DNA of 64,000 bases from Lingula anatina (GCA_051362555.1 CM120646.1:21700001-21764000); one strand, 5' to 3'. Shown: positions 1 through 64,000, numbered from the stretch's first letter. Numbers and translations are program-made. The notes: generated by a model from the letters alone, not told the origin.

Positions 1-890
1 TTGAGTAAACTCAAAGTCCAAGTTATGAAAAAAAAATTAGAGCATTTTTTGTGACTTTTCTATAATGAAAACATACTAGTAGGACTCAAAGTTACAGTGA
101 CGGGCATCAAGTCATTAAGTATAAAGGACCACAGCTACAGTTTAAAAACCTATAGGAAAGCATATCTGTAAAAAAAAGCACATAAACCAAATCAATTTTT
201 CACAAAATGTGTCACCACTTACTGAAAATTAAACTTAGTCTAATGACTACTTTAACAGTCACGCATCTACATCTTATTAAACTTTTTAATCTTTTAAGAG
301 CCTAAAACATAGAATTAACTTTCCCACGCTAAAGAGACAGAAAGGAAAAGGAACTTTGTTTGTGCTGATAAGCATGGTATTGAGGCAACAAAGAGGAAAA
401 GAAAATTATTATCAAATGACTTAAAAAAAAAACTGAAACAAAAACAGGACTGGTATCAAGTCTCATTTCCCTTACATACATGTATGTATCCTCAAGATTT
501 TTTTTTATAAAGATTACTGTAGACACAATTACCAATAATATCACTGTGCAAAGATAACATTTCAACAAAAGATGGGGCTTTGTTCCTTCATCTATAGTTA
601 TCATGTCACAATATCATATCTCTTTGTGACAAAATTATAATATTACTAGAGACAATACGTAATAAATAAATGAACTTATCTAAGAAATGATACAATGAAT
701 AAACAAAATAAAGAAACAAATAAATGGAGGTGGGGGGTAATTAAAGCAATTAGAAACAGGTGTTTTTGGATCAGGAATTTGCAAACAAAATTCACCATAT
801 AATAATAACAACGATTAAGAAAAAATGCTTGAACAAGATACACTCCCCTGAAACAAACACCTGTCTTTTAAGCTAATTATTTCTATATAC

Positions 891-1039
891 CTTAGCGCTA
901 TCTTTGGGATCCTCCACCTTTTCCTCCACCACCTGTCCTCCACTCTCCACATTGGCATAGGGGTTCTCCCCAGGGTCGTTCTTGTTCTCCACATTCTGGT
1001 ATGGGTTCTCATCCTCATCATAGGCTGGCTTGGCTTCAG
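891..1039 (-). CDS. Tail exon with YDED, ENPYQNV and ENPYANV
   Basis: ctccAG|CTGAA...; translates SEAKPAYDEDENPYQNVENKNDPGENPYANVESGG...DSAK. Either a GTATAT donor at 889-890 or read-through VYRNN-stop at 873-875. Confidence 0.85.
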
Positions 1040-1046
1040 CTGGAGG

Positions 1047-1102
<56 letters not shown>

Positions 1103-1594
1103 TTGGGTTATTTCTATTGCTGTATCTCTTCTATTTCTTAATCTTCCGAAGTACCTGTTTTCACTTTGTTTTTATTTTATTATTTGGAAAATATAACAGT
1201 AAAAAATGTATACTTCGTATATTGAAAATAAAAAATCATTTTGTAGCCATCTAGTGTAAAAAAAAAATAAGCATGGGCAGCTGGGATTTTATGATTAACC
1301 TGGTTAACCCTTTGCAAAGAATGCTGGCATAACAAAATCTCAACTTCCATGTCATCAATATGAGCATAAACACTGACTTAATCTAAAGACCTTACTTCAC
1401 AACCAATGCACATACTTTCGTCTCAAGTTGATTATAATCCTCCCATCAATTCTCATAATTTCATTTTAAATAATATGTAAAAAATATGAAATCATCATCC
1501 AATTCAAACCTACATTTCTTTTTCTTCTTCTTGCCTTTATCAGGCTGGGCATATAGGGTAGTCAGTTCTTCATCCTTTTCTGAATAACAAAAGG

Positions 1595-1640
<46 letters not shown>

Positions 1641-4600
1641 ATGATTACAAAGGTATGACCAAGCTATATTTTAATTAAAATTTGCAATATGAGCAATAAC
1701 CTATGCTTGCTTACTTACAGTAACATATTTCAAAAATCCATACAAATTAACACATAAAATAAATAAAAATTAAAAAAATGAAAATGAAAAGAAAATGTGT
1801 TCATAAGAAAAAAAAAAATTGATGTTAAGCTATGTTTACCCTTTCCTTTCTTCTTTTTCTTCTTTTCAGGTTTGGCATACAATGCACCAGGGTCTTGTTC
1901 TGCAGAGTAAGAGAAAGGTTTAAGAACTTGGAGCCTTTTTTTTTTTTTTTTTTTTTTTTTGGGGGGGGGGGGGGGGGGGGAGGGAGGGGGAGAGAGAAAC
2001 TTCATCTTTATATATCAGTTATATCAGTAGCGAAGCTGCACATGCGTCCCCACACATAGCATAGTAAAATTACGGCATATGCAAGTAAAAATATATATAT
2101 TATTGTTTATTAAAAATACTTACATAGTGCAAATTATAAGGACTAGCATACAAGTAAGACAATGTACCATGCACTTCCATCTTCAAAGAATAGATATTAA
2201 AGATGTTTTCTGTGTTGTACTTCATCCAGACATACTGCAAATGTTTGTACCAATGACACATTTTTTCTTTCCAATCTTTTTAAAATTAAAAGTTATAAAG
2301 GGCCCCTAAAAACTCTTCTTGTCTGACTAAATTTTTAGTCCCCTTTCTTATTCTAATGCAATCTGCAACACAGATTAAAAAAAAAAAACCTTTTCCCTTA
2401 ATTAGAATAACTAATGAGAATAACAAAGTATGACAATTAAATGCTCTCTAAATTTTTAAGACCCATACCCTTGTTTCCTGCTTCAGGCACATAAGCTGCA
2501 GCCTCAGCCCCTAAGAGGACAAAATGACAGAGTCAGTCACAGCTGAGATGAAAACTTTACTATTCTTCTCATAAATCACTACAGCTATAAACAATGGAAA
2601 GCTAACAAAAGGCAAATACCATGACAACTTCCCTCTTCCATTAAATAATGTCTGCAAGTCTTAAAGAAGCAATTTCAAGTTTATGACTTTGTTTTCAGGT
2701 TGGAAAAAAAGGGTAAAAGGGTATTTTAAATAAATAAATTCAAGAAAAAATAATTAAGATACATTTTTCAATTCATTTTAGAGGTTTATTTCACAGGGAA
2801 GGTGTTTTTTTATTAAAAAAAAAAAATGTGTCACACAGAAATGAGTTATCAAATCACTACAAGGCTGTTTTGTAACCAGAAAGTTAAGTGAAAAGCATGT
2901 TTTAATCACACACATGACTAAGCAGCAGGAATGAAGCAAAGGAACCTTTCAAAAACACATTTATAACCATGCAAACACAAAGCAAGAAAACAGCAGATAA
3001 AAAATAAATTCCCGAAAATCATAAGCATCATGAAAACTCATTATACTCATGTAATATTTGTAGGAAGAGTATTTCCTCCACAAAGCAGGTAACACAATGT
3101 TATATAAATATATTATCATACATAACAAACTGAATCAAAGCACCCAAACTATTTTATAACAAGCTAGTACAAGTCAAAAATACAGTTCCTGTAGCACATC
3201 ATCATTTTGCCAAACACATTATAATTAAAAAATGTAATTTTGCCTTAGAAAATTAAAAAAAAAAAAAATTGCTTGTCACTGCCCAGCTGAAAAATTTTGG
3301 GTAAATTTCCATTTTTTTTTTTTTAGAAATATCGCAAAGGACAATTGTCTTTAAAAAATTGCAAAAAGATGAGCCAATAACACTTCACATAAAGTTGTTT
3401 TTATATTATTGAATTGCTGATGAGTTTTTCAAAGCAACAGGTACAACAACTTTGTTGCTACAGTAAACTAAGAAAGCATCAGATTGGTTGGCTACTATCC
3501 CATATGAAAAATTCCCACAGGAGGTCCTATAGAACTGCAGCATGGGATTCTATAGGAATCCTACAGGACTCTTTGGGACTCTACGACATTTTATCAGATG
3601 TCCCATAGGAAAAGTATGTCATAAAGGACGCTGTAGGATTTCGAGCCATTTTCTTATGGACCCTTTAGGAAATTTCCATAAGGGATATACTGAGAAATTC
3701 TCAGGAAACAAGCAGTGAAATCAACAGCAGTGGATCATCCTAACATTAGGAATTTAGACTGGGTTCCCATACTTAGATCGATCCATCTGGATCGACCTAA
3801 CTCCCTGGGGGTTCATGCTAAATTGCTATCAGCTCAAGAGGCTTAAATGTCTGTCACGCCTACCGAATCAGCTAGAGGTAAAGATAATTACCCCTTAACA
3901 GCTTTACTAGGCATGACAGACGTTTAAGCCAGTTAGTTTGATAGGAATTTAGTGAGTCTCCCCTGGGAGATTGATCGATCTAAATATCTGTGGGAATGGT
4001 CCCTAAAGCAATTAACTATAACAAAGTAGTTTTTTCTTTATTTTACAATTATCTCTACTACTGTCTAGAGAACTTCTCCATGGAAAGTTATCCACAAGTT
4101 GTGGACACTACATGTATATGCTAGTACAGAGCTGTTAGAAGAAACCTTCACCTTCTTTCCCCTCCTCTTTCTTAGATTTATCTGGTCTAGCATACAAAGC
4201 ATCGAGAGGAGGTTCAACTGGCAAGTTAGAGGCTAGAAATGATAGAAATTAGTCCAAGAACAGTACCAAGATTGACATCATAGACAACATTCATGCTAAC
4301 AGTTAGTAAAATCGAAAGCGGTCTTAAATAATAAGAGAAGAAAATAATCAAAATTGAATCTGCCTTTATTTTGAAATGCAAAAATTGATAAAGTTATTTT
4401 CTTATCGTGTACAATAAAAGTAATGAAAGAAAGATGATCTGTAACATATTGGCAATGGCCCGAATATATGACCTGTTCAGTAAGTTTGGTATTTTTTTCA
4501 CCAATTTCACCTAGGGGTATCAGATAATCTTTCTTTCGATATATAAAACATCTGAAAACCTTTCTAATAATTAAATAAGACTTAGACATAAGACTAAAAG

Positions 4601-6786
4601 TAAATATTTTCAATAAATGGTTGGTAGTGAAAAACACAATTTAAGGTTGGCGCTACATGTGAGGGATTGATTTTCATCTTATTAAGTCCCAGACAAAGCA
4701 GATGAGGTCAAAATGAGTGAAACATCCCCAAGTTCAAAAACAAAGTCCTTGTAGAAATGATAACAAATACTACTTTGGATCCCAGTGGTGCTCTTTTTAA
4801 ATATAAACTCTTCAATCAATAAAAAAATTAATAAATGCTGAGTTTACCCAATCTCATCAATTTTTTTTAAAATGGAAAAACACTTTTCATTAATCCTCAG
4901 ACCTCTAAAATCCATATTTCTCAAGTATCCAATCAAACTGTTCTTAGGAGTACTACTAATATACATCTTACGTACCTCTTTTTTCCTGTTTTTTCTTCTT
5001 GTCTGGCTGGGCATACAGCCCTTCCACTCCAGCTGCCCCTAGATATACAATGAGAGACCATGGTTAGTTTTATATTCTAATTATTTCAAGTACTATGTTG
5101 AGATATTATCAAGAGTTTGAAAAAAAAAAAATCAAAACACATCTGTGGTCTTTCATTGAATATTAAATGGCAAAATTTGTCCTCATTACACAACAAAACT
5201 CAAACATTCAAAGTACATAAATTACAAATTTAGCCATATTAACAAAATCAAAGATAACTTTTAAAAGTCTAGTATAAAGCTGTCTGAGTCAATCTCAGTT
5301 ATCACTGATTAAATTGTATAATGCAAGCAACATAAAAAGAAAAACTAAAAGCATGCACCAATAGTGTAAAGAAAAAAATCACATTTAATATCTGAAAAAT
5401 AAAAGGAGCAGAGATTTTTAAAAAATTACATGTATCCAAAACATGCCCCACTGATTCGAGGAAAGGGTGGCAGCTTAAAATGATGCTAGAGTAATACCCT
5501 TCCAGCAGCAAGATTACAAAGTGTGAAGCTTTTGTGTTGATAAATAAACAACTCTCTTTAACACCCCAAAGCATGGACAAAATGCATGCTATAAATTTTA
5601 AATAATTCGTACTTCTGATTTATTTTTTAAAAACCTTTTATAACATATTGCAGATATAATATATCATCCATTCACTTCAATGACTATAGGTTCCAATGAT
5701 AAAAACAAACATTTTTCCTGTATTATCAATAAATGCTTATAATGCAATGCCTGGCAGTGAACTTCCAGCATTAACCCTTTACTGCCCACAGTGAAAATAC
5801 TCTTAGAATAGTTAATGCAGTGAAAAGTAAAAATACAAGTTATTATATTCACTACTGCATACGCAGTGCAGTATATGTACCACACATGTGTTCCACTTTC
5901 AGAGAATGGAAAGAAGTTAACCCTTTGTATCTTATGCAAGCACCTTGAATTAAACCTTTTAGCACACAAAATGGACTGACAAATCAAAATTATAAGAAAT
6001 TTCAGGATTTAACTGCAGCCTTAGATGGGCCAAATAAAAAGCAAAAGGAAGGTATTCCTTTTAAATTCAAACCCTTTCTATGCTAACTAGTATTAATATC
6101 CTTCAAAAGCAAAGTACAACATTTTCAATGCCATTCAAAAGCCACCACTCTTTCACAACCTGTAGCACAATTTCTAAAAACTAAAAGCAAAACTTCCACA
6201 AATATTAGGGCATGCAAAATGAGAACCTATTGATATAATCCATACAGTCAGAGGAAAACAACAAAATTTAACAAACCTCCTCCCTGGTTTTCTGTAGCAC
6301 TGTGTGTAATGGCGTAGGGTGAATCAGATGTCACAATGTCACTCCCGCTGCCGTTGTCATCCACGCGTCGATATTCCCTGGCAACATAACCCAAAATAAG
6401 CATCAACACTAGGCCAAGAAAAAAATTCACTTACCCGCAGTTTTAGCTGGTTTAGCAGCAATAGCTGGCTTAGCAGCTATGAGCGGGCGGCCATTTTCAG
6501 CTGAGGGGTGAGGAGACTCGGCGTAAGGATTAATATCTTCCACTTCCCCGCCCTCTAATGCTGGGTTAGATATACCACCATTTGAGCCCATGTAATCATT
6601 GCCAACAACCAACGAGCTGTAGAAGAGCCAAGTTAATTGGTCTAAGGAACATGCCCTTGTACATTTTTTTTGCTACATTTGCCATAAAAGCAGCAGATGG
6701 CAAGCATTTTCCTTAGTTTTAAGTCAGTGTCGTAGTATAAGGAAATATAATTATGTAACATTTACAGCTATACAACTTATTTCAGG

Positions 6787-6824
<38 letters not shown>

Positions 6825-9434
6825 AAAATGTGCAAGTAACAAAGCAAACAAAATCATTTTAATTTTAAGATGGATGTCAAAATAAAAATCCTCACCTCTG
6901 TCCAGCCATTTCCATGTCAGGACCTAGAAACAAAGTGCAATTTCTCATTCATTTTCATATTTGAGTAAAAACTTTTAAGTTGTTACCTAGTACTTCTAAA
7001 GTCGGACCAGTCATACTTATGCATCATAACTATTTACAAATATATAAACATATTTGTAAGTTTTACCTTTTTTCTTGCTCGTTGTCGTTCTTCTTCTCAA
7101 GAAGAAGAGAACAGCAATGACTGCTGCAATAAGAAGGACAGGTACCACTACTCCTATGATAATAGGCAGAGAGTCTGATGTTGGTAGTGGGGCTGCAAAA
7201 ATAAATAAATTAATTACTAAATAAAATAAGTAAATAAATATTAATAATACAAGGTGCACATAAAATCCAAACATATGACTGGCAGATTGTGCCTATTAGA
7301 ACTTTTACTAACATTTAAAAAAAACTGGAAGAATATGAAAAAAAAAAATAGATAAAGAAATACAAAGATAACACTTACTTCTTCTCTTAACCTGTTTTTT
7401 CACCACCAAAGCATCACCCTGAAATATCTGCAGAGCAAATTCATACTCCCTGTCATCTGGTAATGTTATCTCAGCTGATGTAGCATTAGAAAACGGGATA
7501 TCATGTATGGAACAGTCATTTGTATGCTTCAGGCAATATACAACTTTAAAACTAGTAATGTCATCCTCTCCTGACACTATGCTCCACGTAATAGTAGCTA
7601 TCCCATTAGAAATGGAAACCTGAAGTTGGTCCTCTGACAAAACTGGCAAGGCTGAAATGGACAGTATAAATATATAGTTATTAAAATACCCTATACATAT
7701 ATAGGTTAACAAATTAAGAGATAAAACCATAACGGAATTTATTTTCTTTAATTTGCAATTATTTAGAAATCGATATTCAGGGACATATATATATCATGTC
7801 TAGGATAAATGTTCTCAGCAGTCAGTAACTGAATTTGTATTTCTGCTTTTTATCTTTAAAGTCATATATTATTAACGGACACTGTGCAAATTTCAAACTT
7901 ATACAGAGCAATATTTTAAATATGCAAGATTGTGTACATTGTAGTATGTTTGGTAAGTTATTTATTTCTACAATGTACACAGCTGGAAAACGAAATTGTA
8001 TGCTGGGAATATGCAGCACATTTATTTTAGGAATTAAGAACAATTATATATCTGTGTGTGACTATATTGTGAGCATGACTTGGAGATTATTTATGTGTAC
8101 AAACCTTTTGTCTTGATGTCCAATATATCTGTAAATGCACTGGCATTCCTACTGGTATCATCGATTTCATTCTCAGCTCGTACTCGGACATTGTAAGTGA
8201 TGTCAGCCTTCAATCCAGTAATTTTGTATTGTTTCATTTGCCTAAACCCAGGATCTGGAATGTTCCAAATGCTCAGCCACTGTGCAGAAGTGGCCTCCTT
8301 GTACTGAAGAGTAAACACCTGTCTACGTCCTCCATTATTACCTGCCCTCCATGATACGTTGACAGATATTGCTGATGACGAAATGTTTCGGAAGTCTAAT
8401 GGAGTGTCTGGCTTTCCTTTTAATAAAATTAATGTAAAAAAATCTGTGAATTTCATTTCTCACAGAAACTGGTCAAAATAAATTTGTTATCAACTGAACA
8501 CAACAATTCATTTAATACTAGCTGGCAATATTATAGTGTACTAGTAAGTAAATCATCAGCAAACTTCCATTTAACTTGTATAGCTTGAGTTGTAACTCAT
8601 AATGTGAGAGGCAGATATGATCTACCTCAATTGTTGGACATAACAAACATGATTAAAATTAATAATTTAGTAAATTAAAACAAATGGTTCTGCAGTTTGT
8701 TTAGTTAGGGTGGGTTACAGATGTGATGGACATGGACAGCATGGACAGACATAGTGATCAGAATACACATACAATATGTGACAACAATGACACAGGCTAT
8801 CAGGTCATGCTGATATTCAAAAGAAATTTGACATTTTAACAAAGTCACTCAGTTAAGTCAAAGTAGATAAAATTAAAGCGGTTTAGGAATAACAGAATGG
8901 CCACAATCACTGTGATGACACAGACAGACAGTGATCTGAATATATGCAGACACATCCCGCACGAAAACGAAGTAGATACTCCAGCGCAGTAGACTACTGC
9001 AATCATACTGCAAACATGCTTCAAATCTGCTTCGATGTGGGAGCTAATTAGCATATTTGAAACATGCTTCTATCATGCTGCTAATCTACTGCATTAATGC
9101 TCCTCCTCTGTACAACCCTATGTAATTTTTGAAGTAGAATTGCAGTAGACCATACTGCATTTCTACTGCAAATATGCTCCACACCACTACTGCGTTAATG
9201 CTTCTTTGCTACTTCGATACTACTGCATTTTCTTGCGGGATAGTACAGAAAATTTATATCTCACTTATACATCCTTCTCCTTCTGGGTATTGACATAAAA
9301 TAAGGTTACATTATTTTTCAGTATTCCATGACACAAATACTGTGTTCACAACATTTAAGCTTCTTCACTTGTAAATAAAAATATTTAATTCAAAGGGTCA
9401 TGCAAAATCAACCACATTGGTACAAGAAGTACAT

Positions 9435-9465
<31 letters not shown>

Positions 9466-12400
9466 CTGCAGCTGAAAAATGCACAGACACTGTGAGCGTG
9501 AGATAAAAAGGGACTTGGGTGGTAAGATGTTGAAGCTAAATTTTCCTCTTACCTAAACGTTCCAGTGTAAAATGAACAAGAAGTGGGTCCTTCACCCCAT
9601 TAGTAACTTCACATGTGTAGTTTCCATAGCTACTCTCATCTATCAGTATTGGCAATGAGGATGAGAAATCTTGGTCCTGTGATGTAATGTTGACCAGTTG
9701 TTGTCCTTTCTTCCAAGTGAATGAAGTTGGCTTGGGGTAAGCGATGACATGGACACTTAAGGCCTTTGTTTCCCCAATATCACCACTTACTCTGCGTTGA
9801 GTTCTGTTATTTGGGCCTTCTTTTGGGGAGTCTGGAAAATATATTTTGCTACTTTTTATTTAAATATTTGGAAAAAGAGAGAGAAGACAACAGAAGTGCA
9901 ATATATCTAACCAAAAATATCCTTTTAGGATTCATTTTTGGACAATATGTTTGCACACACAAAAATATCTCATATGAAACAAGTGTCCCATTCTAAAACA
10001 TGCCATCCTTGACCCTGCCATGATCTCCATTATTATGTTTCATTCTATGGTGTTCTATAATCCAGCACATATGCAGATTAAACTTACATCTAACTATTAC
10101 ACTTCTTGAAGCGGCTTTTGTGAACACTCCGTTGGTTGCAGTACACGTGTAAACACCGGCATCTGCGTATTGTATACGAGTTATCACCAATCTGTCGCTG
10201 GTATTGCCACGGTCTGTAACTGAACCTCCTCCTGTTGGCTGAAACATCCACTTCTGATATCGTATGTTGTTTCCACCAGGTTCTCCTTGTGCTGTACACG
10301 TCATAGACAGGCTGTCACCTTCAGTCTGCTCTGGGACAACAGGGAATGTCACTGTGAGATCTACAACAAGGCAATATTGTAATGATAAATCAGTCTATAT
10401 ATTACCAAAAGTGCAAGATTACATTTGTTAGCATTATTTTTCTCCATGTGAAAAAATCATAACTTATAAGTTATTGTGATGTTTGGGCTGCAGAAATCAA
10501 AATCAACACATTATTAAGATGGGTATGTGAAAGGAACTACAGGTATTTTTTATCAAAGATCTATACAAGGCAATTGGAGTGGTAAGCTTGCACATGTTAA
10601 TCTTGTAATATATTTCCATATTGTTTTGCTGCATCTATAAACATGCATTTTCCCCAGAACTGGACTTACATTGTACAGTTAGAGTAACTTCCCTTGTAGA
10701 TATAAGATCCCCATGCCTCGCTGAGTTGGCTGTTACTGTACAGGTATACTGTCCTGTATCATCCTTGGTCAGTTGTTGTATAGTATGGTTGGCTTGTCTT
10801 GTTGTCCAGCTACCTTTCTGCCATCTATAGGAAGTGACAGTTGGGTTGCCGTATGCTGTACATATTAAAGTGACAGACTCGTTGACCTTCCTGGTACTGC
10901 TGGGAGAGACACTGACCTGAACTATAGGGTGGTCTATGGAAATGTAGAATATGAAAACAATTATACAATGCACATTCTTATGCATAAATGAGAAAAAGCT
11001 GAGACTCATAATTTTTGAAGACATTTTAATAAAATACATGAAATACATACATGTACAATTAAATAACAGGAAACCAAAACGAAGTTGGTTAGGAAAGTAG
11101 AAATAACTTACAAATTTAATTTAAATCAAATTAGTTACAATATATTTGCATACACTATACTGTACTTCCCTATGGCAGTTCAGACCCTGATATGGCAACA
11201 AACTCAGGGAAAACTTGACACTGCAAACTTACACTGAACGTCAAGCTGTAGAGCTTCCTGAACAGTAACCCCCTTTGTTGTAGTGTATTCATTTGAAGCC
11301 AGGCACTTGTATTCCACTTGGTTTTCACTGATGTCTACAGACTGGAAAGTGTACGTAGCTGACCCTGGTACAGACACAGAGTTACGTTGCCATGACAACG
11401 TTGGTGTTGGATATCCACCAGTAGCTGAACATGTCAGCTGGGCATTGGTGGTTGGGTTCTGTCCTGTCGCCAACCATGGTAATGGAGGACTTGGTGTGAT
11501 ACTCACATTGCTTGGGGGATCTGGATATGTACAAAGAGAAAGGAAAACAGCTCTAACACACAAAGTGTTGCTTTTTAACATTACTGCTTAGAAGACAATC
11601 AAAAACCTATTTCACAGCAAGCAGAATGTCATTGCTTAAAACATAGCTTGAATATTATAGGGGAAAAAATCCATCACAGGGAAAATTCCTAAAAAAAAAA
11701 TAAAATAAATAAAAAAAAAAAAACAAGGCAGCAAAGCTGTCAAATGTACAGACAAAAAACAGGAAATAACTATGCACAAAATAGGCTACTGTCAATTCTG
11801 ATGCAAAAGTACATTATGTTGAACTGCAAATTCAACATTAAATTTTAATTATGCTCAACAGGTAATACCAATATCTGAACTTTTCATCAGACCATGTGAC
11901 ATCCATAGATGGCTATACTTTGTAATAATATCTTAAGAGATTATAAAAAAAAAAAAACACTTTTTAGAAAGAAAATTAATTATTTGCCAAAAAGAACAGT
12001 CAAGTTGCAAATATTGCACAACAGGTAGTATCAATAAAAGTTAAATGTTACATGTCCTTGGGAGTTTTAAGTCCCACAATGAAAATTCCAGTATGTGAAA
12101 GATAAAATTTCACAAAATGTACAACAGAATAACATGGTCAATAAGATTACAGTTTCAGGACCATATGTGAGAGTTCAAAATTCACATACTGAAAATCCCA
12201 ATATGTGAAAAAAGTGCATAAAATAATATAATTAGACATAAAAACCAACACAACGCCTTATGTGGAAAAACAGAAAATGCACAGTGCTTCTGGTGGATGG
12301 GAGTTGAAAGTGATATCTTGAAGATGCTAGTGTTTGAAAAATAATTAAAAGAAAATGTAAAATAAAACAAAACAAAAAATTCCAATAAAGCTGCTATTCA

Positions 12401-15027
12401 AACTTTAAATCTAGCTGTCTAATTACTAACATGACTAACATTTACCTGCACAATAATCATTGATTCCTAATTATGTGACACAGTTAAGAAAGATATACCC
12501 AGGGGACTTTAGAATGAAATCTCTTCGTGTGTTTTATGTACATGTAATCTCATTTAATGGCCACTTGAAAAATTATTAAGCAAATTACTTTATGAACGTG
12601 TGTTTTATGTAATCTCATTTAATGGCCACTTGAAAATTAATTAAGCAAATTAGTTTGTGACCCTGAATTAATATACTGCCATATACATTTATAGCACCAC
12701 AGTTCACTCTATAGAACTGCATTGCTTCCAAAACAGAAAACAATCACACTGGTTTTCCAACACAAGCTGCACTTCAGTCTTATGAAACTTTTCAGTAAAT
12801 TTGAGTATCATAAGTAACATGGTTTTCCCTTAATCGCTATCCTGGCAGCAGTGTCCAAAATACAGGTTTCTTCAACTTTCATGCAATATAACACAATACT
12901 TAACAGCATAATGACCATCAATTTTTTATAAAAAAAAAACAAAAGTATCATGGATATTCAGAAAATGTAATATGGGAAGGTCTTCAAGACCATGGAAGTT
13001 CAAAGTTCAAAATGCCAAAAAAGTAAAATGGTATTTTACTTATCGTGTTATCGGTGCTACATAAATGCTGAAAAAAGACAGCACTGTTCTGAAATGGGTT
13101 TATTACCATTTTTAAGACTTTTTAAACATAAAACAAAATAAACAGTTTACTGCCATTTTTATATGACCAACTAAGAAAATTGATGAGATGGGAAAATATC
13201 AATAAGACAGTGTTATATGTCCAATTTCCTCCATTATGAGATTCTGAACATAGTGGATGATTGAACCTGACAAACTGCAATGATATGTGTTTATTTCCAT
13301 TTTTGACACTTTATTACACAATACACGATAACAGGTTTACTATCATTTTTACAAAATCAACTAACAATGTTGTAAAGATGCAGGAAATATCAAACACTTT
13401 TACGTATCTTATTAGTTAAATAATGAGACTGTTAACATGCCTAAGAATTGAATGTGAGGAAATGTGAAAAAACAGCATAACTTCTAAAATAATGGACCGA
13501 TTATGCTGATTTTCCAACTCAACCTTCGTTTTAGTAAGATTGGCCACTCCTATGAGTATTATGACAATTGGCCTATCTGTTTTTCACTTATCATGTTATC
13601 AGTGTTGCATATATGCTGAAAAAAATGAAAAAAACAGCTTATCTTCCATAAAAGTGGTCCAATCATGCTGATTTTCAAACTCGACCTGTGTATTATGAAT
13701 ATTTATCAGTTCTGTAAGTTTCAAGCCAAAGGGTAAAACAGCTTTTCATTTATTGTGTTATCGGTGTTGCAAAAATGCTGAAAAAAAGTGAAAAAATAGC
13801 CTAAATTCAGTAAAAATGACCCAATCATGCTGATTTTCAAACTTGACCTGCGTATTATGAATATTCATCTGTTCGGTAAGTTTCAAGCCAAAAGGTAAAA
13901 TGGTTTTCCATTTATGGTGTTATCAGTGCTGTACATATGCTGAAACAAGGCAGCAAAGCTGTCAAATGTACAGACAAAAAACAGAAAATAAAGATGCAAA
14001 AAAAAGGTCATTTTGTCAATTTTGATGCAATAATAAATAATGCTTATAATAGCACTGTCAGTCAACACTGAATTTTAATCATGCACAACAGGTAACATGG
14101 TCAATAACAGGAGCGGACCCTGAGATATTTTCTGACAGTATTCCAAAGTATCTATGTTGATCCATCCTCCATTTTGATGGTCTTCCAACAGAAAACAAGG
14201 CAGCAAAGCTGTCAAATGTACAGACAAAAAACAGAAAATAAAGATATAAATAAAAAAGGTCATTTTGTCAATTTTGATGCAATAATAAATAATGCTTATA
14301 ATAGCACTGTCAGTCAACACTGAATTTTAATCATGCACAACAGGTAACATGGTCAATAACAGGAGCGGACCCTGAGATATTTTCTGACAGTATTCCAAAG
14401 TATCTATGTTGATCCATCCTCCATTTTGATGGTCTTCCAACAGAAAAAAATAGATACCAGTCAATATAAACTTAATAACCTGTCTTCCAGAAGACCCGGA
14501 AGATGGTCTCAATCCACCCCTTCAATAAGATTACAGTTTCAGGACCATGAGAGAGCAAAGTCACATGATGAAAGTCTCAATATTTGAAAAATGATGACAG
14601 TGCATAAAATAATTTTATATGATGTTTAAAGACATAAAAAACAATACAACTGCTTATGTGGAAATACAGAAAATGTGCAGAGCCTCGAGCGGATGAGAGT
14701 TATAAGTCACAAATGCATGTGTTTGAGAAAAAATTGTAAAGGAAAACATAACAAAACTAGAAAACCACCGAGAGTGCAGACCTCTGCCAAGACAGCAATT
14801 GATTATTGTTGATTATTGATTGATAATTGAGCCAGACCACCACTAAAAACTAATCATTGTCCTCTTTGGCCCAATTCTGACAGTTCCTGAAAATTTCAGC
14901 AAAATCGGTCCATAACTTTTTGAGTTATGTTGATGACAGACAAACAGGGGTGAAAATATAACCTCCTAGGCAGAGCCTGAGGTAAATATAATTTCAATGA
15001 AGCTGCTATTCAAACTTTTAATCTTTG

Positions 15028-15092
<65 letters not shown>

Positions 15093-18000
15093 ACCTGCAT
15101 AATTATCACTGCTTCCTTATTATTAATCTAGCAGAGAGCTTAACTTTTGGGAGTTTACAAGGAAATATCAACAAGTGTGCTTTATGTCATCTCCTTTAAT
15201 GGCCTATCAATTAGGCAAATGACTTTATAACTCAGAAATTAGCTAAGTGATACCCAAGGGATATTAACAGACTGACCCTCTCAAAGGTCTTTCAGGCCCA
15301 TAAGTCACATCTTAAGTAAAGCACAAAACAATAATGTACAAAATAGGAGACTACCAATTCTGATGCAATAATACAGTATGTTTTACTGCACAGTCAACAT
15401 CAAATTTTAATTATGCACAACAGGTAACAACGACGAAAGTAAAAGCATAAGGCTTCAGGCCCATCAGAGTTCAAGTTTATACTAAGAAAGTGCCAGAATG
15501 AGAAAAATGAAAATTTCACACAAAATTGCATAAATTCAATAATAAATGATAACCCAATTGACCTGGCTTTCTAATTTGAACTGCATGCCAATCCTAAAAA
15601 TCATACTTGTAAGTTAAAAATAATAATAAGTAACACAGTTTTCTTTTCATAATGTTTGCAGTAGCAATGCAAAAATATTGTTGTCAATTTTGATGTAACA
15701 TTACATAATAAACTGTAGAATAATTATCACCAATTTTTGATTATTGACAATAAAAAGCATGGACATGTAGAAAATTTGATTACCATTCGGCTTCATGTCC
15801 ATGGGAGCTCCGAGTCCCACAATGAATATGCCAAAAAGATAATGAATATTTCACTCAAATGTATAACTTCCAGAAAAAGAAGCCAATTAGACTGCTTTTC
15901 TAACTCATTCTGCATTTTAGTCCCATGTTTCTTTTTTAAAGGTTTGACAGTCATAACACGGTTTTCCCATAATGCTCATCATAGCAGCAGCACCAAAAAT
16001 TGTGTTTTCTTCTATTTTGATGCAATATTACATAATGCTTAACAGCATAATGACCATCAATTTTTAACAATAGAATATTAGTAACATGGACATTCAGAAA
16101 ACGTGACAAGCAAAGGTCTTCAGGATCATGGAACTTCAAAGTCACACCTTGAAAATGCCAATAAGTGAAAAATTAAATTTTCACCAAAAACTGTTTAACT
16201 GCCAGAAAAAATTACCAAAAAGACTGCATTGCCAACTGAAGCTGTATTTAAGACCCATGTTTCTTGCCTGTAAGTTTGAGAACAGTAATTGACATGATTT
16301 TTGCTAAATGGTCATTATAAGAGCAGTGCCCAAAATAGGGGTTTCTTCAAATTTTGATGCAATATTACATAATGTTTAACAGCATAATGACCATCAATTT
16401 TTAATAATGGAATATAAGTCACATGAACATTCAGAAAACATGACTAGCAAAGGTCTGCAGGCTCATGGAACTTCAAAGTCACACCTTGAAAATGCCAATA
16501 TGTGAAAAATTAAATTTTCACAAAAAACTGTTTAACTGCCAGAAAAAATTACCAAACAGACTGCATTGCCTACTGAAGCTGTATTTTAGCCCCATGTTTC
16601 TTTCCTGTAAGTTTGAAAACAGTAAGTGACATGGTTTTTCTTAATAGGTCATCATGGGAGCAGTGCCCAAAATAGGGGTTTCTTCAAATTTTGATGCAAT
16701 ATTACATAATGTTTAACAGCATAATGACCATCAATTTTTAATCTTAAAATATTTGTATCATGGATATTCAGAAAATGTGATTAGCAAAGGTCTGCAGGCT
16801 CATGAAACTTCAAAGTCACATCTTAAAAATGCCAAAATGTAAACAAGACAGCACTGTTCTGAAATGGGTTTATTTCCATTTTTAACATTTTTTTAACATA
16901 AAACAAAATAAACAGTTTGTTGCCATTTTTATATGACCAACTAAGAAAATTGATGAGATGGGAAAAATATCAATAAAACAGTGTTTAATGTCCAATTTCC
17001 TCCATTCTGAGATTCTGAACATAGTGGATAATTGAATCTGACAAACTGCAATGATGAGTTTATTACCATTTTTGATACTTTATTACACAATACACGATAA
17101 CAAGTTTACCATCATTTTTACAAAATCAACTAACAATGTTATAAAGATGCAGGAAATGTCAAACAAACACTTTTAATATCTTATTAATTAAATAATGAAA
17201 CTGTTAACATGCCTAAGAATTGAATCTGAGGAAATGTGAAAAAACAGCATAACTTCTCAAATAAAGGCCCGATCATGCTGATTTTCGAACTTGACCTGCG
17301 TATTATGAATATCCATCAGTTCTGTTAGTTTTAAGCCAAAAAGTAAAATGTTATTTCACTTATCGTGTTATCGGTGTTGCATATATGCTGAGAAAAGTGA
17401 AAAAACAGAGTAACTTCCCTAAAAATGACCCGATCATGCTGATTTTCGAACTTGACCTGCGTATTAGGAATATTCACCAGTTCTGTAAGTTTCAAGCCAA
17501 AAGGTAAAATGGTTTTCCACTTATCGTGTTATCGGTGCTGCAAATATGCTGAAAAAAGTGAAAAAACAGCATAAATTCCCTAAAAGTGACCCGATCATGC
17601 TGATTTTCTAACTTGACCTGCGTATTATGAATATTCATCAGTTCTGTAAGTTTCAAGCCAAAAGGTAAAATGTTTTTCCATTTATGGTGTTATCGGTGCT
17701 GTATATATGCTGAACAAGGCAGCAAAGCTGTCAAATGTACAGACAAAAAGCAGGAAATAACTATGCACAAAATAGCTACTGTCAATTCTGATGCAAAAGT
17801 ACATTATGTTAAACTGCAAATTCAACATCAAATTTTAATTATGCTCAACAGGTAATACCAATGTAAGTAAAACGTGTAACAAGCATAAGGCTTCAGGCCC
17901 ATGGGAGTTCAAGTTCACACTTTGAAAATGTATAACTTCCAGAAAAAGAAGCCAATTAGACTACTTTTCCAACCCAGGCTGTATTTTAGTCCTGCATTAC

Positions 18001-21000
18001 TTTTTTGAACATTTGGCAATCATAAGTAACATGGTTTTCCCATAATGGTCATCATGGCAGCAGCACCCATAATTGTTTTCTTCTATTCTGATGCAATATT
18101 ACATATTGGTTAACAGCATAATGACCGTCAATTTTTAATAATAAAAAATATACGTATCATGGATTTTCAGAAAATGTGACTAGCATGGGTCTTCAAGCAT
18201 GTAGAACTTCAAAGCCCCCCCCTGAAAATGCCAATATGTGAAATATGCTGAAAAGTGAAAAAAAAAGCATAACTTCTACAATAATGGCCCGATCATGCCG
18301 ATTTTCGAACTTGACTTGCATTTTATGAATATTAATCAGCTCTGTAAATATAAAGCCCAAAAGTAAAACTGCCTTCCACTTATCGTGTTTACAATGAAAT
18401 TGCAAGGCGCCGGTGACGGCGGTGACGTTGAAGACAGACGCAGGTGATGGCAATATGTAGAGACACATTTTTGACACATCTGTACATATTTACTGTACTG
18501 TTTGAGAACAGTAAGTGACATGGTTCTTCTTAAATGGTCATCATGGGAGCAGTGCCCAAAGTAGGTTTTTTTCAAATTTTGATGCAATATTACATAATGT
18601 TTAACAGCATAATGACCATCAATTTTTAATAATAAAATATTAGTATCATGGATATTCAGAAAATGTGACTAGCAAAGGTCTTCAGGCCCATGGAACTTCA
18701 AAGTCACAACTTGAAAATGCCAAAATGTAAACAAGACAGCACTATTCTGAAATGTTTTTTTTTTTTCCATTTTTAACAATTTTTAACATAAAACAAAATT
18801 AACAGCTTACTGCCATTTTTATATGATCAACTAAGAAAATTGATGAGATGGGGAAAATATCAATAGAGCAGTGTTAAATGTCCAATTTTTTCCATTCTGA
18901 GATTCTGAACATAGTGAATGATTGAATCTGACAAACTGCAATGATATGAGTTTATTTCCACTTTTGAAACTTTATTACACAATACACGATAACAAATTAA
19001 CCATCATTTTTACAAAATCAACTAACAATGTTATAAAGATGCAGGAAATGTCAAACAAACACTTTTAATATCTTATTAATTAAATAATGAAACTGTTAAC
19101 ATGCCTAAGAATTGAATCTGAGGAAATGTGTAAAAACAACATAACTTCTAAAATAATGGCCCGATTATGCTGATTTTTTAACTCAACCTGCGTTTCAGCA
19201 GGATTGACCACTCCTGTGAGTTTAATGACAATTGGCCTATCTGTTTTTCGTATATTGTGTTTACAGTGTTGCATATATGCTGAAAAGTGAAAAAAAAGCA
19301 TAACTTCTACAATAATGGCCCGATCATGCTGATTTTCGAACTTGACCTGCGTTTTATGAATATTCATCAGCTCTGTAAATATAAAGCCAAAAAGAAAAAC
19401 TGCCTTCCACTTATCGTGTTTACAATGAAAGTGCACGGCGCCGGCGATGACGGCGACGACAGACGCAGGTGATGGCAATATGTACAGACGCATCTATATA
19501 TATATTTACTGTACTGTTTGAGAACAGTTAGTGACATGGTTTTTCTTAAATGGTCATCATGGGAGCAGTGCCCAAAATAGGTTTTTTTCAAATTTTGATG
19601 CAATATTACATAATGTTTAACAGCATAATGACCATCAATTTTTAATAATAAAATATTAGTATCATGGATATTCAGAAAATGTGACTAGCAAAGGTCTTCA
19701 GGCCCATGGAACTTCAAAGTCACAACTTGAAAATGCCAAAATGTAAACAAGACAGCACTGTTCTGAAATGTTTTTTTTCCCATTTTTAACAATTTTTAAC
19801 ATAAAACAAAATTAACAGCTTACTGCCATTTTTATATGATCAACTAAGAAAATTGATGAGATGAGAAAAATATCAATAGAGCAGTGTTAAATGTCCAATT
19901 TCTTTCATTCTGAGATTCTGAACATAGTGAATGATTGAATCTGACAAACTGCAAGGATATGAGTTTATTTCCATTTTTGAAACTTTATTACACAATGCAC
20001 GATAACAAGTTTACCATCATTTTTACAAAATCAACTAACAATGTTGTAAAGATGCAGGAAATGTCAAAAAAACACTTTTACTTATCTTATTAATTAAATA
20101 ATGAAACTGTTAACATGCCTAAAAATTATAACTTTTCAAGAGCTAAAATATGCTATATTTTGGCAAAATTGCCAATAAAAGATCTGCCCCCATATCTCTA
20201 AAACTAATGATCCAAAATAAGAAAGCCAGTGGCTCACAATATCTTTTATGTTGATGGTTTACCACACCAAAAATTATTAAAATCTGCTGACCCCCACCTT
20301 GCCGCCTTCTGACTGATCTGTCTGGCTTTCTCATGGACACGCTCTTAAGTATATGCTAAGTTCAAATACGGGGGTAAACATGCATTCGAAACTAAATTCG
20401 TGTAGGCGGCCATGACAGTTTCAAGTAGCAGTGGTGGAAAACGTGCGATGAATGCACTGCAGATTTTCCAAATTTCAAGCAGCAAAGCGCATACTTTGTT
20501 GTTCTGTAGACCGTTACAAAGACGGAAAGGTTGTGCGATACTCAGGAGATACGACTGAGATGATTGGGGTCACCTCCCGATGCTAAAAGTTACATGCAGA
20601 GTGAGAGGCTAATGAGAGGGAATGTCATCATCAGAGGAAATGGAGAGTGAGCTCGACTCAGTCGTGTGTCCAGCGCATCGTCACATGCTATGGATACTTT
20701 GGGGAGCTGCAAGAACACGTCAACTACTTCTTCGAACCAAGTTATTATTGTAGGACTTTCCTTGCTCGGACCAAGCGGGAGCTTTCATGCACAGTGTATC
20801 CAAAATTTTATCAAGACGAAGCCAAGATATTCAGTTCGTTGGGCCCAGGTAATTAAAAAGTTGACATTCGTCACATCTTTATAATTAATTAACACACCGA
20901 ATTCACATACAGACAGAAGGTTGATAATGGTATGATATCTGTGTCGTTTGAATTAAATATGCATAGTAATTAGACAAGTAAAGCTAAGTCATCATCTAAA

Positions 21001-21215
21001 TACTGCTATCTCTGACCCTCAGAACCACAGCAAATTTGTTATTACGTAAAGTGAAAAGAGCTTGTGTTTGTACTGTACATGTTAGCAGTGTAAACTTTTT
21101 TGTTTGTATGAGCAACAAGTTACAGAACCCTCACAACTAAATAATACTGCTTTTGTAGATCATTGCTAGTGATTAAAAGAGTAACAATCATATCACAATT
21201 ACATAAATAATATTT

Positions 21216-21260
<45 letters not shown>

Positions 21261-24200
21261 CTAGAGGATCAGAGAGGCGATACCGCCTCCGAATATTGTA
21301 CCACCAGCTGGAGCAAGCGCATTTGTATAGACCCCCACATATACAAAATAAGGAACACAGCCACCAGTCTTGTGCTTGCCAAGCTGTAAAAATACAATCA
21401 ACAAGAATTTTCAAAATATGCAAAAAATTTATATATAACTAAAAATGGTACAAGTTAAGTTCATCGTAAGGTAGGTCAAAGGTCAATTCCAAGGTCACAG
21501 TAAATTGCCAGTATATGACTTCCTATTCAACTTCAATAGTAACTATGGGCCTATCTCTGCCAGGTTTGGAGTTAAAAGAAAAAGAAATTAGCAGAGCTCA
21601 GTTCATGATAATAAGTAGGTCAAAGGTCAATTTCAAGGTCACACTTAGATTGCCAGTATATGACTTCCTATTCACGTTCAATAGTAACTATAGACCTATG
21701 GACCTATCTCTGCCAGTTTTGGAGATAAAGGAGAAGCAAAATATGCAAAGTTCAGTTCATGGTGAAAAGTAGGTCAAAGGTCAATTTTAAGGTCACTTTC
21801 AGATTGCCAGTATATGACTTCCTATTCAACTTCAATAGAGACTATGGACCTATCTCTGCCAGTTTTGGAGATAAAAGGGAAGCAAAATTTGCAAAGTTCA
21901 GTTCATGGTGAAAAGTAGGTCAAAGGTCAATTTTAAGGTCACATTTAGATTGCCAGTATATGACTTCCTATTCAACTTCAATAGTAACTATGGACCTATC
22001 TCTGCCAGTTTTGGAGATAAAAGGGAAGCAAAATTTGCAAAGTTCAATTCATGGTGAAAAGTAGGTCAAAGGTCAATTTTAAGGTCACATGTAGATTGCC
22101 AGTATATGACTTCCTATTCAACTTCAATAGTAACTATGGACCTATCTCTGCCAGTTTTGGAGATATAAGGGACTAAATGTTATAATTTTGGAGTTACCAT
22201 AATGTGCCATAAATTTCCTACAGAAAAAATTAATTAAAATAAAGAAAAGGTCATTTTGGTCAAAATTCTTGAAATGGGAGGTGCTCTGAAGTTCCAAATG
22301 TTCAAATTTGATGAAATGATGTCATTTTTGACCACAAGTCGTCGGCTTTGCCAAGCCTTATGTTTTATTTTTCCGGAGTTCAAAATTTATTATTCATTAC
22401 CGTACTGCACATTTTGCTTTCACCACCAATATGTACTTTTTGATACAGCGTAACTCGAAAACGGTATGGAATACAAAAAAACGGAGACCACCTACGGTGT
22501 TGGGCTTTACATGCTCTACAAAATGCAAAAAAAGAATGGGTGTCTAGCATTAACGGTTCCCAAATTAGAGACAGTTTTAAGTTTCGATATCTTATGGCCG
22601 CTACTCCCGTGAAAATGCACCGATTGACCCCAAATTCACGGAGATGAAAGATGACTCAAAGGGTAACACTTTCCAATAATATTATTAGTTAAGTCTGTGT
22701 GGTATCTGAATAAGGCTGCAAATAATTTTTTTTTTCGGCAAAAATTTTGTTTTTTTGAAAATTTTGGCCTGTTTGACCTTGAAATAAAGGTCAAATCCAA
22801 GGGCATATATGAAATCTACACATATGACTTTTGGAAAGCTGTCTGTAGAAATTTTTCCCATAATTCCTTCCGTAGGGGAGATAATTAGCATTTAATTTTG
22901 CCATTTTTGGACAAGGGTGCATTGCAATGAGTGCCACACCTAGACCCCAATACCGACAAAGCCCAAATTTATGTGGAACGAGTTGAGATTATAGGTGACC
23001 TAAATCCAAGAGATGGGTATGGAGGCCCTTACCGTCTAGGAGGAGAAGCGGTAACGGTGACTTGGCGGCGGAGCCGCAGGAGCCGGCGGAACATACGTGT
23101 TGGGACTAAAACCATGTGTACCGCCAGCGCCTACACTGGTGGTACAATAAAGCTTAGTTGTAGCCTAAAATGGGGTTTCATGGTAAATTTTGTTGGTTGA
23201 AAATTAAAACCATTCAATAGATTAAAGAATAAATTTTTGTTGTTATTTTAGCTAGAAAATGTTTGGAGACTGGTTAGAAAGAGCAGCCAGGAATCAGATA
23301 TATGGCAAAGAAAATGGTGATTAATCCAAGCACCCGAAAAAGAAGTTTTGTGAAGAGGATTGACTTACTGCCCAACAGACTAAAATGTATTTTTGATGTT
23401 TATCTACTTTGAACAAGTATTTGTATCTACAGTGGAAGGACACCAATGACCTGACAGATAGCTAATGTCAGCCATGATGATCCAAGCAAGTAGCAAGGAG
23501 ATCCCCCAAAAGGAAGTAATTTATGGGAGTTTCATTAAATGATGAAAACTGACACTTTTCGATGACTTTTTTTTACAAGAGCTTTTCATACATGAATTTT
23601 TGCCCCAGAAACGTGGAATTCCGCATTTTTAAAATCATTTCAAGGTGTCCCGGACCTCTAGCCGCTTAGGTGTTGAGTCCCATGATAAATGTTTGGAGTT
23701 CTTTTTTTTTTTTTTTTTTTTTGAAACCTAGGATCATGGCTGCTTTTTTTCTGTTTCATTTTACTGAAGATATCCGTGAATGCCACCTTTAAATGGGATA
23801 AAATCTTACTGAGATATTGATATTGAATATCATATTTTTATTCCTTGGAGCAAAAGATCAGTTTGACTTATATATTTGAAAGCAGCAATATATGTTCCTG
23901 GTCCTGAGTAGTGCAAAGTAATCCATGAATTACACCATTACATAAGTTCAACTTATTTTTTCATTCTTCTCAGGAAGGGGATTCAGTTGGATAATATAGA
24001 TTTGCATTACTTTGATGTTTTTGTAGAATGAAAATCATGTGTACTTTTTTTTTTTGAAACATTCACTTAAATCTTGGGTCAAAACTTTGTTGGTGTCTTA
24101 TTCAGTTAAGGGTGACAGGAGTAGTCTTGAATGGCAGTTACAATGCCTTCCACCCATTTATTAAGTTATTGGTAATAAGTATTTTCCAGTTTGAAGATTT

Positions 24201-27200
24201 GAATTGTTTGCTACACTTCCAAATAATTTGCTTATTTATATTTAAAGATCCAATAAAGAGATGATTATGCATTATGAAACATTGTTGATTGATTAAAAGC
24301 TGTGTGTGTGATTGGTGCCCACTTGTGTCCAATAATTGTTGAAGTAGTGGATCAAAAGGAATGTTAAAGGAATACAGTTTTCTTTATATGATTAAATGTA
24401 AGAAAAATGTGGGTTGTTTGTCGTTTCATTTTCTGAATAATTAAATTTATTAGACTAAAAATATTTTTAATTAATTTTGTAAGCTATAGTATTACAGGGA
24501 ATACCATTCCCAGGTGTACAATCGAGATGGAAGCTATTGAGCAAAGGGTAAAAACTTGAGGACAAGTAGCAGGTTGAAAAGGGTTTATGGCTCTGTTCTC
24601 ACAACTTTTAGATCGATCTATCACCGCGGGGAGTCTCACTAGATTACTGTCAGATAATCCCCCTTAAGTGTCCGTCCCCGCCTACTACAAGCTTTAAGGG
24701 GTAATTAACTTTCGTGTCCGCCCGGCTGACAGCTATTTAGCGTGAACCCCCAGGGAGTTAGGTCGATCCAATGTAGGTCAATCTAATCTATGAGAATGGG
24801 GTGTAAGTCTTGACCAAAGCTACATAAATTTCGATCACAAGTCATCAAAATATGAATATGACGGTTTAAATCCCAAAGGTAGCCTCTATTATAGGGCAAT
24901 TGCCTATTCTTGTAAAGTCTATTGTTCATATTTGCCGTGATTAGAGTAATTGAGCAGGTATTACTATCCAAGACAAGAGCAACACCCATCCAAATTTTAC
25001 AATTTTCGGATATTTTAATATTAAAATATATCGCCAACAAAAGAAAAGGCCACGAGGATCTCCTTTGTACTTAATATTTTTAATGTTCCTTTACAAACCC
25101 ATACAGGTTTGACAGCCATAGGACCTCTACTAGTGGGTATATGACCCTCTGAAAATCCCCATGCGTAAACTTAGTTTTGGGGGGTGGGGTGAAAAAAGTG
25201 GGTACAGTGTGGACAAGGTGGGTTATATTTTTAGTTTGAATGTCTTGGGGGGAAGAATATTGATCAACAAAATACATCATACATGTACAAAGTAAATATA
25301 TTGCTAGATAAGAGTATAATAAGCATATATATGAGTGACGTGTATGATAACTGAAAATCTGCTTCGAAAGCTGGAAAAACAGAAAATTGGGCATAAATCC
25401 CCTGAAATACAGTTTTATGGCATAACATTTGGCAGAAGTTAAAAGGGTCCTCAGGGAAGTATTTCAGCCCAATAAGGTCAAATTCTGTGAACCCCCACCT
25501 TGCCGCACTTGTCTGGTGCTTAAAAAAACTGGCACTTAAAATGGCAGTGTTGGAGAAAAAATTAAATAGAAACAACAAAAATATAATTCTAATGAAGCTG
25601 TTATTCACTGCTTCCTTATTATGGACATTATGTTATCTAGCAGAGAGCTTAACAGGGAAATATCAACAAGTGTGCTTTATGAAATTTCAATTAATGGCTA
25701 CTTAATTAGGTAAATGAGTTTAAAGCACTGAAATTAGCCTTGTGAATACCCAAGGGGAATTAACAGACTGACCCAGTCTGCGATGTTAAGCACTAGCCCG
25801 AGGCAATTGCCCACCTAAAGTTGCAGCGGGCTAGTAAAAAAGTTGAAATTTTATAAAGCACTAGCCCGAACGGGCTAGTTGTAATTTTGAACCTATTTTA
25901 ACACTCAGTAGGATTTCAAAAATATAAGTCGCCAGTCTTCTTTGTCGTTTGACGTTTAATTTGACGTTTCTAGATAGTATGATATGCCTCTCAGTTGAAA
26001 AAAACTCACTAATTCCTTGGTGCTAGCAACAGGTTATTTATCAAAACAACACTGTCTCCGAAGCAAGTGTAATGCATGCGTTATCTCATAGAACATTTGG
26101 GTTAGGACCACTTAGCAGACTGAGGGATATTTCCTTTTTTGTTTATATTTTTTATTTATAATTTTAATATCCATGAGTAAATACATTTTCCTTTGCTTAT
26201 TACCTTTTAAAAACAATAACACCCTGGCAGTTACATAAATACCCTATGAACTATTCTTGACAATGTGGGATAGTTCGGTTTATGCCATGGCTACCCCTCC
26301 ACACTTTGTCCTGGTAAAGTCCTTGAAAAGTTGTTTTTATAAATATATAACCAAAAGAATTCTAACCAAAAAATTGTAAGACGTTTGTTAAATTACCCTT
26401 ACAGCACTTATGTATTTTAAATTAGAAGTGGCATTATATACCGATGTAATTGGAAATAAATTGTCAGAAAAGAGCCATTGTTAATAAAAAGAATAGGGAT
26501 TAAAAAAAGATTTTGATTGCATATAAAAAATGGAAAAAAGGTATTATAAAAATATGAAAAGTAAGGGTAACTATATTCAGTATTACAAATTTAAAAAAAA
26601 TTTAAATATTAAAAGAATTAAATATTTTTTTAATTAATTTTAGCACCCCATCAACTGGAAATTAACCTGATTGACTCTACTTCTATAATAAGATTTATAA
26701 GAAAGTACAGTATGGTACCACAACTCTTTACAACATCTGCTTAAACTTTTTTAATGAATTATTTAATTTGGGCTAGTGTTTTTTGGTTCGGGCTAGCAAA
26801 GTTTGGGAGTCTGCCAGCCCGAAGGGCTAGTAGTCTAAAAAGTTTTTGGCACAGACTGCTGACCACACAAATTTGTCTATCAAAGGTCTTCAGGCCCATA
26901 AGTCACACCTTAAGAAAAGCAGAAAACAATAATGCACAAAAACAGGAGACTGCCCAATTCTGATGCAATAATACATTATGTTTAACTGCACAGTCAACAT
27001 AAAATTTTAATTATGCACAACAGGTAACGCTGATGAAAGTAAAAGCATAAGGCTCCAGGCCCATCAGAGTTCAAGTTTTCAATTAGAAAGTGCCAGAATG
27101 AGAAAAATGAAAATTTCACAAAAAATGCATAAATTTAATAAAAATGATGACCCAATTGACCTGGCTTTCTAATTTGAACTGCATGCCAATCCTAAAAATC

Positions 27201-30200
27201 GTACTTATAAGTTAAATATAATAATAAGTAACAGTTTTCTTTTCATAATGTTTGCAGTAGCAGTGCAAAAAGATTATTGTCAATTTTGATGTAACATTAC
27301 ATAATAAATTACAGAATAATTATCACCAATTTTTGATTATTGACTATAAATAGCATGGACATGTAGAAAATTTGATTACCATTAGGCTTCATGTCCATGG
27401 GAGCTCTGAGTCCCACAATGAATATGCCAAAAAGAAAATGAATATTTCACTAAGTGTATAACTTCCAGAAAAAGAAGCCAATTAGACTGCTTTTCCAACT
27501 CGGGCTGCATTTTAGTCCTGTGTTTCTTTTTTGAAAGTTTGACAGTAATAAGTAACACCGTTTTCCCATAATGGTCATCATGGCAGCAGCACCAAATATT
27601 GTGTTTTCTTCTATTTTGATGCAACATTACATGATGCTTAACAGCATAATGACCATCAATTTTAAATGATAAAATATACGTGTCATGGATTTTCAGAAAA
27701 TGTGACTAGCAAGGGTCTTCAAGCCCGTGGAGGTTCTAAGTCGCACCTTGAAAATGTCAATAAGTGAAAAATTAAATTTTCACAAAAAACTGTTAAATTG
27801 CCAGAAAAATTTACCAAACAGACTGCATTGCCTACTGAGGCTGTATGTTAGACCCATGTTTCTTTCTTGTAAGTTTGAGAACAGCAAGTGACATGTTTTC
27901 CCTTAAATGGTCATCATAGGAGCAGTGCCCTAAATAGGGGTTTCTTCAAATTTTGATGCAACGTTACATAATGTTTAACAGCATAATAACCATCAAATGT
28001 TATTGAAAAAATATAAGTAACATGGACATTCAGAAAACATGACAAGCAAAGGTCTTCAGGCCCATGGAACTTCAAAGTCACATCTTGAAAATGCCAAAAT
28101 GTAAACAAGACAGCACTGTCCTGAAATGGGTTTATTTCCATTTTTAACACTTTTTTAACATAAAACAAAATAAACATTTTACTGCCATTTTTATATGACC
28201 AACTAAGAAAATTGATGAGATGGGAAAAGTATCAATAGAACAGTGTTAAATGTCCAATTTCCTCCATTCTGAGATTCTGAACATAGTGGATGATTGAATC
28301 TGACAAACTGCAATGATAAGAGTTTATTTCCATTTTTGACACTTTATTACACAATACATGATAACAAGTTTACCATGTTTTTTTACATAATCAACTAACA
28401 ATGTTGTAAAGATGCAGGAAATATCAAACAAACACTTTTACGCATCTAATTAGTTCAATAATGAGACTGTTAACATGCCTAATAATTGAATCTGAGGAAA
28501 TGTGAAAAAACAGTATAACTTCTTAAATAATGGCCCGATTATGCTGATTTTCGAACTCAACCTGCACTTTAGTAAGATTGACCACTCCTGTGAATATAAT
28601 GCCAATTGGCCAATCCGTTTTTCTTATATTGTGTTATCAGTGTTGCATTTATATTGAAAAGTGAAAAAACAGCATAAATTAGTAGGCTTGTTAAGAGGTC
28701 AAACGCTGCATTTTATAGTACAAATGTCTAACTTGGCATAAATGTTCCTTGGGCCAAAAGAAAATTTTTTATCCAAAGAGACGCCCTCTATCGATACATT
28801 AATTAGCATTAATTATGCAAATTAGGTGCTAAAATATATAATATTTCATATTTCCATTAATTTTTGGCCTAGAAACATTTATAGATTATCAAACCTGACT
28901 AAATTAGGGACAAGGAACCCATTTTTGATCATTTGGAAGCAATTGGTGGCCATTTTGTGCCTCAAATCCAAGATGGCCGCCACCCGCCATTTTGAAAGTG
29001 GACATAATTTTGCTATTTTATGTCTAATTTTGAAGCGTTTGGTCTATATATATTTGATATAAATATCGATTCCTACTATTTTGGGTGTGAAAAAGTCATT
29101 TTTGATATTGTTTTGGTGATAGTAGGTGATTTCAATGGACAAAGAGGGTGTTTTAAGTGCTTACCACATATGTGTGAACACTGAAAAACCATGGATGTTG
29201 ATAACCCGTATTCAAATATATCTCAATGCAATTTTTTGTTATATACCATTGCTATTGGACTATATTATGAGCTAAAAAAACCTCACACTTTTACCATTGT
29301 GGAGGCCATTGGTGGCCGTTTTATCCCTCAAATCCAAGATGGCCGCCAAAACCATTTTGAACATGAGCATAATTCGCTATTTTGAAACTACATGTACTAC
29401 ATCTTTGTAAATGAGTAATACGTCGTTTTAAATTATTTTCTGGTGCAGAATACATTATTTGTTTCTTAAAATTTGTGCCTCAAATCCAAGATGGCCCTCA
29501 TACACTATTTTCAAATTGAACATTATTCACCATTTTGAAACTATCACACCTTCATAAGCGTGCCATACGTCATTTTTGATTATTTCCTGGAGCAGAATGC
29601 ATTTTCGGTTTCATAAAATGTAAATAGAAACTTTTATAAGCCTCCAAATAAATATAGGATTCAGTTGCTACATGGACCTGCAGTTTATATGTACAATGAG
29701 TAATCCAATTAGTACAAAAATGCTTTTGCCGATCTATAAAACAAGTGTCAGCAAACAGAATGGCTGAATTAAAGCAAAAGAATACATCTTTGACCGCATG
29801 AGGAAAATTGTTAGCCATTATTTTGATCAAAATCAAGTGATGGTTGCTTGCCGCTATTTTAATAATTTGGTGTTATTTATAATCTTTGAACTGTGGGACC
29901 CTCATTCGCTTGTATTAGGTAAAATGGCACTATTCTTGGGGCTCAAAAGTAATTTTCCAGTGCTAATTTGGTGACAGAAGATAATAAAAAGGTAATATAA
30001 GGTTGTAAAATAAATTCCAAGATGAGTTTTGTTGAGTCTGTTACAAAAATGTGGAACCCAAACCACATGCTCAAATATATCATCTAGATTTATCTTAAGT
30101 GACCATCCACTAAAAGATACTGAATACTCAAAGGAAAGCAATAAATATATATACATAGTGGTATTATATTATTAATCTTTTACTGGTCAATGTGAACCAA

Positions 30201-33200
30201 AAAGCCACATGCACATTTATGTCCCAGTCACTGGGGCTTGCATTCGCACGTTAAATATAGCCCAGAAGATTTGAAGGGTGAAAAATGTGTCGTCTTATAA
30301 TACTATGGAACTTGGTTGTGTTGATGCGTAAATGTCCGTGAAAGACAAGCAAATGGACTTTGCTTTGAAATAGCTCTAGATCTTGTCTGCAAAATCATCC
30401 AGCAGCACAGCAAAAATAAACATGCATGATCAGCTCTGGTAGGCCAATAAGACAACAGCTAGTAAGAATTGAGGTTTTGTCAGTGTCCTATGAGAAACAG
30501 CCAAACAATATATTAGAATCCAGTTTCCAGAGAAACATTAATGCATGAGAACATGTCGCATCAGAGGAAAGTGGTATCTTTACACAAAAGAACGAATCTG
30601 CAAAACCAACTAGAAAGCAGCAGCTGCGCAGGAAGGTAAGAGGGATAAAGCAAAGAAGTCGAGGAAGCAGCCTCTTTTCCTAGTTGACAGTGCCAGTGAT
30701 CATTCCTAGCATGATTTGGCCAGACAAGTCATCTCACTACCAATAGAAATCCATAAGGCGACTACATAGTTCTCATTGTTTCCAATGGACAAACAAGCAC
30801 AAAACATCTACAGTATATGACAACTACAGGAATATTCATCTTGGAATCGTCTTAAAAGACCTTATGCCTTTTTTATTATCCTCTGTCACCAGAGTAACAC
30901 CAGAAATTAATTATGTACTTCCAAAATAGTAATAATTGATGTATTACGATCATATGTAAGTCCAACAGCTCAAAAAAGGTAAATTATGCCATAATCTTAA
31001 AATAGAGACAGGTTCTTGGATATGAACAACAGAATAGCTAAAAGTAGTCACCATAAAGTTGAATCCACTGTGCTGGTCTCTTGCACTTAATCTATGTCTG
31101 GCAAAACCATTTTAAAATTGTTATATAACATATTTTTGCACAAATTTGACTTCAAGACGTATACAAGCGAAGGTGAAGACGTAAGCCTGTATTGGTGTTG
31201 GAGCCTTTTAATATTTTCTTTTTGTATTATATCTCATAAGAGATAAGACACATGACTTCTACAACCCAAATGATAAGAAACGATGTATAACATGCTAGTG
31301 TAAGAGCAATAGCTTCAAATTGATGAGTTATGCCTTATCCGTATTTCAAAATTGTGACTGGCGGCCATTTTGGATTTGAGGATCAAAATGGCTTCCAATT
31401 GTCTCCAAAGCACCAAGTATGTGTTCTTTACCTTTAATTAAGCCATTTTGGTCTCTTACACTTGTTTCAAGCTCTTTATGATTTTATAAAACATTTTGTA
31501 CTAACTAGACTACATGGCACATGTAAGTCTATTTGACGACTTAAGCCTACATGCATATTCGTTTTGGAGAATAAAATAGTTTGTACTCACATTTTATGAA
31601 ACCGATAATGTATTCTGCACCAGAAAATAATATAAAACGACGTATTACTCATTTACAAAGATGTAATACATATAGTTTCAAAATAGCGAATTATGCTCAA
31701 GATCAAAATGGTTTTTGGCGGCCATCTTGGATTTGAGGGATAAAACGGCCACCAATAGCCTCCATAATGATAAAAAATTGTTTTTTTTTGCTCATAATAT
31801 AGTCCAGTAGCGATGGTATATAACAAAAAATCGCATTGAGATGTATTTGAATACGGGTTATCAATATCCATGGTTTTGCAGCGTTCACACATATCTTGGT
31901 AGGCACTTAAAACACCCTCTTTGTCCCTTCAAGTCACCTACTATCACCAAAACAATATCAAAAAGACTTTTTCACCCCCAAAATAGTAGGAATCGATATA
32001 TATATCAAGTATATATAGACCAAACGCTTCAAAATTCAACATAAAATAGCAAAATTATGTCCACTTTCAAAATGGCGGGTGGCGGCCATCTTGGATTTGA
32101 GGCACATAATGGCCACCAATTGCTTCCAAATGATCAAAAATGGGTTCCTTGTCCCTAATTTAGTCAGGTTTGATAATCTATACATGTTTCTAGGCCAAAA
32201 ATTAATGGAAATATGAAATATTATATATTTTGGCACATAATTTGCATAATTAATGCTAATTAATGTATCGATAGAGGGCGTCTCTTTGGATAAAAAATTT
32301 TCTTTTGGCCCAAGGAACATTTATGCCAAGTTAGACATTTGTACTACAAAATGCAGCGTTTGGCCATTTTTTGGTTCTTAACAAGCCTACTATAATGCTG
32401 ATTTTCGAACTTGACCTGCGTATTAAGAATTTTCATCGGTTCTGTAAGTTTCAAGCCAAAAGGTAAAATGGTTTTCCACTTACTGTGTTATCGGTGCTGC
32501 ATATATGCTGAAAAAGTGAAAAAACAGCATAAATTCCCTAAAAATGGCCCAATCATGCCGATTTTCGAACTTGACCTGCATATTATGAATATTCATCAGT
32601 TCTGTAAGTTTCAAGTCAAAAGGTACAATGGTTTTCCACTTATCGTGTTATCGGTGCTGCATATATGTTGAAAAAAGTGAAAAAACAGCATAAATTCCCT
32701 AAGAGTGACCCGATCATGCTGATTTTCGAACTTGACCTGCGTATTATGAATATTCATCAGTTCTGCAAGTTTCAAATCAAAAGGCAAAATGGTTTTCCAC
32801 TTATCGTGTTATCGGTAAAAGTGCACGGCGACGGCGACGACGGCGACGACAACGACGACAGACGCAGATGATGGCTATATGTACAGACACATCTGTGTCT
32901 GTACATAACAAAAAAATACAGGTAACTATATTACAAATGGTTAACATTTAACAAAACAAGGCAGCAAAGCTGTCAAACGTACAGACAAAAAGTAGGAAAT
33001 AACTATGCACAAAATAGGCTACTGTCAATTCTGATGCAAAAGTACATTATGTTAAACTGCAAATTCAACATCAAATTTTAATTATGCTCAACAGGTAATA
33101 CCAATGTAAGTAAAATGTGTAACAAGCATAAGGCTTCACGCCCATGGCAGTTCAAGTTCACACTTTGAAAATGTATAACTTCCAGAAAAAGAAGCCAATT

Positions 33201-36200
33201 AGACTGCTCTTCCAACTCAGGCTGCATTTTAGTCCTGTATTTCTTTTTTGAACATTTGGCAATCATCAGTAACATGGTTTTCCCATAATGGTCATCATGG
33301 CAGCAGCACCCAAAATTGTGTTTTCTTTTATTCTGATGCAATATTACATAATGATTAACAGCATAATGACTGTCAATTTTTAACAATAAAATATACGTAT
33401 CATGGATTTTCAGAAAATGTGACTAGCATGGGTCTTCAAGCCCATGGAACTTCAAAGTCACACCTTGAAAATGCCAACATGTGAAAAATTAAATTTTCAC
33501 AAAAAAAACTGTTTCACTAGCAGAAAGAATTACCAAATAGACTGCATTGCCTACTGAAGCTGTATTTTAGTCCCATGTTTCTTTCCTGTAAGTTTGAGAA
33601 CAGTAAGTGACATGATTTTTCTAAAATGGTCATCATGGGAGCAGCCCAAAATATTTTTTTTCCAAATTTTGATGCAATATTACATAACGTTTAACAGCAT
33701 AATGACCATCAATTTTTAATAATAAAATATTAGTATCATGGATATTCAGAAAATGTGACTAGCAAAGGTCTTCATGCCCATGGAACTTCAAAGTCACAAC
33801 TTGAAAATGCCAAAATAAACAAGACAACACTGTCCTGAAATGTGTTTTTTTCCATTTTTAACAATTTTTTAACATATAACAAAATTAACAATTTACTGCC
33901 ATTTATATATGATCAACTAAGAAAATTGATGAGATGGGAAAATATCAATAGAACAGTGTTTAATGTCCAATTTCCTCCATTCTGAGTTTCTGAACATAGT
34001 GAATGATTGAATCTTACAAACTGCAATGATATGAGTTTATTTCCATTTTTGAAACTTTATTACACAATGCACGATAACAAGTTTACCATCATTTTTACAA
34101 AATCAACTAACAATGTTGTAAAGATGCAGGAAATGTCAAACAAACACTTTTACTTATCTTTTTAATTAAATAATGAAACTGTTAACATGCCTAAAAATTG
34201 AATCTGAGGAAATGTGAAACAAGACAGCGCTTTTCTGAAATGGGTTTATTTCCATTTTTAACACTTTTTTAACATAAAACAAAATTAACAGTTTACTGCC
34301 ATTTTTATATGATCAACTAAGAAAATTGATGAGATGTGAAAAATATCAATAGAACAGTGTCAAATGTCCAATTTCCTCCATTCTTAGTTTCTGAACATAG
34401 TGAATGATTTAATCTTACAAACTGCAATGATATGAGTTTATTTCCATTTTTGACACCTTATTACACAATACACGATTACAAGTTTACCATCATTTTTACG
34501 TAATCAACTAATAATGTTGTAAAGATGCAGGAAATGTCAAACAAACACTTTTACATATCTTATTAATTAAAAATGAGACTGTTAACATGCCTAAGAATTG
34601 AATATGAGGAAATGTGAAAAAACAGCATAACTTATAAAATAATGGTCCGATTATGCTGATTTTCGAACTTGACCTACATTTTAGTGAGATTGATTACTCC
34701 TGTGAGTTTCATGACAACAGGCCTATCAGTTTTCCTTGAAATGTGTTAACAGTGTTGCATATATGCTGAAAAGTGAAAAAACAGCATAAATTCTACAATA
34801 ATGGCCTGATCATGCTGATTTTCGAACTTGACCTGTGTTTTATGAATATTCATCAGCTCTGTAAATATAAAGCCAAAAAGCAAAACTGTCTTCCACTTAT
34901 GGTGTTAACGCTGAAAGTGCACGGCGACATGATCGGCGACGGCGACGACAGACGCAGGTGATGGCAATATGTACAGACACATCTGTGTCTGTACATAAAA
35001 ATATTGCTAACTATTGAATATAACAGCATTTATTTCTACCAGCACAAGATAGAATTTATAAATCAAACTCAATTAAAAAAGATCAAAGACAAATTTAACG
35101 CACGTATAACAAGAAAAGTGACTTGTATCTCCCTAGATGTAGGTGTTCCCTGTGCATGTGTAGCACGACAACCACATGTGGTTTGATGGTGACTGGTTTG
35201 TACTGTAAACTGAAGTCTGATTACTGACGTGTCTGGGGTGGACCGGTCACTCCTTGTACCACTTGGACATCCTGATGTCCAGCTTAAGGACGCTAAGGGA
35301 TTCCCGCCAGGCGCACTACAGGTCAAAGTCACGGATGTCTCCCCAGTAACCAGTTTGTCTACTGCTGAGTTGTAACCTGTCAGTGTGGGTAGGTTCTGCC
35401 AGTTGTCTGGGGCATCTGGAGATAACATAATAACAATAATAATTTGAGCACAAAGAAAAGGTTTACATTTACTGGCTCTCTAACTACTAAACAAGGCAGC
35501 AAAGCTGTCAAATGTACAGACAAAAAGCAGGAAATAACAAAATAGGCTACTGTCAATTCTGATGCAAAAGTACATTATGTTAAACTGCAAATTCAACATC
35601 AAATTTTAATTATGCTCAACAGGTAATACCAATGTAAGTAAAATGTGAAACAAGCATAAGGCTTCAGGCCCATGGGAGTTCAAGTTCACACTTTGAAAAT
35701 GTAAAACTTCCAGAAAAAGAAGTCAATTAGACTGCTTTTCCAACTCAGGCTACATTTTAGTCCTGTATTTCTTTTTTGAAAGTTTTTCAAGGCTACATTT
35801 TAGTCCTGTATTTCTTTTTTGAAAGTTTTTCAATCATAAATAACATGGTTTTCCCATAATGGTCATCATGGCAGCAGCACCTAAAATTGTGTTTTCTTCT
35901 ATTCTGATGCAATATTACATAATGGTTAACAGCATAATGACAATCAATTTTTAATAACAAAATTTATGTATCATGGATTTTCAGAAAATTTGACTAGCCT
36001 GGGTCTTCAAGCCTGTGGAACTTCAAAGTCACACCTTGAAAATGCCAATATGTGAAAAATTAAATTTTCACAAAAAAAACTGTTTAACTGGCAGATTGTA
36101 TTGCCTACTGAAGCTGTATTTTAGTCCCATGTTTCTTTCCTGTAAGTTTGAGAACAGTAAGTGACATGGTTTTTCTTAAATGGTCATCATGGGAGCAGTG

Positions 36201-37494
36201 CCCAAAATAGTTTTTTTTTCAAATTTTGATGCAATATTACATAATGTTTAACAGCATAATGACCATCAATTTTTAATAATAAAATATTAGTATCATGGAT
36301 ATTCAGAAAATGTGACTAGCAAAGGTCTTCAGGCCCATGGAACTTCAAAGTCACAACTTAAAAATGTCAAAATGTAAACAAGACAGCACTGTTCTGAAAT
36401 GTTTTTTTCCCCATTTTTAACAATTTTTAACATAAAACAAAATTAACAGTTTACTGCCATTTTTATATGATCAAGAAAATTGATGAGATGAGAAAAATAT
36501 CAATAGAGCAGTGTTAAATGTCCAATTTCTTTCATTCTGAGATTCTGAACATAGTGAATGATTGAATCTGACAAACTGCAAGGGTATGAGTTTATTTCCA
36601 TTTTTGAAACTTTATTACACAATACACGATAACATGCCCAGCAGGCATAGTTGCGTTGGATCATTTTTGAAAACAGGTTGATTCGTTGAATTGCTGTTGA
36701 TCTACTTAAATTCAACGTCAAATCAACGTTGATCCAGCCACGTTGAAAAACCGTCATAATGTGACGTTGACTCAATGTTGTATTTTGGTCAATGACACAA
36801 CCTTGCAGTTATGGATTGTAATTTAAAATATTAATTATTGAAAATGTGGTACTTTGTTTATCAAAATAATAACAAAATGATTTTAAAGTAAAATTGACAG
36901 TTGTTTTGTGTCTTTAGTGAACTAGTGAATTTTCTTAACTTGTTATTCAGAAATACATTCCAATAAACTGAATTGCTTGCAAGGTCAGCTAACACTAAGA
37001 TGAATAAGTTGCTGTAAATGTGATGGAGTTAAAGATGCATACAAAGTCAATTTTTTGTCACAAAAACTAACCAAATGCCAGCATATAGTTCCAAGTAGTA
37101 TAACTAAGAAAATTGCCAAAAGGCATTGTTTAATTTTACCCGAAAATGTTGTTTGAACGGATTTTTCTGCTGGCATTCTAAGCTGTATGTCAATATGACA
37201 GGAAATTAGGTCACGAAAGTAGGTTAAATTTACAACCAAAAATTTAACGAAAGGAGCAGTCTAAAGGTCTTTTATGGCTGAGCGAGTGATCTATTCAGTT
37301 TATCCCTTGGCATGTCGAATTTATTTGAGTCATATAAGAATCTAGTAGAAGTGGTTTACATGTGTTACATGTGTCCACCGATGCTCGGTTCGTATGTACC
37401 TTTAACAGTTCTTGGTAACCTGTTATAGATAGACAGGTTGAGGTGACTGTGACTTTGTTATATATATATTTATATATATGGTTGTAGTTATCTT

Positions 37495-37553
<59 letters not shown>

Positions 37554-40500
37554 GGAAATTCTAACTTATAGGCCATACATTTATACCCTACATATATTTA
37601 GCCATCAAACATGTCCTACTGTTAAACACATCCAGGCTAATGTCCCGCTGGGTGGGGTTGATATAACATTGTTTTCTGACGTTGAAACAACGTTGTTATC
37701 TGAGGTTGACACAACTTTCAAATCCAACGTTTATTCAATGTCTACTCAACGTTATGGTTCAACGTTGTTTCAACGTTAAAACAACAATTTGCCTGCTGGG
37801 TGTTTACCATCATTTTTACAAAATCAACTAACAATGTTGTAAAGATGCAGGAAATGTCAACCAAACACTTTTACGTATCTTATTAGTTTAATAATGAGAC
37901 TGTTAACATGCCTAAAAATTGAATCTGAGGAAATGTGAAAAAACAGCATACCTTCTAAAATAATGGCACGATTATGCTGATTTACGAACTCAACCTGCAT
38001 TTTAGTAAAATTGACCACTCCTGTGACTTTCATGACAATTGGCCCATCTGTTTTTCTTATATTGCGTTTACAGTGTTGCATATATGCTGAAAAGTGTAAA
38101 AAACAGTATAACTAGTAAAACAGTGGCCCGATCATGCCGATTTTCGAACTTGACCTGCGTTTTAGTAAGATTGATTACTCCTGTGAGTTTCATGACAACA
38201 GGTCTATCGGTTTTCCTTGAAATGTGTTAACAGTGTTGCATATATGCTAAAAAGTGAAAAAACAGCATAACTACTAAAATAGTGGCCCGATCATGCCGAT
38301 TTTCGAACTTGATCTGCATTTTAGTAAGATTGATTACTCCTGTGAGTTTCATGATGACAGGTCTATCGGTTTTCCTTGAAATGTGTTAACAGTGTTGCAT
38401 ATATGCTAAAAAGTGAAAAAACAGCATAAATTCTACAATAATGGCCCGATCATGCTGATTTTCGAACTTGACCTGCATTTTATGAATATTAGTCAGCACT
38501 GTAAATATAAAGTCAAAAAGTAAAACCGTCTTCCACTTATGGTGTTAACACTGAAAGTGCACGGCGACATGATCGGTGACGGCGACAGCGACGACAGACG
38601 CAGGTGATGGCAATATGTACAGACACATCTGTGTCTGTACATAAAAATATAATATAATAAAATAAGTAGCAAACTATACTGACACTGAACATCAAGGTGT
38701 AGCACTATCAAATAATTTCACTTATATTTTAGTGCTTATGTCAACAATTGTACTACATGGGGCAGTAGTTTTGAGTTGAAACCTGTCAGTGTTGGGAGGA
38801 TCTGCAGTTATGAGGGGCATTTAGATTTAACAAGGCAGCAAAGCTGTCAAATGTACAGACAAACAAGGCAGCAAAGCTGTCAAATGTACAGACAAAAAGC
38901 AGGAAATAACAAAACAGGCTACTGTCAATTCTGATGCAAAAGTACATTATGCTTAACTGCAAATTCAACATCAAATTTTAATTATGCTCAACAGGTATTA
39001 CCAATGTAAGTGAAATGTGTAACAAGCGTAAGGCTTCAGGCCCATGGGAGTTTAAGTTCACACTTTGAAAATGCCAGAATGAGAAAAATGAAAATTTCAC
39101 ATAAAACTGCTTAAATTCAATAATAAATGATAACCCATTTGAGCTGGCTTCCTTATTTGAACTGCATGCCAATCCTACAAATCATACTTGTAAGTTGAAA
39201 ATAATAATAAGTAACACAGTTTTCTTTTCATAATGTTTGTAGTAGCAGTGCAAAAAGATTTTTGTCAATTTTGATGTAACATTACATAATAAATTACAGA
39301 ATAATTATCACCAATTTTTGATTATTGACTATAAATAGCATGGACATGTAGAAAATTTGATTACCATTTGGCTTCATGTCCATGGGAGCTTCGAGTCCTA
39401 CAATGAATATGCCAACATGATAAAAATGAATATTTCACTAAAATATATAACTTCCAGAAAAAGAAGCCAATTAGACTGCTTTTCTAACTCAGGCTGCATT
39501 TTAGTCCTGTTTCTTTTTTGAAAGATTGACAATCATAAGTAACATGGTTCTCCCATAATGGTCATCATGGCAGCAGCACCCAAAATTGTGTTTTCTTCTA
39601 TTTTAATGCAATATTACATAATGCTTAACAGCATAATGACCATCAGTTTTAATTAATAAAAGATCCGTATCATGGATTTTCAGAAATGTGACTAGCATGG
39701 GTCTTCAAGCCGGTGGAGATTCTTAAGTCACACCTTGAAAATGCCAATATGTGAAAAATTAAATTTTCACAAAAAAACTGATTAACTGCCAAAAAAATTT
39801 ACCAAATAGACTGCATTGCCCACTGAAGCTTTATTTAAGTCCCATGTTTCTTCCTGTAAGTTTGAGAACAGTAAGTGACATGGTTTTCCTTAAATGGTCA
39901 TCATGGGAGCAGTGTCCAAAATAGGGGTGTCTTCAAATTTTAATGCAATATTACATAATGTTTAACAGGATAATTACCATCAATTTTTAATAATAAAATA
40001 TTAGTATCATGGATATTCAGAAAATGTACCTAGCAAAGGTCTTCAGGCCCAAGGAACTTCAAAGTCACACCTTGAAAATGCCAAAATGTAGACAAGACAG
40101 CACTGTCCTGAAATGTGTTTTTTTTTTCATTTTTAACAATTTTTTAACATATAACAAAATTAACAATTTACTGCCATTTAAATATGATCAACTAAGAAAA
40201 TTGATGAGATGGGAAAAATATCAATAGAACAGTGTTTAATGTCCAATTTCCTCCATTCTGAGTTTCTAAACATAGTGAATGAATGAATCTGACAAACTGC
40301 AATGAGTTTATTTCCATTTTTGAAACTCTATTATACAATACATGATAACACGTTTACCATAATTTTTACATAATCAACTAACAATGTTGTAAAGATGCAG
40401 GAAATGTCAAACAAACACTTTTACTAATCTTATTAGTTAAAAAAGTAACAAGGCAGCAAAGCTGTCAAATGTACAGACAAAAAACAGAAAATAAAGATGC

Positions 40501-43500
40501 AAAAAAGGTCATTTTGTCAATTTTGATGCAATAATAAATAATGCTTATAATAGCACTTTCAGTCAACACTGAATTTTAATCTTGCACAACAGGTAACATG
40601 GTCAATAACAGGAGCAGACCCAGAGATATTTTCTGACAGTATTACAAAGAATCTATGTTGATCCATCCTCCATTTTGATGGTCTTCCAACAGAAAAAAAT
40701 AGATACCAGTCAATATAAACTTAATAACCTGACTGTCTTCCGGAAGACCCAGAAGATGGTCTCAATCCACCCCTTCAATAAGATTACAGTTTCAGAACCA
40801 TGAGAGTTCAAATTCACATTATGAAAGTCTCAATATTTGAAAATGATGACAGTGCATAAAATAATATTACATAATGTTTAAAGACATAAAAAACAATACA
40901 ACTGCTTATGTAGAAATACAGAAAATGTGCAGAGCCCCAGGCAGATGAGAGCCTGCCTGGGGCTAAAAGTCCCAAATGCAAGTGTTTGAGAAAAAATTAT
41001 AAAGGAAAACAACAAAACTAGAAAAGCACTTTGAGAGTGCAGACCTCTGCCAAGGCAGCAATTGTTGATTATTATTGATAATTGATTGATTATTGATCCG
41101 GACCACCACCAAAAATTAATCATTGTCCTCTTTGGCCCACTTCGGACAGTTCCTGAAAATTTCTGCAAAATCGGCCCATAACTTTTTTGTGTTATGTGGA
41201 TGACAAACAAACAGGGGTGAAAATATAACCTCCTTGGCAGAGCTTGAGGTAAATATAATTCCAATGAAGATGCTATTCAAACTTTTAATCTTCCAGTTTG
41301 ATATATATATATATATATATATTTAAAACTTATTTGCAATATTAAACAAAATTTACCTGCATAATTATCACTGCTTCCTTATTATTAATCTAGCAGAGAG
41401 CTTTACCTTTGGGAGTTTACAGGGAAATATCAACAAGTGTGCTTTATGTAATCTCATTTAATGGCCTATTAAAGCAAATGACTTTATAACTCTGAAATTA
41501 ATCTAGTGATACCCAAGGGTAATTTACAGACTGACCCACTCAAAGGTCTTCAGGCCCATAAGTCACACCTTAAGAAAAGCACAAAACCATAATGCCCAAA
41601 AAAGGAGACTACCAATCCTGATGCAATAATACATTATGTTTAACTGCACAGTCAACATCAACTTATGCACAACAGGTCACACAGACGAAAGTAAAAGCAT
41701 AAGGCTCCAGGCCCATCAGAGTTCAAGTTTATACTTAGAAAGTGCCAGAATGAGAAAAATGAAAATTTCACAAAAAATGCATAAATACAATAAACATGAT
41801 AATCCAATAGAGCTGGTTTTCTCATGAGCTGAAGGCCAATCCTAAAAATCGTACTTATAAGTTTAAAATTATAATAAGTGGCACAGTTTTCTTTTCATAA
41901 TGTTTGCAGTAGCAGTGCAAAAAGATTATTGTCAATTTTGATGTAACATTACATAATAAATTATAGAATAATTATCACCAATTTTTGATTATTGACTATA
42001 AATAGCATGGACATGTAGAAAATTTGATTACCATTAGGCTTCATGTCCATGGGAGCTCTGAGTCCCACAATGAATATGCCAAAAAGATAATGAATATTTC
42101 ACTAAGTGTATAACTTCCAGAAAAAGAAGCCAATTAGACTGCTTTTCCAACTCGGGCTGCATTTTAGTCCTGTGTTTCTTTTTTGAAAGTTTGACAGTAA
42201 TAAGTAACACCGTTTTCCCATAATGGTCATCATGGCAGCAGCACCAAATATTGTGTTTTCTTCTATTTTGATGCAACATTACATAATGCTTAACAGCATA
42301 ATGACCATCAATTTTAAATGATAAAATATACGTGTCATGGATTTTCAGAAAATGTGACTAGCAAGGGTCTTCAAGCCCGTGGAGGTTCTAAGTCGCACCT
42401 TGAAAATGTCAATAAGTGAAAAATTAAATTTTCACAAAAAACTGTTAAATTGCCAGAAAAATTTACCAAACAGACTGCATTGCCTACTGAGGCTGTATGT
42501 TAGACCCATGTTTCTTTCTTGTAAGTTTGAGAACAGCAAGTGACATGTTTTCCCTTAAATGGTCATCATAGGAGCAGTGCCCTAAATAGGGGTTTCTTCA
42601 AATTTTGATGCAACGTTACATAATGTTTAACAGCATAATAACCATCAAATGTAATTAATAAAATATTAGTAACATGGACATTCAGAAAACATGACAAGCA
42701 AAGGTCTTCAGGCCCATGGAACTTCAAAGTCACATCTTGAAAATGCCAAAATGTAAACAAGACAGCACTGTCCTGAAATGGGTTTATTTCCATTTTAACA
42801 CTTTTTTAACATAAAACAAAATAAACATTTTACTGCCATTTTTATATGACCAACTAAGAAAATTGATGAGATGGGAAAAGTATCGATAGAACAGTGTTAA
42901 ATGTCCAATTTCCTCCATTCTGAGATTCTGAACATAGTGGATGAATGAATCTGACAAACTGCAATGATATGAGTTTATTTCCATTTTTGACACTTTATTA
43001 CACAATACATGATAACAAGTTTACCATGTTTTTTTACATAATCAACTAACAATGTTGTAAAGATGCAGGAAATATCAAACAAACACTTTTACGCATCTAA
43101 TTAGTTCAATAATTAGACTGTTAACATGCCTAATAATTGAATCTGAGGAAATGTGAAAAAACAGTATAACTTCTAAAATAATGGCCCAATTATGCTGATT
43201 TTCGAACTCAACCTGCATTTTAGTAAGATTGACCACTCCTGTGAATATAATGCCAATTGGCCAATCCGTTTTTCTTATATTGTGTTATCAGTGTTGCATT
43301 TATATTGAAAAGTGAAAAAACATCATAAATGCCCTAAAAATGGCCCAATCATGCTGATTTTCGAACTTGACCTGCGTATTAAGAATTTTCATCAGTTCTG
43401 TAAGTTTCAAGCCAAAAGGTAAAATGGTTTTCCACTTACTGTGTTATCGGTGCTGCATATATGCTGAAAAAGTGAAAAAACAGCATAAATTCCCTAAAAA

Positions 43501-44598
43501 TGGCCCAATCATGCTGATTTTCGAACTTGACCTGCATATTATGAAAATTCATCAGTTCTGTAAGTTTCAAGTCAAAAGGTACAATGGTTTTCCACTTATC
43601 GTGTTATCGGTGCTGCATATATGTTGAAAAAAGTGAAAAAACAGCATAAATTCCCTAAGAGTGACCCGACCATGCTGATTTTCGAACTTGACCTGCGTAT
43701 TATGAATATTCATCAGTTCTGCAAGTTTCAAATCAAAAGGCAAAATGGTTTTCCACTTATCGTGTTATCGGTAAAAGTGCACGGCGACGGCGACGACGGC
43801 GACGACAGACGCAGATGATGGCTATATGTACAGACACATCTGTGTCTGTACATAATAATGAGACTGTTAACATGCCGAAGAATTGAATCTGAGGAAATGT
43901 GAAAAAACAGCATAACTTATAAAATAATGGCACGATTATGCTGATTTTCGAACTTGACCTGCATTTTAGTAAGATTGATTACTCCTGTGAGTTTCATGAC
44001 AACAGGTCTATTGGTTTTCCTTGAAATGTGTTATCAGTGTTGCACATATGCTGAAAAGTGAAAAAAACAGCATAACTACTAAAATAGTGGCCCAATCATG
44101 CCGATTTTCGAACTTGATCTGCGTTTTAGTAAGATTGATAACTCCTGTGAGTTTCATGACAACAGGCCTATCCGTTTTCCTTGAAATGTGTTAACAGTGT
44201 TGCATATATGCTAAAAAGTGAAAAAACAGGAGAAATTCTACAATAATGGCCCGATCATGCTGATTTTCGAACTTGACCTGCGTTTTATGAATATTAGTCA
44301 TCTCTGTAAATATAAAGCCAAAAAGTAAAACTGTCTTTCACTTATGGTGTTAACGCTGAAAGTGCACGGCGACGGCGACGGCGACATGATCGGCGACGGC
44401 GACGACAGACGCAGGTGATGGCAATATGTACAGACACATCTGTGTCTGTACATAAAAACAGAAAATAAAGATGCAAAAAAGGTCATTTTGTCAATTTTAA
44501 TGCAATAATAAATAATGCTTATAATAGCACTATCAGTCAACACTGAATTTTAATCATGCACAACAATATATATATATATATATACTTTTAATCTTTCA

Positions 44599-44662
<64 letters not shown>

Positions 44663-47600
44663 TATTTGCAATATTAAACAAAATTTACCTGCATAATTAT
44701 CACTGCTTCCTTATTATTAATCTAGCAGAGAGCTTGACCTATGGGAGTTTACAGGGAAATATCAACAAGTGTGCTTTATGTAATCTCAAATCACAAGTGT
44801 GCTTTATGTAGCCTATCAATTAGGCAAATTACTTTATAACTGAAATTAGCGAAGTGATACCCAAGGGAGATTTATAGACTGACCCTCTCAAAGGTCTTTC
44901 AGGCCCATAAGTCACAACTTAAGAAGAGCACAAAACAATAATGCACAAAATAAGAGACTACCACTTCTGATGCAATAATACATTATGTTTAACTGCACAG
45001 TCAACATCAAATTTTAATTTTGCACAACAGGTAACACCGACGAAAGTAAAAGCACAAGGCTTCAGGCCCATCAGAGTTCAAGTTTATACTTAAAAAGTGC
45101 CAGAATGAGAAAAATGAAATTTTACACAAAATTGCATTAAATTCAATAATAAATGATAACCCAATTGACCTGGCTTTCTAATTTGAACTGCATGCCAATC
45201 CTAAAAATCATACTCTTAAGTTAAATATAATAATAAATAACACAGTTTTCTTTTCATAATGTTTGCAGTAGCAGTGCAAAAAGATTATTGTCAATTTTGA
45301 TGTAACATTACATAATAAATTATAGAATAATTATCACCAATTTTTGATTATTGACTATAAATAGCATGAACATGTAGAAAATTTGATTACCATCCAGCTT
45401 CATATCCATGGGAGCTCCGAGTCCCACAATGAATATGCCAAAAAGATAATGAATATTTCACTAAAATGTATAACTTCCAGAAAAAGAAGCCCATTAGACT
45501 GCTTTTGCAACTCGGGCTGCATTTTAGTCCTGTGTTTCTTTTTTGAAAGTTTGACAATCATAAGTAACACGGTTTTCCCATCATGGTCATCATGGCAGAT
45601 GTGGATGATTGAATCTGACAAACTGCAATGATATGAGTTTATTTCCGTTTTGGACACTTGATTACACAATACATGATAACAAGTTTACCATCATTTTTAA
45701 ATAATCAACTAACAATGTTGTAAAGATGCAGGAAATATCAAACAAACACTTTTACGTATCTTATTAGTTCAATAATGAGACTGTTAACATGCCTAAGAAT
45801 TGAATCTGAGGAAATTTGAAAAAACAGTACAACTTCTAAAATAATGGCCGATGACGCTGATTTTCGAACTCAACCTGCATTTTTGTAAGATTGACCATTC
45901 CTGTGAGAATAATGACAATTGGCTAAGCTGTTTTTCTTATATTGTGTTATTAATGTTGTATATATGTTGAAAAAAGTGAAAAAACAGCATAAAAAATTAA
46001 AAGAAAATGTAAAATAAAACATAACAAAAAATACCAATAAAGCTGCTATTCAAACTTTTAATCTAGCTGTACAATTACTAATATGATATGAATAACCCTA
46101 TTTAGTTTGAGAATATTAAGGCACTGTTATTCATCTTTAGCATTAATGTAAGCATTACACAAATTTTTTTTTGTAAACTTATTTTCCATATTAAATAACA
46201 TTTACCTGCATAATAATCATCGATTCCTAATTATGTGACACAGTTAAGAAAGCTAATCCGATGGGACTTTACAATGAAATCTCAATGTGTGTTTATGTAA
46301 TCTCATTTAATGCCCACTTGAAAATTAATTAAGCAAATTATTTTATAACCCTGAAATAATTTGAAAATCAATTAAGCAAATTATTTTATAACCCTGAATT
46401 AACTGCCTACTATCCATATACATTTATTGCACCAAATAGCACTGTACTGCATTGCTTTCAAAACAGAAAACAATTACGATGGTTTTCCAACACAAGCTGC
46501 ACTTCAGTCTTTTCAGTAAGGTTGATTATCATAAGTAACATGGTTTTCCCTTAATCGCTATCCTGGCAGCAGTGTTCAAAATAGGGTTTTCTTTAACTTT
46601 CATGCAATATAACATAATACTTAACAACATAATGACCATCAATTTTTTTTATAAAAAAAATAAAAGTATGGATATTCAGAAAATGTGATATGGAAAGGTC
46701 TCCAAGGACATGGAAGTTAGGGTCACACTTTCAAAATGCCAAAATGTTAACAAGAGATAACTGTACTGAAATGATATTCTTTCCATTTTCAACACCTTTT
46801 TTACATAAAACCATAATCAATTAACTGTCATTTTTAAATGATCAACTAGGAAAATTGTTGACATAGGAAAAATATCAATAGAACAATTTATAATGTCCAA
46901 TTAGCTCCATTTGGAGATTCTGAACATAGTGAATGATTGAATCTGACGAACTGCAATGATGAGTTCCTTTCCATTTTTGATACTTTATTACACAATGCAC
47001 GATAATAGGTTTACCGTCATTTTTATATAATCAACTAACAATATTGTTAAGAAGCAGAAAATGTTAAAACAACACTTTTACATATCCAATTAGTTCCGTA
47101 ATGAGACTGTTAACATGCTTAAGAATTAAATCTGAAGAAAAACCACTTATATACAAAAAGGCTAATAACTTCATCAAAACTTAACTGATCAAGCTTATTT
47201 TCAAACTTGATCTGTATACTGGTCAGATTGATCACTCCTATGAGTTGCAAGACAAAAGGCTGATTGGTTTTCCTTAAAATGCGTTATCAGTGTTGCATGT
47301 ATGCTGAATAAAGGGAAAAAACAGCATTACTTTTGTAAAAATAGTCCAATCATGCCAATTTTCAAACTTGACCTGCGTATTATAAATATTCACCAGTTCT
47401 GTAAATTTCAATCCAAAAGGAAAAACATTTTTACACTTATCATGTTATCGGTGTTATAAAAGTGCTGAAAAAAAATTGAAAAAAAAAAACAAAAAAAAAC
47501 AGGATAACTTCCATAAAAATTGCCTGCGTATTATGAATATTCATTAGTTCTGTAAGTTTCAAGCCAAATGAAAAAACAGTTTTCCACTTATTGTGTTATC

Positions 47601-48169
47601 AGTGCTGCATATATGCTGAAAAAAGTGAAAAAACAGCATAAATTCCCTAACAATAATCGAATCATGCTGATTTTCGAACTTGACTTGCGTATTATGAATA
47701 TTTATCAGTTCTGTAAGTTTCAAGCCAAAAGGTAAATTGGTTTTCCACTTATGGTGTTATCGGTGCTGCATATATGCTGAAAAAAGTGAAAAAACAGCAT
47801 AAATTCCCGAAAAATGACCCAATCATGCTGATTTTCGATCTTGACCTGCGTATTATGAATATTCATCAGTTCTGTAACTTTCAAGCCAAAAGGTAAAATG
47901 GTTTTTCACTAATCGTGTTATCAGTGCTGCATATATGCTGAAAAAAGTGAAAAAACAGCTTAAATTCCCTAAAAGTGACCCGATCATGCTGATTTTCAAG
48001 CTTGACCTGCGTATTATAAATATTCATCAGTTTTGTAAGTTTCAAGTCAAAAGGTAAAATGGTTTTCCACTTATCGTGTTATCAGTAAAAGTGCACGGCG
48101 ACGGCGACGACAGACGCAGATGACAGCTATATGTACAGACACATCTGTGTCTGTACATAAAAATGTTAA

Positions 48170-48202
<33 letters not shown>

Positions 48203-48883
48203 TCTATGTTACTTTACACCTGAATGGGTTTGCTTCAATTGGTTAATTCTTAAGTTAACAACAAAATATAACTTTTGGTAAGCACATTAACTTTTCTTCT
48301 TCCTCCTAGACTACTAATTATTTAGAAATACTCTGCAAATCATCATAACAGTTCACCTTTAGGAGGAATCCATTAATTGACTATATTTTGTTACAGTGCC
48401 ACTTACACAGCACATTAAATGTGAATGTCCCGGACTGTTGCCATGATATGGAGTTGCTAGCATTGCATCTGTATTGCCCTGCTTGGTTTGGTTGTATATT
48501 GCTGATTGTCAACTCCCTGCCAGTCTGCTGTAATGGTGTATTGTTCAGGAGCCATGTATATGTTATGGGTGTCGATCCTGATGTTGTCGTACAACTCAGA
48601 TATGCGGTGTCTCCCTTGGTTACATCATGTCCTGTGGCACGTGAACGGGTCACAGAAACACCCCCAACTGGAACTAAAACAAAGCTGTTGAACTTTAAAT
48701 GGGACTGTGACAAGAATTTATCTGAAGTAGACGAGAAAATAATATTCTGACATTTCTTGTGCCATGTTACTAACATAGTCATATTAAATACTAAGCCTGC
48801 TTATTACAAAATGTTTTTTCAGTCTCAGTCTTAATGGTCTATTTACATGCTGTGCTTACAGGTATCTTGACATATATATATTA

Positions 48884-48915
<32 letters not shown>

Positions 48916-49358
48916 ACAAGAATTTTAAATATTTTACAAGAATCTGCAACATCTACAACTGCCGGATTTACCTGTAATAGAGAGGGTTGTATCTGATGTG
49001 AAATACCGACTGTTAGCTATTGAACATGTTGATGGGTATGTTAATGTTATCTTCACCCCACATGTGTAGGTCCCAGCATCTGCTGTAGTGACACCACTGA
49101 TGACAAGTGAGGCTGGAGGCTGGAATGACAACCTTCCATTCCATGCTGGCTGTAGAACACCATTGGGACGTATTGCAGGTGTACCAGTTAAGTTGCCTAC
49201 AACTAGTTCATACTCCTCTGAATTCCACGACCACTTCACTTGGTACTCCACTGCATAAGGAGTAAATGTACACTGCAGTGTGACGCTGTGTCCAGTGCGT
49301 ACAGAGTAAGACAAGGGTAGAGTAACACTGATGGTGTCATCACAACTTGGCAAGGAAG
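891..49358 (-). CDS. Multi-exon Ig-superfamily type I membrane receptor (V-Ig + 6 Ig + 2 FN3 + TM + Tyr-motif tail); nephrin/CD22/SIRP-like architecture; 5' signal exon and possibly 3' end missing
   Basis: 18-19 exons, each with an AG acceptor and GT donor, joining in one open frame. One Ig/FN3 domain per phase 1-1 exon, as is typical of IgSF genes. Confidence 0.9.
1048..1098. repeat. (AAT)n microsatellite
   Basis: Direct reading; other AAT arrays at ~1595-1639 and ~6789-6823. Confidence 0.95.
1514..1579 (-). CDS. Tail micro-exon 5: EKDEELTTLYAQPDKGKKKKKK
   Basis: attcAG|AAAAG...AAA T|GTAGGT; 66 nt, phase 1-1. Confidence 0.85.
1840..1899 (-). CDS. Tail micro-exon 4: EQDPGALYAKPEKKKKKKGK
   Basis: ctgcAG|AACAA...AAG G|GTAAAC; 60 nt, phase 1-1. 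Confidence 0.85.
1936..1980. repeat. poly-T followed by poly-G homopolymer
   Basis: Direct reading. Confidence 0.95.
2469..2510 (-). CDS. Tail micro-exon 3: GAEAAAYVPEAGNK
   Basis: ctcttAG|GGGCT...AAG G|GTATGG; 42 nt, phase 1-1; GC-rich island in AT intron. Confidence 0.65.
3499..3684. mobile_element. MITE, CCC...GGG termini, 2-bp AT TSD (CMC/EnSpm-like)
   Basis: at|cccatatgaaaaattcc ... ggaaatttccataaggg|at. Confidence 0.65.
3757..4003. mobile_element. ~230-bp MITE family (other copies 24588-24803 inverted and 60936-61162)
   Basis: Shared core gatcgacctaactccctgggggttcatgctaaattgc; imperfect TIRs; all three copies flanked by TA. Confidence 0.8.
4152..4232 (-). CDS. Tail micro-exon 2: ASNLPVEPPLDALYARPDKSKKEEGKE
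   Basis: tttctAG|CCTCT...GAA G|GTGAAG; 81 nt, phase 1-1; second in-frame GT 6 nt further. Confidence 0.8.
4976..5038 (-). CDS. Tail micro-exon 1: GAAGVEGLYAQPDKKKKQEKR
   Basis: tctAG|GGGCA...AGA G|GTACGT; 63 nt, phase 1-1. Confidence 0.85.
6277..6377 (-). CDS. Cytoplasmic exon B (SDSPYAITH), phase 2 to 1; probable alternative to exon A
   Basis: gccAG|GGAAT...GGA G|GTTTGT; 101 nt; open only when entered in phase 2. Confidence 0.65.
6435..6616 (-). CDS. Cytoplasmic exon A (DINPYAESP), phase 2 to 1
   Basis: ctacAG|CTCG...GCG G|GTAAGT; 182 nt. Confidence 0.8.
6896..6923 (-). CDS. 28-nt juxtamembrane micro-exon (GPDMEMAGQ), phase 1 to 2
   Basis: tttctAG|GTCCT...CAGAG|GTGAG; supplies the phase shift needed by both following exons. 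Confidence 0.8.
7067..7192 (-). CDS. Exon: transmembrane helix + basic stop-transfer
   Basis: tgcAG|CCCCA...AAA G|GTAAAA; 126 nt; LPIIIGVVVPVLLIAAVIAVLFFL-RRR. Confidence 0.92.
7379..7651 (-). CDS. Exon: divergent FN3 domain 2
   Basis: ttcAG|CCTTG...AGA A|GTAAGT; 273 nt; ITW...FKVVYC...LPDDREYEFALQ. Confidence 0.85.
8105..8416 (-). CDS. Exon: fibronectin type III domain 1
   Basis: 312 nt phase 1-1; KPDTP...VSWRAGNNGG...QY...ITGLKADITYNVRVRAEN. Confidence 0.92.
8956..9239. mobile_element. MITE, CCC...GGG termini, 2-bp AT TSD (CMC/EnSpm-like)
   Basis: at|cccgcacgaaaacgaagtag ... tactgcattttcttgcggg|at; internal tactgca motif repeats. Confidence 0.7.
9553..9831 (-). CDS. Exon: Ig domain 7 (not in ORF track; lacks B-strand Cys)
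   Basis: ttccAG|ACTCC...TTA G|GTAAGA; 279 nt; hand translation YSPKEGP...LSVHVIAYPKPTSFTWKK...SYGNYTCEVTNG...FTLERL. Confidence 0.88.
10088..10360 (-). CDS. Exon: Ig domain 6
   Basis: gtAG|ATCTC...AGA T|GTAAGT; 273 nt; EGDSLSMTC...W...DAGVYTC. Confidence 0.92.
10670..10933 (-). CDS. Exon: Ig domain 5
   Basis: atAG|ACCAC...CAA T|GTAAGT; 264 nt; SVTLICTAYGNP...YRW...DDTGQYTC. Confidence 0.92.
11233..11520 (-). CDS. Exon: Ig domain 4
   Basis: ccAG|ATCCC...CAG T|GTAAGT; 288 nt; LTCSATGGYPTPTLSW...YKCLASN...LQLDVQ. Confidence 0.92.
11722..20120 (+). mobile_element. Nested/tandem cluster of non-autonomous Helentron (HINE/pearl-like) family A copies
   Basis: Repeated 5' end aacaaggcagcaaagctgtcaaatgtacagaca (~11722, 13945, 14195, 17713), ~160-bp internal repeats, and 3' ends with (GACGGC)n at ~18410-18487 and ~19440-19500. 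Confidence 0.8.
15029..15088. repeat. (TA)n microsatellite (others at ~21218-21256, 37497-37548, 44602-44658, 51747-51804; (TG)n at ~48170-48197)
   Basis: Direct reading. Confidence 0.9.
21259..23150 (+). mobile_element. HINE family B with five ~146-bp central tandem repeats
   Basis: aactagagg start; subterminal IR attgtaccaccag / ctggtggtacaat; 3' hairpin; gtaggtcaaaggtcaa at 21471, 21615, 21769, 21915, 22061; related fragment at ~49724-49880. Confidence 0.8.
25774..26858. mobile_element. Non-autonomous DNA transposon, CAG termini, 6-bp TSD CTGACC (hAT6-like)
   Basis: ctgacc|cagtctg ... cagactg|ctgacc; empty site taacagactgaccacac at 55571; subterminal ctagcccg/gggctag repeats. Confidence 0.85.
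28680..32392. mobile_element. 3.7-kb DNA transposon with ~780-bp TIRs (TAG...CTA termini; Academ-like)
   Basis: 28680-~29460 is the inverted repeat of ~31605-32392; no intact internal ORF; the superfamily is an inference from the termini. Confidence 0.75.
35104..35415 (-). CDS. Exon: Ig domain 3 (C2-type with extra Cys pair)
   Basis: tccAG|ATGCC...ATA C|GTGCGT; 312 nt; VTLTCSAPGGNPLASLSW..GC...TTCGCRATH. Confidence 0.88.
36637..37800. mobile_element. Non-autonomous CMC/EnSpm-like element, 2-bp TG TSD
   Basis: tg|cccagcaggca ... tgcctgctggg|tg; subterminal caacgttg arrays; empty site cacgataacaagtttacc in sister HINE copies. Confidence 0.8.
38683..38820 (-). pseudogene. Decayed, internally deleted duplicate Ig exon
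   Basis: 5' part matches the start of exon 35104-35415 (PTLTGFNS vs PTLTGYNS) with a frameshift and the acceptor AG changed to AA. 3' part encodes LHLDVQ|GTCAGT, like LQLDVQ|GTAAGT of exon 11233-11520. Confidence 0.65.
48407..48673 (-). CDS. Exon: Ig domain 2
   Basis: ttttAG|TTCCAG...CTG T|GTAAGT; 267 nt; GDTAYLSC...YTW...LTISNIQPNQAGQYRC. Confidence 0.92.
48972..49358 (-). CDS. Exon: V-set Ig domain
   Basis: ttccAG|CT...ACA G|GTAAAT; 387 nt; GHSVTLQC...VKW...GRL...ASLVISGVTTADAGTYTC. Confidence 0.9.
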
Positions 49359-50062
49359 CTGGAATGACATAATTAGACAGCAAGCTACTTTCCTAGCAAA
49401 TATGAGGTCTATTGATAAATTAATTCATTTACTTAATGCTTTTTTTATGGTTTGTATGTTGAAGGTCAGAGTGAAATTGGGTTCATTTTCACGTATTGAC
49501 CTCAACATCAATTGGGGTGATCACAATATGCAGAAAAGAGTGCACCATAATATGTTTTGGTCATTTCTGATGAGCTGTTACATAATGCTTTAAAACATCA
49601 TAATTACTCTTGCCCTCTTACATATGTACTACAGGTAACATGGACATTGAAACACTAGCAAGTTTCACGGAACATAAAATCTCTCAGATCATAAAATCTT
49701 TCAGATCATAATGAAAAGTGCATGTAGGTCAAAGGTCAATTTCAAAGTCATATTTTAAGGTTTCTGACCCTTTTATCTCCAAAACTGGAAGAGATACGCC
49801 CATAGTTACTATTGAACTTGAATAGAAAGTCAATTATAAGTGTGTTCTTGAAATTGACCTTTGACTAACATTTCGCCATGAACATCATTTCACAAATTTG
49901 GATTTAAATTTGAACTTTTTCCCATGATTTTGTTTTAAATGGTAATTTTCAACAAAAATATTGAGAACTCTTGTTTACTGCATATTGTAGAGCTTGTCAA
50001 GTATAACATTGGAGGTTGTGTCCCTTTTTTTTTTGGTACAATAACTTAAGGTTACCTCCTAG

Positions 50063-50401
50063 CACTAGTGGGCTGGATTTGGTCTTAAAGTGCAATTTAA
50101 GTTCACAAGTGATCTTACACGATCTTAAACATTACAGCAGTAGTCTTAAAATGGACTGAATCTGCTTTTAAGATCAAAAATGATCTAACATCTACTTAAG
50201 TGATCAAGCAGTTTCCTCCCCTCACAATGGGGATACCTCCCCTCACAATAGAGGACACCTCTGCTCACAATAGGAGAATGTGTAAGGGGAGACAACTTAA
50301 TTGGCTGTTAGACCAGAAATAGTCTTACTCATGGTTTAAGATCATGTAAGACTATTTGTGAACTTAAATTGCACTTTAAGACCAAATCAAGCCCACTAGT
50401 G
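50063..50401. mobile_element. CACTA-ended MITE with ~65-bp TIRs and 3-bp TAG TSD
   Basis: tag|cactagtgggc...gcccactagtg|tag; three internal ~21-bp cctcccctcacaat repeats. Confidence 0.8.
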
Positions 50402-51237
50402 TAGGTGTGTTTAAACCTTAGGTGATCATAAGCTAATTTTGTAAATATCCCCAGCACTTGTGTTTCTATTTTCCATGTTTTCTTTCAGTAAAATATCTAA
50501 GAAAAATAAAGCCTCCAATAGATAATTCAGAAGTAGTGTGCTTTCTTTCCTGGGAAGTGGGGATTGTCCTAGAGTCTTTATTCAAATTGTATACTATTGA
50601 AGAGTATAAGTTGTTCATGGTTTGCATTACTTGAAGCGAGATGTAAATTAAGGAAAATGTTAAGAATAATTGTATGGTTCTTGCTAAAAAACCTTAGAAA
50701 AAAGTTTTTGTATTCAACAAAAGAGTATATTTATTGGTCTATTGTGTTTCTTATGCATAAACATGATTGCAGAACAATAAAGTGCTTCTAATAAAAGTCA
50801 TTTTTGCTAATTGTTTATTATTTAATTATCTACCACATATCAGATATGCAGATGCAAGTCACTAGGGCTGATCAGATGAATGTAAATATCATGTGCAAAT
50901 CACTAACTAGTACATTCCATTCTACTAATAGGTATGACACTACCACCATATGATATGAAACAAGCCAGTGCATTAACTCTCTTAAAACAAAAAAGATAAA
51001 TTTTGCTCTTGCACATTTGATTTAATAAATTTTAACCCATTTCAGAGTTTGGGTAACCACAAAGTGATCTAGTTGTAACGTACTTTTATAAAGAAGTTGA
51101 ATAGAAGTATCATAAGTAAACGTAACAATGAATTATAAAACAACCCGAGAAAAGAATAGTTTAATGTACACATCAGTAAACTGCCATGATATTATAAATA
51201 ATGTACACAGTGCACATAAGTGATGAGACTGATGCTA

Positions 51238-51475
51238 ATAACCTCTGCCAAGGAGGTTAAGTTTTCACCCCTGTTTGTCTGTTTGTTTGTCATCAACATA
51301 ACTCAAAAAGTTATGGATCGATTTTGATGAAATTTTCCGGAACTGTCAGAAGTGGGCCAAGGAAGAGATGATTAGTTTTTGGTGGTGATCTGGATCAATG
51401 ATCAATCAATAATCAATAATAATAAAAAACCGCTGCCTTGGCGGAAGGTCTGCACTCTCGGAGTGCTTTTCTAGT
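51238..51475 (-). mobile_element. Short (~240 bp) DINE/HINE-like element family C (also ~14756-14985 and ~41016-41252)
   Basis: actagaaaagcact...gcagacct(c)gccaaggc ... aacctccttggcagaggt; inserted in an A-run without TSD (empty site at ~55381-55400). Confidence 0.75.
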
Positions 51476-51742
51476 TAATTTTTTTGTGACACACATAAAT
51501 GCACCCGTAATGCCTTTTAATATGCCTTTATCAAAGTTGACATTAACACTTTTGTGAACTGTATATATGTTCATTTTACCAGCTATCGTCTTCTCGAATT
51601 TGGGGATGCTAATTAATATCTTTTTTACCCTTAATATCGGTTCTCGTTACAATATGGCACCACACACAAGTTTGTGACACACAAAAACAAATCAGGGGTG
51701 CCTTTAATATCCCTTTATTAAGTTGACATCAATACTACTGTG

Positions 51743-51807
<65 letters not shown>

Positions 51808-52131
51808 CTGACATTTAATATGGAATTCAATATTTTTTTCCAAATAATTTTCCATCAGTTTTTTCCCATTTTACTGACTGATAAATGGAAACAAGGATTA
51901 AAACCGTGTTTTAACAACTTTTAATTATCTCTTTAATGTTATTGTGACATCAGTTCATTCATTGGATTCGCGCGTGAAGCAAACAAAAATACATTGCCTA
52001 TTTTATGTCATACAACAACTATTAAAAACGATGTTTTGGATCTGCATATTTTCTTAATTATTGTCTGTAAAAGAGTAACACGCCTCACAAAGGAGCCTCA
52101 TGTCAGTGTCTAGTCAGAGTAATGGTCGCTG

Positions 52132-52204
52132 TTACGCCTGACCTCTCCTGGCTGCTACCAGGGCTCCCAAGCGGCATGACATTTCTTGGGATAGGTTTTT
52201 TAGA
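52132..52204 (-). pseudogene. Tc1/mariner transposase fossil, C-terminus
   Basis: LKNLSQEMSCRLGALVAARRGQA*, resembling the Tc1 C-terminal SMPRRxxAVIxAxGGxT; in frame with 57963-58130 once the LINE and one TSD are removed. Confidence 0.7.
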
Positions 52205-54830
52205 TTATTATTATCTTTTCTTAATAAAAAAGCATTAAATATATAAACAGCTAAACTAGATATTAAATTTGTGTTTTTTGTGTTCATTAATCTTAAAAAA
52301 CTTTCTTTAGTAGGGTTTTTCACTGGCAAATATTTTTCTCTGAATTCTGTATATGCTACACATGTCATTAAAAAATGATATTCGTCTTCAACATCATAAA
52401 TATTATGTTTTTTACAGATTAAACAGAGTCTATTTCATCTTTCTATACCTTTCCATCTACCGCTCTCAATATTTAGTAGGTGATTTGCGCATCTGAATCT
52501 TGCTAGTGAGGTTCTATGTTTTACATTTTTAATGCTTAATAAGTAACACTCCAGTGTTAACGTACTCTTAAATAATGAATAAGTATCCAGTTTGCTGCTC
52601 TTACATATGTTACTGTGCCATATTTGGCCAGCATTATCTACTAATCTTTCTCTGAAAACTTTAATAAATAAAACAGAATTTCCCACACCCTGAGCCTCCC
52701 AGACATATCCAAATCCATATCTATATAACAACATTTTAACATCTGTGGCCCAAGTGTGCCTTCCACTTGAATCTAATTTAAATAGCATATCATATACATG
52801 AGCAGGATAGCGATCTTCATTCATATGTACAAGCTTTAACCAATATTTAATGCTATTTACCATATAGTTGGTATACGTACAATGGATATCTTCCGCATTC
52901 GCCTAGTACAGCTTCCGTCACAGTATTTGAACTAACACCTAGTAAATATCTTCAAAATTTTGCTTGGAAGACTTCAATACTTTCTACTGGTTTATGACCC
53001 CATATCTCAGCACCATAGAAAAGAATGGGTGTTATCATTCTATCAAAAAGAAAGAAAGCTTCCTTAAAGGAAATACATGCTTGTTTTTTCAAATATAACT
53101 TAATAACAAATAATGCTTTATTGGCTTGGTTGATTTGATGTTGGATAGTTTTACCCCAACCAAGGAAAGCACCAAAAAATGTTCCTAAGTATTTATATGC
53201 AGGTACTGCTTCTAATTTTTTGCCCTTGAAAAACCACCTTTCATTTTTCTTTATTTTACCACCTCTCCTAAATACTACTATTTTTGTCTTTTGGACATTT
53301 ACTAGCATACCATACTGGCTGCAATATTTTTCTAATTGATGGATTTGTTTCTGTAACCCCCCAACAGTGTCTGAAATACATATAATGTCATCAGCATAAA
53401 GCAAAGACATGAGATTTGGAAGCACCTCATTTATGTAAATACCCTGACATCCAGCCTTGTTCAAACTATGATAAAATTCATTTATGAAAAATGTAAATAG
53501 AAAAGGACTTAACAGGCATCCTTGTCGAGTGCCCATGTTACATTAAAAATACTCAGTAAGGCCTAAATTTGTTAGAACACATGATTGCAGTTGGGAATAC
53601 ATAGAGCGTAAAACTGTGACGACATGTCCATTTACACGGTTTTTTGCAAGCACATACCATAATAATTTATGTTGAACACTATCAAAAGCGGCTGAGAAAT
53701 CTATAAAAATACAGTAGCATCTGCCTTTTCTTCGACTTAAGTATTTTTGTACGCAACCCTGCAATGTAAAAATGTGATCGACAGTGGAGTAACCAATTTT
53801 ATAGGCAGCCTGAGCTTCGATCGTTGTATTATTTTCCACTGCCCAATTATTAAATCTGTTACTCAAAATTTTCATAAATATTTTTCCCATGACATTCAAA
53901 AGCGCAATTCCTCTATAATTTGTTGCCACATTTACATTTCCTTTTTTGAACAATGGATACAGAATGGCATTGCACCAGCTAGAGGGAAATTTTCCACTTA
54001 TTAATACAGTATTATAAAGATTTAACAACAGTGGTGATAAATGGTTGAAGCCATATTTAAACATTTCAATCACTAATCCATCAGGACCTGGAGATTTTCC
54101 ATTTTTCATGGTGCGTACAACATTTGATAGTTCATCCATAGTGAATGGCTCATTTAGAGTATTGCAACTATTTAAAGGCTGTATGTGCTCAAACCATTCA
54201 GTATACTGTTCGATATATGTTATGAAGCTCTTTTCGATGTCATTTACATTTTCATTTAATAACTTGTAAAAATAATTTTGCCATGCTTGTGGGCTGATAT
54301 TATTCTTTTTAATAGACTGAGCACTTTTCAGAGACTTCATATAATTCCACATTTCCTTTGTGGTTTTTAAAGCGTGCAATTGCTCGACTTCCTTTGCAGT
54401 GTAAGAGTTTTTCTTCATTTCACAAAGTGCCTTAAACTTACTCTTACATTCCTTATATTTTTTAAAATCATTTTGATTATTTGACTTCCTAAAATCATTG
54501 AGGCATTTGAATTTAAGTTGTTTTAATAAATCACATTCTTGATCCCACCACCTAGGTTGATTTCTTTGAACTTTGTTTTCCCTGGCTAAGAAGAGAGTAC
54601 CTGACCGTTGTAGTAGACCTTCTAACATTTGTTCAGCATTGTTCACATCATTCATATGCAATAAGTAATTGAAATGGCCTAAACTAAAAATATTATCATT
54701 TTGTAAATTATCAAGGAGCCTATTTGCTTTTTTGTTGTTCCATTTGTACAGTTTGCGCTTGCATGTGCTTATTGCATTTTCGGGTTCGTTTGAAACATCC
54801 CTGCACTGGACTTGACATGAGATTATCTGT
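52205..54830 (-). mobile_element. 5'-truncated, frameshifted non-LTR retrotransposon ORF2 (RTE-X-like)
   Basis: KSPGPDG, NYRGIALL, FIDFSAAFDSV, GTRQGCLLSP, LLYADD, C-terminal EDEYHF..C; (TAA)n tail; 13-bp TSD taggttttttaga at 52192-52204 and 57963-57975. Confidence 0.9.
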
Positions 54831-54836
54831 AAAAAA

Positions 54837-57800
54837 AACAAGGCAGCAAAGCTGTCAAATGTACAGACAAAAAACAGAAAAAAAAAGATGCAAAATAGGT
54901 CATTATGTCAATTTTGATGCAATAATAAATGCTTATAATAGCACAGTCAGTCAACACTGATTTTTAATCATGCACAACAGGTAACATGGTCAATAACAGG
55001 AGCAGATTCAGAGATATTTTCTGACAGTATTCCAAAGTATCTTTGTTGATCCATCCTCCATTTTGATAGTCTTCCAACAGAAACCCGTTAATATAAACTG
55101 TAAAATCTGACTGTCTTCCAGGAGACCCAGAAGATGGTCTTAATCCACCCTTTCAATAAGATTACAATGTCAGGACCATGAGAGTTAAAATTCACATGAT
55201 GAAAGTCCCTATATATGAAAAATGATGACAGTGCATAAAATAATATTACATCGTGTTTAAAGACATAAATACCAATACAGCTGCTTATGTGGAAATACTG
55301 AAAATGTGCACAGCCTCAGGTGGATGGGAGTTAAAAATCACATCTTAAAAATGCCAGTGTTGGAGAAAAAATTAAATAGAAACAACAAAAATATAATTCT
55401 AATGAAGCTGTTATTCACTGCTTCCTTATTATGGACACTATGTTATCTAGCAGAGAGCTTAACAGGGAAATATCAACAAGTGTGCTTTATGAAATTTCAA
55501 TTAATGGCTACTTAATTAGGTAAATGAGTTTATAGCACTGAAATTAGCCTTGTGAATACCCAAGGGGAATTAACAGACTGACCACACAAATTTGTCTATC
55601 AAAGGTCTTCAGGCCCATAAGTCACACCTTAAGAAAAGCAGAAAACAATAATACACAAAAACAGGAGACTGCCCAATTCTGATGCAATAATACATTATGT
55701 TTAACTGCACAGTCAACATAAAATTTTAATTATGCACAACAGGTAATGCTGATGAAAGTAAAAGCATAAGGCTCCAGGCCCATCAGAGTTCAAGTTTTCA
55801 ATTAGAAAGTGCCAGAATGAGAAAAATGAAAATTTCACAAAAAATGCATAAATTTAATAAAAATGATGACCCAATTGACCTGGCTTTCTAATTTGAACTG
55901 CATGCCAATCCTAAAAATCGTACTTATAAGTTAAATATAATAATAAGTAACACAGTTTTCTTTTCATAATGTTTGCAGTAGCAGTGCAAAAAGATTATTG
56001 TCAATTTTGATGTAACATTACATAATAAATTATAGAATAATTATCACCAATTTTTGATTATTGACTATAAATAGCATGGACATGTAGAAAATTTGATTAC
56101 CATTAGGCTTCATGTCCATGGGAGCTCTGAGTCCCACAATGAATATGCCAAAAAGATAATGAATACTTCATTAAGTGTATAACTTCCAGAAAAAGAAGCC
56201 AATTAGACTGCTTTTCCAACTCGGGCTGCATTTTAGTCCTGTGTTTCCTTTTTTGAAAGTTTGACAGTAATAAGTAACACCGTTTTCCCATAATGGTCAT
56301 CATGGCAGCAGCACCAAATATTGTGTTTTCTTCTATTTTGATGCAACATTACATAATGCTTAACAGCATAATGACCATCAATTTTAAATGATAAAATATA
56401 TGTGTCATGGATTTTCAGAAAATGTGACTAGCAAGGGTCTTCAAGCCCGTGGAGGTTCTAAGTCGCACCTTGAAAATGTCAATAAGTGAAAAATTAAATT
56501 TTCACAAAAAACTGTTAAATTGCCAGGAAAATTTACCAAACAGACTGCATTGCCTACTGAGGCTGTATGTTAGACCCATGTTTCTTTCTTGTAAGTTTGA
56601 GAACAGCAAGTGACATGTTTTCCCTTAAATGGTCATCATAGGAGCAGTGCCCTAAATAGGGGTTTCTTCAAATTTTGATGCAACGTTACATAATGTTTAA
56701 CAGCATAATAACCATCAAATGTTATTAATAAAATATTAGTAACATGGACATTCAGAAAACATGACAAGCAAAGGTCTTCAGGCCCATGGAACTTCAAAGT
56801 CACATCTTGAAAATGCCAAAATGTAAACAAGACAGCACTGTCCTGAAATGGGTTTATTTCCATTTTTAACACTTTTTTAACATAAAACAAAATAAACATT
56901 TTACTGCCATTTTTATATGACCAACTAAGAAAATTGATGAGATGGGAAAAGTATCAATAGAACAGTGTTAAATGTCCAATTTCCTCCATTCTGAGATTCT
57001 GAACATAGTGGATGATTGAATCTGACAAACTGCAATGATATGAGTTTATTTCCATTTTGACACTTTATTACACAATACATGATAACAAGTTTACCATGTT
57101 TTTTACATAATCAACTAACAATGTTGTAAAGATGCAGGAAATATCAAACAAACACTTTTACGCATCTAATTAGTTCAATAATGAGACTGTTAACATGCCT
57201 AATAATTGAATCTGAGGAAATGTGAAAAAACAGTATAACTTCTAAAATAATGGCCTGATTATGCTGATTTTCGAACTCAACCTGCATTTTAGTAAGATTG
57301 ACCACTCCTGTGAATATAATGCCAATTGGCCGATCCGTTTTTCTTATATTGTGTTATCAGTGTTGCATTTATATTGAAAAGTGAAAAAACAGCATAAATT
57401 CCCTAAAAATGGCCCAATCATGCTGATTTTCGAACTTGACCTGCGTATTAAGAATTTTCATCAGTTCTGTAAGTTTCAAGCCAAAAGGTAAAATGGTTTT
57501 CCACTTACTGTGTTATCGGTGCTGCATATATGCTGAAAAAGTGAAAAAACAGCATAAATTCCCTAAAAATGGCCCAATCATGCCGATTTTCGAACTTGAT
57601 CTGCATATTATGAATATTCATCAGTTCTGTAAGTTTCAAGTCAAAAGGTACAATGGTTTTCCACTTATCGTGTTATCGGTGCTGCATATATGTTGAAAAA
57701 AATGAAAAAACAGCATAAATTCCCTAAGAGTGACCCGATCATGCTGATTTTCGAACTTGACCTGCGTATTATGAATATTCATCAGTTCTGCAAGTTTCAA

Positions 57801-57954
57801 ATCAAAAGGCAAAATGGTTTTCCACTTATCGTGTTATCGGTAAAAGTGCACGGCGACGGCGACGGCGACGACGGCGACAGCGACGACGGCGACGGCGACG
57901 ACAGACGCAGATGATGGCTATATGTACAGACACATCTGTGTCTGTACATAAAAA
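54837..57954 (+). mobile_element. Clean full-length HINE family A copy (~3.1 kb)
   Basis: 5' aacaaggcagc with subterminal tgtacagaca; ~160-bp tandem units; (GACGGC)n microsatellite; 3' palindrome; A-rich flanks. Confidence 0.85.
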
Positions 57955-57962
57955 ATTATCTG

Positions 57963-58205
57963 TAGGTTTTTTAGAGTTCAATCTGGAATAACATACCACG
58001 CATCTGTCAAAACTTGTTCAATTTGGTTCAGTTTTGTTGTAGGACATGTAAGCCGTTGATTCGGCAAGTAATGGTATACCCACATATTGTCTATGTGGTT
58101 CAAATATAGCGATTTTGATGACCAAGCAGCTGCTCATTCCCTTGGTTCTGTAAGTTATCTGCTATTAAGTGCTCTGTGCGAACCGGCAATCTCACCATGC
58201 AGCCT
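57963..58205 (-). pseudogene. Tc1/mariner transposase fossil, 5' half (continues at 52132-52204)
   Basis: Hand translation WSSKSLYLNHIDNMW...QIEQVLTDAWYVIPD*TLKNL, resembling the Tc1 WPSxSPDLNPIENxW region. Confidence 0.7.
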
Positions 58206-58663
58206 AAAATTGATCCTGATTTAACATGTGTATGTATGATGTATGATTGTGGTTGTAGAGAAGTGTGTTCGTGACTTATCGTTTGTGTCCGTGTGTCTTC
58301 GTTTCTATATAAAACACGCCCCTCTTCACATTCATTTCTTGTTTCTGCCATGTTCACACACAGGTATGATAGACTTGATTGGTTTGGTTTTCATTTTCTT
58401 TGTGTTAATATTTTTATTTTCTCTAAGTTATTTTGTTTAATAATTTCAGTGCTTATCATTTATTTTCATTCTTATTTAGTTTAGAAATTTAGTAAGTATT
58501 TTTAGTTAATTAATTTTGTTCATTTAAATTTTTCTATGTTAGTTCAGTTCAGCATTAAGTTAATTTTATTTATTTGTAATTTATTAAAAGACATTCGTTT
58601 CTTGCTTCTGCCATGTTCACACACAGAGTACACTCGGGTTCGTAAATAAAGTATATTGAGAGC

Positions 58664-59003
58664 TGTTACAATAAGGTTCCCCCTATCAAATCATAGTCAA
58701 ATGGGTTGTCAGAGAATTAAGCTCTCCTGGGTGTGGAGATCGAAAAATGGAGAGAAGAGAGGAGAGTCGGGGCCAATCGATGCTTTGATACCATAAATGC
58801 ACCAAGTTACGGCATAAACTAACCAAGATAGGAATTGGCGGCAAGTACACGTGCACCTCTCTGTTACATTGCATTAGTTACTCTTATGTTATGTACTGTG
58901 ATAATCTGATAACTGATCTTTATTCAGTGGAAAATCTTAAACTTTCGAAAATAATAAAGGAGACATTCAGAACATATGTAAATGCGCTGTTGTTTCCCTG
59001 ACA
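58664..59003 (+). mobile_element. 5' LTR of Ty3/Gypsy element
   Basis: TGT...ACA bounded; AATAAA at ~58953; followed by PBS. Confidence 0.7.
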
Positions 59004-59006
59004 ATT

Positions 59007-59023
59007 TGGGGGCTCGTCCGAGA
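59007..59023 (+). promoter_or_regulatory. Primer-binding site complementary to tRNA-Pro
   Basis: tgggggctcgtccgaga vs canonical TGGGGGCTCGTCCGGGA. Confidence 0.85.
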
Positions 59024-59270
59024 GCTGAATAAAGACAGCGGAACGATGCTGACTGTGGAACAACTGATTTCAACATGTGCCGTGAGTTGCAGCCTTGATA
59101 ACTATGACAACTGTGCGATGCTCGGTGTAATGAAACGAACTGACTGGAATATATACTATCATACTGTCAGCTACAGTTGTGTGCCGTGTGATACTAGATG
59201 TGGACTGGTGTAATGAACGTTATAGCCCATGCAGCTGACAGTGTTTATTCAAGTTGATCAACTGACACAT

Positions 59271-59818
59271 ATACCCCGTTCACACTACGCTCAGTTATCC
59301 GGATAAGTTGCGAATTAGGTCACAATTCGAATAAATGCAGTAGTGTGAACGCAGGAGGATTTTGAAAATGCGCATTTTCAAAATCCTGCAAGCGAGGTGG
59401 ATTTCTAAGCGTGATCCGGATAACTTACCGGAATCGACACCTGAACAGAACTTACTGCGCATGTGTGCAGATAAGAATGATGAACGCTGGTTTATTACTT
59501 TAGCGATTGCACCAAACGTATTTGGAGGTCACCACTCACTACAACATGAGGAAACAAACTTATTTTGCCACCTTATACTTCTCAAGAATGCTGGAATGTC
59601 TTTTGAGTTGCATTTGTCGTCACAATTTTTTGTTGATATTTTAAGATTTCCTGTGCGGCGCATGCGCGAGTGTTCAAAACAGGAAGTTAAACCTGAAATT
59701 TTCAACGTGGGATTCGGATTCGCTCAGCGAGTGTGAACGCAATACTGAATCGGATTCCTTACGAAAAATCCGAATTATAGAAATGCGCATTTTGGCAACT
59801 GTAGTGTGAACGGGGTAT
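59271..59818. mobile_element. MITE with 18-bp TIR (PIF/Harbinger-like) inside the Gypsy leader
   Basis: ataccccgttcacactac ... gtagtgtgaacggggtat. Confidence 0.75.
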
Positions 59819-59997
59819 TAAATGTTATCAGTGACAGTAGTGTTGTGCATTACAAAAGTGTGTAATGTGTTGGTACTGTCTAACAGTGGTTAGCAGTGAT
59901 CCGGTTGTACCTAATGGTAGTGTTCATATTACAAAGAGAAGTAATGTGTTGGTATCATGATTTAGTGTTACCTTTAGTTGTGTCTACATTACAAGAA

Positions 59998-60165
59998 CAG
60001 GGGCGGATCCAGAGATATTTTCTGACAGTCTTCCAATTTATCTTTGTCAATTCGTCCTCAATTTTTGACCGTCTTCCGACAGAAAATATTACATACCCGT
60101 CAATGTAAACTTTAAAATCTGACCGTCTTCCAGAAGACCCAGAAGACGGCCTAAATCCGCCCCTG
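59998..60165. mobile_element. 168-bp MITE, CAGGGGCGGAT TIR, 5-bp TSD AAGAA (hAT5-like)
   Basis: aagaa|caggggcggat...atccgcccctg|aagaa; older copies embedded in HINE A at ~14360, 40608, 54997 with TSD AATAA. Confidence 0.85.
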
Positions 60166-60405
60166 AAGAAGTACAGTGCATGGATATATTCAACAGTGTT
60201 AAATTACAGGAGTGTAATTAAGTGAAGTGTAGTAACAGTACATGTAGGTGGTAGTGTGCTGTAGTGATACAGTGTGGTGACATAGAACTGTAGAGTGCTA
60301 AGTGTACTTAAGTGATTTAGTAAAGCACTGTTGTACATAGAGTAGTGTGCAGCACTCTTTAGTTGAGTAGATATTCATTTTACCTATAGACAGCTAGAAA
60401 ACAGC

Positions 60406-61375
60406 ATGGATACGAGTAAATACATCAGTGATGGTCAAAAGTTAGGGTATGAGGCTGAACAGTTGAGAGAGTATGTAGCTAAATGTGAACAGCAGTACCT
60501 AGAGCGTGATGAGAGAGCACGGGTACATGCAGATGAAAGAAAGAAACAGGAATTGGAAGTGATAAGATTAAACCATGAATTAGAAATGGAAAAGCAAGAA
60601 CTTTACAGAAAGTTTCAGTGAGAAGAACAGCAATGGGCATTAGAGAAGGAGCATATGGAAATAGAAAAGATGAAGCTCCAGGTACAATTGGGCGAACAGA
60701 AGACCAAATTCAGTGCAAGTACCTCAAGCGAAACAAGTGTTAAGGTGCCACGCCCAAAGTTACCTGCATTTGATGAAAATAAAGATGACATGGATGCATT
60801 TTTAGATCGTTTTGAATGCTTTGCTTCTAGTCAGCAGTGGCCAAGAGAGAGTTGGTCAGTGAGTCTAAGCCCATTGTTAACTGGTAAAGGTCTGCAGGCG
60901 TATTCTAGTATGCCGGCCCAGGAAGCCAATAACTATGGGTGCTTTCCTAGAGATTTAGATCGATCTAGAAATTAAAATTTAGATCGACCTAACTCCCTGG
61001 GGGTTCATGCTAAATTGCAGTCAGTCGAGCGGGCACCATAGTTAATTACCCCCTTGCAGCTTTTAGTAGGCGGGACAGACGCTTAAGCCGGCCAAGCTGA
61101 CAGTAATCTAGTGAGACTCCCCGCAGGGATAGATGGATCTAAAAATCTATGGAAATGGGGTGTATGACAACTTGAAAGTAGCCTTGTTGAAGAGATATAT
61201 GCTGACTGAAGAAGGGTTTTGTGTTTAATTCAGAAACTGTAAACCTGACAGTGGGGAAACGGTGTTTCAATTTGTTGCTAGGATGAAGAGTTATTATCAA
61301 AGATGGAAAGAACTCTCAGAAGTTGAAGATACAGTAAAAAGCCTCAATGACCTCATCATACAAGAGCAATTCATA
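60406..61375 (+). pseudogene. gag: Gypsy (Gmr1-like) gag with SCAN-like C-terminus, disrupted
   Basis: PKLPAFDE..DDMDAFLDRFE...W...LLTGKGLQAY...Y|DNLKVALLKRY...ETVFQF...DLIIQEQFI; two in-frame stops and a MITE at 60936-61162. Confidence 0.85.
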
Positions 61376-61614
61376 TGAGACCTGAGTTTTTTGAAAAAAG
61401 AACGCATTTTTACCTAGGCATACCTTCAAAATTGAAATATTCCATATTAAATGTCAAGCCTGTATGTTTATTTTACCAGGTATTGTCTGCTCAATTTTGG
61501 GGATGTTAGTTGATAATTTCTTTACTCTCAATATCGACTTTCGTTGGAAAATGGCACCAAACGTGAATCGGCCGATACATTGCTTTAAAACCAGTTATAT
61601 ATCAGCTCACCATA

Positions 61615-61873
61615 TGTAACTGCAACACGTGGAGCAGTGATTAGTGCGAGTAGTCAGTGAGATGTGTTCATGTCACATGACACTCGGGTATATAGTTTAG
61701 ATCCCGCCCTTACATTTTCAGTTTCAGCAACACGGGTCTCCGGGATCATATAGTTTTATGTTTTCATTAGTTTTCATAAGTTTTCATCAGTTTTCATCAG
61801 TTTATTCAGCGAAATACAATCTATTCAAACCAAGAACGCTTTTTGAGTTTTTAACGGTACGGTCACGGCAACA
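61615..61873 (+). mobile_element. Probable 5' LTR of BEL/Pao element
   Basis: TGT...ACA bounded ~260 bp, directly upstream of the gag-pol ORF; 3' LTR is outside the window. Confidence 0.55.
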
Positions 61874-61894
61874 ATAAAACTATTCCCGGGGAAT

Positions 61895-64000
61895 ATGGAA
61901 GGAGACACGGAAAAATCTGACATCTCTTCGCTGAAAACACGGTCAAGAGCGTCCACTTCATCCTATGCAAAAGCCAAGGCCAAGGCGAAAGCTTTAGAGG
62001 TAAATTTGGAATATGTGAAGAAACAAACTGAAATTAAACGCCAAAGAGCTTTGCTGGACGCTGAATTTGAATTAATTTCGGCTCAGAAGGATGCAGCAGC
62101 CGCTGCGGCAGAAGCCGCCGCCCTTGACACAGATTCAGATAGCTCAAACTCTGATCTAGAATCACTTTTTATACTGCCTATGGATAAAACAAAGACTGAA
62201 AAATACGTAGAAACTGTTCAAGGTCAAGTTAACACAGACACCCACGGCGTGACTGACGGAATGGACCCCCACGGTGTGACTGACGGAATGGACCCCCACA
62301 GTGTAACTGACGGCAAGGTTCCCCATGGTGCAGCTGACGGAATGGACCCCCACGGTGTGACTCACGGCAAGGATCCTCACGGTGTAGCTGTCACGGCGGA
62401 TTCCCACGGTGCGAAAGGTGAAATGCTCCATACGGATACCTATGGTGTGTCAGACTTTGTTCCTCGCCAGTCGCGACAAGACGTGACCAGTGACTTTCCA
62501 GCCTATCTTCGCGGTACACCCGGCTACTTTTCTCGCGGACCAGAGGTACCAAATGCATTCCTTCCAAATGATCCTCACGGAACGCCGGTCTTCTATCCTC
62601 GCCAACAAGATGTGCCCTATCTTGTGCAGTGCATCCCGCCTTTACCGCAGCCAGAGATTCCAGTGTTTAAGGGTGATGTATTGACTTATAGTGCATTCAT
62701 GATTTCTTTTGAAACTAGAATAGAATCTAGAGTTGCATCAAACACTGATAGATTGTACTACCTTTATCAATACACAGATGGTGAACCGAAAGAATTGATA
62801 AGTGGTTGTCTCTATATGCCAGATGGGTACAGAAGGGCACGTGAATTGTTGCATAAAGAGTATGGTAACGAATACAAAATTTCAATGGCATACTTGAATA
62901 AATTGTTAGCCTGGCCCGCTGTTAGAGCGGAAGATGGTGTTGGTCTCAAGGGGCTTTCAGTGTATTTAGTTAAGTGTCATTCAGCAATGCTTCATTTGCA
63001 TAATTTACAAGTTCTCAATCATGCCCCACACATGCAAGCTATTGTTAAAAAGCTCCCCATGTACTCCCAGAACCGTTGGAGGGGTATTGTTGCAAAGGTT
63101 GTCAGAGATGAAAAAAGGTCTGTAGTGTTTTCAGATTTGGTCACCTTTATTGAACATGAATCAGAGGCAGTCAACGACCCGGTATTCGGAAGGGAGGCAC
63201 TTAAATCCGAAGGTCCCAGTGTGCAGACTACTCGCTTTCCACAGACAGAGACAGCATGCACGTCACCTATGAGAACTCACACGTCACATCCCCCAACGCC
63301 AAGGACCAGTGCACATCCACCAGGTTCAAGTTTCGCTGTGATCACTGATCAGGTATGTCCCCATTGTCAACAAACCCACAAGCTGAATGAATGTAGTGCT
63401 TTCTTAGAAATGCCCTTATCCGAGAGAAAACAACTTTTATTCAGCAAACGTCTTTGCATGGCATGTTTGGAGCCTAATCACATTGCTAAAGGGTGCTTGA
63501 ATAAACTTACCTGTTCAAAATGTCACAAAAAACACCCTACATCGTTACATGACCCTGATTTTCAACGCCAGAATGCAGTTACTAAGGTCAATGTGGTCAA
63601 TACTGCTGTCAATACTTCAAACAGTACTTCTGTCAGTCAGTCAACCATGATAGTGCCAGTTTGGATGTCGCATGAAAGTAACCCAGAAAGAGAACAGCTC
63701 ATTTACGCCATGCTTGACACTCAGTCAGATATTTCTTTTGTTCTGAGGAACACTTCTGATTCCCTACAGTTACAAGGCACACCTGTTAAATTGTCATTGT
63801 CAACCATGTCTGCGTGTAATCAGATTTTGGACAGTAGCAAGATCTCCGGTTTATCCGTGCGTGCATATGACGGTTCCGAGAGAATTACCTTACCACCCTG
63901 TTACACGAGAGACGTGATACCAGCCAATCGCGATCATATTCCATCCACCGGCATCGCCCACCAATGGCCCCATCTGCAACCGATTGCTGATAAATTGATT
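61895..64000 (+). CDS. BEL/Pao retrotransposon gag-pol polyprotein (open to window end)
   Basis: ATG at 61895, no stop seen in the parts translated by hand; LPQPEIPVFKGD...RLYYLYQYTDG (BEL gag), triple Cys/His knuckles CPHC..H..EC / CMAC..H...C / CSKC..HPTSLH, protease AMLDTQSD. Confidence 0.9.
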   Translation, partial: MEGDTEKSDISSLKTRSRASTSSYAKAKAKAKALEVNLEYVKKQTEIKRQRALLDAEFELISAQKDAAAAAAEAAALDTDSDSSNSDLESLFILPMDKTKTEKYVETVQGQVNTDTHGVTDGMDPHGVTDGMDPHSVTDGKVPHGAADGMDPHGVTHGKDPHGVAVTADSHGAKGEMLHTDTYGVSDFVPRQSRQDVTSDFPAYLRGTPGYFSRGPEVPNAFLPNDPHGTPVFYPRQQDVPYLVQCIPPLPQPEIPVFKGDVLTYSAFMISFETRIESRVASNTDRLYYLYQYTDGEPKELISGCLYMPDGYRRARELLHKEYGNEYKISMAYLNKLLAWPAVRAEDGVGLKGLSVYLVKCHSAMLHLHNLQVLNHAPHMQAIVKKLPMYSQNRWRGIVAKVVRDEKRSVVFSDLVTFIEHESEAVNDPVFGREALKSEGPSVQTTRFPQTETACTSPMRTHTSHPPTPRTSAHPPGSSFAVITDQVCPHCQQTHKLNECSAFLEMPLSERKQLLFSKRLCMACLEPNHIAKGCLNKLTCSKCHKKHPTSLHDPDFQRQNAVTKVNVVNTAVNTSNSTSVSQSTMIVPVWMSHESNPEREQLIYAMLDTQSDISFVLRNTSDSLQLQGTPVKLSLSTMSACNQILDSSKISGLSVRAYDGSERITLPPCYTRDVIPANRDHIPSTGIAHQWPHLQPIADKLI

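Follow-up and report, generated by a model that had tools for sequence, protein, structure and literature searches.

Gene architecture

The minus strand of the analysed window, a 64,000-nucleotide stretch of the Lingula anatina genome, carries an expressed single-pass Ig/FN3 receptor gene, with five small cassette exons (c1 to c5) located in its cytoplasmic tail (Table 1). Pfam matches and protein comparison resolve the ectodomain into seven Ig exons, one FN3 exon and one FN3-like exon, and Ig and FN3 are the only Pfam families found in it. These domains, together with protein alignments, support the proposal in an initial annotation of this DNA that the cassettes belong to the tail of an immunoglobulin superfamily (IgSF) receptor. 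The V-set Ig exon is the most 5' exon located, and a scan for a signal-peptide exon yielded no convincing candidate. Phase 1-1 is possible for all ten ectodomain and transmembrane (TM) exons and represents the default phase of the gene. The truly tiny exon of the gene is the 28-nt exon at 6896-6923. No match to a kinase domain was detected downstream of the TM exon inside the 64-kb window; past the window start, where the transcript continues, a kinase might still be encoded.

Table 1. Exons of the Lingula Ig/FN3 receptor gene, from the most 5' exon located towards the window start
Feature	Position	Strand	Description
V-set Ig exon	48972..49358	-	phase 1-1; Pfam V-set
Ig exon	48407..48667	-	phase 1-1; alternative acceptor 48673 possible
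C2-set-like Ig exon	35104..35415	-	phase 1-1
Ig exon	11233..11520	-	phase 1-1; 92% to P0001
Ig exon	10670..10933	-	phase 1-1
Ig exon	10088..10360	-	phase 1-1
Ig exon	9553..9831	-	phase 1-1
FN3 exon	8105..8416	-	phase 1-1; Pfam fn3
Second exon, likely FN3-like	7379..7651	-	no Pfam match; common to Lingula paralogues
TM exon, basic stop-transfer residues	7067..7192	-	phase 1-1
Juxtamembrane exon, 28 nt	6896..6923	-	phase 1 to 2
Alternative exon A, 182 nt	6435..6616	-	phase 2 to 1; NPYA motif
Alternative exon B, 101 nt	6277..6377	-	phase 2 to 1; SPYA motif
Cassette c1, 63 nt	4976..5038	-	phase 1-1; LYAQPDK + lysines
Cassette c2, 81 nt	4152..4232	-	phase 1-1; LYARPDK, weakly basic
Cassette c3, 42 nt	2469..2510	-	phase 1-1; one Tyr, no YxxP
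Cassette c4, 60 nt	1840..1899	-	phase 1-1; LYAKPEK + lysines
Cassette c5, 66 nt	1514..1579	-	phase 1-1; LYAQPDK + lysines
149-nt exon, two acidic NPY-x-NV motifs	891..1039	-	phase 1 to 0

Four of the five cassettes share a tyrosine module

The five cassettes lie on the minus strand where the initial annotation had placed them, each bounded by AG and GT and with a length that is a multiple of three, and the translations given there were reproduced. A degenerate LYAxP[DE]K pattern matched four times in the 64-kb window, once each in c1, c2, c4 and c5, and was never found in 100 shuffles of the sequence. The claim that every cassette carries this module consequently stands for those four and fails for c3, which translates as AEAAAYVPEAGNK and has one tyrosine and no YxxP motif, so that the word 'each' in the earlier title is wrong. 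The lysine run said to follow the module was likewise confirmed in part: c1, c4 and c5 have a net charge of +3 to +5 in the run after the motif, while c2 has lost it (net charge 0 at positions +4 to +11). What is constant in all four copies is L-Y-A-x-P-[DE]-K. Size limits for micro-exons are set at about 27-30 or 51 nt, which makes that label a loose one here; by size only c3 could qualify, the other cassettes being longer.

A scan of positions 1040-6270 returned ten open phase 1-1 candidates, five of which are the cassettes themselves. The five additional candidates are AT-rich, pyrimidine-rich and motif-free, with a GC content of 0.18-0.33 compared with 0.38-0.57 in the cassettes, and purine content also separates the two sets; further hidden cassettes in this interval are thereby ruled out.

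Pairwise similarity and a four-copy repeat family both support tandem exon duplication of the YxxP module. Among c1, c2, c4 and c5, five of the six pairs are more similar than codon shuffles at p<=0.004, the weakest pair being c2-c5 (p=0.067), and the four exons share a 45-nt repeat that stays in register up to their donor ends. They are thus adjacent, symmetric and related exons, a description that excludes c3. None of the four pairs between c3 and the other cassettes reached p<0.05 against codon shuffles and, with neither a YxxP motif nor significant similarity to c1, c2, c4 and c5, c3 is ruled out as a copy of the module. Similarity between flanking introns never exceeded the best of 100 shuffles in any of 20 comparisons, which fits an old duplication of which the coding part alone was kept. 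Judged from these sequence comparisons, the four copies likely arose by tandem duplication of a single small LYAxP[DE]K exon.

Reading frame and the A/B exon pair

As had been proposed, cassette skipping never breaks the frame: with one upstream alternative exon (A or B) included, none of the 32 inclusion combinations runs into a stop before exon 891-1039 has ended, because the cassettes have symmetric phase. Phase symmetry as a sign of skipping is nevertheless rejected. It is shared by all ten ectodomain and TM exons and is uninformative on this point, since every in-frame exon duplication requires symmetric phase. The donors of c2 to c4 match U1 at five of nine positions, as against six to eight in the other eight exons scored, and may be taken as a weak hint of some skipping.

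Exons A and B, on the other hand, are separated by a 57-nt intron. Either one alone leaves all 32 combinations open, and none of the 32 is open when both or neither are included; mutual exclusion is therefore predicted. This predicted mutually exclusive pair would be better evidence of alternative splicing than the cassettes provide.

Expression and inclusion of c5

Reads from four (X1, X3, X4 and X7) of nine listed RNA runs were aligned to positions 1-1700 of the window, an interval that spans c5 and exon 891-1039, so that the inclusion figure concerns c5 alone. Reads covered both exons in all four runs, and the dominant mate orientation in X1, X3 and X4 agrees with minus-strand RNA. Read depth at position 1530 in c5 compared with position 978 in the next exon was 9/10 in X1, 8/6 in X3, 7/8 in X4 and 76/81 in X7, three of the four runs resting on 12-15 reads each and the tissues of the runs being unspecified. 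Pooled depths of 100/105 give a ratio of 0.95 with a rough 95% range of 0.72-1.25, a depth ratio and not a junction count, within which skipping of up to about 28% would fall; against position 1023 the pooled depths are 100/103. In X7, six reads leave c5 and continue without interruption in sequence that agrees with the first bases of exon 891-1039. The output for X7 leaves out four joint rows and four loose-end rows beside repeats, which precludes a junction count and makes a minor skipped form possible. c5 is mostly included in transcripts, and combinatorial use is disfavoured for this cassette. Inclusion levels were the check that the initial annotation had suggested for its combinatorial model and, run for c5, the outcome speaks against that model.

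Read variants in c5 are synonymous in six of nine cases against about 20% expected (p=0.003), two neighbouring changes among the c5 reads being possible alignment artefacts, and those in exon 891-1039 in eight of 11 (p=0.00015); these variants may represent alleles or a close paralogue. X7 contains a second type of c5 read. Misplaced reads from c1 or c4 were ruled out as its source because the listed differences do not fit those exons, and a divergent allele or a close paralogue is more likely.

In three runs 4, 5 and 77 reads, respectively, have loose ends at position 891, which point to a further exon outside the window. By hand translation of the loose-end consensus this exon begins NIGPDGTVYA, another tyrosine motif.

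Relatives in Lingula

Lingula anatina XP_013390179.1 ('Kit-like', here P0001), a database gene model taken as recorded, is the protein nearest to this gene, with 74-92% identity over seven shared Ig/FN3 exons. P0001 differs from the present gene in that it has neither the second FN3-like exon nor the tail exons and carries a kinase domain in place of the tail; in a comparison of P0001 with this part of the gene, the TM segment alone gave a significant alignment. The second FN3-like exon, used as a query, returned 19 matches and, of six looked up, three are named Lingula proteins. XP_013408315.1 (P0030), XP_013392681.1 (P0033) and XP_013391741.1 (P0041) show 28-47% identity and are likewise built as Ig(n)-FN3-FN3-like. 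P0030 and P0033, which bear a TM segment, each have one tail YxxP, but their modelled tails are short (57 and 72 aa) and lack the LYAxP repeat, and P0041 is partial. LYAxP was absent from the tails of the 20 TM-detectable proteins among 50 proteins examined.

The protein search with the FN3 query matched one of 147 candidates, P0001, the gene's own product and isoforms being absent from them; the query with exon 891-1039 matched none of four candidates, an Atlas search gave no usable match, and none of 150 pattern matches in metagenome contigs was confirmed. All of these blanks carry little weight. From the sequences compared here we infer that the receptor family probably has varied tails, and P0001, in which a very similar ectodomain precedes a kinase domain, gives a hint of paired receptors.

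Weighing the readings of the tail

We consider it on balance probable that the duplicated YxxP exons, with their copies mostly spliced in together, form a fixed multi-site scaffold that is predicted to be tyrosine-phosphorylated. As the initial annotation had recognized, L-Y-A-x-P fits the Abl substrate consensus I/V/L-Y-x-x-P/F (PMC4532999). Clustering of the receptor would be the trigger for tail phosphorylation, and an Abl- or Src-family cytoplasmic kinase would phosphorylate the YxxP tyrosines. Crk-type SH2 adaptors would then bind the predicted phosphosites multivalently, as they do for DCBLD1/2, and the lysine runs may tether the tail to the acidic inner leaflet of the membrane. The upstream A/B pair would be the main place of alternative splicing, and such a scaffold would still stand if c1 to c4 were skipped now and then.

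The model put forward in the initial annotation, in which the cassettes are skipped combinatorially and splicing fixes how many docking sites a receptor has, we regard as unlikely. An intact frame for every combination, whichever of exons A and B is used, the slightly weaker c2-c4 donors, and the precedents of the Penaeus Dscam tail and PECAM-1 exon 14 are all consistent with it. The first of these is offset by the gene-wide occurrence of phase 1-1, however, and c5 is mostly included in four of four runs, which leaves the claim that splicing sets module number unsupported. Nor did the protein searches contain an isoform sequence of the gene, although this blank carries little weight. A related reading, which we think quite unlikely, combines a tail-swapping receptor family with splicing of c1 to c4 and of A/B into a copy-number dial for the avidity of Crk-type adaptors. 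The tail types in that reading are kinase, short two-tyrosine and multi-YxxP, set behind near-identical ectodomains.

It is very unlikely, in our estimate, that the cassettes belong to a receptor tyrosine kinase as its extended juxtamembrane part, with kinase exons past the window start and the modules serving as autophosphorylation sites. P0001, the nearest protein over the shared Ig/FN3 exons, does end in a kinase domain, and the transcript runs on past position 891. Yet P0001 has no counterpart of the second FN3-like exon or of any tail exon, the TM-bearing paralogues that do share the second FN3-like exon (P0030 and P0033) have short kinase-free tails, and the next exon, in the loose-end consensus, opens with another tyrosine motif. 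The repeats might also be something other than Abl/Crk sites, either basic membrane or trafficking elements or ligands of other SH2 proteins (Csk, SHP2); the comparison with CagA motifs would point to other SH2 proteins such as these. The strong basic runs after the motif in c1, c4 and c5 agree with a membrane or trafficking role, but it is L-Y-A-x-P-[DE]-K that is invariant in all four copies, the lysine run having gone from c2, and proline at +3 is a feature of Crk/Abl sites; we judge this reading highly improbable.

On the present evidence the locus represents a clean case of a signalling tail that grew longer by duplication of a single exon with its motif, here in an Ig receptor family of a brachiopod. 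Should skipping of c1 to c4 prove to be regulated, it would provide a tidy system for relating the number of identical phosphotyrosine sites to signal strength, a question to which the Lingula tail is suited because its modules are near-equivalent. Literature searches on Lingula or brachiopod Ig receptors and on tail exon duplication, with a coverage that takes in few subscription papers, brought up no account of the gene or its family.

Comparison with known systems

A published precedent for diversifying the intracellular part of an invertebrate Ig receptor is Penaeus Dscam (PMC6851185). The initial annotation had contrasted the cassettes with Dscam as a case of extracellular diversification, and that contrast is mistaken, as the Dscam tail of Penaeus is also diversified: in Penaeus monodon seven of its exons can be skipped, and the tail isoforms number at least 384 (PMC6851185). 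Penaeus Dscam (PMC6851185) and the Lingula gene are alike as invertebrate IgSF receptors whose tails carry numerous small exons with motifs, along with mutually exclusive pairs, predicted as such in Lingula, and the frame compatibility of a combinatorial tail of this type was found in Lingula with either A or B. The differences are that skipping has been shown in Penaeus, that the ectodomain is another one (9 Ig-4 FN3-Ig-2 FN3 in Dscam, an arrangement that the seven Ig, one FN3 and one FN3-like exons of the Lingula gene do not have) and that the available text of the source does not describe the tail exons as copies of one motif (PMC6851185). Frequent skipping of the Penaeus kind was not observed for c5 in the four runs.

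Exon 14 of PECAM-1 (CD31) is similarly a tyrosine-bearing tail exon, of 19 aa, in an IgSF receptor, but it is vertebrate, its motif is VYSEI/V, and its splicing is shown and alters ligand specificity (PMC2132561). Botryllus FcoR (PMC12582321) and Hydractinia Alr (10.1101/2022.03.04.482883) resemble the Lingula receptor as lineage-specific invertebrate Ig families with diverse tyrosine-motif tails. FcoR genes exchange tyrosine motifs through splicing (PMC12582321), and Alr tails are varied and sometimes alternative (10.1101/2022.03.04.482883). The motifs in both are ITIM, ITAM and hemITAM, not YxxP, and a part in allorecognition is known, or has been proposed, for these families (PMC12582321; 10.1101/2022.03.04.482883).

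DCBLD1 and DCBLD2 are single-pass receptors with several tail YxxP motifs (PMC6029619), as compared with four LYAxP motifs in the Lingula gene. Their tails contain seven to eight YxxP, which Fyn and Abl phosphorylate and to which the SH2 domain of CRKL binds (PMC6029619). The DCBLD ectodomain is of the CUB-LCCL-FV/VIII type (PMC6029619), whereas that of the Lingula gene has Ig and FN3 only, and the two receptors are therefore not homologous. The Lingula gene is outside the Dscam, DCBLD, PECAM-1, FcoR and Alr families and, by analogy of the tails, DCBLD1/DCBLD2 would be the best model of how it works, with adaptor binding predicted for the Lingula receptor.

Predicted alternative exons and tyrosine motifs in the receptor tail

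Upstream of the five small tail exons (c1 to c5), the minus-strand receptor gene carries two alternative exons, A and B, both of which contain an [NS]PYA motif; the reading frame is kept with either exon singly and not with the two together, and mutually exclusive use is predicted from the sequence. A further match to the LYAxP motif of the cassettes, the fifth, lies between c3 and c4 in a stretch that is open in phase 0 and contains a stop in phase 1. It may represent a degenerate copy of a cassette or a poison exon, or it may be a chance match, since 0.8 such matches are expected per window.

Features of the tail region and mobile elements (window positions)
Feature	Position	Strand	Remark
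Exon pair A/B	6277-6616	-	Predicted mutually exclusive; 57 nt between exons
Fifth LYAxP match (LYASP)	2124-2180	-	Within 57-nt AG..GTAAGT stretch, c3-c4 interval
MITE-like inverted repeat	3785-3985		78-nt, 73%; c2-c3 intron
LINE-type reverse transcriptase fragments	52132-54907	-	Broken; translations judged by eye
Gag-like retrotransposon ORF	60367-60975	+	Judged by eye
Gag-like retrotransposon ORF	61847-64000	+	Resembles BEL/Pao elements; judged by eye

Read variants in the tail

RNA run X7 contains two read types across 891-1579, differing at several positions in c5 and downstream. The second type, comprising approximately 26 of 73 reads, likewise has c5 spliced to the exon that follows and probably comes from either a divergent allele or a closely related paralogue. 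At position 1022 in run X4, the tail tyrosine of AKPAY is replaced by histidine in four of nine reads; this tyrosine site lies outside the cassettes and may be polymorphic. In the intron following exon 891-1039, the depth of about two reads at approximately 500-620, seen in X1 only, is probably unspliced RNA.

Repeats and the kinase-tailed relative

The 5′ part of the gene has very long introns (about 12000-48000 and 55000-58000), filled by numerous members of a single interspersed repeat family, seen as recurring ORF-like translations. When the kinase-tailed L. anatina paralogue P0001 (XP_013390179.1), the protein closest to the receptor ectodomain, was compared with the window by tblastn, a weak match arose at 63059-63142, likely by chance. 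In the kinase domain of P0001 itself, DFG is replaced by NFG and the glycine loop is altered. By general kinase rules these changes may impair catalysis; alternatively, they could be a gene-model artefact.
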